Origin: Alkalispirochaeta sp.
Lineage (GTDB): Bacteria > Spirochaetota > Spirochaetia > DSM-27196 > Alkalispirochaetaceae
Direction: 5' to 3'
Assembly: GCA_965601925.1 (NCBI GenBank)
Contig: OZ271854.1
Span: 4,736,001-4,800,000 of the forward strand
DNA: 64,000 nucleotides
Shown here: piece by piece, positions 1-64,000 of the stretch
Numbering within the stretch: the first letter of the stretch is position 1
How the letters are laid out: the number at the start of each line of letters is the position of its first letter
The notes under the pieces: generated by a model
What the model was told of the DNA's origin: nothing
Database searches by the model: none
The model's input: the letters and a program-made list of their open reading frames with translations, nothing else
Position numbers and translations under genes: made by a program

Positions 1-1205
1 ATCGCGCGACGAACCGAGAGGGCGAGATCGGCGTGTTTGGGCGAGTCCGACGAGCGCTCTCGGTAATACGTGCGAACGCGAATATCGACCCGATCCAGCA
101 GAGCCGAGCCGAGACGCCTCCAGTATCGCTCTACCTCACGGTCGCTACACATACAGCGCGATTCCGGTCGTCCCAGCTTGCCGCACGGACACAGATTGCT
201 GGTGAGCACCAACTGAAACTGCGCCGGGAACTCCTCGGTAAGGCCCGCTCGGCTCACGGTCACCGATCGACGTTCCACCGGCTCCCGCAACGCCTGTAGG
301 ACGTGGGGGCGAAACTCGGCGGCTTCGTCCAGAATCATGATTCCCAGGTGCGACAGGCTCACCTCGCCCGGAAGGTGGCCCTTTCCGCCGCCGAGCAGCC
401 CCTCCATCGACGCGCTGTGATGCGGCATTCGCACCGGCGGTCGCGATCCGCTGAGTCCGCCCTCCAGACCGCGCATGGAGTAAATCCGCGCGACTACACG
501 AGCGTGCTCGTCCGGCATGTCGGGTAACAATGAGGAGAGTCGCCGCGCGGCCATCGTTTTTCCGCTTCCCGGGGGGCCGACGAGAAGGAGGTTATGAAAT
601 CCGGCCGCGGCAACCGCAGACGCCCATTTTAACGCCGGCTGCCCGCGAATATCGTCGAATGAAACCGCCTCCCGTTCCCGATTCGTTTGAGCCTCGATCT
701 CCGGTCGCGAGAAACCGCCGCGTTTCAACTCGCCGAGGGTATCGACTACCAGGAGGCCGCCGTGCGCAGCCTTACCGGCGTACAGCTCGCGCACGGCGCG
801 ACGCGCGACCACGACGTGGGGAACGCCCAGCTCCTCGGCCGACAAGACCGCCGAGAGCGTACCCCGCACGGGTACGACATCGCCCTGTATAGAGAGCTCG
901 CCGCTTGCCAATACGTCGCCGGGGAGGGTCACTTGTCCGCTCTGCTCCAGCACCGCCAGGGCGATCGCCAGATCGAATCCCGCCCCAATTTTGGGGACTT
1001 CCGCGGGGGAGAGACTTATGAGAATCCGCTCGGACGGGTACTCGAATCCGCTGTTCCGAATAGCGACCCGTACCCGTTCGCGCGCCTCGCGAACCTCGCT
1101 CGATGCGAGGCCGACGATATCCGTTCCCGGGAGGCCGCGTCGAATGTCGACCTCGACACGAACGGGAAGCCCCATCGCTCCGAATGGAGAAAAGCCGTAC
1201 ACCAT
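1..1205 (-). CDS. comM: ComM/YifB Mg-chelatase-like AAA+ ATPase (3' end runs off the window; absent from the ORF track)
   Basis: Manual minus-strand translation from ATG 1205: MVYGFSPFGAMGLPVRVEVDIRRGLPGTDIVGL...VREARERVRVAIRNSG, HNLLLVGPPGSGKTMAARR (Walker A), RMPHHSAS..GGG..PGEVSLSH.GIMILDEAAEF, LREP, SRAG..FPAQFQLV..NLCPCG. GAGGGGG RBS upstream. Confidence 0.95.
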   Translation of the reverse strand, partial: MVYGFSPFGAMGLPVRVEVDIRRGLPGTDIVGLASSEVREARERVRVAIRNSGFEYPSERILISLSPAEVPKIGAGFDLAIALAVLEQSGQVTLPGDVLASGELSIQGDVVPVRGTLSAVLSAEELGVPHVVVARRAVRELYAGKAAHGGLLVVDTLGELKRGGFSRPEIEAQTNREREAVSFDDIRGQPALKWASAVAAAGFHNLLLVGPPGSGKTMAARRLSSLLPDMPDEHARVVARIYSMRGLEGGLSGSRPPVRMPHHSASMEGLLGGGKGHLPGEVSLSHLGIMILDEAAEFRPHVLQALREPVERRSVTVSRAGLTEEFPAQFQLVLTSNLCPCGKLGRPESRCMCSDREVERYWRRLGSALLDRVDIRVRTYYRERSSDSPKHADLALSVRRA

Positions 1206-1252
1206 GAATCCCCCTCATCGCCGAGTATGACGGCACGGGGAGGTACGACGCT

Positions 1253-1723
1253 TTAGCGAGGCTTGGACTGTGCGGCAATCGCCCGTTGAACGAGACGATC
1301 ACACGCTTCATTGTGCTCGTGGCCGGAGTGCCCGGGCACCCATGCCCAACGCGGACGCAAGCGGTCGTTGAGGAGATCCAAGGTTTTCCACAACTCGTCA
1401 TTGCGAACCGGTTTCTTGGCGGCGGTACGCCATCCGTTCCGCTTCCATCCGGTGATCCACTCGGTGATACCGCGACGGACGTATTGGCTATCGGTCATGA
1501 CGCTCACGCTCGCATTGCGGTGCCGGCCCTCTACATATTCCAGCCCCTCGATGACCGCAGTCAACTCCATGCGGTTATTCGTCGTGGCCGACCGGTATCC
1601 CGCGTCCTCGGCCAGGACCGCTCCGCGATCGGAAATCAGTCGCCACGCCCAACCCCCGGGCCCCGGATTACCGTGGCATCCTCCGTCGGTATACAAAAGC
1701 AGTCGGTCGGAATCACTGTCCAT
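1253..1723 (-). CDS. rnhA: Ribonuclease HI
   Basis: YTDGGCHGNPGPGG, TTNNRMELTA, TDSQY, WKRNGWRT..KKPVRN.ELW, WVPGHSG..NE.CD. Start set at ATG 1723 after GGGAG; the ORF track extends to 1765. Confidence 0.97.
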   Translation of the reverse strand: MDSDSDRLLLYTDGGCHGNPGPGGWAWRLISDRGAVLAEDAGYRSATTNNRMELTAVIEGLEYVEGRHRNASVSVMTDSQYVRRGITEWITGWKRNGWRTAAKKPVRNDELWKTLDLLNDRLRPRWAWVPGHSGHEHNEACDRLVQRAIAAQSKPR

Positions 1724-1836
1724 GTTCAACTCCCCAGTGTAGCTGCACAACGTGTCGCCCCCCAATGTACGATGCGGTAGTCGGGAAGGCGGTATGAAAC
1801 GGTGTCGTCGCGTCCGGCATGCGGTCGGTGGGCTCG

Positions 1837-4800
1837 TTACACCGCACGAGGCACGATATCGTAGCGCATCGTGAGGTCCATCAAACTATCGAAGGGGCGG
1901 GAAAAACCCACCATGAGATAGCGTCGTGCTCCGGTGTCCCTGAGCGGCAACAACAGCCAGCTATTGACCGATACCAGCTTGCTCGCGTGGCAAGTATCGG
2001 CGAAATCGCGAAAAAACGACAGGGGTCGCTTGAGAAGGGCGACACGGCGAAAGGCGACGACATTCCGTACGAGGTCGCAATCGGGCTCGAAAGAGAGACT
2101 CGAATCACACTCTTCGCTCAACCCGATCCCGAAACTACCCTGCATACGCCCGTCCGCCAACTCATCGAGTACAAGGGCTACCCTCGCGTTCCAACGGCGC
2201 GTTATCTGCACCAACTCGCGATACACTTGACGAACTCCAACGTTACCCGAATCGACTCGTATCGGAAACTCGAACCCACCGGACACGATGCGAAGGGCGG
2301 TGTCTTGATGGTCGGCGGAGGATTGTTCCGATTCGGCGTCGTCAAAAATGTCGTCAAAATCGAGATCATCGAACGCCGTTTTGAGTACATCGTCAATGCT
2401 CGACAGGTCGTGGTGCAGGAGAATCTGTTCGGCCAGCAGCTGCACGCGCTGATCGATGTCGCGGTACTCCGCAAAGTACGCCGCCGCCCGGATCTGTATG
2501 AGTCCGTCCCGCTCCTCGAACACGCTGTGCCGACGACCGGCTGAAGCAAAGAAATCCTCAATCTCCATGATATGGTGCGTTTCGGTGTTCTCGATTCCGC
2601 GCACGACGATCTCGTCGGGGAGCGTTTCCTTCCGTATCGGTACTGTCGGCGCCGGACCGTCGGTGGAAGACGGCAGGGAGTCGCGAATGCTCGATGCGCC
2701 TCCGAATGAGGAAAAGGCGCTGACAAAGGACGGAGCACCCTCACCCACCTCTTCTATGGGTAGCGCCTCGGCGGAATCGAACTGCACTTCGTCGAGCTCT
2801 TCGATGAGCTCCTCCGACGCAACGGTGCCCCGGACCGGTGAGAGGTCCTCGACGTCGACGGGTTCCAGTTCCTCCACCGGTTCGAGCGCTCCCGATCCCG
2901 GTTCATCCGACTCCGCTATCTCCTCAAGTGCTTCGAGTTCTTCCGGATCATCGACGTCGACGATCTTCGGCAATCCGAACGTAGCCTCGTCCGGGTCGAC
3001 CATGGAGGCGTCGTCGGTTTGCGCGGCCTCCTCGAGCGGCGACGACGGAGCAAAATCGAGCGCGGCACGGTCTCCGGCCGGCTCAGGGATGAGCCTTTCA
3101 TCCTCGGACAGCTCCGGAGGTGTCGTGGAGACGGGCAACCAGTCTTGGGTGCGCGAAGCGGTCGCTCCCTCGGCACCGTCCGGAGATAGGTCGGCGTCCG
3201 AGCGCACGGTGTCGGGCTCATCTCGTACGGCATATCCGGCAAGCCAATCGGCCTCGGGCACGAGCGGCCCTATCTCCTCTTCGACGACGATTTCACCGAG
3301 AAACGGTTCTTCATCGATGCCTTCGACAATACCGATCGCAAGCGTTCCACCGGAGCCGTCTTCGCCGTACTCGGTTTCTTGCGGCTCGTCGACGGGGCCG
3401 GCCTCGTATGCCTCGTCGTCGGACTCGGCATCCGCGATCTCCGCCGATACGTCGTCGACGGCGACCGCCTCGTCCAGTTCGCCGTCGACGACCTCTTCGA
3501 GTTCGTCGATCGGCTCGGCTTCGACCATCTCCTCCACCACATCGAAAAACCTCGTGGGCGCTATATCCCCGGGCGCATCGGCGAGCTCCGCGGCAAGCTC
3601 CAGGTCTGCCGTCCCTTCAAACTCGTCAAGGCCTCCGGTTTCATCAGGCCGGCCGACCTGAACTTCATCGTGAACCCGACCCTCATCGGTCTCTATGAAC
3701 TCTTCCAGTTCGTCGACGGGCTCCGCATCCTCGATCCCCTCAAGCTCGTCGATCGGTTCGGCGTCAGGTATCTCTTCCGGATCATCGACCGGCTCGACAT
3801 CCCCGACCTCTTCCAGTTCGTCGACGGGCTCCGCGTCCTCGATCTCCTCAAGCTCGTCGATCGGTTCGGCGTCAGGCATCTCTTCCGGTCCGTCGACCGG
3901 CTTGCCGTCCCCGACCTCTTCCGACTCGTCGACGGGCTCCGCGTCCTCGATCTCCTCAAGCTCGTCGATCGGTTCGGCGTCAGGCATCTCTTCCGGATCA
4001 TCGACCGGCTCGACATCCCCGACCTCTTCCGACTCGTCGACGGGCTCCGCGTCCTCGATCTCCTCAAGCTCGTCGATCGGTTCCGCGTCAGGCATCTCTT
4101 CCGGATCATCGACCGGCTCGACATCCCCGACCTCTTCCAGTTCGTCGACGGGCTCCGCATCCTTGATCTCCTCAAGCTCGTCGATCGGTTCGGCGTCAGG
4201 TATCTCTTCCGGATCATCGACCGGCTCGACATCCCCGACCTCTTCCAGTTCGTCGACGGGCTCCGCGTCCTCGATCTCTTCCAACTCGTCGGATCGATGT
4301 CGTCTCGCCGGTTGCGACGCGACGTCCGACTCAGGATGCGTCGTTGAGGAAGCCGAGAGCCTCCCGTAGCGCGACAACGTGCGCTCGATAATCGCCTCGA
4401 TTTGCTTGAGGCTGACCGGTTCGAGCTCAGCCCGTTGCGCGTCGCCGCGGGTGCCGAAGAGGTGATAGAGCTCGTCCCAATTGCGACTCATCTCTTGTTC
4501 GAGTCGCCGGCGAGACTCCTCGTTCACGCGTCCCAAGCCGCGTTGCAACTCGTTATCGATGCGTTCGCGTCGTCCGTCAAGCTCCTTCTTCCACAACTCC
4601 GGCTCGACGGCACGTCCTTCGCGCAGATAATCGCGGACCACGGCCTGTTGAAATCGACGGAACCGCTCGGCGACGATGATCGTCGGGTCCTGACGAATAT
4701 TGAGAATTAAGTAGCTCACCAAGAAGGTCGCCACGAATACCGCGGCGAGAAGAATGACACGCAGGCCGTTGTCCATATGGAGTTCGGCCTCCCGTATGAG

Positions 4801-5619
4801 CATGACACCGACCGGAACGAACTCGCTCTCCTCCCGCACTTCGACGGCGAAGGTTGCACCGATCGCACTCTCGAGGATGGGTACCGAATCGCCGCGAGCG
4901 ACCGCCGTGTCGATGTGCGACAGATCCTCCCGGTTGAAGTGGCGCGGCGCGTTGAACACCAACACGCCGCCAGGTGTTAGGCGAACGCGTTGCGAAGGGC
5001 CGATGATTCCCTGATCAACGAGGCGCGAGAAGAGGCCGCTACTACCGGCCCACGCAACGAGGACACCCCGCGGTATGGAGAAGCCGTCGACTATGGGCGC
5101 CGTTACCCGCACCCCCCCGCGCTCCGGAATCCACTCCACCCCGCGCTCTTCTTCCGGCGTTTGCGGGAGAAACAACGGCGGGTCGAGGGCCTCAACCGGT
5201 TGGTACTCGATGCTGACGTCACTACGCGACCGAATGTCCGCATCGAGTGAGCTGAACCACAACCGTCCCCGTTCATTGTCGATGATTCGTATATAGTCGA
5301 TTTCCGGGCGCGACTCCGATAACCGACCCATCAACCGAGCGCGTTCTTCCGTGTCGGTACGGCTCTGATTGATGAGAAACACGGCGCCGACGGACCGCTC
5401 GGCGGCCAGCGAGCCGATGTCGCGAAGGAGGGCGCGCGAATACTGCGCAGTGACGCCCGCGGCCTCTTCCATGAGGGCGCGCGTCGTCGATCGTACCCGT
5501 TGATTGTAAAACCGCGTATCGATGAGGTCAAAAAGCCCCGAATAGGCGGCCACGGCGAAGCCGGTGAACACAGCCGTGGCGAGAAGGAAGCTTAACAGGA
5601 CCTTTTGAAATACTTTCAT
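1837..5619 (-). CDS. Large (1260 aa) two-TM membrane protein: extracytoplasmic domain, long acidic repeat/disordered region, C-terminal GAF-like domain
   Basis: Hydrophobic segments at aa ~7-30 and ~288-308; D/E/P-rich tandem repeats; globular C-terminus (..LLLPLRDTGARRYLMVGF). The GAF call is inference. Confidence 0.75.
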   Translation of the reverse strand: MKVFQKVLLSFLLATAVFTGFAVAAYSGLFDLIDTRFYNQRVRSTTRALMEEAAGVTAQYSRALLRDIGSLAAERSVGAVFLINQSRTDTEERARLMGRLSESRPEIDYIRIIDNERGRLWFSSLDADIRSRSDVSIEYQPVEALDPPLFLPQTPEEERGVEWIPERGGVRVTAPIVDGFSIPRGVLVAWAGSSGLFSRLVDQGIIGPSQRVRLTPGGVLVFNAPRHFNREDLSHIDTAVARGDSVPILESAIGATFAVEVREESEFVPVGVMLIREAELHMDNGLRVILLAAVFVATFLVSYLILNIRQDPTIIVAERFRRFQQAVVRDYLREGRAVEPELWKKELDGRRERIDNELQRGLGRVNEESRRRLEQEMSRNWDELYHLFGTRGDAQRAELEPVSLKQIEAIIERTLSRYGRLSASSTTHPESDVASQPARRHRSDELEEIEDAEPVDELEEVGDVEPVDDPEEIPDAEPIDELEEIKDAEPVDELEEVGDVEPVDDPEEMPDAEPIDELEEIEDAEPVDESEEVGDVEPVDDPEEMPDAEPIDELEEIEDAEPVDESEEVGDGKPVDGPEEMPDAEPIDELEEIEDAEPVDELEEVGDVEPVDDPEEIPDAEPIDELEGIEDAEPVDELEEFIETDEGRVHDEVQVGRPDETGGLDEFEGTADLELAAELADAPGDIAPTRFFDVVEEMVEAEPIDELEEVVDGELDEAVAVDDVSAEIADAESDDEAYEAGPVDEPQETEYGEDGSGGTLAIGIVEGIDEEPFLGEIVVEEEIGPLVPEADWLAGYAVRDEPDTVRSDADLSPDGAEGATASRTQDWLPVSTTPPELSEDERLIPEPAGDRAALDFAPSSPLEEAAQTDDASMVDPDEATFGLPKIVDVDDPEELEALEEIAESDEPGSGALEPVEELEPVDVEDLSPVRGTVASEELIEELDEVQFDSAEALPIEEVGEGAPSFVSAFSSFGGASSIRDSLPSSTDGPAPTVPIRKETLPDEIVVRGIENTETHHIMEIEDFFASAGRRHSVFEERDGLIQIRAAAYFAEYRDIDQRVQLLAEQILLHHDLSSIDDVLKTAFDDLDFDDIFDDAESEQSSADHQDTALRIVSGGFEFPIRVDSGNVGVRQVYRELVQITRRWNARVALVLDELADGRMQGSFGIGLSEECDSSLSFEPDCDLVRNVVAFRRVALLKRPLSFFRDFADTCHASKLVSVNSWLLLPLRDTGARRYLMVGFSRPFDSLMDLTMRYDIVPRAV
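3700..4290 (-). repeat. Intragenic tandem repeat: 108-bp (36-aa) unit, 5 full copies plus a partial, each made of three 36-bp (12-aa) subunits
   Basis: Unit DELEEIEDAEPV-DELEEVGDVEPV-DDPEE(I/M)PDAEPI repeats with few substitutions; near-identical at DNA level. Confidence 0.95.
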
Positions 5620-6114
5620 CTTCGATCAATCAACACGTCGGGCATAGGTAATCTCCTAACAATTGTCGGTTATGGCAAGGGGCTTATTAATTGCAACCCG
5701 TCACATTACACTCCGGACTCTGCCGCTCTCTCCGACTACTACAAGTATGACGCGCATTGGACGAATATCTTCTCTACGGCGATCCAATTGGCGCGCTGTA
5801 TGAGGGTAGGGACGGGAGCGTGCCGATATGTCCTACGCGCTCTTCACGCGGTCGGCGCGTTGCCGCCGTAACGGAGGCGAGCCGAAGGGGGACGCGCGTA
5901 CAGTATGCTCCTCGATCTCGATACCAACGACACGCGCGCTCGTCCCGTGTTACAAGAGACGCTTCGGACGGCAAACACTTGTGACCGGTGCGGGCTCGCG
6001 AGATTTCGACGGATCGGCCGTCGAGGCGTCGGTTCGGCGACGCTCCGGACGACGCAGGGGCGTATCGCCGGTGAGCCGCGAATCGACGTACGACGACCGG
6101 CATGGGGAGGAGCG

Positions 6115-6975
6115 ATGGACGCAACTGAGAGGCGATCGACGGTAGCCCAAGAGCTGGTTATGCGGGCGGGACGGCGCGCGCAAGAGCTACGCGACGGTGG
6201 CGTGTCGCGGGACGTAAAGGGTCGTCACGACTTCGTTACCGACGCCGACCGCGAGATCGAGGAGACGTTACGCAGCGAACTCCACGCCTCGTTTCCCGCG
6301 GACCGCTTTCTGGGCGAGGAGACGGGAGTTCGAGAGCCCGAGGACGAACTATCCGGTAACGGCGCGGTGAATGCGTCCGATGGTACGGCGCGGGGCACCG
6401 GCCTGTGGATTCTCGATCCCGTCGACGGCACCGCAAACTTCGCCGCGGGACTCGATGTGTGGTGCGTATCCCTGGCGTGGGTGCGCGACGGTGCGGCGCA
6501 CCTTGGAGTCGTCTATGCACCCGACTGCGACGAACTGTACGTCGCGCGGCGAGGGGGCGGGACGCGCCTCAACGGACGGCCCCTCTCCATCACCGACACG
6601 ACGCCGGTAGAACACTCCCTCATTATGACCGGTCGCGGCGCGTCGCTCTCGGTGGAACACCACCTAGAGATCCTTCGACGAATCTTGGCGCTCGGGTTCG
6701 AGTACCGCCGTCTCGGTTCCGGAGCGTTGGGAATTGCACGCGTCGCCACCGGCCGAATCCAGGGATACGTGGAGCCGGCGATGTATCCGTGGGACGTTGC
6801 GGCCGCCCGTTTGGTAGTAGAAGAGGCCGGTGGGGCGCTCTCGCCGTACCCGTTCGATGCTTCGGCACAGGAGTTGGGACCGCCGGTCGTTGCGTGCCGC
6901 CGAGACCTCCTCTCGATGCTTACGACGACCGTCACCGCTCTGGATCCGATCTCCGAAACGGAGCACTCCGTGTAG
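6115..6975 (+). CDS. Inositol monophosphatase family protein (SuhB/HisN-like)
   Basis: DFVTDADREIE, FLGEE, WILDPVDGTANF, RRLGSGAL, PWDVAAA. GGAGG RBS before ATG 6115. Confidence 0.92.
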   Translation: MDATERRSTVAQELVMRAGRRAQELRDGGVSRDVKGRHDFVTDADREIEETLRSELHASFPADRFLGEETGVREPEDELSGNGAVNASDGTARGTGLWILDPVDGTANFAAGLDVWCVSLAWVRDGAAHLGVVYAPDCDELYVARRGGGTRLNGRPLSITDTTPVEHSLIMTGRGASLSVEHHLEILRRILALGFEYRRLGSGALGIARVATGRIQGYVEPAMYPWDVAAARLVVEEAGGALSPYPFDASAQELGPPVVACRRDLLSMLTTTVTALDPISETEHSV

Positions 6976-7065
6976 GATCGGTGTGGCGGACCGGCCGAAC
7001 CTCGATGTGTTCCCCTCGATCGAGGCCGTCCGCTGTAACCATTCGTCGGCTACGCTCCGAGTGAA

Positions 7066-9438
7066 CTACCGGTAGTCCGGGAGCGCGATGCGTTGTCCCG
7101 GAACGATGATGGCAAACTGCTCCAGCTGAGGATTGGCCTCGAACACGTCCAGGATGTATTGAAGCCACGTTACGTCCGGCGAAACCGAGTACGGAGTACC
7201 ATCCGCGGTAGCAATGGAAGCGTCCGAGGCGCGGCGGAACAGGTCCCACGCGGTCTGTCCCGCCGCGACGGTCCACACGAACCCGTCCTGGCCGCCCTCG
7301 ATACGATAGATCGCGACCGCGCCCTCCTCGCCTCGTCGACCCTCCCGTCGATCCGAGGCCGACGGGCTCTGCGCGTTGCGCCGAGGCTCGGTGTCGGAAC
7401 GCGACGCCGCGGAAGGCTCGCCCGTCTCGATGAGAGTATCGCCGTCGCCGGATCGACGAGTGATCACCTCCCCGTGGTCGCGCCGGTTGCCGCGGACTAT
7501 GAGCACCAGCACGGATAGAAGCGCGACTCCCACCGCGACGATTGCGCGAAACGGCACCCGTCTCCCGCGCGAAGGTCGCCGCCCGCCGCCGGCCTCCCGA
7601 TCGCGAGGTCCCGTCGCGGCGTCACTCGCCGGCGCGAGGGGCGTTTGTTCGACGGCGTCGCGTGGTTTCACGTCCGTTTTGCTCGTTGTCGCGTTAGCTC
7701 GGCTCGCGTCGGCCGCGTCGAGAGCTGAAGCGGTTTCCGGCTCCGACACGCCCGTACGCGACGGTCCATTCTCCACTTCATGGGACTCTCCGCTCTCGAC
7801 GCCTTCGACGACGAGTTCCACCGGCGATGCGTCGCCGACGGATGAGGAGGGCTGCGCGGGTTCTGCGTCGGTGGGGCCGACTGCAGTCCCGCCGGTATCG
7901 TCCGCGGCGCGACCGTGCTCCTTCGGCGATGCCGGAGTCGACTCGCGGCGTTCTTCTCTCCCGGGCCGCCCCTCGCCGGATGCCTCGGGTGCCGGCGTTC
8001 GCATGTCGGGCGATACGGCCCGGTCTTTGCGTTCCGTGCGGCCCGCCTTGCTCGTTCGACCGGCACTCGCCGGACTGGGAGCGGCCGCGTCGCTCTCCCC
8101 CGCGCGGCCGGCTGCAGGCGGCCCGATCGTCTCGTCGGCGGGTGCGTCGGTATGGGTCGCCGTCTCCTCTCCGTCGACGTCGGCGCCGTCTATCCCTTCG
8201 ATGATCCGCAAGAGTTCACTCAAGTTACGATTAAAGTGGATGGTGTAGTCAGAGGTCGCCTCCTCTCCGGACGCGCCCCGGGCCTTGTACCCCGCCGCAC
8301 CGCGGCCCGACTCCGCGGAAGCCTCGATGTTCCCCGCGACCGTGCCGAGCCGTTCTCCCAAGTCACTCCGACTCTCATCGGCCGACGCCTCGGACCGCAG
8401 TCGGTCCGCATCGCCTTCTCGCGCGCCCACGGGATCCGACAGACGCGTGCCGGCGACGATGTCGGCTTCCGTTACAGGGAACGGATGTGCCGGTTGCGGC
8501 GCCCGGGAAGACGAGTCGATCGGCGCGCCGTCCCCGCGCCGATCGCGATCGCTCGTACCGTCGACGGCGAAACGGCGAGGTCGGTCGGCCTCGGCTCCGC
8601 TTTCCGGGTAAAGGGCGGCCGGGCCTCGCCGGTGCGGCGCTCCCTCGGGCGTCCCGGACGAGGGAGCTCTTTCGGTGTCGGGCGTTTGCTCGTCATCGGC
8701 CGTATCGGGGCTGCGGATCGAGCGCTCGATGGACCGTTCGGCACCGTCGGGCGAAACGGTATCGCCGATCGTCGGCTCCTCGGCGTAGTTAAACTCGCCG
8801 GACAGTGCGGCGTCGCCTTTGCGTTCCAGCTCTGCGATAATCGCCTTCAGACTGCGAAGATACGCAAGCGTGCCGGCGACGACGTTGTCCGGTAGGCGCG
8901 CATCGATACGGTACATCAAGAAGCTCAGCATCGCACGATTCTGTTCGTGTAAATCGACGCGACACATGATCATCGTGAGATATAGCGCAACCTCGGCGGG
9001 AGTGAAGGTCGATTGCACGGTCCGGATCTTCATTCCATGGCTAATCGCCCGCCGAAAGGACAGATACGCGCGACTCCCGATATCGTAGGTCACATCGGAG
9101 GGGAGCGGATGACGACTACGAAAGAGGTGCGCGCGAAGAACGTTCTCGTCGGCGAGGTCCAACCGTCCGCGCAATCGCGCAAAGAGCCGTTCGGTCGTAA
9201 CGAAGTTGCTCTCACCCAACTTCGCCGTCAACAGGAGCGCCAGGACGAGGTGTTCTTTGGGTCCCGACGGATCGGCGTACTCCTCTTCTACAATCGCACG
9301 AACGCGCGCGCGGTCCCGCCCGTCGTGGAGCGCGAGAAATGCAGCGATGCGTTCATCGAGCTGCGTACACCACTTGTGAATGTGCGCGAATGCAAAGAGT
9401 GCCTGCAGCTCGTCTCGAATTTCGTCGTCACGCGCCAT
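7066..9438 (-). CDS. Hypothetical bitopic membrane protein: helical N-domain, ~400-aa disordered linker, one TM, C-terminal LysM-like domain
   Basis: GGAGGAGG RBS; TM AIVAVGVALLSVLVLIV preceded by Arg-rich stretch; C-term WTVAAGQTAWDL...FEANPQL...IVPGQRIALP resembles LysM. Confidence 0.7.
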   Translation of the reverse strand: MARDDEIRDELQALFAFAHIHKWCTQLDERIAAFLALHDGRDRARVRAIVEEEYADPSGPKEHLVLALLLTAKLGESNFVTTERLFARLRGRLDLADENVLRAHLFRSRHPLPSDVTYDIGSRAYLSFRRAISHGMKIRTVQSTFTPAEVALYLTMIMCRVDLHEQNRAMLSFLMYRIDARLPDNVVAGTLAYLRSLKAIIAELERKGDAALSGEFNYAEEPTIGDTVSPDGAERSIERSIRSPDTADDEQTPDTERAPSSGTPEGAPHRRGPAALYPESGAEADRPRRFAVDGTSDRDRRGDGAPIDSSSRAPQPAHPFPVTEADIVAGTRLSDPVGAREGDADRLRSEASADESRSDLGERLGTVAGNIEASAESGRGAAGYKARGASGEEATSDYTIHFNRNLSELLRIIEGIDGADVDGEETATHTDAPADETIGPPAAGRAGESDAAAPSPASAGRTSKAGRTERKDRAVSPDMRTPAPEASGEGRPGREERRESTPASPKEHGRAADDTGGTAVGPTDAEPAQPSSSVGDASPVELVVEGVESGESHEVENGPSRTGVSEPETASALDAADASRANATTSKTDVKPRDAVEQTPLAPASDAATGPRDREAGGGRRPSRGRRVPFRAIVAVGVALLSVLVLIVRGNRRDHGEVITRRSGDGDTLIETGEPSAASRSDTEPRRNAQSPSASDRREGRRGEEGAVAIYRIEGGQDGFVWTVAAGQTAWDLFRRASDASIATADGTPYSVSPDVTWLQYILDVFEANPQLEQFAIIVPGQRIALPDYR

Positions 9439-9632
9439 TCCGCGAACTCTTTCACCTCCTCCCTACAGCATAAGCCAGCGGCAAAAACTCTTCCCCTTCG
9501 ATACCGATCTCGGTGATCAGCGTAGAAAGCGTTGCCGATACGCCCAAAGAGGACCATTCGGTTCGAATTTGCAATTTCGTCGTGCATGACCGAAGGTCTT
9601 ACATGGGAAGAAGTGATTCGAGGAATCCTGAT

Positions 9633-10376
9633 ATGACCGACGTGTATCCCGAATCTGAGTTTGATGCGATCGTTCGAGAGCATCGCCATATCATTCTCGA
9701 CGGCGTCTTCGGTACCGCCACTCCTATCCAAGTCGGATCGAGTATGGCGTTCGCCAGGTACTTGAGTCACGTCGGTATAACGCCGAAGAACTATCTGCTG
9801 TTCTTGAGAGTGATCGAAACCAACAACAAATGGGTCGTCGATGAACTCGTCGGAACGCGCGACCCGCGTCTCTTCTTCTCGACGATCCGTCCTAACCCCG
9901 GGCTCGTCCGTCGGGCGTTCGAGCTGTTGTCCGCCTGGCATCCCGGCCAAATCTACTCGAAGGTGCTGCTCACCGTGTTGGGAATCATCGAATACTCGTA
10001 TCACAAACCGGACGACGGATTTCGGATATATCCGATAGGGATCACCGATTTGCATAACCTGGGTAAATTTCTGGACGCAACATTGGACCAGATGGATCCG
10101 ACCAACGCCACGGTCCTCGAGATTCTCGATCGCATTACGCGGCTGGGCGAGTACGATGGGGGAACGGAAAAGATCACCATCTCCAAACACGCCTTCAACA
10201 TTCGCGATTCATTTTTCGACAACACGAAGACCTTGATGGACACGATCCCCAAAATACTACTGGTACGCCTTAACAGGGAGGAGCATGAGGTCGCTCCCTC
10301 CCGAGAATACATCGACCTCGCGGCAAAGATTGAGGCACATATCGAAACTACATCATCGGAAGGACGAAAGGCATGA
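9633..10376 (+). CDS. Unknown-family protein, paralog A (247 aa)
   Basis: GAGGA RBS before ATG 9633; aligns end to end with the ORFs ending at 14404, 15171 and 15980 (NY..FL, IY.K.L...LG, D...LGK.L, L[DE]ILD, IR..F.D..K, IP..LL). Confidence 0.85.
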   Translation: MTDVYPESEFDAIVREHRHIILDGVFGTATPIQVGSSMAFARYLSHVGITPKNYLLFLRVIETNNKWVVDELVGTRDPRLFFSTIRPNPGLVRRAFELLSAWHPGQIYSKVLLTVLGIIEYSYHKPDDGFRIYPIGITDLHNLGKFLDATLDQMDPTNATVLEILDRITRLGEYDGGTEKITISKHAFNIRDSFFDNTKTLMDTIPKILLVRLNREEHEVAPSREYIDLAAKIEAHIETTSSEGRKA

Positions 10377-11275
10377 GTATGACGGTGTCGGACATCAAAA
10401 AAGTCATATCGATTGTCGAGACCAACGCCAACAGGCCCACAAGCAGTACGGGCATTCCGGGCGGGCTTTTGGACTACTCCGCGGACGAGCGGCCGGTCAT
10501 CGTTATCGGCGATCTCCACGGGGCGATCGACAATTTAAAGGCGATTATCGAGCACAACGACAATCGCACCAAGCTGGAGCGCGGCGATATACTCGTCGTT
10601 ATTCTCGGCGACGGCATCCACAACGATCAGACGGGCCAAATGCTGGAGATGGACTCGTCGCTGGAGGTCCTGGAGGAGGTCTTTCGCCTGATTTTGACGT
10701 ACGGCGAAAACGTCATCTACATCCGGGGCAACCACGACACGTTCGACGAGAACATCGCCAAGAGCGCCGTCAAACAGGGGCTCGAGTTTCGAAACTACCT
10801 GGCGGTTCATCGCGACGAGAAGTACATCGCGGCGGTCGACGAGTTCTTCGAGGCGCTGCCGATGTTTATCATCGGTAACGGCTACGTGATCACTCATGCG
10901 GGTCCGGTTCGTCACGGGTGTACCCGCCGGGAGCTCATCGACGTTAAAGACAATCCGGATTACTACCGCCAACTCATGTGGAACCGCCTGCACGAGTTTC
11001 GTGGGACACCGAGCCTTAAGGAGTACGGAGAACAAGACATCCAACGGATGCTGGAAAAACTGAACCTACCGACCGATACCCCGTTCATCGTCGGACACAA
11101 CCCCATGTGGCGATCGGGCAATGAGACGGGAATTTGGCGGGACATCATCGGGATTAAGAATCACATCATTCTCTATTCGAATCTGCAGACGCGCGGGCCG
11201 TATCTTGTGGTGGAGGGCGGACAGATTCACGAGTTCTATGCCGTGCCGGACACGCCGGAGAGGTTTTATGTCTGA
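10373..11275 (+). CDS. Calcineurin-like metallophosphoesterase (PPP Ser/Thr phosphatase-like)
   Basis: GDLHG, LGDGIH, IRGNHD, THAG, L.WN, GHNP motifs; ATGA overlap with paralog A. Confidence 0.9.
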   Translation: MSMTVSDIKKVISIVETNANRPTSSTGIPGGLLDYSADERPVIVIGDLHGAIDNLKAIIEHNDNRTKLERGDILVVILGDGIHNDQTGQMLEMDSSLEVLEEVFRLILTYGENVIYIRGNHDTFDENIAKSAVKQGLEFRNYLAVHRDEKYIAAVDEFFEALPMFIIGNGYVITHAGPVRHGCTRRELIDVKDNPDYYRQLMWNRLHEFRGTPSLKEYGEQDIQRMLEKLNLPTDTPFIVGHNPMWRSGNETGIWRDIIGIKNHIILYSNLQTRGPYLVVEGGQIHEFYAVPDTPERFYV

Positions 11276-12197
11276 AAAAAACAGTAACATGCTGATTGCC
11301 GATACCATTCACGATGAAGCGGTGCGACGCTATCTCTATCTCGATCTGTCCATTGACCAACTGATTACCAAGCTGAGCAGCGTAGAGCTGTCGGATATCG
11401 GGGACGAGCAACTCACCCCCTTCTTTGCCAAGGTGCGGGGCTACACGGGCGCACACGACGGCGACGGTGATCCGTGGCTCGTAAAGGAGATACCCGCCTC
11501 CGAGGGTCCGAGCCACAAGATCCAGGAGATCGCCTATTACGTGGATTTCCTGCTGAAAACGCCGGCGGCGCCGACCGTTCTCCTACGCCAGGACGGGAAG
11601 GTGTACCGGGCGACGAAGCTCATCACCAGCGCAATGCAGATCGGCAGCTACAACTACTTGGAGCAGCCGTTCATAAAGATGCTGGCCAACGACCTCCTGA
11701 ACCGCTGGCTCTTTTTCGACGAGGATCGCAACCCCAACAACTATCTGGTGAAACACGACACCGATGGAGAGCCGTACATCGTCGTCATCGATTATAACAA
11801 GGCCGACCTCGAGCACCCGGACATGAAGATCACCGGTACCGACGACCATTTCGGGTGGTATCGTGAAGAGAAGACGCGCTTTTTGACGCTCCTGAAACCC
11901 GAAAACTTTCAGGTGCTGAACATCGACGACTTTGAGGAGCGTCTCACACTCATGAAAGGACTCGAGGAGTCTACGCTGTTCGGAGTGTGCAAGAAGGTCT
12001 TCTCGGGCGACATATTCGACGATCCGGACGGTGTAGCGCACACCATTGCGTCGAATCTCGTCGGCCGCATCGCGTATCTCGACGGCTACTTTCGCACATG
12101 GTTCAAGGAACGAAACATATCCAAGGAAGAAGAGGTGGACGATCGCTACTCGGGACTCGGTCAATCGTTTCTTAACTACTACAAACGAAAGACGTAA
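11268..12197 (+). CDS. HipA/PI3K-PI4K-like atypical kinase (309 aa)
   Basis: WLVKE (ATP Lys), QEIAY (helix-C Glu), A.P.V, DEDRNPNNYLV catalytic loop, VVIDYNKA metal-binding motif. GAGG RBS; start overlaps the phosphatase stop. Confidence 0.75.
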   Translation: MSEKNSNMLIADTIHDEAVRRYLYLDLSIDQLITKLSSVELSDIGDEQLTPFFAKVRGYTGAHDGDGDPWLVKEIPASEGPSHKIQEIAYYVDFLLKTPAAPTVLLRQDGKVYRATKLITSAMQIGSYNYLEQPFIKMLANDLLNRWLFFDEDRNPNNYLVKHDTDGEPYIVVIDYNKADLEHPDMKITGTDDHFGWYREEKTRFLTLLKPENFQVLNIDDFEERLTLMKGLEESTLFGVCKKVFSGDIFDDPDGVAHTIASNLVGRIAYLDGYFRTWFKERNISKEEEVDDRYSGLGQSFLNYYKRKT

Positions 12198-12217
12198 ATC
12201 GTGGGGACGGTGCCGGT

Positions 12218-14338
12218 ATGCCGCAATCGGGAGAGACCATAAACGGTTGCTATACGTTACAAGAAAAGGTGGGAGAAGATCGCTTCTTCTCCACGTGGCG
12301 CGCAACGGCTCTCTACTCGCCCAATAGCTTCTCTCTCACCTTTCTGACGTTTCCATACAAGAGTGTCCCGAAACGCGCATTCGATGAGTTCCGCCGTCTC
12401 TTTCTTTCGCTCTACACACTTCAGAACCCGTACGTTCTCACGCCGTTTGAGTATGACGAGTCGGGGGAGACGAAGTATCTCGCGTCGCACTGGATTAATG
12501 GTTATTCGCTTCGCGAGGCGATCGACAACGGTGACTTCTCCGAGAAGGACCAAGTTATCAACACCGCGATTCACATCCTCCGCGGTCTTGCAGAACTGGA
12601 GCGAATCGGTGTTCGACACGACGTACTCACGCCAAAATCACTGTTATTGAGCAGCTTGAACTCCGACTACGACGTTCCCAGAATACGCAACATCGGCTTC
12701 TCTCTGTTCATCGACGCGTTGGGAGCCGCTGCGGAGTACCGCGATCTGCCGCGCTATCGCACCGAATCACTGAGGGAGGAGACGCACGAGCGAGATCTCT
12801 ATGCGGCCGGGGCGATCATCACCGAACTCGTGTCGGCCGTAGACACCGCCGATCTCTCGACCTTGGCCGACATCGGTCGCGCATTCTGCGCCGACACGGC
12901 CTCGTTTACCTCGGTCAACGACGCATTGGCGTACTTCCTAACGCAATACCCTGAAAAGCGAACCGTCGACTTGATTCAAGAGCACGTCGCGGATGTCCAG
13001 ATCGACGACACGATGAGCCGGGACCTCTACCGCAGTATCGAAGCGCGCTACCTGGCGACCAAGGAGTCCGCGGAGGAAGGGAGCTTCCGCGCCGCTTTTG
13101 CGGAGTCGCCTCCTCCGCGGCGCTCGGCTCGTGGGAGGGCTGCCGGGAGTGCTCCATCGGGTGACGCCGCCTACGAAGAGCCACCTGAGGACGCACGCGC
13201 CGAAGATGACGACGAGATTGCCGAACTCCTTCCCGTCGATCCCGACGGTGTCGAGGAGGCTCCCAAGGGATTTCTGGCGCGAGCGGTCTCGGCGGTACGC
13301 CGTCTCTTTGCGCGCCGCTCCAACAAACACGCCGCGCCTCAGGACGAGACGGCGAGCGAAGCGCCCGTCGCCGATACCGGACCCCCGGGCGGCGGCGACT
13401 CAGGTGAAGCGTCGCCGACGCCGAACGACGCCGCGCTCGAAGGTTTCCGCAAGGGTGCGCCGTCGGACCCCGCGCCGGTGTTGTCGCATCCCGAGTCCCA
13501 CGAACCCCAAGAGGTCGATACCTCGCGCATATTCGAGATATTCCGACAACTCAAGGAGCACTTCATACGTACGATTCGTCCCGAGGAACACCGCCTCCGA
13601 CTCGACCACGGCGGATCGCGGCCGCAAAAACGATCGCCGTGGCACGGTGCCCTCAGGGCACGTTCGGGATCTGCGGAAGAGGCCCTCGATACATCGGCCG
13701 AGCGGCAAGCCGCTCCCAAATCGAAAAAAACCCGGTCTCGCACCGCCGCCGGCGAAGCGGGTCCCTCGGTGGATACCGGAGAGCATGAGAATGCCGCTCC
13801 GTGGAGCGTTACGCGGGACACCGAAGGAGAGGGAAAGGATTACGACTTCAAGCCGGGCCCGGACTACGCGCCGGGTGAGCGTCGCGGTTTGGATGATGAG
13901 ATCGGAGAGCCGGGGGATATCGACTTCGGTTCGAGCGCGCTACGGACCGATCGCGAGGCGCCGACCGACTCCGAGGGAGACGATGAGGCGTTACACGACG
14001 ACATCCGTCGAGGGCAAACCGCAACGCGACACGACGCGCTCGACGACGACGCGGCCGCACCGGATCAGGCTACAGCGAGCGCGACTCCGGTCGATAGTGC
14101 CGCCGCCGAGCGGCCCGACGCCGACCGTGTAGGGCCGGACACCGATGGTGGAGACGGTTCCCGCCGCAAGAGACGGCGCCGCGCCGCCGAGGCCGCCCCG
14201 ACTCAAGGGAGTCATGGAATGCAAAACGGTGGCCGGGAGGCGTCGGAACGTCGCCCTAAATGGTTTTGGCGTCTTGTTGCACGAGCGCAATCGATCGTGC
14301 GCCGCCTCGGAGATACGATCTTCCGACGGGAACAGTGA
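12218..14338 (+). CDS. Hanks-type kinase-fold protein, probable pseudokinase, with long disordered C-terminus
   Basis: GETINGCYTLQEKVG, LQNPYVL, G.SLREAI, ILRGLAELE..GVRHDVLTPKSLLL, DLYAAGAI; VAIK, HRD and DFG degenerate. Confidence 0.75.
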   Translation: MPQSGETINGCYTLQEKVGEDRFFSTWRATALYSPNSFSLTFLTFPYKSVPKRAFDEFRRLFLSLYTLQNPYVLTPFEYDESGETKYLASHWINGYSLREAIDNGDFSEKDQVINTAIHILRGLAELERIGVRHDVLTPKSLLLSSLNSDYDVPRIRNIGFSLFIDALGAAAEYRDLPRYRTESLREETHERDLYAAGAIITELVSAVDTADLSTLADIGRAFCADTASFTSVNDALAYFLTQYPEKRTVDLIQEHVADVQIDDTMSRDLYRSIEARYLATKESAEEGSFRAAFAESPPPRRSARGRAAGSAPSGDAAYEEPPEDARAEDDDEIAELLPVDPDGVEEAPKGFLARAVSAVRRLFARRSNKHAAPQDETASEAPVADTGPPGGGDSGEASPTPNDAALEGFRKGAPSDPAPVLSHPESHEPQEVDTSRIFEIFRQLKEHFIRTIRPEEHRLRLDHGGSRPQKRSPWHGALRARSGSAEEALDTSAERQAAPKSKKTRSRTAAGEAGPSVDTGEHENAAPWSVTRDTEGEGKDYDFKPGPDYAPGERRGLDDEIGEPGDIDFGSSALRTDREAPTDSEGDDEALHDDIRRGQTATRHDALDDDAAAPDQATASATPVDSAAAERPDADRVGPDTDGGDGSRRKRRRRAAEAAPTQGSHGMQNGGREASERRPKWFWRLVARAQSIVRRLGDTIFRREQ

Positions 14339-14403
14339 TACCAAAAAAAATCGTCCCGCATGGGATATGCGGAACGACATCGATTTCATCGTTACGATTG
14401 CGG

Positions 14404-15090
14404 TCAGGCCGTCGCAGGGGCAATCTCCAGCTTCGTATAATCCTCGATTTGCAGCAGGAGATCGGGAATCGCCTCGTTAAGGGATTTGTTCATATCCAAA
14501 AACTTTCCGCGAATGTTGTTGGCCTGAATGGCAACCGCCATCACCTCTTCCTCTTCGTCAGGGCGACCGGGATCTACAAGAGCAGCAACTTTATCCAATA
14601 TATCTAAAATACTGGCGTTGAGTGGGAATCGCTGATCCTGTTTCTCATCCAGGTGTTTGCCCATATTGTTGATATCGGTCGTCGTCAACGGATAGACGCG
14701 ATATCCCTCGACCGAGTTCTCATAGGTGACTTTGAGAATACCCAGATAGGCCAACAAACTCTTTGGATAGATTCCCCCCCGATAGGCTTGGTCCAGCGCC
14801 CGGAAACACTCCTTGAGAATGAAGTAGTTCGGCTGCACGGCGTTGAAGTACGTCTCCGGTTGCGCGTCACCGAGCAGCGCATCGGTCACCCAGTGGTTTC
14901 GCAAGCTGATAAGCTTCAGGAAGATCGGATAGTTGTCGGGATTGACGCCGACCTTTTGCAGGTAACCGGCGTATGCGATCGCCGCACCGACACCTATGGG
15001 ATCATCCACTCGAAGAATGCTGGTGAGGAAGGACAGCTCGAGCTTATCGAGATCTTCCTGGCCCCAACCGTTTTCTTCCCATCGTTTCAC
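14404..15090 (-). CDS. Unknown-family protein, paralog B (228 aa)
   Basis: AGGAGG RBS before GTG 15090; shares all family motifs (NYPIFL, IYPKSL, DINNMGKHL, ILDILDK, ANNIR.KFLD, AIPDLLL, EIAP). Confidence 0.88.
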   Translation of the reverse strand: MKRWEENGWGQEDLDKLELSFLTSILRVDDPIGVGAAIAYAGYLQKVGVNPDNYPIFLKLISLRNHWVTDALLGDAQPETYFNAVQPNYFILKECFRALDQAYRGGIYPKSLLAYLGILKVTYENSVEGYRVYPLTTTDINNMGKHLDEKQDQRFPLNASILDILDKVAALVDPGRPDEEEEVMAVAIQANNIRGKFLDMNKSLNEAIPDLLLQIEDYTKLEIAPATA

Positions 15091-15112
15091 TGACACCCTC
15101 CTTTGTTGAGAT

Positions 15113-15143
15113 CCGATGGGAGGAGAGCACGCCCTCCCATCGG
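15113..15143. other. Intergenic perfect 11-bp stem-loop without U-tract
   Basis: CCGATGGGAGG-N9-CCTCCCATCGG between paralogs C and B. Confidence 0.8.
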
Positions 15144-15170
15144 CATTCATGCGGAACGGTCACGCAACGA

Positions 15171-15971
15171 CTACGTCTCTCCGTTCTTGGGCGCCTCTTT
15201 TGCGGCCGCCTTGGCGGCGGGCTTGGCCTGCTTGGGGGTCGACGCGGGCTTCTCAACTTCGGCGAGGGGCTTTCGATTCCTGGGATCCATCTCGGGATCC
15301 AGTTTTACCTCGGTCCGCAGGAGAACGGTCGGAATAACCTGGCGCAGACTCTTGGTGGAGTCGAAGAAGTTGTTCCGAATGTTATGGGCGTGGACCGCCA
15401 GGTCCTCCATCTCCTCGTCCCTGTTCTGGCCCTCCAGCTCGGAGAGCTTGTCGAGGATATCCAGGATACTGCGGTTGAGGAGGTCGTCCTGTCCCTTTTC
15501 CTCGATCAGGTGCTTTCCGAGACTGTTCACATCGGCGATCGTCGGCGCGTAGATGTTGTACCCGTCGAGAGGATTGTTGTACGTCGCCTGAAAAACACCC
15601 AGAATAATTCCCAAAGTCTTCGAGTAGATCTCAGCGGGATGGTATTTCGCCAGAAAGCTAAAGCACGTAGCGACAATAAAATAGTTCGGCTGGATCGAGC
15701 TCATGAACAGGAAGGGGTCGCGCGTTCCCAAGAGAGAATCGATCACGTGATGGTTGCGCACGCCAAGCACCTTCAGAAAGACCGGGTAATTACTGCTCGT
15801 GATCCCGATGCTATTGAGGTAGTTGGCGTACATCATCGCCGCCTCGACGGCCTCCTGTGTTCGTACACCCATCAGCCCCTGAAGCAGACTGTATTCGATG
15901 CTCGCGATCTCCGATTGCGACCATGTTTCTCGTTTCTCAAACAGTTCTTTCATCGTGACGTATCCTTTCAC
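15171..15971 (-). CDS. Unknown-family protein, paralog C, with basic K/A/P tail (alternative start ATG 15953)
   Basis: NYPVFL, IYSKTL, DVNSLGKHL, ILDILDK, AHNIRNNFFD, VIPTVLL; tail KPASTPKQAKPAAKAAAKEAPK. Confidence 0.88.
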   Translation of the reverse strand: MKGYVTMKELFEKRETWSQSEIASIEYSLLQGLMGVRTQEAVEAAMMYANYLNSIGITSSNYPVFLKVLGVRNHHVIDSLLGTRDPFLFMSSIQPNYFIVATCFSFLAKYHPAEIYSKTLGIILGVFQATYNNPLDGYNIYAPTIADVNSLGKHLIEEKGQDDLLNRSILDILDKLSELEGQNRDEEMEDLAVHAHNIRNNFFDSTKSLRQVIPTVLLRTEVKLDPEMDPRNRKPLAEVEKPASTPKQAKPAAKAAAKEAPKNGET

Positions 15972-15979
15972 TCAATCCT

Positions 15980-16675
15980 TTAGGCAAAGAGCATATCGGG
16001 GGCTACTTCTTTGGCGATGTAGTCCGACTTGACCAACAAGACCTGCGGAATGATCTCTTCCATCTTCTTTCGCTTGTCGAAGAAGAACGTCCGAATGCTA
16101 TTTGCCTGGCGAGCCATCTGCTCGATTTCGGGATTCTCCGTCGTACCGGCCAGCGATCCGAGACGATCCAGAATGTCGAGAATAACGCGATTATTCGGAT
16201 CGTCCTGCCCCAACTCCTTGTTCAAGTGCTTGCCCAGATTATTGACATCGTTAATGCTCACGGCATAAATTCTATAACCGTCTTTCGGCGAGCTGAACGC
16301 AGCCTGCAGCACACCCAGGATGATGGCGAGGGTCTTCGGGTAGATTCCGCCCGGGTGCCAATTCGTGAGTAGCTTGTACGCACTCAGAATGAGATAGTTG
16401 TTCGGATGGATCGAGCTCAAGAGCAGGAACGGGTCCTTTTCGCCGATAAGCGAGTCGATAACCCAGTGGTTTTCCACCTCGAGTAACCGAAGAAAGAGCG
16501 GGTAATTGAAGGCGGTCAACCCTGACATACGGAGAAATCTCGCGTAGCTGATGGATGCTCCTACGGCCTCGACCGTGCGACACCCTATCATGCGCTCGAT
16601 AATGTTGATTTCTACGTCCATTATCGATTCACGAGTCCAAGCGTCCTCGATCACTTTTTCCTGTTGTTCGTCCAT
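15980..16675 (-). CDS. Unknown-family protein, paralog D (231 aa)
   Basis: AAGGAGG RBS; NYPLFL, IYPKTL, DVNNLGKHL, ILDILDR, ANSIRTFFFD, IIPQVLL, EVAP. Confidence 0.9.
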   Translation of the reverse strand: MDEQQEKVIEDAWTRESIMDVEINIIERMIGCRTVEAVGASISYARFLRMSGLTAFNYPLFLRLLEVENHWVIDSLIGEKDPFLLLSSIHPNNYLILSAYKLLTNWHPGGIYPKTLAIILGVLQAAFSSPKDGYRIYAVSINDVNNLGKHLNKELGQDDPNNRVILDILDRLGSLAGTTENPEIEQMARQANSIRTFFFDKRKKMEEIIPQVLLVKSDYIAKEVAPDMLFA

Positions 16676-16733
16676 TCATTCCTCCTTGTGGTATACATTT
16701 GACCGAACAAAGAAACTCAACCTCACGAAAAAA

Positions 16734-16762
16734 AGTCTCGAAGGCGCGATACCGTTTGTCAA
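16734..16762 (-). promoter_or_regulatory. Candidate sigma70 promoter for the paralog D-C-B operon
   Basis: TTGACA-N17-GAGACT on the minus strand; -35 is perfect, -10 imperfect. Confidence 0.45.
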
Positions 16763-16984
16763 GGCTGGGAGGAATGTTTGTCGTATTTCGACTACGTCAC
16801 CCGTGATAGACGGCGTGGACCTTTACAAAATACGAGATAATCGAGGTCCAATTCGTCGATACGCTCTGCAGACGGCGTCAGAACGAGATTATCGCCCGTA
16901 CACGGGAGGCATTCGCCGCCGCGATCGTGCAGTCCCTACGGTTTTGAGACGACCGCCGGTACTATGGAAAGGAGCGCGCGCGCC

Positions 16985-17158
16985 ATGAATCGGGAGATCA
17001 TTACAGAAGCCCTCAAAGCGGCCAAAGGCGGCGACCAAGAGACCATCGAACGGATTGTTTCGGATGGATTTTCCGTTAACCGGACGGACGAGCATGGATT
17101 CACCCTGCTGATGGAGGCGGCAGCGTCCGGGGTTCGGATTACGCGGGTGTCCCCATGA
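16985..17158 (+). pseudogene. Truncated ankyrin-repeat gene
   Basis: AAGGAG RBS; AAKGGDQETIERIVSDGFSVNRTDEHGFTLLMEAAASG is about 1.5 ankyrin repeats, then the ORF runs into the yjbQ 3' end. Confidence 0.65.
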
Positions 17159-17567
17159 CGGTTACCGCTATTCTGCGGCTTCCGCCGGAGTTGCGAAACT
17201 CGCAGAGATAAATCCCCTGCCATGTACCCAACAGGAACCGTCCGTCGCGCACCGGGATCGTTACGCTATTTCCGGTCAACGTAGCTTTGGCGTGGGCCGG
17301 CATATCGTCGAGCCCTTCGATCGTATGTACGTAGTCGGGACTCCCCTCGGGTACGAGAGCGTCGAATATCGTCGCCATGTCGATCCGCACGTCGGGGTCG
17401 GCGTTTTCGTTCAGGCTCAGTCCGGCGCTCGTATGGAGTATCATGACGTGCGCGAGTCCCTGCTCAACCGCGGCGAGTTCCGGTAGGGCCGATTCTATGT
17501 CACGTGTAACGAGATGAAATCCTCGTTCCCGTGGTCGCAACGAGAGCACACGTTGAATGCAAATCAT
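17139..17567 (-). CDS. yjbQ: YjbQ/UPF0047 family (secondary thiamine-phosphate synthase)
   Basis: HTSAGLSLNENADPDVR.D, EG.DDMPAHAK, LGTWQGIYLCEFR. Confidence 0.95.
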   Translation of the reverse strand: MICIQRVLSLRPRERGFHLVTRDIESALPELAAVEQGLAHVMILHTSAGLSLNENADPDVRIDMATIFDALVPEGSPDYVHTIEGLDDMPAHAKATLTGNSVTIPVRDGRFLLGTWQGIYLCEFRNSGGSRRIAVTVMGTPA

Positions 17568-17639
17568 TCCACATTCTAACGATATTTTCACATATATTGT
17601 CTATCTGATCTGTAAAGAAAGTGGGAGGGGTGTCCGACG

Positions 17640-18719
17640 ATGATGACGGTTGCGCTGTCTTGCACGGGTGAAGGGTTCGGCCACGCGGCGCGTTCGGTAG
17701 CGATCGCTCACGTGCTCAGGTCCAACTATCGAGTCGTAATTTACTGCCCGCCCCATCTGTTTCCGTTCATGAGGGAAAATCTCGGGCACATCGACCTCGA
17801 GCCGATTCCCTATTTCTCTTTCGTTAAGCAACGGGAGCGGATAGATTATGCCAGAACGACGCTCCGCAACCTTCCCACGGCACTCAACTTTCCGATCTCG
17901 ATCTCGCGGATCTCACGATCGCTGAAGCGCCGAAAGGTGAAGGCGCTAATCTCCGATTACGATCCCTTCGGCGCATACGCCGCCGATCGCCTCGGCATGC
18001 CGATTCTCCAGATCAACCATCCGGCGGTCGTCCTCAGGCAGCGGGAGTTCTCTCTGGAGTCGTGGCTTGCGCGGATCATCTCAATGCTTCTGATGGGGAA
18101 ATATCATCGAAAGCTGGTAGTGTCTTTTTACGACGGCGACCTCGGACCGGTGGTACGCCCGAGTCTGGCGCAACAAGAGTCCTCACGCGAAGATTTTTTC
18201 GTGGTCTATCTCAAGCCGAGTTATCGCAAGATCATGCTCCGAGCGCTGAAAAAACTCTCGATCCACAACGTGCAAGTATTTCCCGATCCGCGGAAAAACA
18301 TCGTCGATTACCTCGCCCGCTGCAAAGGTGTCATATCCAGCGCAGGACACCAATTCATGACCGAGGCGATGGTACTCAAGAAACCGGTATTCGTCGTGCC
18401 GCAGACCGGTCAATATGAACAGCTGCTCAACGCCCGGATGCTGGAAGACTCCGGATGGGGAACGTGGGCGCGCGTGGAGGAGTTGGAGACGAAGCTACAG
18501 GAGTTCGTGTGCAACATCGATCGGTATCCGTTGCCGCCTCGCAACCCGACGGTACGTTATCGCTTCTCCAACGACCTGCCCAAGGCGGTCGAACGGATCG
18601 AGCGATTTCTCTTGGACGTGAAGGCCGAGCGCGTACGACCGCGTCGGATCATCGACCGCATCGCCCTTGCGTATCCGGCGGCAAGGGAGCGCGAGCGTTT
18701 CAGACTCCCAGTCGCGTGA
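17640..18719 (+). CDS. GT-B glycosyltransferase (MJ1255/GT28-like)
   Basis: GEGFGHAAR, LISDYDP, VISSAGHQFMTEA..LKKP..VVP..GQYEQ.LNA. Confidence 0.88.
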   Translation: MMTVALSCTGEGFGHAARSVAIAHVLRSNYRVVIYCPPHLFPFMRENLGHIDLEPIPYFSFVKQRERIDYARTTLRNLPTALNFPISISRISRSLKRRKVKALISDYDPFGAYAADRLGMPILQINHPAVVLRQREFSLESWLARIISMLLMGKYHRKLVVSFYDGDLGPVVRPSLAQQESSREDFFVVYLKPSYRKIMLRALKKLSIHNVQVFPDPRKNIVDYLARCKGVISSAGHQFMTEAMVLKKPVFVVPQTGQYEQLLNARMLEDSGWGTWARVEELETKLQEFVCNIDRYPLPPRNPTVRYRFSNDLPKAVERIERFLLDVKAERVRPRRIIDRIALAYPAARERERFRLPVA

Positions 18720-19218
18720 CGACGAGCTCGACGATCTCATCCGGACGATACCGCTCGGTATCGATCGTCATATCGGCAAAGTCGTGCACATCGATATCGA
18801 TATCGTATAGACGAAGATAGCGGGCGCGGTCCCGCCGGTCGCGCTCGTCGGTCGCTGCAAGAACGGCGTCGAAGTCGCCGCCCTCGCGCGTGCGGATGCG
18901 CTCGGCTCGGACTGCACTGGAGGCGGTGAGGTAGACCGTAAGATCGGCCTCCGAGAGGAGCCAAATAGCAAGTCTCGAGCCGAGCACGCAACTCTCCTCG
19001 CGAGCCAACTCGACTTGTTTCTTGTCGAGATAGCGATCCCATGAGTCATCCTCTTCCGCCATGCGGCACATTTGCTCGAACGTGATGCCCTTCTCCTCGG
19101 CAATGGAGTGAAATGTGTAGTTTATAAGACGGATACCCAGTCGCTGCGCGAGATTTCGGCTGACGGTGCTGTTACCGCACCCGCTCTTACCCGATATTGC
19201 GATGCGCAGTTCAGTCAT
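18700..19218 (-). CDS. cmk: Cytidylate kinase, archaeal-type
   Basis: IAISGKSGCGNSTVS, D..LD..Q, GSRLAIW, R..RI..REG, RY..LY.ID; AAGGAG RBS. Confidence 0.88.
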   Translation of the reverse strand: MTELRIAISGKSGCGNSTVSRNLAQRLGIRLINYTFHSIAEEKGITFEQMCRMAEEDDSWDRYLDKKQVELAREESCVLGSRLAIWLLSEADLTVYLTASSAVRAERIRTREGGDFDAVLAATDERDRRDRARYLRLYDIDIDVHDFADMTIDTERYRPDEIVELVVTRLGV

Positions 19219-19252
19219 GCGTGTTGTCGCTCCTTGAGTCGGTGTACACGAT

Positions 19253-20125
19253 TTATTCGATGTTTCGCAGCTGCTCACGGATCGCCTCAACGGCGTCCTT
19301 TGCCTCTATGACCGCGTCCTGAACCGCCGAGAGGATCGTCTTGCTTCCCGTGGTGTTGATCTCACGGTTCATTTCCTGGCAAATGAAATCCAAACGTTTT
19401 CCAATGCTGCCCCCGGCGTTGAGGAGACCGGCGAAACTGTCGATGTGGCTCTGCAGGCGCACAACCTCCTCGCTCGTCGCGTGCTTGACCATGAGAACGG
19501 CCGCTTCCGCGTATACCCGCTGCTCGTCGGCATCGTCTCCCAATACCTCCCGGAAGCGTTTACGTACGGCGTCGAACACCATCGTTTCGATCTCGTCGGC
19601 GCTCTCGGCGAATACACCTACGCAACGGCGTAACCGGTCGAGGTGACGTGTCAGGTCGGCCGCGGTTACGCGTCCCTCGGCCTCGCGCGTCTCGTTCCAC
19701 GCCGCCAATGCTTTGCGCAGCGCTTCTACCACGTCGTCACGATACGTCTCCGCGTCCCGCCGGCGCTCGGTTTGAATAACGCCGTCAAAGGCGAGAATGT
19801 CGCGATAGCTCGGCTCGGCTGCGATGTCCGCAAGTCGCCCGATCTCCTTGAGCGCGGATTTCGCCGCCTCCACGGCGCCGTCGTCGACGTGAATGTGTAC
19901 GCTGCTCTGATATTCGCGCAAACGGACGGCGACCTCCACTTTGCCCCGAGAGGCGACACCGGCAACGAGTTGCTTAATCTCCGGCTCCAGAGGGTTGAGA
20001 AAGCTCGGTAGCGACGTGTATACATCAAAGTAGCGGTTATTGAGGCTTCGGACCTCTACCGTCAGATCGCGTTCGCCGCTGTTGTTCTCGACGTAACCGT
20101 AACCGGTCATACTCCTAACCTTCAC
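19253..20125 (-). CDS. yicC: YicC/YloC family endoribonuclease
   Basis: SMTGYG, RSLNNRY, RGKVE, EE..RL.SH, GKRLDFICQEMNREINT.GSK, IREQ..NIE. Confidence 0.96.
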   Translation of the reverse strand: MKVRSMTGYGYVENNSGERDLTVEVRSLNNRYFDVYTSLPSFLNPLEPEIKQLVAGVASRGKVEVAVRLREYQSSVHIHVDDGAVEAAKSALKEIGRLADIAAEPSYRDILAFDGVIQTERRRDAETYRDDVVEALRKALAAWNETREAEGRVTAADLTRHLDRLRRCVGVFAESADEIETMVFDAVRKRFREVLGDDADEQRVYAEAAVLMVKHATSEEVVRLQSHIDSFAGLLNAGGSIGKRLDFICQEMNREINTTGSKTILSAVQDAVIEAKDAVEAIREQLRNIE

Positions 20126-21585
20126 GCTTCCTCCCGTGTTTGCAGACGCCGCAGTACATCAGTTCCGATACGGAAATTGTCTCCGGCGCCCATCGTGACG
20201 AACAGATCGCCCGGCCTCAAAGAGGCCGCTATGTCCCGCGCCGCCTCGCCGAAATCGGGCCGATAGTGGACGTCGTTATGTTCCAGCCGGGTTGCGCGAA
20301 AGAGGGTTGTACCGTCGATACCGCCGGGATTCGTCTCCCGTGCAGAGGCGTATATGTCGTTGAGATAGACGCGGTCGGCGGCGGTAAACGATCGGGCGAA
20401 CGCATCGAGGAGCGCCGCAGTACGCGAATAGGTATGGGGCATGAAATCGACCACCAAACGACGTTCCGGCCAGAACGCCTTGTAACCCTCCAGGGTGGTG
20501 GCAATGGCGCTCGGATGGTGCGCGTAATCGTCCATGACGAGCACACCACTCGCCTCGCCCACGATTTCGCTCCGTCGCCGCGTACCGGAGAAACGCGCGA
20601 GCGCGTCCTGCCACTGCCGAAGGCGCTCGTCGTCGGGCGGGCCTACCAATGCGACCAGGGCGTTGAGTGCGGCGGCGGCGTTGGCCGCCATATGGCGTCC
20701 GGGTACCGGAAGGGTCCACTGCGTAGTCCTTCCCGGTCCGTCGGCGTCGGGAAGGATTACCGCGAAGCGTTGACGCCCGGATTCGACCACCGGCTCTCCG
20801 ACACCGCCTACTCCCTCCACGCTGAATCCGTAGGGCCGCACCGCGAGTGCGGGCCGCTCGTCCGTAAGCCTTCGGGCCACCTCGGTAGCGCCCCGGTCGT
20901 CGGCACAGTAGATGAGCGTCCCGTCGTCGGGCAACTGCAGCCCGAACTCATAAAACGCGTCGAGGACATCGTCAAGGTCGCGAAAGTAGTCCTGATGGTC
21001 GGCCTCGATGCCGGTAATGAGGAGAACACACGGAGAAAAATCGAGAAAGTGTCGCCGATACTCGCACGTCTCGGCCACCAAAAACTCGTTCCCGAGGCGG
21101 AGCGTCGCCGAGCCGCCGAACGCTTCAACGGCGCTCCCCACGACGACCGTCGCCGGCGTTCGATCGACGGCGATCATGGAACCGATCATCGCGGTGGTGC
21201 TCGTCTTACCGTGTACGCCGCTCACCGCCAAACTCCGGCGAGTTCGAGAGAGCGAGCCGAGCATCTCGGTGTAGCTGAACTGGGGAATACCGCGCCGCGT
21301 CGCCTCGACACGCTCGGGGTTCGTCTCGTCGTACGCCGCTGAGTAGACCAACACATCGGTTCCGATCGGTACGTGTTGGGCGGCAAATCCGACGGACGGC
21401 GCAACGCCGATACGTTCGAGCAACACATCGGTATAGAAGCGCTCTCCAACATCGCTTCCGGTGAGTTGTGCGCCCTCCTCGGCGAGGACTTCGGCGAGGG
21501 CCGCCATCCCGGTGCCCTTTACACCGGTCATGTGGATGCGCGCATTGTGTATCGATACGGTGGTACGGTCCGCAATACCGGACAT
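20122..21585 (-). CDS. murC: UDP-N-acetylmuramate--L-alanine ligase
   Basis: GVKGTGMAALA, GSD, SGVHGKTSTT, AETCEY, EADHQD, DDYAHHP, PHTYSRT, MGAGD. Confidence 0.95.
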   Translation of the reverse strand: MSGIADRTTVSIHNARIHMTGVKGTGMAALAEVLAEEGAQLTGSDVGERFYTDVLLERIGVAPSVGFAAQHVPIGTDVLVYSAAYDETNPERVEATRRGIPQFSYTEMLGSLSRTRRSLAVSGVHGKTSTTAMIGSMIAVDRTPATVVVGSAVEAFGGSATLRLGNEFLVAETCEYRRHFLDFSPCVLLITGIEADHQDYFRDLDDVLDAFYEFGLQLPDDGTLIYCADDRGATEVARRLTDERPALAVRPYGFSVEGVGGVGEPVVESGRQRFAVILPDADGPGRTTQWTLPVPGRHMAANAAAALNALVALVGPPDDERLRQWQDALARFSGTRRRSEIVGEASGVLVMDDYAHHPSAIATTLEGYKAFWPERRLVVDFMPHTYSRTAALLDAFARSFTAADRVYLNDIYASARETNPGGIDGTTLFRATRLEHNDVHYRPDFGEAARDIAASLRPGDLFVTMGAGDNFRIGTDVLRRLQTREEA

Positions 21586-21636
21586 GGGGGGAGTGTAGCC
21601 GCTTTTAGGCCGGCGGTCCACCGATCCGCATATTCG

Positions 21637-22458
21637 TCAGCGGCGCTCTCCGGCGTGAAGCGCGGCGAGCACGGCCGCTTTTCTCCGGCGAAACTCCTCG
21701 GACAGGAGCGTCGTCTCGCCCCTGGGTCGGGACAGCGGAATCGGTAACGTCTCCACGATCCGCGCCGGACGCGCCGAAAGTACGACGATCTCATCCGATA
21801 ACAGAAGCGCTTCGTCGACGTCGTGGGTCACCAACAAAACGCCGGGCCGTATCTCGGCGAGGAGCGAGAGGAGCCACTCGTGCATGCGGGTGCGGGTGAT
21901 CGTATCCAACGCCGCGAACGGTTCGTCCAACAGAATCGTGTCGCCGCTGAAAAGATACGTTCTGAGAAGCGCCGCCCTCTGTCGCATCCCCCCGGAGAGC
22001 TGAAACGGAAAGTGCCGCTCGAACCCCGCCAACCCGAAACGCTCGAAGTACGGCCCGGCAATCTCGCGAGCCTTACGACGCCCATACCCTTTGAGCTCCA
22101 ACGGCAGCGCGACGTTGTCGATGATACGCAGCCACGGCAAAAGCAGATCCTTCTGCTGCAGATAGCTGACGCGCCCGGTTTCTCCGGTAATCGTCTCGCC
22201 GTGCAGACGCACCGAACCCGCATCGGGAGCGATCAGCCCCGCACAGATATGGAGAATGGTACTCTTACCGCACCCGGAAGGCCCCAGAACGCCGATGACC
22301 CGTCCCGGCTCGATGGCAAGCGATACACCGTCCAAAACCGGCAAGGCACCGAACGATTTCCGAACTCCCACGACCTCGAGGCCGACGCCGACCGAGTCGG
22401 GTGCCGCAGGCGTCGTCGGATCGTCGCGGCGCGGAATCGAGAGACGGGAGCCGTTCAC
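21637..22458 (-). CDS. ABC transporter ATP-binding protein (TauB/SsuB/ThiZ-like)
   Basis: GPSGCGKST, LLPW, LSGGMRQR, LLDEPFAALD, VTHDVDEA. GTG start overlaps the permease stop; the ORF-track 5' extension is spurious. Confidence 0.93.
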   Translation of the reverse strand: MNGSRLSIPRRDDPTTPAAPDSVGVGLEVVGVRKSFGALPVLDGVSLAIEPGRVIGVLGPSGCGKSTILHICAGLIAPDAGSVRLHGETITGETGRVSYLQQKDLLLPWLRIIDNVALPLELKGYGRRKAREIAGPYFERFGLAGFERHFPFQLSGGMRQRAALLRTYLFSGDTILLDEPFAALDTITRTRMHEWLLSLLAEIRPGVLLVTHDVDEALLLSDEIVVLSARPARIVETLPIPLSRPRGETTLLSEEFRRRKAAVLAALHAGERR

Positions 22459-23273
22459 GCCGTTGCTCCCCCGCCCGCGTTGCCTACGGCCCGTCGGTGC
22501 GGACTCGCAACGTATTGGGCGGCAACGATGACGCCCAGGACCGCCAGGCTCAAGGCCACCACGACGAGAATCGCGGCGAAGAGGCGATCCAGAGCGAACG
22601 CCTTTTGGGCGCGGACCATATAGACGCCGAGACCCCGGGTGCCGCCCAGCCACTCGCCGATCACGGCCGCCATAACGCTGTAGGTTGCCGCGATACGCAA
22701 GCCCCCGAAGAGGTAGGGAATCGAGGCCGGAACGCGGGCGCGCGTGAACACATGCAACCGACGTGCGCCCATCGAGCGCAAAAGGTCGATCGTATCGGTG
22801 TCCACCGCGGCCACCCCTTCGGTGAGGCTCACGACGATGGGGAAAAAACAGACGAGGGCGACGACCAACACCTTCGGGAGGAGCCCGAAGCCGAACCAGA
22901 TTACGAAAAGCGGTGCCAACGCAACGAGCGGAACAGTCTGCGAGACGACGAGGAGCGGGTACATCGCCGAGCGAAGGAACGGGAAGGTGATCATCGCGAA
23001 GGTCAGGATCACCGCCGATACGAGGGCGATCCCGAGCCCTGCAAGCGTCGCTGCGGCGGTAACGGCTATGTGGGGCGCCATCGCCCCGAACTGTGTCACC
23101 GTTGTCCGCAAGACGGCAAAGGGCGACGGCAGCACAAATGCGGGAACGATTTCGGCGGCTACCACGAACTGCCACGCGACGAGCACGAACGTGACCGCCG
23201 CCGCGGGCGCGACGATGGCCGCCCCGTTCTTGCGAGTGGTGACTGTCGGTTGTTGTATGTCGGATAGTTTCAT
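22455..23273 (-). CDS. ABC transporter permease (TauC/ThiX-like)
   Basis: LPSP, SQTVP.VALAPL..IWFGFG..PK, RSMGA EAA loop, AAVIGEW.G..GLG. Confidence 0.93.
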   Translation of the reverse strand: MKLSDIQQPTVTTRKNGAAIVAPAAAVTFVLVAWQFVVAAEIVPAFVLPSPFAVLRTTVTQFGAMAPHIAVTAAATLAGLGIALVSAVILTFAMITFPFLRSAMYPLLVVSQTVPLVALAPLFVIWFGFGLLPKVLVVALVCFFPIVVSLTEGVAAVDTDTIDLLRSMGARRLHVFTRARVPASIPYLFGGLRIAATYSVMAAVIGEWLGGTRGLGVYMVRAQKAFALDRLFAAILVVVALSLAVLGVIVAAQYVASPHRRAVGNAGGGATA

Positions 23274-23277
23274 TGCG

Positions 23278-23365
23278 GATCCCTTCGCCGGCATTATCCG
23301 GATCAGGTGTACGGGTCGAAGCTACGCTTCCTCTCAGCCGGGCGTCGCCCAGCTCCCCCTGGTCG
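23278..23365 (-). ncRNA. TPP (THI-box) riboswitch
   Basis: Minus strand: AGGGGGAGC..CGGCTGAGAGGAAG..GACCCGTACACCTGATCCGGATAATGCCGGCGAAGGGA matches the TPP aptamer consensus. Confidence 0.95.
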
Positions 23366-23397
23366 AAGTGTAAAGTACGGCCTTACGCCGCCGGACG

Positions 23398-23991
23398 TCA
23401 ATCCCGCGGTTGCCATCGGTCGTTAAGGAGTACGTAGTGGTCGTGGTCCTCCCAACGCCCTTGAATGCGCAGATAGCGGCGGGACCGCCCCTCGAATACG
23501 AATCCGAGCCGCGTCACCAGACGAATCGAACGCTCATTGATCGGCATGATGTTGGCCTCGATGCGATGCAATCCCTCGACCTCAAACATGTACGAGACCG
23601 TTGCCGAGAGCGCCTCGGTCATGAGCCCGCGTCCCTCCACCGATGCAGCGAGGCGGTATCCGACGAAACACGACTGAAGGGGTCCGCGAACGATGTTGCT
23701 ATAGGCGATCACTCCGTCCGTCGGCCGGTGGTACGCCGGGCGGCCGCCCGTATCGGAGAGCGAGAGGCCGAACTGCACGATTCCGGCGTCGCTCCGAAGG
23801 CGACGGAGCAGCCGGCGTTGAAAACGCAGTGTGTAGTACTCCGCTCCCCGCGTGGGCTCCCAGCGTTCATGGTACCACCGATTGCGCGTATTGAACTCGT
23901 GCACGGTCCGCGCATCGCGAGGGCGGAGCTCTCGAATACGGAGGCGGTCGGTGTGCAGCTCTATCCTATCGGCTGAGGATGATCTCGCCAT
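23398..23991 (-). CDS. GNAT acetyltransferase, RimJ family
   Basis: L.TDRL.IR, N......WEP, NIVRG..QSC.VGY, G.GLMTEAL, LHRIEANIMP.N.RS, G.WEDH. Confidence 0.9.
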   Translation of the reverse strand: MARSSSADRIELHTDRLRIRELRPRDARTVHEFNTRNRWYHERWEPTRGAEYYTLRFQRRLLRRLRSDAGIVQFGLSLSDTGGRPAYHRPTDGVIAYSNIVRGPLQSCFVGYRLAASVEGRGLMTEALSATVSYMFEVEGLHRIEANIMPINERSIRLVTRLGFVFEGRSRRYLRIQGRWEDHDHYVLLNDRWQPRD

Positions 23992-24084
23992 AGCCGTCAA
24001 GGGTGCCCGCCGGCGGGCGGACGGTCAACCCGTCGATGAGTGCCGTAGCGTAATCCGTTCCCGTTCCGCGGTCAGACGTTCCGA

Positions 24085-24810
24085 TCAAGGCGTCGCCAAG
24101 GTCGCGCACACCGAGCCGCACAGGAGGATCGTCGCCGTCTCGGTTCTCAGAACCGACGAGCCCAACGCGACGGCCCGGAACCCGTTGCCGAGGAGCAAGG
24201 CCTCTTCGTCGACGGTGAATCCGCGCTCCGGGCCGACACACAGATGAATCGGTCCCGTCTCGCGCTCCGAAGCGATCTCGTCCAGAAGGGCCGCCAGAGA
24301 GGTCGTGCCGCCCGGTAAGGCGACGATACGCCGCCGACCGTCATCCGTTTCGGCGATCGCGGAGGCAAGATCATCGACGCGGTGCACGACCGGTAATGCG
24401 GTATGCCCGCCCTGACTCATTCCCTCCCACACGGCCCGTTCGCAGCCGTCCCACACGGAACTCTTGAGATATGAGCGCTCCGAGAGTTCGCCGATAAACG
24501 CGGTGATCGAGGCGACGCGCATCGACGCAAGATCGCGCCATAAACGGCGGAGCACCGGGGGGCGCGGATGCCCCAACAGAACATGCACGTCGAGAGGACG
24601 TTGCGACGACTCGCCCCACCGGGCGTCGAGCACCACACCCGCTCGATCGATCGAGCGGAGCGTGGCGATTCCCGTGGGGCCGTTTATCACGCCGACGCGC
24701 AATTCGTCCCCGGGACGGGAGCGGAGCACGGAGCGAATGTGCCGCGCCCTATGGTCGGCCGAAGGAAGGCGATAGGTATCCTGAGTATCCGAAAAGAGGA
24801 TCAGATTCAC
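24085..24810 (-). CDS. rsmE: 16S rRNA m3U1498 methyltransferase RsmE
   Basis: HIRSVLR..PGD, VGPERGFT..E, LG..VLRTETA; GTG overlaps the TetR stop. Confidence 0.88.
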   Translation of the reverse strand: MNLILFSDTQDTYRLPSADHRARHIRSVLRSRPGDELRVGVINGPTGIATLRSIDRAGVVLDARWGESSQRPLDVHVLLGHPRPPVLRRLWRDLASMRVASITAFIGELSERSYLKSSVWDGCERAVWEGMSQGGHTALPVVHRVDDLASAIAETDDGRRRIVALPGGTTSLAALLDEIASERETGPIHLCVGPERGFTVDEEALLLGNGFRAVALGSSVLRTETATILLCGSVCATLATP

Positions 24811-25388
24811 CGCGGAGCGTTGACTCGCCCGGCGAGGTCGAAGTATCCCGCAATCGCATCGATCGGCAATGGGTCCACGCCGATAAGGCGCTGCAGAATG
24901 AGCCCGTCGATCGTAGCGAGGAGGACACGAGCCATCGTTTCGTACTCGCCGTTGTCCCCGTACACGCGGGCGAAACCCTGCTCGATGATCTCGCGCCAGC
25001 GCGCATACTCCTGCACGAAACGCTTCCGGAGACTCGGATTCTCCGTCAGTGCTTCTTGAATCAAATAGACGTGAATCTGGCCGCGACTGCGGGAGTGCAT
25101 CACGGTGTCGAGAACCATGCGATAGACGGTGCGAGGCGGCAGATCGGTCCCGCTCTTCTCCAGCCATCGGAAAATACGATCGGTCATGTTGGTCATGTGC
25201 CGATCGGCAATGTCGAAAATAAGGTCGCCCTTGGTCGCGTAGTAGTAATACAGCGTTCCCTTGCTTATGCCCGCCGCTACGGCGATGTCCGCGAGGGTAG
25301 TGTTGGCGATACCTCGCTCACGAATCAACTGTGAGGCAGCCTGGATAATCTTTTCGCGATTCGCGGGGGTGGTCTTTCGCTGGCCCAT
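24807..25388 (-). CDS. TetR/AcrR family regulator
   Basis: I..AA..L..ERG...TTLADIA..AGISKGTLYYYY.TK.DL HTH. Confidence 0.95.
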   Translation of the reverse strand: MGQRKTTPANREKIIQAASQLIRERGIANTTLADIAVAAGISKGTLYYYYATKGDLIFDIADRHMTNMTDRIFRWLEKSGTDLPPRTVYRMVLDTVMHSRSRGQIHVYLIQEALTENPSLRKRFVQEYARWREIIEQGFARVYGDNGEYETMARVLLATIDGLILQRLIGVDPLPIDAIAGYFDLAGRVNAPR

Positions 25389-25494
25389 GGCAAGTAAGGT
25401 ACTGCATGATCGAGGTTTAGGTCAATTTGTCGGTTCTTGACCGCATCATAGATCGCTCTTGTCCGGTGAACATGAATCAATTTATACTACCCTC

Positions 25495-25713
25495 ATGTCC
25501 GATACGGGTTCGCCGGAGCAAAAAAAGTTGTACCGGAGTCGTCGCGATCGTAAGCTCGCCGGCGTCTGCGGCGGTATGGGCGAGTATTTCGGTGTAGATG
25601 CCAATCTCATACGACTGGGGTTCATCGTCGTCGCTCTGTTCACGATGGTGTTTTTGGTCACGGTCATCTACTTCGCCGCGGCCATGATACTCGACGACGA
25701 CCCCACCCAATAG
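25495..25713 (+). CDS. pspC: PspC-domain membrane protein
   Basis: KKLYRSRRDRKLAGVCGGMGEYFGVD..LIRL followed by a TM segment. Confidence 0.9.
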   Translation: MSDTGSPEQKKLYRSRRDRKLAGVCGGMGEYFGVDANLIRLGFIVVALFTMVFLVTVIYFAAAMILDDDPTQ

Positions 25714-25749
25714 CCGAGTCCGCCGTACTCGCACAGAAGGCACGAATCG

Positions 25750-27126
25750 TTGGAGGACCGCCGTGCGATCCACACTCCTTCCGATCGCATCGATGCGCTC
25801 CGAAGGGCTATCCGTACTCCGACCGTCACGTCTCCCGCAAACGACACAACGGGACATGAAATGCTGTTTCGATGGCAGCGGACGATGGTCGACCTGTTTC
25901 CCGCGGTTCACCGTCATCTCCGTTACGATGCCCCGGATCCCTTTCGCCTGACCTATCGTTGGTATCCCGAGGAGCGCGACGACCGCAGACCGGTGCTGTT
26001 GATGGCGCACTACGACGTAGTGCCCGCCTCGCCTGAGGGCTGGACGTGCGACCCTTTCGGTGGCGACATTCGCGACGGCGCGGTGTGGGGACGCGGGGCG
26101 ATTGACGACAAACTGTCGCATATTGCGATACTCAGGGCGGCGGAAGAGCTCCTTCAGGAGGGGTTTCGCCCGACGCGCCCGTTCCATTTCGCCTTCGGCG
26201 GCGACGAGGAGACCGGCGGACGGCGCGGTGCGGCGGTGATCGCCCGCAGCTACGCCGAGGAGGGCGTGCGCTTTGCAATGACTCTCGACGAGGGGGCCAT
26301 CGTCGCCCGCGGAGCGCTCGCCGGACTCGACGCGCCGGTGGGGCTGATCGGATGCGGCGAGAAGGGTCATATCAACGTCCGCCTGTCGGTTCCCGGCGGT
26401 GGAGGCCATGCGGCCACGCCGACGCGCTTCGATGCCTCGGTCGCACTCGCCGAGGCGTTGAGACGATTGTTCGCACACCCTCTACCGACGCGTCGCACCG
26501 CCACGGTCGACTCCTTTGTTCGAACGTTGGGTCGCTACCTGCCCGGGGCGCGCGGCCTCCTGTTACGAGTCTATCCGGCGACCGCCCCCGCGGTGCGTGC
26601 CGTCCTGAGCCGCACGCCCGAAACCGATGCCATGCTTCGCACCACTCGCGCGGTCACGATGCTCAGTGGGAGCGACGCGCCCAACGTTCTTCCTCGTCGC
26701 GTATCGGCCACCATCAACCTCCGCCTCCTACCGGGGCAGACGATCGACGAGACGTTGGCGCTCCTACGTCGACGCGTTCGCGGGCGCCACCGACCCGTTG
26801 AGATAGCGCTTGCTCCGGGATGGGACAATAACGAGGCGCCGTCGGAGAGCCCCACGGACGGCCCGTGGTACGACCTCGTGAGACGTTCGATCCTCAATAT
26901 CTGGCCGGACATTCCGATCCTCCCGTATTTGGTGACCGCCACGACCGACAGCCGGCACTATGCGGCGGTAAGCGATTGTACGTATCGTTTCCTGCCTTTC
27001 GAGCTCTCTCCGGACGACCTCGTCGGTATTCACGGAGTCGATGAGCACATCGCCATTGAGAACATCCACCGCGCCGTCGAGTTCTATCGGCGCTTCATAG
27101 TCCATTGCGACGAGATGCGTGTATGA
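25750..27126 (+). CDS. M20 family peptidase/amidohydrolase
   Basis: LMAHYDVVP, WGRGAIDDK, GGDEE, LDEG, GGHA..P, TDSRHY, IHGVDEH. Confidence 0.92.
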   Translation: MEDRRAIHTPSDRIDALRRAIRTPTVTSPANDTTGHEMLFRWQRTMVDLFPAVHRHLRYDAPDPFRLTYRWYPEERDDRRPVLLMAHYDVVPASPEGWTCDPFGGDIRDGAVWGRGAIDDKLSHIAILRAAEELLQEGFRPTRPFHFAFGGDEETGGRRGAAVIARSYAEEGVRFAMTLDEGAIVARGALAGLDAPVGLIGCGEKGHINVRLSVPGGGGHAATPTRFDASVALAEALRRLFAHPLPTRRTATVDSFVRTLGRYLPGARGLLLRVYPATAPAVRAVLSRTPETDAMLRTTRAVTMLSGSDAPNVLPRRVSATINLRLLPGQTIDETLALLRRRVRGRHRPVEIALAPGWDNNEAPSESPTDGPWYDLVRRSILNIWPDIPILPYLVTATTDSRHYAAVSDCTYRFLPFELSPDDLVGIHGVDEHIAIENIHRAVEFYRRFIVHCDEMRV

Positions 27127-28565
27127 GCGAGAGCATGATCCGTATCGGCGCGCGCGCGTTCGTACTCGCCTTTTCTATCATCTTTGCGTTAATGGTCGTC
27201 GCCGGCGTTCTGACGCGCGTCGTCCCCGCCGGAGCGTACGAACGCATCGAGGTAGACGGTCGTTCGCAGGTAGTGCCGGACTCGTTCGCCTACGCCCCGG
27301 CGCCTCACTACCCGGCATGGCGCTGGTTTACCGCTCCGGCGGAGGTATTGGCGGCCCCGGGGAACGTGGCGGTGATCACGATCATCCTTTTTTTGGTGTT
27401 CGTGGGCGGATCCTTCACCGTTTTGGAACGGGGAGACATTCTGGGTGCCCTTCTCCGCCTGATCGCATCGAAAATGCGCCACCGACGATTTCTCCTTATG
27501 GCGTTGATGCAGCTCTTTTTCATGGTGAGTGCGGCGGTACTCGGCATCTTCGAGGCGATGGTCCCGCTGATCATCTTCGTCGTCCCGTTGAGCCACATGC
27601 TGGGGTGGGACTCGCTGACCGGCCTCGGCATGAGTCTCCTGCCCTTGGCATTCGGATTCGCGGCTGCGGTGACCAACCCCTTTACCATCGGTGTCGCCCA
27701 GACGATCGCCGAGCTCCCGCTCTTCTCCGGCGCATGGCTGCGGATCGCCTTTTTTGTCGTCGTGTACGCCGCGGTCTTTCTCTTCGTCCTTCGCCACGCC
27801 CGTCGCGTCGAGCGCGATCCGCGCACGTCGTACGCGTATGAGCGTGACCGCTCGCTGCGGGAGAGCGCCGCCGCGGCCGAGCGCGTCGACGAGTTGACCG
27901 TACCGTTGAGGAGCGCGCTCACGTGGTTCGCCGCGACAATGGGAATCGCCGTCGTATTCATCATCGCGACCGCGCGTCTCCCGGCACTTTCGACGCTCGC
28001 ATTTCCCCTTATGGCGCTGCTCTTTCTGGTGGGCGGGTTGGGCGCCGGTCGCCTTAGCGGGCTCACCTGGGATCGGATCGCCCGCGCCTTCGCCGGCGGA
28101 AGCAAGAACATGGTCCCCGGCATTCTCCTCATCTTGATGTCGATGAGCGTCAAGCACATCGTCGAGACCGGCGGCATCATGGATACGATTCTCTTCTCGG
28201 CCGCCGAGGCGATCGCCGGCCGCCCACCGGTCGCCGCGGCGTTCCTCATGTACGCCCTCACGCTGGCAATGAACTTTTTCGTGGGGAGCGCGTCGGCCAA
28301 GGCGTTTCTGATGATGCCCATCCTGACACCGCTGGCCGACCTCGTCGGTATCACCCGTCAGACGGCGGTACTCGCCTTCGGGTTCGGCGACGGATTCAGC
28401 AATATGCTCTATCCGACCAACGCGCTTCTGCTGATCGGCCTGAGTTTCACGACCGTCGCATATCCGACGTGGCTGCGGTGGACGCTACCGCTCCAGGTCG
28501 TCATTGCAGCGGTTACCGGCGTCTTTCTCGTCGTGGCGGTAGCGACGAGCTTCGGACCCTTCTGA
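27123..28565 (+). CDS. YfcC family transporter (DcuC/ArcD-like)
   Basis: LT.VVPAG.Y.R, TNPFTIGVAQ.IAELP.FSG, MPIL.PLADLVGITRQ.AVLAF.FGDG; many TMs; ATGA overlap with the peptidase. Confidence 0.9.
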   Translation: MSESMIRIGARAFVLAFSIIFALMVVAGVLTRVVPAGAYERIEVDGRSQVVPDSFAYAPAPHYPAWRWFTAPAEVLAAPGNVAVITIILFLVFVGGSFTVLERGDILGALLRLIASKMRHRRFLLMALMQLFFMVSAAVLGIFEAMVPLIIFVVPLSHMLGWDSLTGLGMSLLPLAFGFAAAVTNPFTIGVAQTIAELPLFSGAWLRIAFFVVVYAAVFLFVLRHARRVERDPRTSYAYERDRSLRESAAAAERVDELTVPLRSALTWFAATMGIAVVFIIATARLPALSTLAFPLMALLFLVGGLGAGRLSGLTWDRIARAFAGGSKNMVPGILLILMSMSVKHIVETGGIMDTILFSAAEAIAGRPPVAAAFLMYALTLAMNFFVGSASAKAFLMMPILTPLADLVGITRQTAVLAFGFGDGFSNMLYPTNALLLIGLSFTTVAYPTWLRWTLPLQVVIAAVTGVFLVVAVATSFGPF

Positions 28566-28578
28566 AAGAGCACGAGCG

Positions 28579-29184
28579 CTACTCGATGATGCCCCGCATG
28601 AAGGATACGAGCACCTCAAGCGCCTTTTGATTCTGTCCGCCCTCGGGCACGATGAGATCGGCGTGCGCCTTTGTCGGTTCGATGAACTCATAGTGGCCGG
28701 GTCGTACCGTCTCCATGTACTGATCGATGACCGACTGGACGGTTCGCCCCCGCTCGTGTATGTCACGCGAGAGGCGCCGGATGAACCGTATATCGTCGGG
28801 CGTATCGACGTAAATCTTGAGGTCGATGAGGTCACGAACCCGGGATTCGAAGAAGATCATGATCCCCTCCAACACGACGACTTTTCCCGGTTCGACGTAA
28901 ACCGACTCCTCTCGGCGATGGTGGTGGACGAAGTCGTACTGCGGCATCTCGATGGAGCGCCCCGCGCGCAGAGCTTCGAGGTGTTCGATCATGAGATCCG
29001 AGTCGAAGGCGCTGGGATGATCGAAGTTGAACGCGTTAATGTTGCTGTTACTGACGAACTCGGCGGATCGATAGTAGTTGTCTTGGGGGATGAAGGTAAA
29101 ATCGCCTACGATCTCGGAGATTTTGCGCACGATAGTCGTCTTTCCCGAACCCGATCCGCCGGTAATTCCGATGATGCGTGCCAT
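28579..29184 (-). CDS. udk: Uridine kinase
   Basis: [54 protein letters not shown]. Alternative start GTG 29190. Confidence 0.96.
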
Positions 29185-29273
29185 ATGCACGCCAGACTAT
29201 AGGCGTTGCGACACCCTTGGCAAGCTGATCGTCACGGGCCATCGTCGCGATGTCGGACCCGATCCGCCGGCGG

Positions 29274-31223
29274 TTACCGTCGACCGTACTGCGAGAGCGC
29301 CACACTCAGCGCGCGTCGTATTTCCGGCTCACCGAACGGTTTACGCAACACGAACTGGAACCCCGCCTCACGGTACGGCGGAATGTCGTCGCGGTGGAGT
29401 ATTCCGGAACTGAGCACCGCGGGGATATCGGGGTCGAGCTCGCGCACACGCTGCAGGAGTTGGACGCCGTTGTTGTGCCCCGGCATCGCCAAGTCGGTAA
29501 TCAAGAGATGAAAATAGCGCTCCTCGGCGAGCTCCTGTCGAAACAACTCAATAGCGCGGTCGCCACTCTCCACGGCGGTCACGATACACCCGACCGACTG
29601 CAGGGTACGCTCCATTGAGCGTCGTACGAGCGGATCATCTTCCACCAACAATACGCGAGCATCTTCAAAAGAGTCGCGATCGGGCACGGGGCTTTTTATC
29701 CATGCGTCGGTATCCTCCAGTGCCGAGGCGATCATAGCGACGGACGGAATATACATGTGCACCGATGTACCGAACCCCGGTTCGGTCTCTATTTCCAATC
29801 GCCCGCCGTGAGCCTCCACGATCGAAAGCGTGACCGTCAGCCCCATGCCGATCCCCTGCTCCTTCGTGGAGAAATACGGTTGGAGCACTTTGTCGACCAG
29901 GCGCGGATCCATGCCGTGTCCTTCGTCACGCACCGTGATGATTATGCCGCTGTTGTTCTCGGGCTTACGGAGTTCCATATGCACGATTCCACCGACATCC
30001 ATCGCGTCGACGGCGTTAATCAGCACGTTGAAGAGCGCCTGCGTGAGCGCCGTCGGCGATATCGCAATGGTCGGAAGGGAGGACTCGACGGTGAAACTCG
30101 TGCGGATACCGGTACCGTTTAGTGCCAACGATACCGTATCTTGGATCGTCTCATTGAGGTCCGTGGGAGTGAGCTGATCCTCAGAGTTGGGGACGAAACG
30201 TACGCGCGAGTCGGGTACGATTCCACCGAACCGTTCGAGCTGCAGACCGAGGCGCCGAATGCGCCGAATCGCCGAGTGGGCGTGTTTCAACTCCTCCGCC
30301 CCACCGGGAGAGAGCGCCGGAGTCGTCCGTTCGAGGAGGTCGAGGCGACCGATCAGGGCGGTTACGCTATTGTTGAGCTCGTGGGCGAGACCGACGGCCG
30401 CACGCGAGATGTCGTGAGCGTGTTGCACGCGCTGGAGGTCACGGCGCACGCGGCTGCGTTCGCCGATAGCGGCTACGGTGAGCACCGTTGCGGGAGTGGT
30501 GCCGTCCGATTCTCCTTCTTCGAAAATCGGATAAATGGATACTTCTACGTCGATCTTTTCTCCATTTGCCGCCGTCGCCCGAATATCCGACGACAGTGTA
30601 AGGTCCTCGCGATGAGTCCGGGCCTTGGCGATCAACTTATGCAACGGAAAGGGCCGCTCGGCCTGTTCGAGCCGTAGCAAATCACCCGCATCGCTACCGA
30701 TCCATTCCTTCGACGGCGTTACCCCGTCCCCGGCCTCGCCGAACAACGTTTCGAGAGCGCCGTGGTCAAGAATCGTTCCGGCATGATCGAGAACCACGAC
30801 GGTTGCTGCGTTACTGCGCATCAGTGCATCGTTCACGCGCCCGCTCGCCGGCGACGTGCGACCGGGAGGAGCCGCGATCGTGTCGCATACGTGCCCGCCG
30901 ACAAAGGTCAGCAGCGAATGTTCGCCTCGACCGTCCAGCAACGCTATCTGGACCGGCGACGGCTCCTGGGAGTTCAGCAATACATTTGCGCCCAACACGA
31001 GTGCAGCCCGATCGGCCGTCCATTCGCCGCTCGGCCGCCATGGAGAGTCGTCGGCGACGACCGTAGCGAGAAACTCCTCGATCGGCAGCGGCGAGAACGC
31101 GTCGTAGTCCATGCCGCATATGCGGGCGCACGAGACGTTGACGGCGGTGACCCACCCCGACATTTCGAGCACCGCCGCACCGTAAGACATGTTCGCAATC
31201 GTAGCGTGGATATCGGTCACCAT
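29274..31223 (-). CDS. Cytoplasmic hybrid histidine kinase (PAS-like, HisKA, HATPase, REC)
   Basis: GLAHELNN, N..INAVDAM, D.G.GM, PYFSTK..G.GMGL; REC LLVEDD...LITDLAMP...KPF. Confidence 0.93.
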   Translation of the reverse strand: MVTDIHATIANMSYGAAVLEMSGWVTAVNVSCARICGMDYDAFSPLPIEEFLATVVADDSPWRPSGEWTADRAALVLGANVLLNSQEPSPVQIALLDGRGEHSLLTFVGGHVCDTIAAPPGRTSPASGRVNDALMRSNAATVVVLDHAGTILDHGALETLFGEAGDGVTPSKEWIGSDAGDLLRLEQAERPFPLHKLIAKARTHREDLTLSSDIRATAANGEKIDVEVSIYPIFEEGESDGTTPATVLTVAAIGERSRVRRDLQRVQHAHDISRAAVGLAHELNNSVTALIGRLDLLERTTPALSPGGAEELKHAHSAIRRIRRLGLQLERFGGIVPDSRVRFVPNSEDQLTPTDLNETIQDTVSLALNGTGIRTSFTVESSLPTIAISPTALTQALFNVLINAVDAMDVGGIVHMELRKPENNSGIIITVRDEGHGMDPRLVDKVLQPYFSTKEQGIGMGLTVTLSIVEAHGGRLEIETEPGFGTSVHMYIPSVAMIASALEDTDAWIKSPVPDRDSFEDARVLLVEDDPLVRRSMERTLQSVGCIVTAVESGDRAIELFRQELAEERYFHLLITDLAMPGHNNGVQLLQRVRELDPDIPAVLSSGILHRDDIPPYREAGFQFVLRKPFGEPEIRRALSVALSQYGRR

Positions 31224-31258
31224 TGAAATTCTTCACCTGCCTTGATCCAATTGCAAGG

Positions 31259-32209
31259 GTGTACGACATAATCGGCGATATTCACGGGCATGCCGACGCA
31301 CTCGAAACACTTTTGCGTAGTCTCGGCTATCGATACCGGCGCGGCGCGTGGCGTTTTCCGAATGCGAGACGGCACGCGATCTTTGTCGGGGACTTTATCG
31401 ATCGGGGACCGCGCATACGAGATACGATCGCGATCGTGCGCGGAATGGTCGAGGCCGAAAGCGCCTCGGCGGTGGCGGGGAACCATGAGTACAACGCCTT
31501 GGCGTGGCATACCCGCGACGAGGCGGGCCGCTGGCTGCGCAGTCACACCGACGCGCACTACGCGCAACACCGCGCTACCCTCGACGAATACGCGGCCTAC
31601 GCTCCCTCCGAGCTTACCGCGCTCCTCGAATGGTCGGCGACGTTGCCGCTTTTCTTCGAAAATGGAGATCTTCGCGTAGTGCACGCCGCCTGGGACGACG
31701 CGTTGGTCGACCTTTTTTCTCATGACACGGTTCCGCTCTCAGATTACTCCTTTTTGGTGAACAGCGCCCAGTCCGGAACGCGGGAAAATAGTGCGATCGA
31801 GGTGCTCCTGAAGGGCGTTGAAATATCGATGCCCGACGGTACCGCGTACGTGGACAAAGATGGAACGGTGCGGCGTCGCACACGCGCCCGTTGGTGGCTT
31901 GACGGCGCGGAACGCAGGACGCTCCTGTCTTCGCCGTCGGGCATCACCATGGCGTCGGTCGCGATGCCGCCCGCCGATCGCATCGCCCCCGATGCGCCGG
32001 TTTCGCGACAACAGGTCGAGACGCTCCCCGGTTACGACGACAAACGTCCGGTCTTCGTCGGTCATTATTGGCTCACGGGGCCACCGGCTCCCCTCGACGA
32101 TCGCGTCGCGTGCGTCGACTACAGCGTTGCGCGCGGAGGGAAGCTCTGCGCCTATCGCTACGACGGAGAACTGCCGTTATCGAGTCGACAGTTCGTTTGC
32201 GTGACATAA
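31259..32209 (+). CDS. Metallophosphoesterase (ApaH/PrpE-like)
   Basis: DIIGDIHG, FVGDFIDRGP, GNHEYN, VVHA.W, VFVGHYW, CVDYS. Start uncertain (31223-31259). Confidence 0.9.
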   Translation: MYDIIGDIHGHADALETLLRSLGYRYRRGAWRFPNARRHAIFVGDFIDRGPRIRDTIAIVRGMVEAESASAVAGNHEYNALAWHTRDEAGRWLRSHTDAHYAQHRATLDEYAAYAPSELTALLEWSATLPLFFENGDLRVVHAAWDDALVDLFSHDTVPLSDYSFLVNSAQSGTRENSAIEVLLKGVEISMPDGTAYVDKDGTVRRRTRARWWLDGAERRTLLSSPSGITMASVAMPPADRIAPDAPVSRQQVETLPGYDDKRPVFVGHYWLTGPPAPLDDRVACVDYSVARGGKLCAYRYDGELPLSSRQFVCVT

Positions 32210-32279
32210 AGCGCAGCGCGAACGACGCTCCCTGCGCGCGACGACGCGGACGACCGGACTCCATTGCCGTCGGGAGGCG

Positions 32280-33563
32280 TTATCCGGCCGCCGCAAACCC
32301 TTTCTCCAGGTCCTCCACGATGTCGTCGATGTGCTCCAACCCTATCGACAGACGGACGAGTTCCGGCGGCAGATTGGCGCCGCGTTGCTGCTCCTCCGAA
32401 AGCTGGCTGTGGGTCGTGCTCGCGGGATGGATCGCGAGACTCTTAGCGTCGCCGACGTTGGCAACGTGGCTAAAGAGCTCGAGGGCGTTGATGAACCTCT
32501 CACCGGCGGCCCGGCCCCCTTTTATTCCGAACGTCACCATACCGCCGAATCCCTTTTTCAGGTACTTCACGGCGTTGTCGTGACCGGGACTTCCGGGGAG
32601 GCCCGGATACCATACCCACTCAACCTTCGGGTGGTTTGAAAGGTACTCCGCCACCTTGGCGCCGTTATCGCTGTGCCGTTGCATACGCAGCGGCAGCGTC
32701 TCGAGGCCTTGCGAGAAGATCCAGGCGTTGTCCGGGCTTATCGCCGCGCCGAGATTGCGCAACGGAACGAGTCGCATCCTGAGAATATAGGCCAGTGGAT
32801 TTAAATCTCCCAGGTCGTACGCGTACCGTACTCCGTGGTAACTGGTGTCCGGCTCCACCAAATTGGCGAACTTCGGATCGTCCCAGTCGAACGCGCCGCT
32901 GTCGATGACCGCACCGCCGATCCCCGCGCCGTGGCCTCCGATCCACTTGGTAAGGCTGTGAACCACAATATCCACGCCGTGATCGATGGGGCGCAGAAGG
33001 TAGGGAGTGGTAAAGGTGGCGTCGACGATCACCGGAAGTCGCTTGGAATGAGCAATTTCACCGATCGCCTCGAAATCGGGCACCGCGAGAATGGGATTAC
33101 CGATCGTCTCGAGATAGACCGCCCTCGTCTTTTCGTTAATCGCCGAGGCGAGCTCCTCGAGGTTCAACGGATCGACAAGACGCACGGTAATCCCGTATCG
33201 CGGGAGAATATCGTTGAACATGGTGTAGGTGCCGCCGTAGAGATACTTGGAGGAGACGATTTCATCTCCGGCGCGCGCAAGATTGATGATCGAATAGTAC
33301 ACAGCACTCGTGCCTGAGGCGAGGGCCAATGACGCCGTACCGCCCTCGAGTGCCGCCAGCCGCTCCTCCAGGACGTTCTGCGTCGGGTTGTGAAGTCGCG
33401 TGTAGATGTAGCCGAGCTCTTTGAGAGCGAACAGGTTCGCGGCGTGCTCGGCATCGCGAAAGTTGTACGCCGTGGTCCGATGAACCGCGATACCGCGGCT
33501 CGGGGCGGCATCATCCCTAGTCTGTCCGGCGTGCAGGGCCAAGGTCTCAAAACGATAACTCAT
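32280..33563 (-). CDS. metY: O-acetylhomoserine/O-acetylserine sulfhydrylase
   Basis: FETLALHAG, YTRL.NPT, LYGGT, HSLTKWIGGHG (PLP Lys), ANVGDAKSL.IHPASTTHSQL; GGAGGAG RBS. Confidence 0.95.
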   Translation of the reverse strand: MSYRFETLALHAGQTRDDAAPSRGIAVHRTTAYNFRDAEHAANLFALKELGYIYTRLHNPTQNVLEERLAALEGGTASLALASGTSAVYYSIINLARAGDEIVSSKYLYGGTYTMFNDILPRYGITVRLVDPLNLEELASAINEKTRAVYLETIGNPILAVPDFEAIGEIAHSKRLPVIVDATFTTPYLLRPIDHGVDIVVHSLTKWIGGHGAGIGGAVIDSGAFDWDDPKFANLVEPDTSYHGVRYAYDLGDLNPLAYILRMRLVPLRNLGAAISPDNAWIFSQGLETLPLRMQRHSDNGAKVAEYLSNHPKVEWVWYPGLPGSPGHDNAVKYLKKGFGGMVTFGIKGGRAAGERFINALELFSHVANVGDAKSLAIHPASTTHSQLSEEQQRGANLPPELVRLSIGLEHIDDIVEDLEKGFAAAG

Positions 33564-33725
33564 GCATTCTCCTCCTCTTCTTCGGCGTATGGCCGTCATG
33601 AACGTATTTAACTCTTTTCCGACCGCATCGCTCCGCTACGCCCGGGACTCTCGCATCGACTCGTCACGTCGCTCCGACGGACGGGCACACCATCCTCGCT
33701 ACCGATTGCAGCCGATAATCGCCGA

Positions 33726-34166
33726 TCAAATGACGTAGTCGATCGTCCTGAGCGACTCCTGCCATCGCATCATCGCATCGGCGATGGTCGTCTCCTCGAG
33801 TCGGACGGCCAACTCGGCGGAGAGAGCGTCGATAACCGCCGCCTCGGGGTGTCGCGCGGTATCGTTGTTCCCGTGCACGGCGTCGCTCAACCGGGCGAGC
33901 AACTCACCTTCGACCGCCGCGACGACATCGACGAGCTTGGTTGTCGAAGGTTCGGCGGCGAGCTCGTACCCTCCCGTCGCTCCTTTGGTACTCCGCACCA
34001 GCCCCGCCGAACGGAGGTCGCCGAGAATCGTCTCGAGGTATTTGGGCGGGATATCGTACTCCTCGGCGATGGCGCGGGCGGAGATACGATGCTCTCGCCG
34101 AGCCGACAACGCGGTGAGAACCCGTATGGCATAGCGTAACTTCTGCGACAAAATACCATAATTCAT
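33726..34166 (-). CDS. Rrf2 family regulator, Cys-free (CymR-like)
   Basis: YAIR.L..L, IA....IP.KYLE.IL..L..AGLV.S.KG..GGYELA, DYVI end; no Fe-S cysteines. Confidence 0.9.
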   Translation of the reverse strand: MNYGILSQKLRYAIRVLTALSARREHRISARAIAEEYDIPPKYLETILGDLRSAGLVRSTKGATGGYELAAEPSTTKLVDVVAAVEGELLARLSDAVHGNNDTARHPEAAVIDALSAELAVRLEETTIADAMMRWQESLRTIDYVI

Positions 34167-34177
34167 ACCTGATTAAG

Positions 34178-34206
34178 GGTATATAATGTCTTATTCTTTT
34201 TGTCAA
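34178..34206 (-). promoter_or_regulatory. sigma70 promoter for rrf2(-metY)
   Basis: TTGACA-N17-TATACC in an AT-rich patch just upstream of the ATG. Confidence 0.65.
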
Positions 34207-34294
34207 GCACTCCCGTTACACATCGGTCCCGTCGCAGAGAAAAGTGTAATGTTCTGGTAATGAACTCGACTGGACGGACGGACTACGTCGACGT

Positions 34295-37186
34295 ATGTTT
34301 GGGCCCATGATTTTTCGTCCTATCCGATACCGTTTGATACCGACGGTGTGGCTGTTGCTTGCGGCGCTGTCGCTTCCGGGGTTGTACGCCCTCTCTGTTG
34401 ACGACACGTTGCCCTTCCACTCTCACGTGGAACGTGGGACTCTGGATAACGGTCTGGAATATTTCGCCCTCGAGCATCCGCATCCCCGAGACCGGCTCAT
34501 TTTACGCTTGGTCGTCGACGCGGGAAGCGTGCTGGAGACGGACGCCCAAAGAGGATTAGCACACTTCGTCGAGCATATGGCGTTCAACGGTACCGAGGAG
34601 TTCGGCGAGACCGAGCTCGTCGCATATCTCGAGAGTTTGGGCGTCCGATTCGGACCGGACGTCAACGCATACACCAGCTTCGACGAGACGGTGTACATGT
34701 TGGAAATTCCCACCGATGACCCGGAGGCGCTGCGGACCGGTTTTCGTGTTATGCAGCAGTGGGCCGGCGCGGTACGTTTCGATGCGGACGCCATCGAACG
34801 CGAGCGGGGAGTTATCGTCGAGGAGTGGCGCGGCGGCCGTGGCGCGGCACGTCGTATGCTCGAAGAACACATTCCGGTGATTCTCGCCGAGTCCCGCTAC
34901 GCCGACCGACTGCCGATCGGTGTCTTGGACGTCATCCGCACCGCGCCGCGCGACGAGTTTATTCGGTTCTACCGGCGGTGGTACCGCCCCGATAACATGG
35001 CGTTCATCGCCGTGGGCGACCTTCCGGCGCACCGTACAACCGAACTCATCGAGGAGTATCTCTCCGATCTGCCGCGCCCAACCGCGAGTCTTGCCCGCCC
35101 GGTCTACACCGTGCCGCGCCAGGGCGGCACACGGGTGAGTATCGCCTCCGATCCCGAGGCGGCGCAGCACACCGTTTCGATATACATTCTCGACGATCCG
35201 CGTCCCTTCACGACCGTCGGCGACTACCGCGAACTGTTGGTACGATCTCTGTTTTCCTCGATCGTCAACGAACGCATGCGCAATATCGCTCGTGACCCCG
35301 ACTCTCCGATCACCGGCGGCGGTGTCGGGTACAACCGCTTCTTGCGCGATACGGAGATCGCCGTCGGGACCGCCGTTGTGCGGGACGATCGCGTCACCGA
35401 GGCGCTGGAAGTACTCATGACGGAGATCGAACGGGCGCGACGTTACGGTGTGCTCGAGAGCGAACTGGAACGGGCACGAAGTCGTTTTTTTCAGTCCATC
35501 GAAGACGCGCGAGTTAACTTCTCGAGTCGTCCGTCGGCGTCTTTGGCCGGCGAACTGACGCGCCACTGGACCGAGGGCGAGGCGGTACCCGGAATCGAGT
35601 TCGAATACCGCCTGTATCGCGAGCTCCTCCCCGGCATATCGGTCTCCGAGGTGAGCGAGGTCGCCCGCGACTTCGTACGGGAGGACGGACGAGTCGTATT
35701 GGCGAACGTGCGCGAGGGCGTCGACGGCCGGCTCCCGGACGGTACTCCTCTCCCCTCCGAGGAGGAGCTCCTGGCGGTGGTACGTACCGCCTCATCGATC
35801 GCACTCGCTCCCCCACGGGATGATGACGCCGGTGCGACGCTAATGGCGGACTCGCCGCGAGGCGGCACGGTCGTCGCGACGCATGAACATCCGGCGGTGG
35901 AGGTGTTCGAGTACCATCTTTCCAACGGCATGCGCGTATTCGTACGATCCACCGATTTTAGCGAAGACGAGATTCTCTTTTCCGCCTACAGCCCGGGAGG
36001 GCTGGCGTTGGTGAGCGACTCCTCGGTCGCTGCGGCGCAACTGGCCACCGACGTCGCCTCCGAGAGCGGTCTGGGCGCGTTGGATGCAAGCGCCCTGGAG
36101 AACGCTCTTGCGGGAAGGTCGGTGACCTTCACCACGTCGATGGGCCGCACATCGGAGGGAATGGCCGGAAGTAGCCGTGCGGAGGACTTGGAGACGCTCT
36201 TCCAGATGATCAACCTCGCCTTTACCGAACCGCGATTTGACGAACGTGCTCTGGAAAACGTTCGCCGCGGAGCACTGCAGGCGTTGCGCGGCGCCGCCGC
36301 CTCGCCGCAAGGTCGCTTTTCCACGACGTTGCAGGAGGCGTTCGCCGCCGGAGATCCACGTCTTCGCGTGTCGCGCGAAGAGGAGATCGCGGCCGTCACA
36401 CTCGAAGATATTCGCCGCGTGTACCGCGACAGATTTGCAAATCCCTCGGACTTTGCGCTCTTTTTCGTGGGCAGCGTCGCCCCCGAGGAGATAGCACGCC
36501 TCGCCGCACACTACCTGGCGGGCATCGGCTCGACCGGAGGCGGGGACCGACCGTGGGCCGCGCCGCGAGACGACGCCGGCTTCATCGAGACGGTGGACGC
36601 CAACCCGTACCCGAGGCCCGAAGGCGTGGTATTGGAGGAGGTTCGCGCCGGAGCCGAACCGGTGGCGCAACTCGCGATGGTGCTTCACGGGCCGTACCAG
36701 TGGTCGCGAGAAGAGAACCACCGTTTCAACAGTCTTGCCGATTACCTCGACATACGCATGCGCGAGGTCATCCGCGAGGACGCCGGTGGTGCGTACAGCG
36801 TCGGCGCGGGCGGATGGCGCTGGCGCCGTCCCGAGGAGTGGGCTTTTATGCAGGTCGCCTTCGGCCTTTCGCCCGATCGCGTGGAAGAGCTGCGAACGCT
36901 CGCACTTGAGGTAATCGAGGAGGTGCGGACAACCGCCCCTACCGAGAACTACCTGGAGCGAATCAAGGCGCAGCAGCGCGACACCTGGGAACAGAGTGTG
37001 CGCGAGAACGGTTACTGGCTCTCGACCATCGCCTTTTTCGTGGAGCACGGCCGTAATCTGGCGGATATCTCCGACTTCCCGGCGCTCTTGGATTCCCTCA
37101 CCGCCGACGATATCCTGGACTCCGCCCGGCGTTACCTCGATCCCGAGAGACGGATCGAAGTACTCCTCCTCCCGGCGGATGGGTAG
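34295..37186 (+). CDS. Exported M16 zinc protease (PqqL-like)
   Basis: Signal peptide; G.LDNGL.Y, AGS..E, GLAHFVEHMAFNG (HxxEH), NAYTSFDETVY; second LSNG half. Confidence 0.93.
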   Translation: MFGPMIFRPIRYRLIPTVWLLLAALSLPGLYALSVDDTLPFHSHVERGTLDNGLEYFALEHPHPRDRLILRLVVDAGSVLETDAQRGLAHFVEHMAFNGTEEFGETELVAYLESLGVRFGPDVNAYTSFDETVYMLEIPTDDPEALRTGFRVMQQWAGAVRFDADAIERERGVIVEEWRGGRGAARRMLEEHIPVILAESRYADRLPIGVLDVIRTAPRDEFIRFYRRWYRPDNMAFIAVGDLPAHRTTELIEEYLSDLPRPTASLARPVYTVPRQGGTRVSIASDPEAAQHTVSIYILDDPRPFTTVGDYRELLVRSLFSSIVNERMRNIARDPDSPITGGGVGYNRFLRDTEIAVGTAVVRDDRVTEALEVLMTEIERARRYGVLESELERARSRFFQSIEDARVNFSSRPSASLAGELTRHWTEGEAVPGIEFEYRLYRELLPGISVSEVSEVARDFVREDGRVVLANVREGVDGRLPDGTPLPSEEELLAVVRTASSIALAPPRDDDAGATLMADSPRGGTVVATHEHPAVEVFEYHLSNGMRVFVRSTDFSEDEILFSAYSPGGLALVSDSSVAAAQLATDVASESGLGALDASALENALAGRSVTFTTSMGRTSEGMAGSSRAEDLETLFQMINLAFTEPRFDERALENVRRGALQALRGAAASPQGRFSTTLQEAFAAGDPRLRVSREEEIAAVTLEDIRRVYRDRFANPSDFALFFVGSVAPEEIARLAAHYLAGIGSTGGGDRPWAAPRDDAGFIETVDANPYPRPEGVVLEEVRAGAEPVAQLAMVLHGPYQWSREENHRFNSLADYLDIRMREVIREDAGGAYSVGAGGWRWRRPEEWAFMQVAFGLSPDRVEELRTLALEVIEEVRTTAPTENYLERIKAQQRDTWEQSVRENGYWLSTIAFFVEHGRNLADISDFPALLDSLTADDILDSARRYLDPERRIEVLLLPADG

Positions 37187-38771
37187 CGCTCAGGCGGCCG
37201 TCGGGACGGGGCGATCCGCCGCCTCTTCGGGGCCGACGCACGAGCGAGAAACCGATACCGCGATCCTCATCTATCCACACCAACTGTTTCACGACCATCC
37301 GGCGTTGGCTCGCGATCGCGCGGCGCCGGTCTATCTGGTGGAGGACCCCCTTTTCTTCTCGCAATACCGCTTTCATCCGCTGAAAATACGCTACCACCGT
37401 CTGTCTATGGCCGCCTATCGGAGACAACTGGAATCCGAGGGTCGTACGGTGCGCCTCGTTCGCTCGCGAGAGCTCCCGTCCTCCGGTGACATCGTATCGC
37501 TTCTGAGCAATCGAACCGGAAGGGTCCTCGTCGTCGACCTCGCGGACGATTGGCTCTCGAGAGGACTCCACCGCGCCGCCCGGGAGCGCGACATCACGGT
37601 CGAGACGTTGGACTCACCCGGATTTCTCCTCCGCGGCGATGAGATCACTGAGGCGGCGGGAGACGGCGACACCCTCCGTTTGGCGCCGTTTTATCGGCAT
37701 ATGCGCCGTCGTAACGCGATACTGGTCGATTCCAACGGAGCGCCCGTCGGTGGTCGTTGGAGCTTTGACGCCGAAAACCGGAGAAAGATCCCGTCCGACC
37801 ACCAACCTCCCCCGGCATCGACCGATACTCACGGCGGTGAAGCGCGTTCAATCGCTCTGGAGCTCGCTCGCGAGGTCCCGTTTACCGGTGAAGGAGGACC
37901 GTTCGGCGGCGCGCACCGTTGGGAGGAGCTTCCGCCCTACCCCTTTACGCGCGGCGATGCGCTCCGCTGGCTGGAAGAGTTTCTCTCACGGAGGCTTGCA
38001 CGTTTCGGTACCTACGAGGACGCGATCGACCGGCGCGACGATCGATGGTACCACTCGGTTCTCACACCGATGTTGAACGCAGGACTACTCACCCCAGAGG
38101 AGACGTTGCGCCGTACCATGGAGACGGCCGAACGCGCTCGGAGAGACGGACGCCCCATTCCACTCAACTCCCTGGAAGGTTTCGTCCGTCAGATCGTGGG
38201 GTGGCGCGAGTTTATGCGCGTAGCCTACCATCTACGGGGACGGCAGATGCGAAGCTGCAATATATGGGGCCACCACCGGGCGATGCCGGCGTCCTTCTAC
38301 GATGGGACGACCGGTATCGTCCCCTTCGATCGTGTCGTGAAGAAAACCGTACGTCTCTCGTGGGCCCATCACATCGAGCGTCTTATGGTGGCGGGAAATC
38401 TGATGCTCCTCTGCGAGATCGATCCTCACGCCGTCTATCGGTGGTTTATGGAGATGTACGTCGACGCGTACGACTGGGTCATGGTGCCCAACGTCTACGC
38501 GATGAGCCAATATGCCGACGGGGGCACGATAACCACGAAGCCGTACATCAGCGGAAGCAACTACATTCGCAAAATGTCGGACGAGGAGGCGGGACCGTGG
38601 CAGGAGGTGTGGGACGGCCTCTACTGGCGCTTCCTCGCCCGACATCGCGACCTGTTCGCGGCCAACCGACGCTCGGCGATGATGGTGCGCGCCCTCGATC
38701 GACTGGATCGGACACGAAAGGAGCGCATCATCGCTCGGGCCGACGAATTTCTTGCGGCGCTCGGCGAATAG
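37179..38771 (+). CDS. Cryptochrome/photolyase, PhrB-like (COG3046) lacking Fe-S cysteines
   Basis: PHQLF, P.GG.WSFD.ENR, FG.YEDA, EGF.RQI.GWREF, HHIERLMV.GN, DAYDWVM.PNV, KPY.SGSNYI.KMS. Confidence 0.93.
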   Translation: MGSAQAAVGTGRSAASSGPTHERETDTAILIYPHQLFHDHPALARDRAAPVYLVEDPLFFSQYRFHPLKIRYHRLSMAAYRRQLESEGRTVRLVRSRELPSSGDIVSLLSNRTGRVLVVDLADDWLSRGLHRAARERDITVETLDSPGFLLRGDEITEAAGDGDTLRLAPFYRHMRRRNAILVDSNGAPVGGRWSFDAENRRKIPSDHQPPPASTDTHGGEARSIALELAREVPFTGEGGPFGGAHRWEELPPYPFTRGDALRWLEEFLSRRLARFGTYEDAIDRRDDRWYHSVLTPMLNAGLLTPEETLRRTMETAERARRDGRPIPLNSLEGFVRQIVGWREFMRVAYHLRGRQMRSCNIWGHHRAMPASFYDGTTGIVPFDRVVKKTVRLSWAHHIERLMVAGNLMLLCEIDPHAVYRWFMEMYVDAYDWVMVPNVYAMSQYADGGTITTKPYISGSNYIRKMSDEEAGPWQEVWDGLYWRFLARHRDLFAANRRSAMMVRALDRLDRTRKERIIARADEFLAALGE

Positions 38772-38841
38772 GCCGCCCGGGTCGATATCACCGATCCGGA
38801 TAGTAACCCGGCAACGCGAGGCGTAGAGATCGAGCGTTGCA

Positions 38842-39453
38842 TCAAAATCTAAATCCGAAATGAAGACCGGGTTCAAAAAGATAGTAGTTGGGGGCGTCGT
38901 CTTCCACTGCCGAGAAACTTTCAGGAAAATTGGTATTTATGGGCCAATAGTTAAAGGCCACGGAGGGTTCGATGAACCAGCGTTCACGAAAGAGCTGGAA
39001 ACGATATCCCAGGCGAAGCTGGAGAAACAACTGAAAACCGCCTTGGATTCTTTCATCCTCCTCGTTATAAAACTGCTGAAAGAAGGGAGTCGCTTGGATC
39101 GTAGAGTACAGCCCCTTCCAGAAGAAACGTTGGTATCCGATACCGACACCGGCGGCTCTGATTTTGCCGGGATACTCCTCTTCCGAGGAGCCGTATGTTC
39201 CGAGGGGTTCGTAATAGGTCCACGTTATCGCCTCCAGTACAAGGACATCGCGCGGGGAAACGTGGTAGCCGAAGTTTATCTGGAGAAAATAGGGTGGATC
39301 TCCCGGAGCGACGTTGCCCAGGAGGAAGAGCGTGCTTCCCAGAAAGCACGGCCGGTGCGTATTCTGCTCCGTATCTGTCGTTTCCCGACCAAACAACGCC
39401 GAAACAGACAGACTAAACATCAAAACCGTCGCCAAAGCTCTTCCGTATCTCAT
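38842..39453 (-). CDS. Secreted hypothetical protein, probable small outer-membrane beta-barrel
   Basis: Signal peptide; aromatic/Gly-rich alternating strands (GIGYQRF, LRLGYRF); C-terminal LHFGFRF. Confidence 0.65.
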   Translation of the reverse strand: MRYGRALATVLMFSLSVSALFGRETTDTEQNTHRPCFLGSTLFLLGNVAPGDPPYFLQINFGYHVSPRDVLVLEAITWTYYEPLGTYGSSEEEYPGKIRAAGVGIGYQRFFWKGLYSTIQATPFFQQFYNEEDERIQGGFQLFLQLRLGYRFQLFRERWFIEPSVAFNYWPINTNFPESFSAVEDDAPNYYLFEPGLHFGFRF

Positions 39454-39561
39454 AGAGAACTCCCGTATTACGTAAAGGCTCCCGGCAGATCTTGCCGAGT
39501 CGCTCCACCGCAGGCGTTATTCCTATGAGGAACAGCGTAGACCGATACATGGTGAGCCAAC

Positions 39562-39579
39562 ATCACCAGATGTGGTGAT
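39562..39579. promoter_or_regulatory. Palindromic candidate operator ATCACCA-N4-TGGTGAT
   Basis: Perfect 7-bp inverted repeat between the MalT-like gene stop and the next gene; a third half-site (TGGTGAG) at 39550-39556. Confidence 0.6.
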
Positions 39580-39581
39580 TT

Positions 39582-42323
39582 CTAAAGTAAATCCAGCTTC
39601 TTTGCGACGCACACGGCCGCCATGCGGTTGTTCACCTCGAGCTTACGGTAGACGTTCTTGGTATGGGTGCGCACGGTGTTCAGCGAAATAAAAAGCTTTC
39701 CGGCAATCTCCGGACCGTTTAACTCCGTTCCGAGAAGTCTCAACACCTCCAACTCCCGCGCGCTCAGGGGCTCACGTAGGAGCCGGGAGGCGGGCCTTCC
39801 GTTTTCTTCCCCATAGGTGGTGCGCAAAAGGCGGACATAATCGGGGACGGCAGTCCGTTTCATGACATCCCGGAGGAGGTTTTTCATGGCGTCTCCCTCA
39901 TCCACAAAGATACGGATGTAACCCTCCGGCTCAGCCGACACGAGAGCCCGTTCCAGTGAGTCGAGGGCCCTCTGAGAATCGCCCCGGGTCTGATGCGAAA
40001 TAGCCAGCGCGATACCGATCTCGATAACGCTTCCCGTTCTGTTACTCGTTTCACCGGCCGCGAGAAGACGTTCAAGAAGGGACAGCGCCTCCGTGATATC
40101 CCGTTCATCTCCGTTTTCCCGATACCGGGCGGTCAAGAATCTGGCACGGGTAATGAGTTCGAACTCGTGTAGATAACTCATTTCGTCCGGAGGATAGAGC
40201 TCGTTTCTCTTCACCCATTCGTCGACCCTGTTTAGCCTGCCCTGCTTGAGGTGTACCTTCGCTCTTCGGGCGTCAACGGGTCGTGTATCCGGTATGGGAT
40301 TTCGTATATAAAGAGCCTCCGCTTCCTCCAGCAACTCAAGCGCCGTTTCATAGTCCCCGGCGGATTCCGCCAGCTGGGCCTGGGCGACAAACCACCGGTA
40401 GGACCAGTCGATGAGCGTGTTTTGCGCCCAGAACTCTTTTGCCCTCTCCAGATGAGCGTCGCGAGCCCTCTGTATGCCGGTTTCATGGTACAGCATCGCC
40501 AATCCCAGATGGAGATGGGAGATAAAGAACCGCATGTGTTCCCCTGGCCCTTCCGCAAGCTCCAGAGCGTTCCGGTACGTACGGCGCGCCTCCCGCAGGC
40601 GACCCTGCGCTACCAAGATATCCCCCAGTGCATAGGCGCTGGCAACGGCGAAAAAGATATTCCCGGCCCGTTTCATACTTTCGATCCAATCGCGTACGGT
40701 CTTACGAGCTTCGGACAAATCGCCGTTTCGCCAATGGATAAATCCGACGGTGACGGCGGCCTGAGCTCGGCTCAGATGATCTTCTTCCGGTAGGATGTCA
40801 AGCGCCGTCCGGGCATATCTCATCGCGCCGGGTATATCACCGTTCACTTGGGCGTTGCCGGCTCGGACGATCGCTATCTTACCCGCCATAGAGCGAAACT
40901 GTTCCTGATCTATGACGACCATACCGTCCGCCGATGAACTCACTGCGTTGGGCGGTCCATCTAAGTCGGAACCGAGCCACGCTTCGGCTTCCTGAAGCCG
41001 GGACTCACTGGCCCCCAGCTCCCCCACATCGGACAGGGTCTCAGCGTATTGAACGCTCAGCACAGGTCGATTGCGGATAAGCTCATCCGGCAGCACTTTT
41101 AGCCAACCGAGCCAGTCGGCGAGCTGGAAACTGCCGTCCATCGACCGCCACAGCGTTTCCGCGAGATCGGCTACCCGTTCGAGATCACCGGCGGCTATGG
41201 CGTGGCGAACCGCATCGGCCGGGAACCCATTGTGTTCAAACCAACGGCTCGCCAGTCTATGCAGAGAAACAACCTCTCCGGAATACTCCTCCATTAAGTG
41301 CGTCTTCAGAACGTCGGAGAAGAGGTGGTGATATCTATACCACCGACGGGCCCCGTCGAGCGGAACGACAAATAGATTGCCCCGTTCCAGCTCTTGAAGC
41401 ACTTTTTCGCCGTTCTTCCGGTCGGTGACGGCATTACAAAGGGGGCCGCTGAGCCTGTCGAGCAGTGAGGTCTTCAAAAGAAACTCTCGAACATCCGAGG
41501 GCCGGCGTGTCAACACCTCTTCGACAAGATAGTCCAGGATGTACCGGTGGCCGCCGGTGAAGTCTCCGATAAGACGCGCGCTATTCTCCCGTCCCTCTAC
41601 GGAGAGTGCGGCCATTTGAAGACCGGCAACCCAGCCTTCGGTACGAGCCGCGAGGGTGGCGACCTCTTGGGATGAGAGGTCAAGATTCATCACCCGACCG
41701 AGAAAGTCGGCCGCCTCCTGGTTGGTAAAACGTAAATCGCCGTTGCGCAATTCGGTGAGTTGCCCCCTGGAGCGGAGATGAGCCAGCGGAAGATTCGGGT
41801 CTTCACGAGTCGCAACGACCAGAACCATGTTGGGTGGTATGTGTCGTATGAAAAAAAGAAATGCATTATTCACATCTTTTGACGTGATACGCTGGTAATC
41901 ATCCAGGACAAGGATGCAATCATCCGGAGACGCTGCAATATCATTGATGAGCACTGAAAGAACCGCCTGGGTCGGCGGCACACGGGATGAGCGAAGTATG
42001 GTCATGGCCCTTTCGCCGATATGCGGGGAGATCATCTGCAATGCAGAGGTAAAGTAGAGCAGAAACCGGGCAGGCTCGTTTTCTCCTTCGTCGAGTGAAA
42101 TCCATGCGGCGGTCTGCCCACGCTCTTTACGGGCCGACAGCCATTGGGTGACTATGGTGGTTTTCCCAAAACCCGGTGATGCCGACAACAGAACCAAGGC
42201 CCCCTGAATGCGGCGATCCGGATCTAAGCGTTCATCCAGCCGTTGGATGAGACGCGGCCGGTGGACAGTCTTTGTTCGAGGGAGCGGAACAAATAGTTTT
42301 GTAGACAGAACGGGAGCGGCCAT
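39582..42323 (-). CDS. MalT-like (STAND ATPase-TPR-LuxR HTH) transcriptional regulator
   Basis: LSTKL..P, RPRL, SASPGFGKTT, W.SLDE, LVLDDY, TEGW.AGL, WYRYHHLF; C-term LS.RELEVLRLL...IA.KLFISLNTVRTH.KN.Y.KL. Confidence 0.95.
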   Translation of the reverse strand: MAAPVLSTKLFVPLPRTKTVHRPRLIQRLDERLDPDRRIQGALVLLSASPGFGKTTIVTQWLSARKERGQTAAWISLDEGENEPARFLLYFTSALQMISPHIGERAMTILRSSRVPPTQAVLSVLINDIAASPDDCILVLDDYQRITSKDVNNAFLFFIRHIPPNMVLVVATREDPNLPLAHLRSRGQLTELRNGDLRFTNQEAADFLGRVMNLDLSSQEVATLAARTEGWVAGLQMAALSVEGRENSARLIGDFTGGHRYILDYLVEEVLTRRPSDVREFLLKTSLLDRLSGPLCNAVTDRKNGEKVLQELERGNLFVVPLDGARRWYRYHHLFSDVLKTHLMEEYSGEVVSLHRLASRWFEHNGFPADAVRHAIAAGDLERVADLAETLWRSMDGSFQLADWLGWLKVLPDELIRNRPVLSVQYAETLSDVGELGASESRLQEAEAWLGSDLDGPPNAVSSSADGMVVIDQEQFRSMAGKIAIVRAGNAQVNGDIPGAMRYARTALDILPEEDHLSRAQAAVTVGFIHWRNGDLSEARKTVRDWIESMKRAGNIFFAVASAYALGDILVAQGRLREARRTYRNALELAEGPGEHMRFFISHLHLGLAMLYHETGIQRARDAHLERAKEFWAQNTLIDWSYRWFVAQAQLAESAGDYETALELLEEAEALYIRNPIPDTRPVDARRAKVHLKQGRLNRVDEWVKRNELYPPDEMSYLHEFELITRARFLTARYRENGDERDITEALSLLERLLAAGETSNRTGSVIEIGIALAISHQTRGDSQRALDSLERALVSAEPEGYIRIFVDEGDAMKNLLRDVMKRTAVPDYVRLLRTTYGEENGRPASRLLREPLSARELEVLRLLGTELNGPEIAGKLFISLNTVRTHTKNVYRKLEVNNRMAAVCVAKKLDLL

Positions 42324-42555
42324 ACAACCATTACATGGACTATGTCTCCGGGAGGTCAAGGCGGTGTACTCACACGGAGAGCTGCGAGCCTGCTATCCTC
42401 ACCGTTCCGGACCGAGAGTTACGTGAATGGACTCGAACTCTCCACCCACGCTACCGAAAATCCTGCGCATCGGTGTTGCCGCAGCCCCAAGGTCGGCCCG
42501 AGGTGCGGCGACAATCGAGCTACGCCGGCACGTGACGGCGTCTGCACGGTAACGG

Positions 42556-44040
42556 TTAGACGCCGACAAACAGCGCCAGAAGATCGTCGCCCAGTACGGC
42601 GCGGATCTCCACCGCGTTGAGAAAGAGCTCCACCTCGGCCCGCCACAACTCGTTCCTCCGGGACAGTAAGTCGAGCTCCACCTCCTCTACGCGCAGTTGC
42701 GTCGTTGCGCCGACTCCCAAAAGCGTCTGCTCGTCCTGTACGCGCTGTTGCTCGAACTCGACATCGACGGCCAAGAGCTCGATTCGTTGCGCAAGAAACC
42801 GCCGATTGATCAGGAGTGTCCGCAACCTATTGGCAACCGTCAGCTCCGTGTCGGTGAGGTCCGTTTGGACGCGTAACTGAGCCAGCTCGTCGATACGCTC
42901 GCGGTGGGATCGCTCCCGCGAGGTGATGAGCGGTACGGTAAGCGACAGCGCGACGGTCGTCTCGAGATCGGCTCCGTCTTCAAAATAGTCGCTCCACGAT
43001 GAGGCGAAATCGTCGGGATCGGCTCGACTCTCCGGGTATAGCGGCCGCACCCGTACACTCACATCGAGCTGAGGACGGTCGGTTAACTCGTTCAAGAGCG
43101 ACTGCTCGCGGCTTTGTTCGGCCGCCAAGCGCCTGAGATCGACCTCGGGGCTGGCCGACACCGCGTCCCGCACCTCTCCGATCTCGGCGATATCGACGCT
43201 CGTAAATCGATCGTCCAGCGCGAGACCGGCGAGATCGTCGATGCCCAAGAGCCGGGCGAGACTCTGTTCCGCCTCGACGAGCGCCAACTGGGTGTCGAAG
43301 AGCGCCTCGCGGCGACCGTTGAGCGTTACCTGGAGGGCGAGCAACGTGTTGTCCGAGGCGAGTCCCTGTTCGCGATCGATCTCGGCGACCGCGATCTGTC
43401 GTCGAAGCACATCGACGGTCTCCTCCAACACGATAGTGTCGCGACGCAGCGCGTTAACGCGCACGTAGAGCGCCAACGCGGTCCGGATGTTGGCGTTTCG
43501 AGTGAGGCGATCGGTAACGAGCGAACGTTCGTATCCGATTCGCGCGTTGCGTAGCCCCGCTCGGTACACATCGGTACCGATCACATCGCCTGCGACGAAC
43601 AGGGGCTGCGATACGCCGAGCGTCGCCTCCGGGAGCTGCCGGACCTCGTCGGTGCTTCCGGAGACGAAGTCCAGCGTACTCGACACTCCCGCGGTTACGA
43701 TTCCGCTCGTAGGAAGGGCCTGACCGACGGCGAGGCCGACTCCGACGCTCTGCGTGCGGGTAATCACCTCGTCGGAGCCTTCGGGTATGCGCCTCTGATC
43801 CCGCGAGTACGGCGTAATCACCACGTCGAGATCGGGTAGCGTCGCGGCGCGGGTGAGCTCATAGCTCCGTAACGCCTCCTCGACGAGGCGACCGGAGTTA
43901 ATGATCTGCGGATCCGACTCGACGACACGCGCGACGAGCTCCTCAACGGTGAGGAGACCCTCGGTTCCAAAGGCCTCGGCCGGTGCGACGAGTGACACGA
44001 CCGCGAGGCCGACGATGAATAACACTATGCGGTATCTCAC
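42556..44040 (-). CDS. TolC family outer-membrane efflux protein
   Basis: Signal peptide, LP.L.V, duplicated helical/beta halves; downstream of the RND pump. Confidence 0.85.
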   Translation of the reverse strand: MRYRIVLFIVGLAVVSLVAPAEAFGTEGLLTVEELVARVVESDPQIINSGRLVEEALRSYELTRAATLPDLDVVITPYSRDQRRIPEGSDEVITRTQSVGVGLAVGQALPTSGIVTAGVSSTLDFVSGSTDEVRQLPEATLGVSQPLFVAGDVIGTDVYRAGLRNARIGYERSLVTDRLTRNANIRTALALYVRVNALRRDTIVLEETVDVLRRQIAVAEIDREQGLASDNTLLALQVTLNGRREALFDTQLALVEAEQSLARLLGIDDLAGLALDDRFTSVDIAEIGEVRDAVSASPEVDLRRLAAEQSREQSLLNELTDRPQLDVSVRVRPLYPESRADPDDFASSWSDYFEDGADLETTVALSLTVPLITSRERSHRERIDELAQLRVQTDLTDTELTVANRLRTLLINRRFLAQRIELLAVDVEFEQQRVQDEQTLLGVGATTQLRVEEVELDLLSRRNELWRAEVELFLNAVEIRAVLGDDLLALFVGV

Positions 44041-44068
44041 ACTATAACTCCCTTATGACGTTAGAAGC

Positions 44069-47000
44069 CTACGCGCCGAGCTCTTCGTTCGGACGCACTT
44101 CGTCTGCGGGTCCATCTCCCGCCTTGGCTTTGCGCCGCGCCTTGCGCCGACTCCGGTCGTATAACAACCCGTAGAAACTCGGCACGATAATCAGCGTGGT
44201 TAGCGTCGAGAAGACGAGTCCGAAGATGATGGTACTCGCCATCGGCCCCCATACGACCGACGAGCCGCCGAGCCCGAGAGCCGTCGGCACGAGGCCGGCG
44301 ATCGTCGTAAGCGACGTCAACAGAATGGGACGCAGCCGCGTAACCGACGCTTCGGTAACCGCCTTGGCGATACTCCACCCCTCGTCTCGCCGCGACTCAT
44401 TGGCAAAACTGATGAGGACGATCGTATCGTTCACCGCGATGCCCGCCAGGGCGACGCTCGCGTAAATCACCGTCGTGGACAACGGTGTGCCGGAAACGAT
44501 AAGAAAGAGAATCACCCCCACAAAGGCGAAGGGAACGGTCAGAAGAATGAGAAGCGGCTGTGTATACGAGTTAAACTGTGTGGCCAAAATGAGATAGATC
44601 AAAAAGATTCCGATGACGAACACCCGCAGTATCTCCCGCAGAGTATCGGCAAACTCGGCGAACTCGCCGCCGACGTTCAGTACGACGCCGGGAAACGTCG
44701 GCTGCAGTTGCGACGTAAAGAGGTTCTGTATATCGGCGTTGATCGCCGGGACTCCGGCCTCATTAAAGGCTTCTGCGCTCACGGTAACCTCGCGCCGCCG
44801 GTCGGTCCGCCGGATCGAGGAGATCGCCGAGCCCTCCTCCAAGCGCGCAACGCTGGAAAAGGGAATCTGACGTCCGTCAACCGACGGTATCCTGAGTTGC
44901 AGCACGCTGTCGATGGGCACCGCATTGCGTCCGGCGTAGCGCACGACGACGTCGATCTCTTCGTTGTCGGAGAAGACCGTACCGGCGTCGATCCCGTCGA
45001 AGATACCGCGTATGAACTGCCCGACCGACCGCGAACTGAGCCCGTACTCGGCCGCACGGTCCTCATCCACGACGACGCGAAGCTCCGGTGTCCCGGCGTC
45101 CAAGTTGTCGTCGATATTCAACAACTCCGGATACTCGGCCAGACGCTCGCGAAACGCGCCGGACACGGCCGCTAAATCGTCGTAGCTGTCGCCGAAGAGG
45201 CGAAATGCCACGGGCGGATCGGTCGGAGGACCGCCCTGCTGCCGCCTGAACAGCACCGTCTCGGCGCCGGCGATGTCGCGCGTCATCAGCCGCGCGTCGT
45301 TCATAACCTCGGTAATGGAACGCGTACGTCCCTCGTCTTCCTCAGTCAAGTCGACCACGAGTTGGGCGACGTTGGCTTGCCGCACGTTCTCAGTATCGCT
45401 CCCGGCGAATCCGACGAAGGCGTTTATCGCCACGACCTCGCCGTCGCCGACCAGGGGAAGCAGGCGCTCCTCATAATCTCGGACGAACGCATCGGTCCTA
45501 CCGATCGGCGTTCCCGGGGGCATTTCGATGTCGACGAAGAAGACCGTGGCGTCCTCGGAACTGAACAAGTCTTGCTGAATCCCGCCGATTCGCGAGAAGA
45601 CCAACACCATAATTGCAAACGAGGCAACCGCAACCAGGCCGCGACGGCGGTACAATCCGGCAAGCACCGATCGAAATCGGTCCTGAATCTTCGCAATCCG
45701 CCGTCCCCCGCCCCCGGCGCGAGTGCCACCGGGCCAGTCGGCGTAATGGGACGGGAGGAAGACCGCCGCCTCGAAGGTTGAGGCGACAAGGGCGATACTC
45801 ACGGTAAGGGGCACGACCCGGAGGAACCTCCCGATGATACCGGGAAGGAAGGTCAGGGGTAAAAAGGCGGCGATGGTCGTGAGGGTGGCGGCGATGACGG
45901 GGACGACGACCTGATTCACCCCGTGAATAGCCGCGTCGTGGCGGCTCATTCCCTTCTGCTGTTGGAGTCGAAAGCTATTCTCGACGATCACGATCGCGTG
46001 GTCGACGATCAGTCCGAGCACCAGAACCAGGCCGAAGAGCGTATTTCCGTTCAGCGTCTCGCCGGCCGCATCGAGGACGACGAACGTCAACGCAAACGTT
46101 AGGGGAATGCCGAGCGCGGTCATCAAGGCGTTTCGCACGCCGATGAAGATCAAAAGAATGATCACAAGGAGTCCGAGGCCGATCAAGGCGTTGGAGACCA
46201 ACACGTCGAGACTATCGCGGATCTCGATGGTGGAGTCGTTGAAATAGTCCACCGAGATTCCCGCCGGAAGCGCGCCGAGAAACCGCTCGACGCGTGAACG
46301 CGCCTCATCGGTAATCCCGACCGAGCTCCCACCGGGGACTTTGGTGATCTGGAGGCTGATCGCCTGAACGCCGTTAAAGCGCGCCGAGGTTCCGTCGCTG
46401 TCGTACTCCTCGCGGATCGTGGCGAGGTCCCCCAACGTTACGATGCTACCGTCGCTCGAACCGCCGCGACGCACGACGATAGACCGAAACTGGGCGGCAG
46501 TTTCACGCTGTCCGACGGTGCGCACCAAAAACTCCCGCGAGCCGGTCTCCAACGTCCCGCCCGGCGTGGTCACGTTCTGGGCGCGCACGGCGTTGACGAC
46601 CTCATCCAACGAGATACCGAGAGACTCCAGCCGTTCGCGATTGAGCTCTACCGAGATCTGTCTGTCCCGAGCGCCGATCAAGTTAATGCCGGAAACGTCG
46701 GGTATCGTTCGCAACTGATCTTCGAGGTTCTGCGCCGCCCGACTGAGGTCGGCGTACGGAACATCGCCGCTCACTACGACCTCGATTACCGGGAGAAAGT
46801 CGTTCGACGAGAAGTCGTCGATCGTCTCCTGGAGCGTTCCGTCGGGAAGGTCGATGTTCGTAAAACGATTCTGCACTTCCTGGTACAATCGCTCGAACTC
46901 ATCTTGACTGATGCCCTGATCGAACTGGATCGTGACGCGACTCAACCCCTCGGTTGTAACCGATTGGATCTCATCGAGACTCTCGATCCCGCTCATTTCA

Positions 47001-47206
47001 TTTTCGATCGGTACGGTGACGCTCTGCTCGATATCCTCCGCCGAGACGCCCGGATAGGGAACGATAATGTTGACGAAAAAGAACGGCACCTCCGCGAACT
47101 GCTCCTGGGGCAGGCGGTTGAGGCTGAAGAATCCCGCTACCAGGGCGAGAATCATGAGAATGTTTATGAGAACCGAGTTCTTGACTGAGAAGGTGCCGAT
47201 CGTCAT
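44069..47206 (-). CDS. RND efflux permease (AcrB-like)
   Basis: YPG.SAED.E..VT.PIE, GLIVD.AIV.VEN, GIAVND.IVL, RLRPILLT.LTT. Confidence 0.96.
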   Translation of the reverse strand: MTIGTFSVKNSVLINILMILALVAGFFSLNRLPQEQFAEVPFFFVNIIVPYPGVSAEDIEQSVTVPIENEMSGIESLDEIQSVTTEGLSRVTIQFDQGISQDEFERLYQEVQNRFTNIDLPDGTLQETIDDFSSNDFLPVIEVVVSGDVPYADLSRAAQNLEDQLRTIPDVSGINLIGARDRQISVELNRERLESLGISLDEVVNAVRAQNVTTPGGTLETGSREFLVRTVGQRETAAQFRSIVVRRGGSSDGSIVTLGDLATIREEYDSDGTSARFNGVQAISLQITKVPGGSSVGITDEARSRVERFLGALPAGISVDYFNDSTIEIRDSLDVLVSNALIGLGLLVIILLIFIGVRNALMTALGIPLTFALTFVVLDAAGETLNGNTLFGLVLVLGLIVDHAIVIVENSFRLQQQKGMSRHDAAIHGVNQVVVPVIAATLTTIAAFLPLTFLPGIIGRFLRVVPLTVSIALVASTFEAAVFLPSHYADWPGGTRAGGGGRRIAKIQDRFRSVLAGLYRRRGLVAVASFAIMVLVFSRIGGIQQDLFSSEDATVFFVDIEMPPGTPIGRTDAFVRDYEERLLPLVGDGEVVAINAFVGFAGSDTENVRQANVAQLVVDLTEEDEGRTRSITEVMNDARLMTRDIAGAETVLFRRQQGGPPTDPPVAFRLFGDSYDDLAAVSGAFRERLAEYPELLNIDDNLDAGTPELRVVVDEDRAAEYGLSSRSVGQFIRGIFDGIDAGTVFSDNEEIDVVVRYAGRNAVPIDSVLQLRIPSVDGRQIPFSSVARLEEGSAISSIRRTDRRREVTVSAEAFNEAGVPAINADIQNLFTSQLQPTFPGVVLNVGGEFAEFADTLREILRVFVIGIFLIYLILATQFNSYTQPLLILLTVPFAFVGVILFLIVSGTPLSTTVIYASVALAGIAVNDTIVLISFANESRRDEGWSIAKAVTEASVTRLRPILLTSLTTIAGLVPTALGLGGSSVVWGPMASTIIFGLVFSTLTTLIIVPSFYGLLYDRSRRKARRKAKAGDGPADEVRPNEELGA

Positions 47207-48309
47207 AGGGCGTCCACCGTCCGTCCCCGAACCGTCGGCTCCACCAGTTGGCCGTCGCTGAGGGCCGAGAGCGCCGATACGACGATGATCTCCCCCTCCC
47301 GAAGGCCGTCCACTACCTGTACCCGGTCGCCCAGCCGCTCGCCGGTCTCGATATCTCGACGTTCTATCGTGTTATCGACGGCCACGAACACGTGCATACC
47401 AGACGCGTCGCGACGGATGGCGGTGCTGGGGATGATGATACGCGTATCTTCCTCCAACGGCCTGATTCGAACTGAGGCGGTCATGCCGGAGCGGGCGACA
47501 TCGCATTCGTTTTCCCACGTGACGATGATCGGAAAGCTACCGGTGCTCATATCCGCGCCGGCGGCCACCGACCGAACGCGTCCGTCAATGTCCGATAGTC
47601 CGCACGCCGGGATGGCGATCTGTGCATCGAGCCCCTGGGTGACGTACCGAATCTCCCGCTCGCCCACCGCGATCTCCATCTCCAAGGAGCTCAGGTCGAC
47701 CACTCTCGCTACCGTTACCCCTCCGGAGAGGTAGTTACCGCGCCCGATATCCGAGGACTTGGCGGCGATAAAGCCTGAGATGGGGGCGGTGATCGCGTGA
47801 TCTTCGAGCGTTTCACGGGCCGCTTGGTAGCGCGCTTCGGCACCGTTGGCCGCGCTTCTGGCGCGCGTCACCTCCGACTGCGAAGCGCCGCCGTTCTCGA
47901 AACGGCGTTCCGCGGCGGTGAGGTCGAGCTGGGCACTTTCCCAGGCTTGACGCGCCTCCTCGAAATTGAGCGCCGCAATGGTCGATTCGACTCGCACGAG
48001 AACGTCGCCCTCTCGCACGTACTGGCCGAGTTCGAACTCTTCGGATTGGATGATGCCGTGCACTTCCGAGACGACGTTGGCCTCGTTGACCCCGCGAATG
48101 ATCCCGGACGCCTCGATCGTCTGGAGCACCGATCCTCGCGATACTTCCAGCGCCTCCACCGCGAGGGCCGACGCCTCCCCCGACGCCTGCTCCTGCGCCC
48201 AGTCGCCCGTCGCGCCGGTTCGCCCGTCCTCACCGCGCCCGCAGGACGCCAATGCCACGATCGCCGTAAGGGCTACGGCGGTCACCGTACCCACCTTCGC
48301 ATACCTCAT
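47203..48309 (-). CDS. RND periplasmic adaptor (MFP) lipoprotein
   Basis: LASC lipobox, G.YV.EGDVL, ITAPISG, IP..AI, V.DGL.EGE.IV. Confidence 0.92.
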   Translation of the reverse strand: MRYAKVGTVTAVALTAIVALASCGRGEDGRTGATGDWAQEQASGEASALAVEALEVSRGSVLQTIEASGIIRGVNEANVVSEVHGIIQSEEFELGQYVREGDVLVRVESTIAALNFEEARQAWESAQLDLTAAERRFENGGASQSEVTRARSAANGAEARYQAARETLEDHAITAPISGFIAAKSSDIGRGNYLSGGVTVARVVDLSSLEMEIAVGEREIRYVTQGLDAQIAIPACGLSDIDGRVRSVAAGADMSTGSFPIIVTWENECDVARSGMTASVRIRPLEEDTRIIIPSTAIRRDASGMHVFVAVDNTIERRDIETGERLGDRVQVVDGLREGEIIVVSALSALSDGQLVEPTVRGRTVDAL

Positions 48310-48390
48310 CGCCACCTCCACTTCCGAAAGTACGGAGAGAGCAAGTACGAGTCAAGAAAATTACCTAACGTTAGTTAGTTTTCTAAGCGG

Positions 48391-48969
48391 TTACGGACGA
48401 CGGCAAAAACAGGTCTCGGAATCGGTAACGACGATCTGAACCGTCTGGTCGTAGTCGTGCGTCGGAACGCTCTGCACGAGCTGTGCGGAGTAGCCGATAC
48501 CGACGGTAACGACTCCGTCGGAAAGCGTCGCGATATACCGATCATAAAATCCGCGTCCCCGTCCGAGACGATGACCTGCACGATCGAACAGACGCCCCGG
48601 TACCAGCATCAGCGCGCCGGCATCGGGTGTCGCCACCGGCGCGTTTTGCGGGGGCTGAAAGAATCCGAACGCGTGGCGTTCGGAATGACGGGTATCGCGT
48701 TCCAGGAGGTGGAATTGCATGGACTCGCCATCGGATTCTATACGCGGCAAGGCGATTCGCTTGTCCGCGCCCGTGGCGGCGCGAAATACCGCCTCCAGAT
48801 CGACTTCGTCCGCCATGGCGGCGTACGCGTAGACGGTGTGCGCCCCTTCCCAAAAGCTCAGCTGCGTTATGTGCGTCGCGATTTGCGCATCGAGAACGAT
48901 ACGACTTTCGTCCGAAAGAGTTCGAATGTGCTCCGCGATACGCTCGCGAGCGTCCTGTTTGGCATCCAC
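48391..48969 (-). CDS. 5-formyltetrahydrofolate cyclo-ligase
   Basis: Y.AM.DEVD, K.IALPR, LVPG..FDR.G.RLGRG.GFYDRY, VP...YD..V..VVT. Confidence 0.92.
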   Translation of the reverse strand: MDAKQDARERIAEHIRTLSDESRIVLDAQIATHITQLSFWEGAHTVYAYAAMADEVDLEAVFRAATGADKRIALPRIESDGESMQFHLLERDTRHSERHAFGFFQPPQNAPVATPDAGALMLVPGRLFDRAGHRLGRGRGFYDRYIATLSDGVVTVGIGYSAQLVQSVPTHDYDQTVQIVVTDSETCFCRRP

Positions 48970-48983
48970 ACGCCCAATGTCAC

Positions 48984-49018
48984 AAAAAAAGCCGCTCCCG
49001 GTCAATCGGGGAGCGGCT
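48984..49018 (-). terminator. Rho-independent terminator of the lipoprotein gene
   Basis: AGCCGCTCCC-N9-GGGAGCGGCT followed by a T-run on the minus strand. Confidence 0.88.
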
Positions 49019-49040
49019 ATACCGTATCGATTACCCGGTA

Positions 49041-49619
49041 TTAGTTACCGGTGGTCCCGGACTGCGGTGGATTGTTCTCCAACTGCGAATCGAGATACTC
49101 GAGGGCCTGAGTCGCCTGGAACTCGGCGAACGCCGCGTCCTCGTTGCGTTGAAACGCTTCGGCGGTCTGATCGCGGAAGTTATTGATCGGGAAACTCACC
49201 AGGGCGTAGACCGTGCCGTCGTCTCCCTGAGCGACCGTCTCGGTTCGCGTGCCTTGGAGCGTCGTCTCGGTTACCTGGCGGGAGATCGTCTCCACAAAGC
49301 TGATGACTTGATTTCCGCCGTCGACTCCCGCCTCCTGCGAGTAGTCTATGATCGCCGCTTCTATCGCCGCATTGATCTGGAAGGCGATATCTTCACGCGC
49401 CCGCGTGATCGCCATGCGTCGCGAGTTGTCCAGGGTGGCCATCCGCGCCGATCCTACACCGTAAATGGCGTCGTCGGCCTGCGGCGGATTGAGATAAAAA
49501 TCCGGGAGTCCAGGGGGGGCCTGCTCGGGAGTAGGCTCCGGAGAGCTCGCACATCCGGCGATTATAACTAGCACAAGAAGCACCCCGATACCGATTACCG
49601 GTCGCATGTTTCGTTTCAT
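49041..49619 (-). CDS. Lipoprotein, LPP20-like
   Basis: AGGAGG RBS; MKRN..IIAG-C lipobox; P.F..NPP...DAIYGVGSA, A..RAR..IA.Q. Confidence 0.8.
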   Translation of the reverse strand: MKRNMRPVIGIGVLLVLVIIAGCASSPEPTPEQAPPGLPDFYLNPPQADDAIYGVGSARMATLDNSRRMAITRAREDIAFQINAAIEAAIIDYSQEAGVDGGNQVISFVETISRQVTETTLQGTRTETVAQGDDGTVYALVSFPINNFRDQTAEAFQRNEDAAFAEFQATQALEYLDSQLENNPPQSGTTGN

Positions 49620-49793
49620 GGTTCCTCCTAAACGGTGTTTAGCTAACACCTCGCCAGTATACTCCCGCGCACATCGTTTTTCCAGAGCGGACGAATGATC
49701 GAGATGTTTTTTACACCATACCGGCAGGTAACCGGAGCTTGCGCGATAACGCATATCCGTGTGTCCGCGACCGGTCCGCGGCTCCCAGGACAA

Positions 49794-50240
49794 ACGGAGA
49801 GTACTACTGCATTCGCGATCATGATGCGGCGGTATCGTGTAACGGCCAAATTTTTTTTCGGCGCGCAAGACGTGCCGGTGTTACCCCTCGAGGTGCCCCA
49901 TCGGGACCAGCTCACCCTTCTCCTACAGATGTTCGTCCACGAGTTCGAGGAACGCGACACGTTACAGGGAGAGATGCTCCTGATACTCCTCAAACGGCTC
50001 ATCATCATTTGTACGCGCGCCGCCAAAGAGCAATCGGTGGGTCAAACGCTTTCGCGCCCCGAGCTCGAACTGTATAGGCGATTCAACTTGGTGACGAGCC
50101 GGATCAACGGATGCCGCTACTGTCAGGCAGCCCACACCGCGGTGGAAAAAATGACGGGATTCAGCGACGTGGAGATACCGCAGCTGCGCGGCGGAACCGC
50201 ACCCTTCGACGCGAAACCGGACGTCCTCGCCCGCAGTGCG
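49794..50240 (+). pseudogene. Chimeric remnant: frameshifted AraC-family fragment fused to a carboxymuconolactone decarboxylase/AhpD fragment
   Basis: EYYCIRDHDAAVSCNGQIFF, then a frame change at T8 49851-49858, then FFGAQDVP...DTLQGEML.ILLKRLII.CTR...RRFNL, then LVTSRINGCRYCQAAHT (CxxC..H). No HTH. Confidence 0.7.
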
Positions 50241-50659
50241 GCACTCCCGGATGAGGGCGCCGCAGCCTTCGACGACGATCCTCTGGTAATCCGGGCACTT
50301 CCTGATTCGGAGACGGACGGCGCGCTGCGGGGCAACGACGACGGTACCGGTGGACGCGAACGATTGACCCGCATTCCGGGGCGCCTGCGGAACCGAGCAT
50401 ATGTCTCCCGCCGCCCAAGCGCATCTCGCGATACCGCTCGGCGATCGAGGCTACCACGGCGCTCTTTTCCGCCCGCCCCGGGAGTAGCCATCCGGGCGAT
50501 GTGCATCCTCGAGAAAATCGGCACTCGGCTACACGGGGCCGAATGAGGCGCGTGTCGAGCATCTACTATTAGAATAATTAGAATAATAATGCGTCACATA
50601 TGGCGATTTATCCGCTGTTGAGTATTTCTCGTCGGCCGTTTCTACACTATTATACACGG

Positions 50660-52918
50660 GTGGGACGATTTGACGGCCTGGCCCTCATCGGCGCGGTAAC
50701 TGATCTGACTGAGCTCCTCGGACGCAGATCGACGATCGACGAGTTTCTTACCGATCTGGTAAGCGTCGTGGCGGAACACATGGCCGCAGATGTCTGTTCG
50801 GTCTATCTCTACGACGTCGAACAGGATCTATTGGTCCTGCGGGCCACGGTGGGACTCAACCCCGGTTTGGTCGGGAGCGTACGTCTGTCACGGGGCGAGG
50901 GACTCACCGGCTATGCGCTGCTCAACAACAGACCCGTGTTTGAGACCGACGCCGGTAACGCACGGCTCAACAAGCCGATTCCCGATCTGGGCGAGGAGGA
51001 ATATCCGGTATTCCTCGGCGTGCCGATCAAGCGCAACAACTTGGATATAGGGGTACTTACGATCCAGTACCGCGCCAAAACGGAGATCGAAGAGCGGGCG
51101 ATACGCGCCCTTCGGTCGATAGCCTCGCACCTCGCGGCGACGTTGGAGAACGCCGCCGCGCTTTACGAACTGCAAGAGGCTCCGAGCGGTCACACCGCAC
51201 CCCGCACGGGACCGCTCACCACGGGGCTGTTGAACGGCACGAGCGCATCGCGGGGAATCGCCATCGGTCACCTCGAATACTTGGACGAGCGCGTCGACGC
51301 CGTAGCTCTCCCGGCGATTCGTTCTCTGGAAGAGGCGATCGAGGCGAGTGCACGCCAACTTCAGGAATTACAACGCCAAGTAGACCAGACGCTCTCCGAC
51401 GTCGCGGCGATGATCTTCAGTTCTCACCTCTTAATGCTGCGCGACGAGAGTTTCGTTGGGCAGATGATCGACATACGCGACGGCGGCATAGATCCCGGCG
51501 AGGCGGTCCAGCGGGTGGTCGACGACTTCTCGCGGCGCTTTGCCGCGATACCCGATCCGCGCTTCCAGGAGAAGATTCAGGATGTACAGGACCTCGGCCA
51601 TCGCATTCTCCACAACCTTCGCGACCACGTGGAACGGGAGGGCGACTACCGCGGGCAGATCGTGGCGGCACGCGAGGTGTTCCCTTCGGAGTTGGTCAAG
51701 CTCTATCTCCAAAGCGTGGAGGGTCTCGTATTCGCCGGCGGCGGCGCGACCAGCCACGTTGCGATTCTTGCGCAGTCGTTGGATTTGCCGGTCGTAGCTA
51801 CCGCCGATCCGCGACTCTTCTCGATCCCGGCGGGGACACGCCTGGTCGTCGACGCCGAAGACGGCAAGGTCGTCATCGAGCCGGCGGGAGAGATTCTCGC
51901 GGCCTTTCGCGAGCGCATCTCGGAACGACGACGGCGACTCAGCGCACGAAACGCGACGCCGATCTCGCCGCGCCTGTTGAGTGCCGACGGGCAACCGATA
52001 CACCTACTCGCCAACGTAAACCTCGTGAAGGACGCGCGAGCCGCATATGCGTTCGGAGCGCACGGCGTCGGTCTGTATCGCAGTGAGTTCCCCTTCCTCA
52101 TCCGCAACGGATTCCCGACCGAAGAGGAGCAGTTGACGGTCTACGAGCGGGTCGTGCGGGAATTGAACGGCAAGCCGGTAACATTTCGCACCCTCGACCT
52201 GGGGGGAGACAAACTGCTCAGCACCCAGGTCGGCCGCGAAGACAACCCGTTCCTGGGCTTTCGCGGTATCCGGTTCCTTTTGGAACACAAGGATCTCTTT
52301 CGAGAGCAGCTCCGCGCCATGCTGCGGGCGGGCTCGGAGATCAGCCTCGGGATACAGTTTCCGATGATCTCGAGCCTCGAGGAGTTTTTGGCCGCCCGTG
52401 ACGAGGTACATGCGTCGATACGAGAGCTACGAGACGAGGGGACGCGCCACAATGAGAAGCCGCGCCTCGGGGTGATGGTCGAACTTCCCGCGGCGGTCGA
52501 GATTGCGCGGGACCTGGCCGCAGAAGTCGATTTTCTCTCGATAGGTACCAACGATCTGGTCATGTACACCCTCGCCGCCGACCGCGCCAACCATCGCGTC
52601 GCGCACATTTATCGTTCCGTTCATCCCGCGGTTTTGCGGATGATCAAGAGACTCGCGGAGGCGGTCGCGCCGTTGGAGCGCCCGCTGTCGGTGTGCGGCG
52701 CAAGCGCGGCCGATCCGGCGATGGTCACGTTTTATCTCGGAGTCGGTATCACGACCTTGAGCGTCGATCCGGGGGAGCTGCACCGCGTCTCCGGAATCGT
52801 ATCGAACACGAACGTCCGTGATGCGCAAAGGACCGCCGCCGCGATGCTCAACTCCCCACGACGGGACGAGCTCGACGAGATGGTCGGGGCGCTTCGTTCC
52901 CGCTACGTGGCACTCTGA
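50660..52918 (+). CDS. ptsP: GAF-containing PEP-protein phosphotransferase (Enzyme I-Ntr type)
   Basis: N-term GAF (ADVCSVYL..LVLRAT.GL..GEGLTG), GG.TSHVAILA, GVGLYRSEF, RTLDLGGDK, NPFLG.RGIR, MVE.P, SIGTNDL. Confidence 0.95.
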   Translation: MGRFDGLALIGAVTDLTELLGRRSTIDEFLTDLVSVVAEHMAADVCSVYLYDVEQDLLVLRATVGLNPGLVGSVRLSRGEGLTGYALLNNRPVFETDAGNARLNKPIPDLGEEEYPVFLGVPIKRNNLDIGVLTIQYRAKTEIEERAIRALRSIASHLAATLENAAALYELQEAPSGHTAPRTGPLTTGLLNGTSASRGIAIGHLEYLDERVDAVALPAIRSLEEAIEASARQLQELQRQVDQTLSDVAAMIFSSHLLMLRDESFVGQMIDIRDGGIDPGEAVQRVVDDFSRRFAAIPDPRFQEKIQDVQDLGHRILHNLRDHVEREGDYRGQIVAAREVFPSELVKLYLQSVEGLVFAGGGATSHVAILAQSLDLPVVATADPRLFSIPAGTRLVVDAEDGKVVIEPAGEILAAFRERISERRRRLSARNATPISPRLLSADGQPIHLLANVNLVKDARAAYAFGAHGVGLYRSEFPFLIRNGFPTEEEQLTVYERVVRELNGKPVTFRTLDLGGDKLLSTQVGREDNPFLGFRGIRFLLEHKDLFREQLRAMLRAGSEISLGIQFPMISSLEEFLAARDEVHASIRELRDEGTRHNEKPRLGVMVELPAAVEIARDLAAEVDFLSIGTNDLVMYTLAADRANHRVAHIYRSVHPAVLRMIKRLAEAVAPLERPLSVCGASAADPAMVTFYLGVGITTLSVDPGELHRVSGIVSNTNVRDAQRTAAAMLNSPRRDELDEMVGALRSRYVAL

Positions 52919-52961
52919 GGACTCGCAGGCCGGTCCGCCTCCGTGGTACAACAAGAGCGTC

Positions 52962-53732
52962 ATGAACGATACGACCATGTTACGTCAACGCCCGTCGGTA
53001 CTTCTGTGCGACGTCGGCGATACGCTGGTACGCTGGACCGGATACTCTCGCCGCGACGGACTTCGCGCCATGACCGGATTGTGCGATGCACCGGGACGGT
53101 TCGACCTGCCGACGCTCATCGAACGCGGAGAGCGCCTCGATGTCGATCTCGAGAAGCGGGCTCAGGCGAGCCTCGTCGAGTTTCGACAAGCCGACTTCTT
53201 ACGATCACTCTTCGGTACGCTCGGTATTCAGCTCCTGTGCGACGACGACCATCTGGAATGGCTCTATTGGCGTTCGGCGTTCACCTTCGAGCCCGAGCCC
53301 GGGGTCGCCGACGCGTTACAGCGAATTGCCGAGTGCGGGGTGACCCTCGGCATCATCAGTAACATGATCTTCGGTCCTCGATCGCTCATCGGCGAGTTGG
53401 AACGCAACGGTATAGCGCACTTCTTCTCACCGCCGGTGCTTACCTCGGCCCGTTTCGGGCTGCGCAAACCGCATCCGTCGATATTCGAGTCGGCGATGGG
53501 TCTCTTTGAGACGACGGGCGACGACGCCTGGTACGTGGGAAACAGCGTATACCACGATGTGGGCGGCGCCAATGCGGCGGGACTCCCGGTGGTCTGGTAC
53601 AACGAGGACGGAGAGGATCTGAACTCTGCGGCGCAGCACGGCGAACGCCCCGACATGATCGTTTCACACTGGAGCGAACTGGCCGACACGCTTGAGGGGC
53701 TCCCGCGCCGCCGACGGGACGTGGCGGTGTAA
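52962..53732 (+). CDS. HAD family hydrolase
   Basis: LCDVGDTLV, IISN, RKPHP.IF, YVGNS...DV.GA..AG. Confidence 0.9.
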   Translation: MNDTTMLRQRPSVLLCDVGDTLVRWTGYSRRDGLRAMTGLCDAPGRFDLPTLIERGERLDVDLEKRAQASLVEFRQADFLRSLFGTLGIQLLCDDDHLEWLYWRSAFTFEPEPGVADALQRIAECGVTLGIISNMIFGPRSLIGELERNGIAHFFSPPVLTSARFGLRKPHPSIFESAMGLFETTGDDAWYVGNSVYHDVGGANAAGLPVVWYNEDGEDLNSAAQHGERPDMIVSHWSELADTLEGLPRRRRDVAV

Positions 53733-53761
53733 TCCGCGCCGTCGGATGCGACGAAGGGACG

Positions 53762-54688
53762 TTATCGATCCGCCGACTCAGCCGGAGTCGGTATCTCTAT
53801 GCGGATGTTCGTTCCTTCACCGAGCGAGGAGGCGATCCACATGCGCCCGTGGTAGCGTCGCGCAATGTAGTATGCTTTGGTCAGCCCGAATCCGCTCCCC
53901 TTGGTCTCGTAGACGCTCGTGTTGCTTCCGCGAATACCGAACTGCACGACCGAAGAGATCTCCTGCGGCGGTATCCCACGCCCTTCGTCCCGTACTTCGA
54001 GACGAACGACGGAGCGATCATCTTCGATACGGGACTGTACTCGAGTGCCCGGGGGCGAGTACTTCCGTGCGTTGGCGGTAAGATCGCGCATGACGTCCAG
54101 CATCTCCGGAGGGACGTACACCGATCCGTCGGGACAATCTACGCGAATATCCAAAAGGTACTCGGACGAGGTCTGGACGCTGGGCGGGTAGACGACCGCG
54201 TAACGCCCCCGCGCCCCCAGCGTCATGACGTCGAAGATCTGGCGCACTTGATCGACAATGGCACGATCGGCAAAGTGCTGCCAGGCGCCGGGAGCGTGCA
54301 TACGCGCCAGAAGTTCCAATATGCGCACATCGACGACCGCGAGGACGCGCAACACGAACACGCGTAACTCCGTGAGTGCGGTCGCCGTCGCCGGCTTGCG
54401 CGCGATCCCATCCTCGACGACTTCGGCGATCCGTTCGCGAAGCCGCGCCACGAGCAACTTGGTACGCTCGGCGCGTTGTGCCTCGTCGCGCATGTCCCTG
54501 TACGAGTCGATGAGAGCCCGGCACATCCCGCGCTCCTCAACAAATAGGGTATCGTCCTCCAGTAGGAGCTCGGCGATTTGTAATTCCGCGTTGATGACAT
54601 TGGCAAGATTCACAAAACTGTGCAGCTCGATGGCTCGTTGTTGATCGCCGGCGAGCGTCAATTCTTCTCGTATCTCGACCTCGGTCAT
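53762..54688 (-). CDS. Histidine kinase-like ATPase with no recognisable sensor domain
   Basis: ELHSFVN (H-box-like), DL.ANARKYS, VRDEGRGI, G.RGSN, GSGFGL, S.LGEGT. Confidence 0.85.
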   Translation of the reverse strand: MTEVEIREELTLAGDQQRAIELHSFVNLANVINAELQIAELLLEDDTLFVEERGMCRALIDSYRDMRDEAQRAERTKLLVARLRERIAEVVEDGIARKPATATALTELRVFVLRVLAVVDVRILELLARMHAPGAWQHFADRAIVDQVRQIFDVMTLGARGRYAVVYPPSVQTSSEYLLDIRVDCPDGSVYVPPEMLDVMRDLTANARKYSPPGTRVQSRIEDDRSVVRLEVRDEGRGIPPQEISSVVQFGIRGSNTSVYETKGSGFGLTKAYYIARRYHGRMWIASSLGEGTNIRIEIPTPAESADR

Positions 54689-54936
54689 TGTCAAAAGCTC
54701 CTACTTTGCGGCGGTATATCGAGACAGTATGTTCTCTTTCGGAGTCCGACGGGACGATACGATCGCACGATCCGAAACGGCTACCCGATTGAAACGACAA
54801 CATGTACGATGCTGCGATAGCGTATCATGGATAAGACGAATAATAAAACTATTGCTTTCGACATAACATAAAAAAATATTGTGACTTTTCGAGACATAAT
54901 GCGGCGCGTCGTGCGGCCGCGTCCCGGGGGTAAACC

Positions 54937-55836
54937 ATGGACAAAACGCAAATGTATCTACAGTGCATCAACGCCGTGACCGACCATATAGAACTGCATC
55001 TCGACCGCGCCATCACGCTCGACGAGTTGGCCGGTCTTTCCGGCTTTTCGAAGTACCACTTCCACCGGATATTTCAGAGCTTCACAAACGAGCCGCTGTA
55101 TCACTTCATCATCCGCTTACGGGTCGAACGCGCCGCGGCGCTTTTGGTGAATCGCGACGATTCGGTTACCGAGATCGCGTTTGCGTGCGGGTTCAACGAT
55201 TCGGCCACCTTTTCACGGGCGTTCAAAAAACACTTCGGAGTATCGGCCGCCCGGTGGAGGAGCGAACGAAACCGCAAGATTCGTCAAGAGGACACCTCCC
55301 CTCCCGTGTACCGTGGAGAGAGCACAGCAATGGAGAGCAGTGTCGTGCATCCTTCGTCGGTGAGAGAGGAACAGTGGCCGGAGCGCACGGTAGTCTACGT
55401 CCGGTACACCGGGCCGTTTGCGGGAGACGGCGAGCTCTTTCAGCGTCTCAACGCCGAGTTGATGCGCCACGCCGAGGGCGCCGGGCTGGTTAAGTATCCC
55501 GAGACCGAGCATGTCATCGTGTATCACGATCCGTTGGGTATAACCGATGAAGACAAGCTCAGGATTTCGGTGGGACTCACCGTGCCTCACGGCGCATCGG
55601 CGGGACCGGCGCTCGGGACGCTCGTCCTCGCCGAGGGAGCATATACCGTCTGTACGTTTCGTGTTACCGAGAATCAGTACGGTGATGCGTGGAACTACGT
55701 ATATCGCGTCGTACTGCCTACGCGCGGTCTGGCGCCCGCCGACAGCAACTGTTTTGAGATGTACGCCCACGATTGCTATCACGAGGAAGACGGCACCACC
55801 ACCGTTGCACTGTGCATTCCAACGATTCGATTGTAA
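54937..55836 (+). CDS. AraC family regulator with C-terminal GyrI-like effector domain
   Basis: LDELA..SGFSKYHFHRIF, RLRVERAA, IAF.CGF.DSATFSRAFKK; YHD...T..DKLR, FE.Y. Confidence 0.93.
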   Translation: MDKTQMYLQCINAVTDHIELHLDRAITLDELAGLSGFSKYHFHRIFQSFTNEPLYHFIIRLRVERAAALLVNRDDSVTEIAFACGFNDSATFSRAFKKHFGVSAARWRSERNRKIRQEDTSPPVYRGESTAMESSVVHPSSVREEQWPERTVVYVRYTGPFAGDGELFQRLNAELMRHAEGAGLVKYPETEHVIVYHDPLGITDEDKLRISVGLTVPHGASAGPALGTLVLAEGAYTVCTFRVTENQYGDAWNYVYRVVLPTRGLAPADSNCFEMYAHDCYHEEDGTTTVALCIPTIRL

Positions 55837-55849
55837 CGGGAGGTATCGC

Positions 55850-56482
55850 GTGGAGGAGAAGCGTTTCGAACGTATCACCGGGGCTATGAATGTCGTCTAC
55901 GCGCTGTTGTTGCTCGTGACCGCCGTGCTGTTCTATACACTGCTACCGGTTACGAGCATCGCGACCGACTACTCGGCGCTCGTGGTACGCCCCGCCTGGT
56001 TACCCATCAACGCACTATCGTTGGTGGCAAAACTGGCGGGTATTGTAGGGCTCATGGGTATTTTCACGGCACAGCGCTCGGCGACGGGCTCGCTCATGTT
56101 CGTGGGCTTCGTTCTCGCCCTCGCCTCGCTGGTAATACAGACCGCTACCATCACTTGGGAGATGGTTATATGGCCGGCGATGTTACGAGACAATCCGGCG
56201 ACGCCGCTACTCACCCAATCGGGCATCTATCGCGACGCCGGGATAGCGGCCTTTTACGGAACATTTACCCTTCTATTCACCCTTGGCCACCTCATCGTCG
56301 GCGTCGCGAGCGCGCGCGCACGCGTGTTCCCGCGCTGGGCCGCGGTAACCCTCGCAATCGGTGGCCCCGCGTATGCGATTCTCTTGGCGCTCCCGCCCTT
56401 CGGTGCGGTCGGGTTGGTGATCTATGCGGTCGCCGTTTTCGGATTCGGCTCCGCACTCATGAAGCGGCGCGCCCCGTCGTGA
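55850..56482 (+). CDS. Hypothetical multi-pass membrane protein
   Basis: GGAGG RBS before GTG; about 6 hydrophobic helices; FPRWA motif. Confidence 0.75.
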   Translation: MEEKRFERITGAMNVVYALLLLVTAVLFYTLLPVTSIATDYSALVVRPAWLPINALSLVAKLAGIVGLMGIFTAQRSATGSLMFVGFVLALASLVIQTATITWEMVIWPAMLRDNPATPLLTQSGIYRDAGIAAFYGTFTLLFTLGHLIVGVASARARVFPRWAAVTLAIGGPAYAILLALPPFGAVGLVIYAVAVFGFGSALMKRRAPS

Positions 56483-56578
56483 TAGCCGCACAACTCCTTC
56501 GCGCGATCGGCGCGTGCGGTAGGTATAGCCGGGTTCCGCGACGGACGAACGTTGTCCACGCGCCACCGTCGTCCGACC

Positions 56579-57538
56579 TTACGCCCCCGCCGCCCCGGCG
56601 GCGAGGGCCGCCAATGCGATCGAGTCGAGCTTGGCCCGCTCGGAGTCGGCGCGGCTGGTCAGCACGATGGGCGCGCGGGCTCCGACGATCACGCCGGCGT
56701 TTCGCGATTCGGCGAGAAAGGCGAGCGCCTTGTACAGCACGTTACCGCTCTCGATCTGGGGAGCGAGAAGGATGTCCGCCTCCCCTGCGACGGGCGACTC
56801 GATGCCCTTGGTGCGCGCCGCCTCGACTGAGACTGCGTTGTCCAGAGCAAACGGGCCGTCGACGATGCATCCGGTGATCTCGCCGCGCCGATTGGCCTCT
56901 TTCAATGCGGCGGCGTCGACGGTGGCGCTCATACGTTCGTTCACCTTCTCCTTTGCCGCGAGGACGGCGACCTTCGGCTCCTCGTATCCCAAGGCGTGCA
57001 GGAATGAAACCGCATTCTCGAGGATTGCGCGCTTCGTCTCGTACCCCGGCGCGATGTTCATCGCCGCATCGGTGATTGCCAAGGGGCGCGGGTAGCCGGC
57101 AATCTCAAACAGGGCCAGATGACTCAGGACGCTGCCGGCGCGAAGTCCGTTCACGCGGTCCAAGACCGCGTGAAGGAGAACTGAGGTGTCCACGAGCCCC
57201 TTCATAAGCATGGCGGCGTCGCCCGAGGCGACGATGGAGACGGCCCGTCGTGCAGACGCTTCCATATCGGAAACGGCCTCTACGGGCATACCGGCGATGT
57301 CGATCTCCTCCTCGTCGGCGATGCGTGCCAAATCGTCCGCGTCGGCAACCAACACGGGCTCGATGAGGCGTCGATCGCGTGCCGCGGTCACGGCGCGCAA
57401 CACATCGCCCTCCGCCGCCGCGGCAACGGCCATAGCGACCGGTTCTCTTCCCGGAGTATCGAGGAGAGAGAATGAAAAGGGACGGGGCGTCATGCCGGTC
57501 GAACGTCCCGTTCCGAATTTCGGTGTGCGTACATCCAT
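56579..57538 (-). CDS. ptb: Phosphate butyryl/acyltransferase
   Basis: LMKGLVDT, SHLA.FE, TDAAMNIAP, VDGPFALDNAVS, G.ADILL.P.IESGN.LYK, PIVLTSRADS. Confidence 0.93.
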   Translation of the reverse strand: MDVRTPKFGTGRSTGMTPRPFSFSLLDTPGREPVAMAVAAAAEGDVLRAVTAARDRRLIEPVLVADADDLARIADEEEIDIAGMPVEAVSDMEASARRAVSIVASGDAAMLMKGLVDTSVLLHAVLDRVNGLRAGSVLSHLALFEIAGYPRPLAITDAAMNIAPGYETKRAILENAVSFLHALGYEEPKVAVLAAKEKVNERMSATVDAAALKEANRRGEITGCIVDGPFALDNAVSVEAARTKGIESPVAGEADILLAPQIESGNVLYKALAFLAESRNAGVIVGARAPIVLTSRADSERAKLDSIALAALAAGAAGA

Positions 57539-57542
57539 GCGC

Positions 57543-58093
57543 TTATCGTACCGGCTCGACGACGACCTCAGCCCCCCGTTCTAAGGCCGCCTTGTTCAGC
57601 GGCAATACGGAGGCCTTTTTGGGGCCGAACACTTTCCCCAGTGCATCGTTCACCGACGCGAGATCGAACAGACCACTTTTTGCCAGATACGCGCCGAGCA
57701 TCACCATATTGGCCACCTTCGCGTTGCCGAGCTCGGCCGCGATCTCGTTGGCGTCCACGGCGAGAACGTCGATATCGGAGCGCTCGGGTTCGACATCGAT
57801 CAGAGACCGATTGAGAACCAATAGTCCCCCCGGAACCAACTCGGGTTCGAACTTGCGCACCGACGGAAGATTCATAACGAGCGCCGCCGTCGCGTCCTTG
57901 GAGATAATAGGCGAACCGACGGGGTGCTCGCTCACGATAACGTGGCAGTTGGCGGTTCCACCCCGCATCTCCGGACCGTAACTGGGGAGCCAGCTCACCT
58001 CTCGGTTCTCCAACATACCGGTATAGGCGAGAAGTCGCCCCATGGACATGACACCCTGGCCGCCGAATCCGGCGCAGATGATCTTCGCCTCGT

Positions 58094-58097
<4 letters not shown>
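57543..58097 (-). CDS. 2-oxoacid:ferredoxin oxidoreductase gamma subunit
   Basis: [30 protein letters not shown]. Confidence 0.95.
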
Positions 58098-58872
<775 letters not shown>

Positions 58873-58873
<1 letters not shown>

Positions 58874-59934
58874 TACTTCACCTCCTGGAGCATCGCTTTG
58901 GCCTTCTCGATAATCGTATGCTGATCGGGCACCATACCGCCGGCGCGTCCGAAAAAGCCGACCGGCCAACGCCCTGCGACGGAGATGCGCACATCGTCGA
59001 TCATCTGCCCCATGCTCATCTCTACCGCCATAACCGCCCGCACCGACTTTCCCAACTCGTCGAAAGCGTCGTGGGGCCACGGCCACAGAGTGATCGGGCG
59101 AATGAGTCCCGCCGCAACGCCCCCCTCGCGCAACATATCCACGGCGTTGCGCACGACTCGCGAGGCAGTCCCGTAGCTCACAAACACGATGTGTGCGTCT
59201 TCGAGGCGATACGCCTCCCAGCGCATCTCGTTCTTCTCGATCTCGCGGTGCTTGGCGGCCAACCGTTCGTTGTGCGCCTCGAGGTCCTGCGGCAAGAGAT
59301 ACAGCGAGTTGACGACATTGGGGTCGCGCCGGGAGCCGGTACCGGTTGTGGCCCAGTCTTTGACCGGGAGCTGACGTTTGGGCGGATCGCGAAACTCGAC
59401 CGGTTCCATCATTTGGCCGATCATACCGTCGCCCAGAACCATCACCGGTATGCGGTACTGGTCGGCGACGTCGAAGGACTCCATCATGATGTCCACCGTC
59501 TCCTGCACGCTCGCCGGAGCGTAGACGATGTGACGGTAGTCGCCGTTCCCTCCTCCACGCGTTGCCTGAAAATAGTCGGATTGACCGGGCTGGATACTAC
59601 CGAGCCCCGGACCGCCGCGCATCATATTGACGATGACGCACGGGAGCTCGGCTCCGGCGATGTAACTTATCCCCTCTTGTTTGAGGGCGATTCCCGGGCT
59701 GGATGAGGATGTCATGACCCGCGCGCCCGATCCGGCGGCACCGTAGACCATATTGATCGCCGCCACCTCGCTCTCGGCCTGGAGAAACACACCGCCGGCT
59801 TTGGGGAGCTCCCGCGACATGTACTCCGGAATCTCGTTCTGGGGCGTGATGGGATATCCGAAAAAGTAGCGACACCCGCCGCGTATGGCCGCCTCTCCGA
59901 CCGCCTCATTTCCCTTCATCAATACCTTGTCCAT
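58873..59934 (-). CDS. vorB: 2-oxoisovalerate-type 2-oxoacid:ferredoxin oxidoreductase alpha subunit
   Basis: [48 protein letters not shown]. Subunit letter conventions vary. Confidence 0.93.
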
Positions 59935-60164
59935 CAGGCGCTCTCCTTCTCGAGGCGTTCGACCTGTATCACCACATCGGGACACATCATCGCGCAAAAG
60001 GTGCACACGATACACGCCTCAGGGTCCGTCACGTAGGCGGGGTTGTACCCCTTGGAGTTTATACGTCCCATATCGAGGGCGACGATGTCCTTCGGACACG
60101 CGTGGACGCACAATCCGCACCCCTTACATCGATCTTCGTCAAATACGACCAGTCCTTTCGGCAT
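59934..60164 (-). CDS. 2x[4Fe-4S] ferredoxin (oxidoreductase delta subunit)
   Basis: CKGCGLCVHACP and CIVCTFCAMMCP. Confidence 0.95.
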   Translation of the reverse strand: MPKGLVVFDEDRCKGCGLCVHACPKDIVALDMGRINSKGYNPAYVTDPEACIVCTFCAMMCPDVVIQVERLEKESA

Positions 60165-60182
60165 GGCTACCTCCTGTTCACT

Positions 60183-60896
60183 TCATGTGGTATGGCTGTT
60201 TCCGCTATTCATCCAGTCTTGGCGCAGAGCGCTCACCAACGGCACCGCCGTCCCTCCGAGCTCATCGATGCGCTCTTTGCACGACTCGACCAGATCGTGT
60301 CGCATCGTTACGTATACGACCGGGAGCCCCGAGAGCTGCGTGATGCGCCGGCAGACCTCGTTTCCGTGAAGCAGATGGTCGCACACAGTCTCGTGCAGTA
60401 GATGGCCGTTGTTGACGAGTCCGGTGCAGTGGAGCCCCACCTCCTCCTCGATCGCCCGTATCGAGAGCAGTGTCGATTCGGCGTTGCGGTTCTCGGTCCG
60501 AAACGGATTGACGACGTAGAGCACCTCGGTGTCCTCAGTCGGTATATGGGGACGAAACTGTCGCAACGCCCGAGAGCCGGCGGCGTCGCCTCCCAAATCG
60601 ATGATGACGTGGCGATCTTGATCGTGGAGCGCCGGAACGATCGTTCCGGGAATCGCCGGTACATCTACTCCGAAGTCGATTTCGAGGCTGTTGCCGATGA
60701 CGGTAATGTCGCGCTCCGCGAGAAGTGAACGCGCCTCCCTGCTGCGAAAGTACGGATTGACGACGTCGAGATCGATGAGAGTGATCGGCAGCTCGGGTCG
60801 CCGAGCGCGCATCCAAAGGGCCAACCCGACCGAGCATTCGCTTTTGCCGGTCCCGTAGTGCCCTACGATGATCGTAACACGATTCGCTTCGCTCAC
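60183..60896 (-). CDS. Uncharacterised P-loop NTP-binding protein (MinD/SIMIBI-like)
   Basis: IIVGHYGTGKSE, IDLDVVNPYFRSRE, D.PA, IIDLGGD..G, VVN..R, LVNN.HL; GTG overlaps the buk stop. Confidence 0.85.
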   Translation of the reverse strand: MSEANRVTIIVGHYGTGKSECSVGLALWMRARRPELPITLIDLDVVNPYFRSREARSLLAERDITVIGNSLEIDFGVDVPAIPGTIVPALHDQDRHVIIDLGGDAAGSRALRQFRPHIPTEDTEVLYVVNPFRTENRNAESTLLSIRAIEEEVGLHCTGLVNNGHLLHETVCDHLLHGNEVCRRITQLSGLPVVYVTMRHDLVESCKERIDELGGTAVPLVSALRQDWMNSGNSHTT

Positions 60897-62023
60897 GAGC
60901 GTCCACCGCCTACCGACGCGTGCCGGTCTACGTTCACCGGAGCGCCGGTATACTCGTACGCCTCCTCTTCGCCGCGGAGGACGCGTAACGCCCCCTCGGC
61001 GAGGGCGATCATCTCGTTTTCGCCGGGATACACGAGAATGGGCGCAATCCATGCGACGCGTTCGGTAATCCAATCGACGAGCATATCGTCGTGGGCGAGT
61101 CCGCCGGTAAGAACAATCGCATCGGGGCGCTTCCCAAGGGCCGCGGCGGCCGCGCCGATCTCTCGCCCCACCTGCCACGCCATAGCGCGATAGATACGCT
61201 CGGCGCCGGCGTCTCCGGAGGCGATACGCTTTGCAATCTCTCGCGCGTCGTTCGTTCCGAGATACGCGACGAGTCCACCCTGACCCTTAATCATCTTTTT
61301 TACGGCGCCCTTGTCGTATCGGCCGGAAAAGCAGAGATCGACGAGCTTGAGCGCCGCAATACCGCCGCTTCGCTCCGGCGTAAAGGGCCCATCGCCGTTC
61401 AAGCCGTCGTTCACGTCGATGACACGTCCGTTTCTGTGAGAACCGACGGTGATACCGCCGCCCATATGAGCCACGACAAAGGAGACAGCACCGTAGTCGG
61501 CATTGAGCTCCCCTGCGGCGCGGCGCGCAACCGCCTTTTGATTGAGGGCGTGAAAGATGCTGGTACGGTCCAACCCCGGTATGCCCGAGGGACGCGCCAC
61601 CTCTTCGAGTTCGTCGACGACGACGGGATCGACGATGAACGACGGGATATCGCCCGCCTCATGCGCAATCTCGTCGGCCAGAATACCGCCGAGATTGGAG
61701 GCGTGCGCCCCGAGAACACCTTTGCGCAGGTCGACAATCATCGCCTCGTTAACGCGATACGTGCCGCCGTGCACCGGATGGATCAGGCCGCCCCGTCCTA
61801 CGGTGGCCGCCAACGAGGCGAGCGCAATGCGAGCACCCGCGAGGGCATCCAAAACGGCGCGCCTGCGTATGTCCAATTGGTCGTTGATCTCCTCGAACGC
61901 CGAGAGCTCATCGGCGCTATGGGTGAGGTTGCGCTCCATAATGCGCGTCGCTCCGTCGAAACAGGCGATCTTGGTGGAAGTGCTGCCGGGATTGATGGCG
62001 AGCACACGTTCCTGGTTAGCCAT
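60893..62023 (-). CDS. buk: Butyrate/branched-chain fatty acid kinase
   Basis: LAINPGSTSTK, GRGG, HASNLG, VDPVVVDE, HALNQKA, HMGGGI, GPFTPERSG, LTGGLA, YPGE.EM.AL. Confidence 0.97.
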   Translation of the reverse strand: MANQERVLAINPGSTSTKIACFDGATRIMERNLTHSADELSAFEEINDQLDIRRRAVLDALAGARIALASLAATVGRGGLIHPVHGGTYRVNEAMIVDLRKGVLGAHASNLGGILADEIAHEAGDIPSFIVDPVVVDELEEVARPSGIPGLDRTSIFHALNQKAVARRAAGELNADYGAVSFVVAHMGGGITVGSHRNGRVIDVNDGLNGDGPFTPERSGGIAALKLVDLCFSGRYDKGAVKKMIKGQGGLVAYLGTNDAREIAKRIASGDAGAERIYRAMAWQVGREIGAAAAALGKRPDAIVLTGGLAHDDMLVDWITERVAWIAPILVYPGENEMIALAEGALRVLRGEEEAYEYTGAPVNVDRHASVGGGRS

Positions 62024-62060
62024 GCGATACGCTCCGTCTGGTGTGGTACAGATACAGTGA

Positions 62061-62077
62061 TGCAACTACCATGCCAA
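62061..62077 (-). promoter_or_regulatory. sigma54 (-24/-12) promoter of the buk operon
   Basis: TTGGCAT-GGTAG-TTGCA, near the consensus TGGCAC-N5-TTGCW, ~40 nt above buk. Confidence 0.88.
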
Positions 62078-62181
62078 CCCACTAAGAAGAACACCGACGA
62101 GCTAATTATTCAATTTTCTCTTCATAGAATTGTATTTTTAGAACTATTTTTGAATCAAAGATGAAGAGATCACTGAAGAAA

Positions 62182-62231
62182 CACGCAAAAAAATACGCAT
62201 ACGCAGAATATTGCACGCATTTTCTTGCGCA
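62182..62231. promoter_or_regulatory. Candidate upstream activator sites (tandem imperfect GCA..TGC palindromes)
   Basis: ACGCAAAAAATACGCA, CGCAGAATATTGCA, CGCATTTTCTTGCG ~110-150 bp above the sigma54 site, separated from it by an AT-rich tract. Confidence 0.6.
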
Positions 62232-62260
62232 CTTTACCGTAAGAAGTCCTCTCGGCGCCT

Positions 62261-64000
62261 TTAATGAATATCGTAGCGCTTCATTTTGTACTGCAGGGCT
62301 CGCACACTGATACCGAGTGCCGCAGCACACCGCGTGCGATTTCCCCCACAGTGCCCGAGTACGGAACGGATGTGGCGAGACTCGGCCGCAGCCACCACCG
62401 GCGCAAGTTCGTCCTCGCTCGTAGCGATGTCGTTGTACCGTGCAACGGCCGTATCGATGGGATTTTGGTGATCGCCGTCGCTACAGCCGTCGGAACGCGT
62501 ACCGAGTTCCGCCAAATGGTCGGCGGCGATCACCGTCTCCTCCAGCCCCATGGCCACGACCGCCCGACGCAACGCATTTTCCAGTTCACGAACATTTCCG
62601 GGCCACGGATGGGCGGCGAGGACCGCCGTTGCCGCCGGATCGATCCCGTCCACCGCCCGTCCGTACTCGGAGTTGATCTTTTCCAAAAGGGTTCGCGCCA
62701 GAAGCGGAATATCCCGAACTCGCTCGCGCAAAGGCGGTATGAGGACCGGCACGACGTGGAGACGGTAGTACAAATCCTCGCGAAATCGCCCCGTGCGGAT
62801 CTCGGCGGCAAGGTCGAGGTTGGTCGCGGCGATGACGCGTACGTTGATCGGGATCGCGTCGTTCCCGCCGACGCGGCGCACCTCTCGCTCCTGGAGCACA
62901 CGGAGGAGTTTCGCTTGAGTATTGAGGCTCATGAGCCCCACCTCGTCGAGAAAGATCGTGCCCCCGTGCGCCTCCTCGAACAGGCCTCGGCGCCCCCCTT
63001 TTCGCGCGCCGGTGAAGGCACCCCCTTCGTATCCGAAGAGCTCACTCTCGAGCACGCTCTCGGAAAGAGCCGCACAGTTGACCCGAATGAACCGCGCGTT
63101 CCGGCGCTCGCTTGCGTTGTGAATCGCGTGAGCAAACAACTCCTTGCCGGTTCCGCTCTCTCCCCGCAGTACCACCGTCGCCGGAGTACCGGCGGCGGCC
63201 CGCGCCCGCTTTAAGGCCTCGACAAACGCCGGTTCGCTTCCGACCACGTCGTCGAATGTGTAGCGCGCCTCCAACTTTCGGATGGTCGCGTGTGCGTCGG
63301 CGAGCTGCCCGTGCAGCTGTATCAGTTCGCTCACGTCCTTAATGACCGCAACCGAGCCCTTGATGCGGCCGTTCACGATGATAGGGTTGGCGTCCACGAT
63401 AACGTCCCGCTTGTAGCGTCCCACCTTGAGCCGCTCGTTACGCACCGGCCGCCCGGTCTGAACGACTTTCATGTGAATGCTGTCGCCGCTGGCGATGTCG
63501 ACGGTGCAGGGACGGCCCAATACGTCCTCTTGGCTGAGGCCCGTTACGCGTGTATAGGCGGGGTTTACCAATACGCCCCGACCACGCTCATCCACGACCG
63601 ATATGGCGTCTTGAGTACTCTGAAAGATCGCCTCATTGAGGACGCGAATCTCCCGAAGGTTGGTTATCTCCTCGGCGAGGCGCTGTAGTTCGCTGATATC
63701 GCGAAATATCGCCGCCGCTCCGATGATCGCCCCCGCCTCGTCGCGGATCGGATAGCGGCTCGTAACGATGGTGACTTCGCGCCACGTCAACTGTTGATCC
63801 GTCTCGGCGACTCCCGTCTCTATGACGTCGGGTAGCCTCGTGACGGGAATTACCGCTTCGATCGATTCTCCCACCGCCACGGCCCGCTCGATTCCGAGGA
63901 TACGTTCCGCCGCGGGATTGAAAAAAGTGATAATCCGGTCGCGATTGACCGCGATGATGCCGTCGGAGGTGCTATTGACCAGGAGCAGTATTTCCCGGCT
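62261..64000 (-). CDS. sigma54-dependent activator, PAS-PAS-AAA+-Fis HTH (BkdR/RocR-like); 5' end outside the window
   Basis: GESGTGKELFA, ESELFGY..GAFTGA, FLDEVG, RVIAATN, FREDLYYRL, WPGNVREL; frame appears open to the window edge. Confidence 0.95.
   Translation of the reverse strand, partial: SREILLLVNSTSDGIIAVNRDRIITFFNPAAERILGIERAVAVGESIEAVIPVTRLPDVIETGVAETDQQLTWREVTIVTSRYPIRDEAGAIIGAAAIFRDISELQRLAEEITNLREIRVLNEAIFQSTQDAISVVDERGRGVLVNPAYTRVTGLSQEDVLGRPCTVDIASGDSIHMKVVQTGRPVRNERLKVGRYKRDVIVDANPIIVNGRIKGSVAVIKDVSELIQLHGQLADAHATIRKLEARYTFDDVVGSEPAFVEALKRARAAAGTPATVVLRGESGTGKELFAHAIHNASERRNARFIRVNCAALSESVLESELFGYEGGAFTGARKGGRRGLFEEAHGGTIFLDEVGLMSLNTQAKLLRVLQEREVRRVGGNDAIPINVRVIAATNLDLAAEIRTGRFREDLYYRLHVVPVLIPPLRERVRDIPLLARTLLEKINSEYGRAVDGIDPAATAVLAAHPWPGNVRELENALRRAVVAMGLEETVIAADHLAELGTRSDGCSDGDHQNPIDTAVARYNDIATSEDELAPVVAAAESRHIRSVLGHCGGNRTRCAAALGISVRALQYKMKRYDIH

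Follow-up and report, generated by a model that had tools for sequence, protein, structure and literature searches.

Two described systems are among the closest to the locus analyzed here. BtubA and BtubB of Prosthecobacter are encoded by a tandem paralog pair with an accessory gene, and are described as an independent, horizontally acquired unit found in varying genomic settings (PMC2175320). KKP of Pf prophages is a kinase-kinase-phosphatase module (PMC11341870). The present locus lies in a window of 64,000 nucleotides, the whole stretch of DNA that was analyzed, from Alkalispirochaeta sp. (contig OZ271854.1, positions 4,736,001 to 4,800,000). It carries a module of four paralogous genes, A to D, with a metallophosphoesterase (PP), a predicted kinase (K1) and a predicted pseudokinase (K2). 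A literature search at the level of listings, mostly of openly available papers, returned nothing relevant on this system or its motifs.

Results

The four paralogs and their family

All four reading frames claimed in a preliminary description of this DNA are present. Paralog A (9633-10376, plus strand) encodes 247 amino acids, while B (14404-15090, 228 aa, GTG start), C (15171-15953, 260 aa) and D (15980-16675, 231 aa) are encoded on the minus strand. The four do not form one tandem array, since three genes separate A from D-C-B, which run on the opposite strand. Their paralogy is borne out by pairwise local identities of 37-48%, and because each pair reaches E ≤ 1e-38 the relatedness is not due to chance; a fifth family copy was not found elsewhere in the genome. 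The motifs listed earlier for all four proteins fall within 50 invariant alignment columns. As had been noted, indels are nearly absent: apart from a 3-residue loop insertion in B, they occur only at the N-terminus and in the tails. Also as noted, hydropathy detects no transmembrane segment in A-D, and ribosome-binding sites (GGAGG, AAGGA or GAGGA) lie upstream of all four genes. Additionally, A overlaps the PP gene by ATGA, suggesting that the two are likely coupled in translation.

The lower GC content noted for these genes is borne out. In 2-kb windows, GC falls to 53-55% where the paralogs and kinases are encoded (9-13 and 15-18 kb), compared with 60-68% in most flanking windows, but third-codon-position GC is the same in the module (0.64-0.76) as in the flanks (0.66-0.73). 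Because of this equality, the dip reflects amino acid composition rather than foreign codon use, and low GC was ruled out as proof of recent transfer.

A-D are net acidic, with acidic cores, and their invariant polar residues are N57, Y58, N69, D74, Y112, D143, K149, Q157, N162, D170, R195 and D200. Of 42 A proteins, 20 have a basic motif, RDxxGRF, in the tail; it is missing from the A of the window. B and D have no tails, while Lys/Ala/Pro-rich tails are carried by C and, in the two-gene form described below, by the small partner. Pfam returned no match for the tails.

The family had been called unrecognised, and it remains so: A-D have no significant match to any family or solved structure. 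No significant match came from Pfam, NCBIfam, PADLOC or PDB sequences, and the strong Pfam or HHpred match to a known enzyme that could have overturned the claim did not emerge from Pfam, NCBIfam or PDB sequences. An alignment profile searched against PDB sequences gave nothing below E 1.1, the ESM Atlas gave no match at 0.9 or above, and Foldseek against PDB or BFVD gave no match at E ≤ 0.001 (TM up to 0.43, E ≥ 0.05). The AF2 model of D (pLDDT 93.8, pTM 0.88) consists of 12 helices and no strands. On this model, A-D appear to be members of one undescribed family with an all-helical fold; the family comprises at least 1518 sequence clusters. The modelled D fold weakly resembles armadillo, its best VIA matches being the ARM domain of MEILB2 (7ldg; Z 8.2, rmsd 5.4, 165 aligned) and then CNOT9 (4cru; Z 7.8, rmsd 5.5, 165 aligned), both with Z scores that helical proteins can reach by chance. 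AlkD, CpcE/F and FliG, also considered as candidates, are not among the 50 VIA matches listed for D, although a likeness to them may exist beyond these matches.

Orthologous clades and distribution

A tree made by a quick method, with SH-aLRT as its only support and three L034 rows as long branches, gives four orthologous clades (SH-aLRT 95, 91, 100 and 98), in agreement with the proposed non-redundancy of the copies. A, B, C, D, K1 and PP are all present in 36 of 67 genome loci. In a sample of 401 spirochaete genomes that includes incomplete ones, and where absence means not found in those searched, 16 carry the family and 12 carry K1, all among those 16; K1 occurs in none of the other 385. 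The suggested link between the paralogs and the kinase is thus supported.

Copy number ranges from 2 to 8 per genome, and because it varies in this way a fixed four-subunit ring or shell, as had been proposed, is not supported. A two-gene form exists in which the kinase is missing, a fifth, short paralog whose clade keeps few of the invariant polar residues is present in some relatives, and D-C-B sometimes occurs twice per A. Variable copy number without hetero-interactions had been named as the outcome that would speak against a hetero-oligomer; the variation is real, but a C-D hetero-pair is predicted by modelling.

The two-gene form (E and F) extends to Acidobacteriota. K1 and PP are absent from its locus in 12 genome loci, and therefore the core pair can do without the kinase. 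E precedes F in 70 of 80 metagenome loci, and F is near the contig start in the remaining 10. Neighbors in Rectinemataceae-type loci include a SpoIIE phosphatase, an RsbW-like ATPase and small genes that we take to be STAS-like, and GGDEF and receiver genes recur nearby. Among viral contigs, 44 pattern-match candidates yielded no relatives.

The insertion site

The module lies within an inserted segment of 11.5 kb (5620-17138) between a gene of 1260 aa and yjbQ, which holds an inositol monophosphatase gene, U790, A, PP, K1, K2, B, C and D. A single public contig, possibly the source of this DNA, spans 5000-17800 uninterrupted and letter for letter. The site is empty in all five relatives checked, where the flanking genes are 50-89 bp apart, and the module is found in 0 of 40 relatives. 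No terminal repeats were found at the insertion ends and no phage genes among its reading frames; across loci, no defence, phage, transporter or metabolic genes recur beside the module. It is likely that the module was moved horizontally.

Transcription, duplication and conservation of D-C-B

A sigma70-like promoter for D-C-B is seen at 16734-16762 on the minus strand (TTGACA, 17 nt, GAGACT); a promoter scanner, for which it lies below threshold here, did not list it. Of 53 D genes, 32 have TTGACA in the 160 nt that precede them, compared to 1 of 44 A genes, against a background of 137 in 3300 random windows. B, the third gene of the transcript, is followed by a terminator-like hairpin (14350-14378, minus strand; 12 pairs, then T7) that has its position as sole support, since the region holds 12 such sites versus 10.8 in shuffles and is not above chance.

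In four loci (L028, L041, L049 and L059), a stretch of 2.3-2.4 kb with D-C-B is present twice at 98.9-100% identity; the duplicates are bounded by the promoter or the ribosome site on one side and end just past the B stop on the other. The two L041 copies have 18 coding-base differences and no residue differences. A fifth locus carries a second D-C-B triple that is related, not near-identical.

Median identity to orthologues is 75.5% for C and 74% for D, the likely core subunits, compared with 47.5% for A, a likely minor subunit, and 48% for B. C and D were also more conserved than ribosomal proteins in all three genome pairs compared (C/D identities of 93/95 versus 66.8%, 87/88 versus 67.2% and 73/72 versus 63.3%). 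Ribosomal-like codon use in this genome places B, C and D at percentiles 99.3, 98.0 and 95.7, while A, PP, K1 and K2 fall at 36-50. On backgrounds of only 6-21 genes, the codon signal was repeated in three of five other genomes and reversed in two.

Predicted pairing of C and D

The predicted arrangement of C and D is a head-to-head pair. The D+C complex model reached an ipSAE of 0.87 versus 0.00 for the best control, the controls being unrelated proteins rather than homodimers or other paralogs. Of 157 solved complexes, 116 reach that mark, as do 2 of 215 mismatched pairs; for the alignments made here this calibration is only roughly valid. The model runs share at least 88% of contacts, with a partner pLDDT of at least 88. 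Of the hetero-interactions anticipated in the preliminary description, the C-D pair is thus supported at the level of a model, while a fixed set of four is not supported.

All clades retain the helix pattern of the dimer. Of the 27 C/D-specific positions, only 3 fall within the predicted dimer interface, whereas 21, like 19 of 26 universal positions, are located in residues 101-224, outside it. Coevolution analysis, underpowered at 637 sequences (effective 140), did not recover interface pairs, which ranked 1695-22359 of 22791, and so lends the model no independent support. One genome (L042) encodes an in-frame D-C fusion that may be an assembly artefact. Two further apparent fusions, P0001 and P0276, read through intergenic DNA, have the look of frameshift artefacts and were left out of the count.

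PP, K1, K2 and U790

PP (10373-11275, plus strand) is a calcineurin-like metallophosphoesterase (Pfam PF00149, E 1.6e-15, 58.5 bits against a cut-off of 21.5). Its metal-binding motifs GDxH, GD and GNHD, together with GHNP, are conserved in 46 sequences, as expected for the class.

K1 (11268-12197, plus strand) is modelled by AF2 (pLDDT 89.2) as an atypical kinase of the PI4KII/CtkA/Fam20/HipA-type fold. Foldseek matched the model to PI4KII at E 1.4e-5, as did VIA (Z 15.0, rmsd 3.9, 231 aligned), followed by CtkA (Z 14.1), Fam20 (13.8), MavQ (13.2) and HipA (12.4); lipid kinases and protein kinases therefore tie within about 1-2 Z units. K73, E79, DEDRNPNN and D175 are conserved in 45 sequences. 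K1 is likely the active kinase of the module.

K2 (12218-14338, plus strand), which has a long low-complexity acidic tail, matches Pkinase at E 5e-4, below the cut-off. No HRD or DFG is present at the aligned positions in a 43-sequence set, and K2 is a predicted pseudokinase.

U790 (7066-9438, minus strand) has a conserved helical N-domain, a long disordered linker, one transmembrane segment near residue 627 and a LysM-like C-terminus, the latter a weak lead (E 0.019; E 0.02-0.16 in one orthologue). It occurs in 17 of 68 loci and is a possible envelope anchor. Its N-domain was ruled out as a distant paralog of the family (hhalign probability 0.07).

Discussion

Shown directly are the split into orthologous clades, the order of the genes, their ranking by conservation, the promoter motif, the copying of the D-C-B cassette, the empty site and the co-occurrence with the kinase. 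Our favored explanation, to which we give about an even chance, is that C and D form the presumably abundant building block of a cytoplasmic assembly, that A and B serve as minor subunits, and that K1 and the phosphatase regulate the whole. A second interaction surface would lie in residues 101-224, and K1 and PP would switch assembly through reversible phosphorylation, probably of protein. A more specific and rather doubtful version has the C-D pair (E-F in other phyla) as the protomer of an unrecognised, nucleotide-independent bacterial cytoskeleton or organelle lattice. Here dimers would join by their conserved C-terminal lobes into filaments or sheets, with A, B and the short fifth paralog capping or nucleating them, U790 anchoring them across the membrane to the wall, and the PI4K-fold kinase and metallophosphatase acting as a toggle, and the module would spread across phyla like gas-vesicle or Btub operons.

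A family that is optional and mobile, yet whose core members change more slowly than ribosomal proteins, suggests that some structure or switch of the cell has been overlooked because its carriers are mostly uncultured. If the favored explanation is true, a kinase of the PI4KII/CtkA fold gains a candidate substrate within its own cell. Because the parts are small and soluble, with models of high confidence, the idea lends itself to direct test.

The dimer helix pattern common to all clades would also suit small signalling dimers, with the paralogs as adaptors or partner-switch units that form alternative pairs with different targets and are toggled by the adjacent kinase and phosphatase. Armadillo-like folds are typical of adaptors, and the SpoIIE phosphatase, RsbW-like ATPase and presumed STAS-like genes near the two-gene form, along with nearby GGDEF and receiver genes, point in the same direction. 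To our knowledge, however, signalling adaptors rarely out-conserve ribosomal proteins or show dose duplication with a strong promoter, as C and D do, making such a role unlikely. The invariant polar residues could instead belong to an enzyme or small-molecule binder with its active site in the C-terminal lobe, K1 and PP acting on a small-molecule substrate, and the patchy horizontal spread fits an optional pathway. We consider this quite improbable, as A-D show neither a catalytic nor a metal motif of a known kind, Pfam, NCBIfam and PDB sequences yielded no match, few of these polar residues persist in the short fifth clade, and no transporter or metabolic neighbor recurs.

An insertion at a site empty in relatives, with the module in 0 of 40 of them, might also suggest a toxin-antitoxin or anti-phage system of the kinase-kinase-phosphatase type whose paralogs sense infection; K1 has a fold common to HipA and HipT, and KKP provides a precedent (PMC11341870). 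However, PADLOC has no match for A-D, PP or K1, K2 matches generic kinase models only, none of the 44 viral-contig candidates is a relative, and defence or phage neighbors do not recur. Most defence sensors, moreover, are not extremely conserved as this family is, and we rate a defence role as very improbable. The chance is slighter still for a bacterial phosphoinositide-type system, in which K1 would act on the head group of a lipid or on an inositol, PP would take the phosphate off again and the paralogs would be membrane-coating readers similar to ENTH or VHS. PI4KII (Z 15.0) tops the structural matches of K1, which include MavQ (Z 13.2); ENTH, VHS and IP3-receptor domains are among the weak matches of D (Z 7.0-7.6); and an inositol monophosphatase gene lies inside the insertion. 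But CtkA, Fam20 and HipA (14.1, 13.8 and 12.4) are close behind for K1, the matches of D are no better than helical proteins can reach by chance, A-D are net acidic and none of the 67 other loci has the monophosphatase gene next to the module. We attach as little weight to a complex that associates with the nucleoid or is tethered to DNA and whose basic tails are regulated by phosphorylation. RDxxGRF in 20 of 42 A tails and the Lys/Ala/Pro-rich tails of C and the two-gene small partner, which may resemble DNA-binding tails, would fit it; against it are the acidic cores, the A of the window without the motif, the tailless B and D and the lack of Pfam matches for the tails.

Compared to known systems, the module combines familiar elements in a different way. 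With armadillo/HEAT alpha-solenoids the family model shares an all-helical stack, but A-D have no ARM or HEAT match in Pfam or NCBIfam (E 0.1) and no internal sequence repeat was seen in them; they are collinear paralogs with a predicted N-terminal dimer. K1 shares its fold and the positions of the catalytic Lys, Glu, DRxxxN and metal-binding Asp with the PI4K type II/CtkA/Fam20/HipA/CotH atypical kinases, but is about 10-15% identical to them, lacks a Pfam match in all 45 members and, in the genomes searched, occurs only alongside the paralog family. Unlike HipBA and HipBST, it has no adjacent HTH/HipB-like gene, its neighbors being PP, K2 and the paralogs. KKP likewise is a mobile module in which a phosphatase gene accompanies a pair of kinase-fold genes; the present module, in contrast, lies outside a prophage (no phage gene in the insertion, no viral-contig relative), one of its kinases is atypical (K1) and the other (K2) lacks catalytic motifs, and its core consists of four unknown paralogs. 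The analogy to BtubAB is one of working principle, a paralog pair with accessory genes as a mobile unit. The module has an all-alpha model in place of the tubulin/FtsZ GTPase fold and brings a kinase, a phosphatase and a pseudokinase, and while filaments are a feature of Btub, here a 1:1 dimer is predicted.

Four homologous genes and their family

The preliminary description proposed that paralogs A (9633-10376, +), B (14404-15090, −), C (15171-15953, −) and D (15980-16675, −) are homologous ORFs, and we found that they share 37–48% identity among themselves, with 50 invariant alignment columns that take in every motif it named. The lower GC it noted over A–D was confirmed as well; third-position GC of the low-GC stretch is that of the flanks. 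The host genome, a single 5.05-Mb contig that its relatives place in Spirochaetota, carries exactly these four copies. One public contig matches positions 5000-17800 letter for letter and may be where this DNA comes from. Fragments of a relative, about 90% alike across B-C-D, are present in a coral metagenome.

A–D had no significant match in Pfam, NCBIfam, PADLOC, PDB sequences or the ESM Atlas. Family profile searches recovered 645 clusters at 90% identity (212 representatives at 50%), a search from a non-spirochaete member recovered 1518 clusters, and the names of the matches, as far as displayed, were all 'hypothetical protein'. The predicted structure of D has 12 helices and no strands (pLDDT 93.8, pTM 0.88). 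Foldseek returned nothing for it at E ≤ 0.001, and the top VIA row, the MEILB2 armadillo domain (Z 8.2, rmsd 5.4, 165 aligned), lies within the chance range for helical proteins; the modeled fold is at most armadillo-like, with no demonstrated membership. The family had been called unrecognised, and Pfam, PDB sequences and Foldseek indeed gave no known enzyme or fold at significance. A literature search for this system found no paper, and within the scope of our searches it is undescribed and not recognisable as a variant of a named system.

The module across spirochaete genomes

A genome scan confirmed 135 matches, the best 80 of which resolved into 67 loci (68 with the window), all from Spirochaetota wherever the title gives a taxon. 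K1, an atypical kinase, is present in 47 of the 68, and 12 hold only the two-gene form (E and F); of the other nine, eight are cut by contig ends and one, L042, has no K1 nearby. All six core genes are present in 36/67 loci, in two recurrent layouts: convergent, as in the window, or A-PP-K1-D-C-B-K2 on a single strand, where PP is a metallophosphoesterase and K2 a predicted pseudokinase. A third layout, five mostly tandem paralogs next to K1, was seen in G230, G106, G155 and G176. In a tree of 220 domains, the four stable orthologous clades anticipated for fixed subunits were recovered (SH-aLRT 95, 91, 100 and 98 for A, B, C and D, respectively), with E as sister of D. A short fifth clade, absent from the window's genome, adjoins U790, the long protein left of A (7066-9438, −), in four loci. 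Of 401 phylum genomes, 16 carry the family and 12 carry K1, each of the 12 being one of those 16; because kin genomes are not independent, these are given as counts without a statistic. The four-paralog module is real; its function is putative.

Of 301 metagenome loci, the best 80 include 70 with E ahead of F; GC across them spans 0.35–0.72, and identity to spirochaete E/F is still near 70% or above. Named non-spirochaete carriers include Vicinamibacteria and Rhodothermales. A long coiled-coil gene adjoins the pair in 26/52 more distant loci, a kind of match that can be unspecific; the one member scanned has a receiver domain. Ten of 52 distant metagenome loci contain a GGDEF-like gene. In L036 (4149-12979) and 11 similar loci, the two-gene form is accompanied by a SpoIIE phosphatase, an RsbW-like ATPase and alpha/beta hydrolases. 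These loci also encode a small conserved helical protein of ~70 aa, ending in a Lys/Ala/Pro tail, that was not found in the window's genome. One unknown gene of the two-gene loci has a homologue at G000:C1:2322909-2330070, near a gene that presumably resembles the treponemal cytoplasmic filament protein CfpA.

Predicted pairing of C and D

The D+C complex model reached an ipSAE of 0.87 (best control 0.00), a mark reached by 116/157 solved and 2/215 mismatched pairs, counts that are only rough with our own alignments. Model runs had at least 88% of contacts in common, with partner pLDDT of at least 88, and the predicted interface is pseudo-two-fold, formed by residues 12–63 and the C-terminal tail. 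C and D are thus predicted to pair with each other. Structure searches found no complex like the modeled one, and a coevolution test did not recover its interface pairs; L042 carries an in-frame D-C fusion. Because 19/26 universal and 21/27 C/D-specific positions fall in residues 101–224, outside the predicted interface, the alignment suggests that another surface exists, which could engage polymer contacts, partners or a ligand.

Neighboring genes

PP is calcineurin-like. K1 had no Pfam match across 45 members; its predicted structure resembles PI4KII (Z 15.0), CtkA (14.1), Fam20 (13.8), MavQ (13.2) and HipA (12.4), and with conserved K73, E79, DEDRNPNN and D175 it is likely to be an active kinase. 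K2 has no equivalents of HRD or DFG. U790 comprises a conserved helical N-domain, a single TM segment and a weakly LysM-like C-terminal end. Start and stop codons overlap along A-PP-K1; D-C-B runs in the opposite orientation, its 3' end at a hairpin.

L067 has a second, diverged phosphoesterase copy 3' of K2 (16113-17000), and a membrane-linked GGDEF gene (e.g., L028 9044-9826) adjoins the module in 11/68 loci. A basic tail motif, RDxxGRF, occurs in 20/42 A proteins (e.g., L059 9854-10924, L028 9863-10906); the tail had no Pfam match, and a literature search for the string found no paper.

Conservation of C and D and duplication of D-C-B

Median identity to orthologues is 75.5% for C and 74% for D, against 43–49% for A, B, K1 and PP, and C and D exceed ribosomal proteins in 3/3 genome pairs. 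TTGACA lies upstream of 32/53 D genes versus 1/44 A genes and 137/3300 random windows. In the window's genome B, C and D have ribosomal-like codon use and A, PP, K1 and K2 have average codon use, a signal repeated in three of five other genomes and reversed in two. In L028, L041, L049 and L059 the D-C-B cassette occurs twice, 98.9–100% identical, flanking K2-A-PP-K1; L034 repeats a related triple, and one further genome shows a collapsed-repeat pattern. Between the two L041 copies there are 18 coding-base differences and no amino-acid change; between those of L059, seven and one, respectively. We infer that D-C-B is selected for dose and its copies homogenised.

Insertion site

None of the 40 closest relatives carries the family, including 0/16 in the genus. 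The interval from yjbQ to the 1260-aa gene is 50–89 bp in 5/5 relatives examined and 11.5 kb in the window's genome. In the genome with the closest module, D (95%), C (93%), PP (78%) and K1 (74%) far exceed ribosomal proteins (66.8%) and YicC (39%) in identity. The simplest reading of these comparisons is that the module was gained horizontally. No terminal repeats were found at the insertion ends, and none of the ORFs in the segment was recognised as an integrase.

The flanking 1260-aa membrane protein (1837-5619, −) has two hydrophobic segments, a repeat region that is highly acidic (net charge −215) and an N-terminal part conserved in 5/5 relatives. Within the insertion lies an inositol monophosphatase gene (5905-6975, +), which adjoins the module in 0/67 other loci. 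A 64-aa ORF at the right end (16964-17158, +), which may be a truncated ankyrin repeat, has no second copy in the genome.

A proposed mechanism and its rivals

The most likely reading, to which we give about an even chance, is a bulk C-D assembly. Its own promoter would drive bulk production of D-C-B, C-D dimers would form the repeating unit, and B and A would be minor subunits. K1 and PP, co-produced with A, would phosphorylate and dephosphorylate the assembly, toggling its state, and K2 and U790 may serve as scaffold or anchor.

The paralogs could instead be signalling adaptors, a distinctly less probable reading that is still the strongest of the rivals. That the family is an enzyme is unlikely, and a defence role for the module more so. 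We consider it very improbable that the paralogs read phosphoinositides, and just as improbable that they form a nucleoid complex.

The systems that come nearest to the module by analogy are BtubAB operons (PMC2175320) and KKP (PMC11341870); defining features of BtubAB are absent from the A–D module, as are defining features of KKP.
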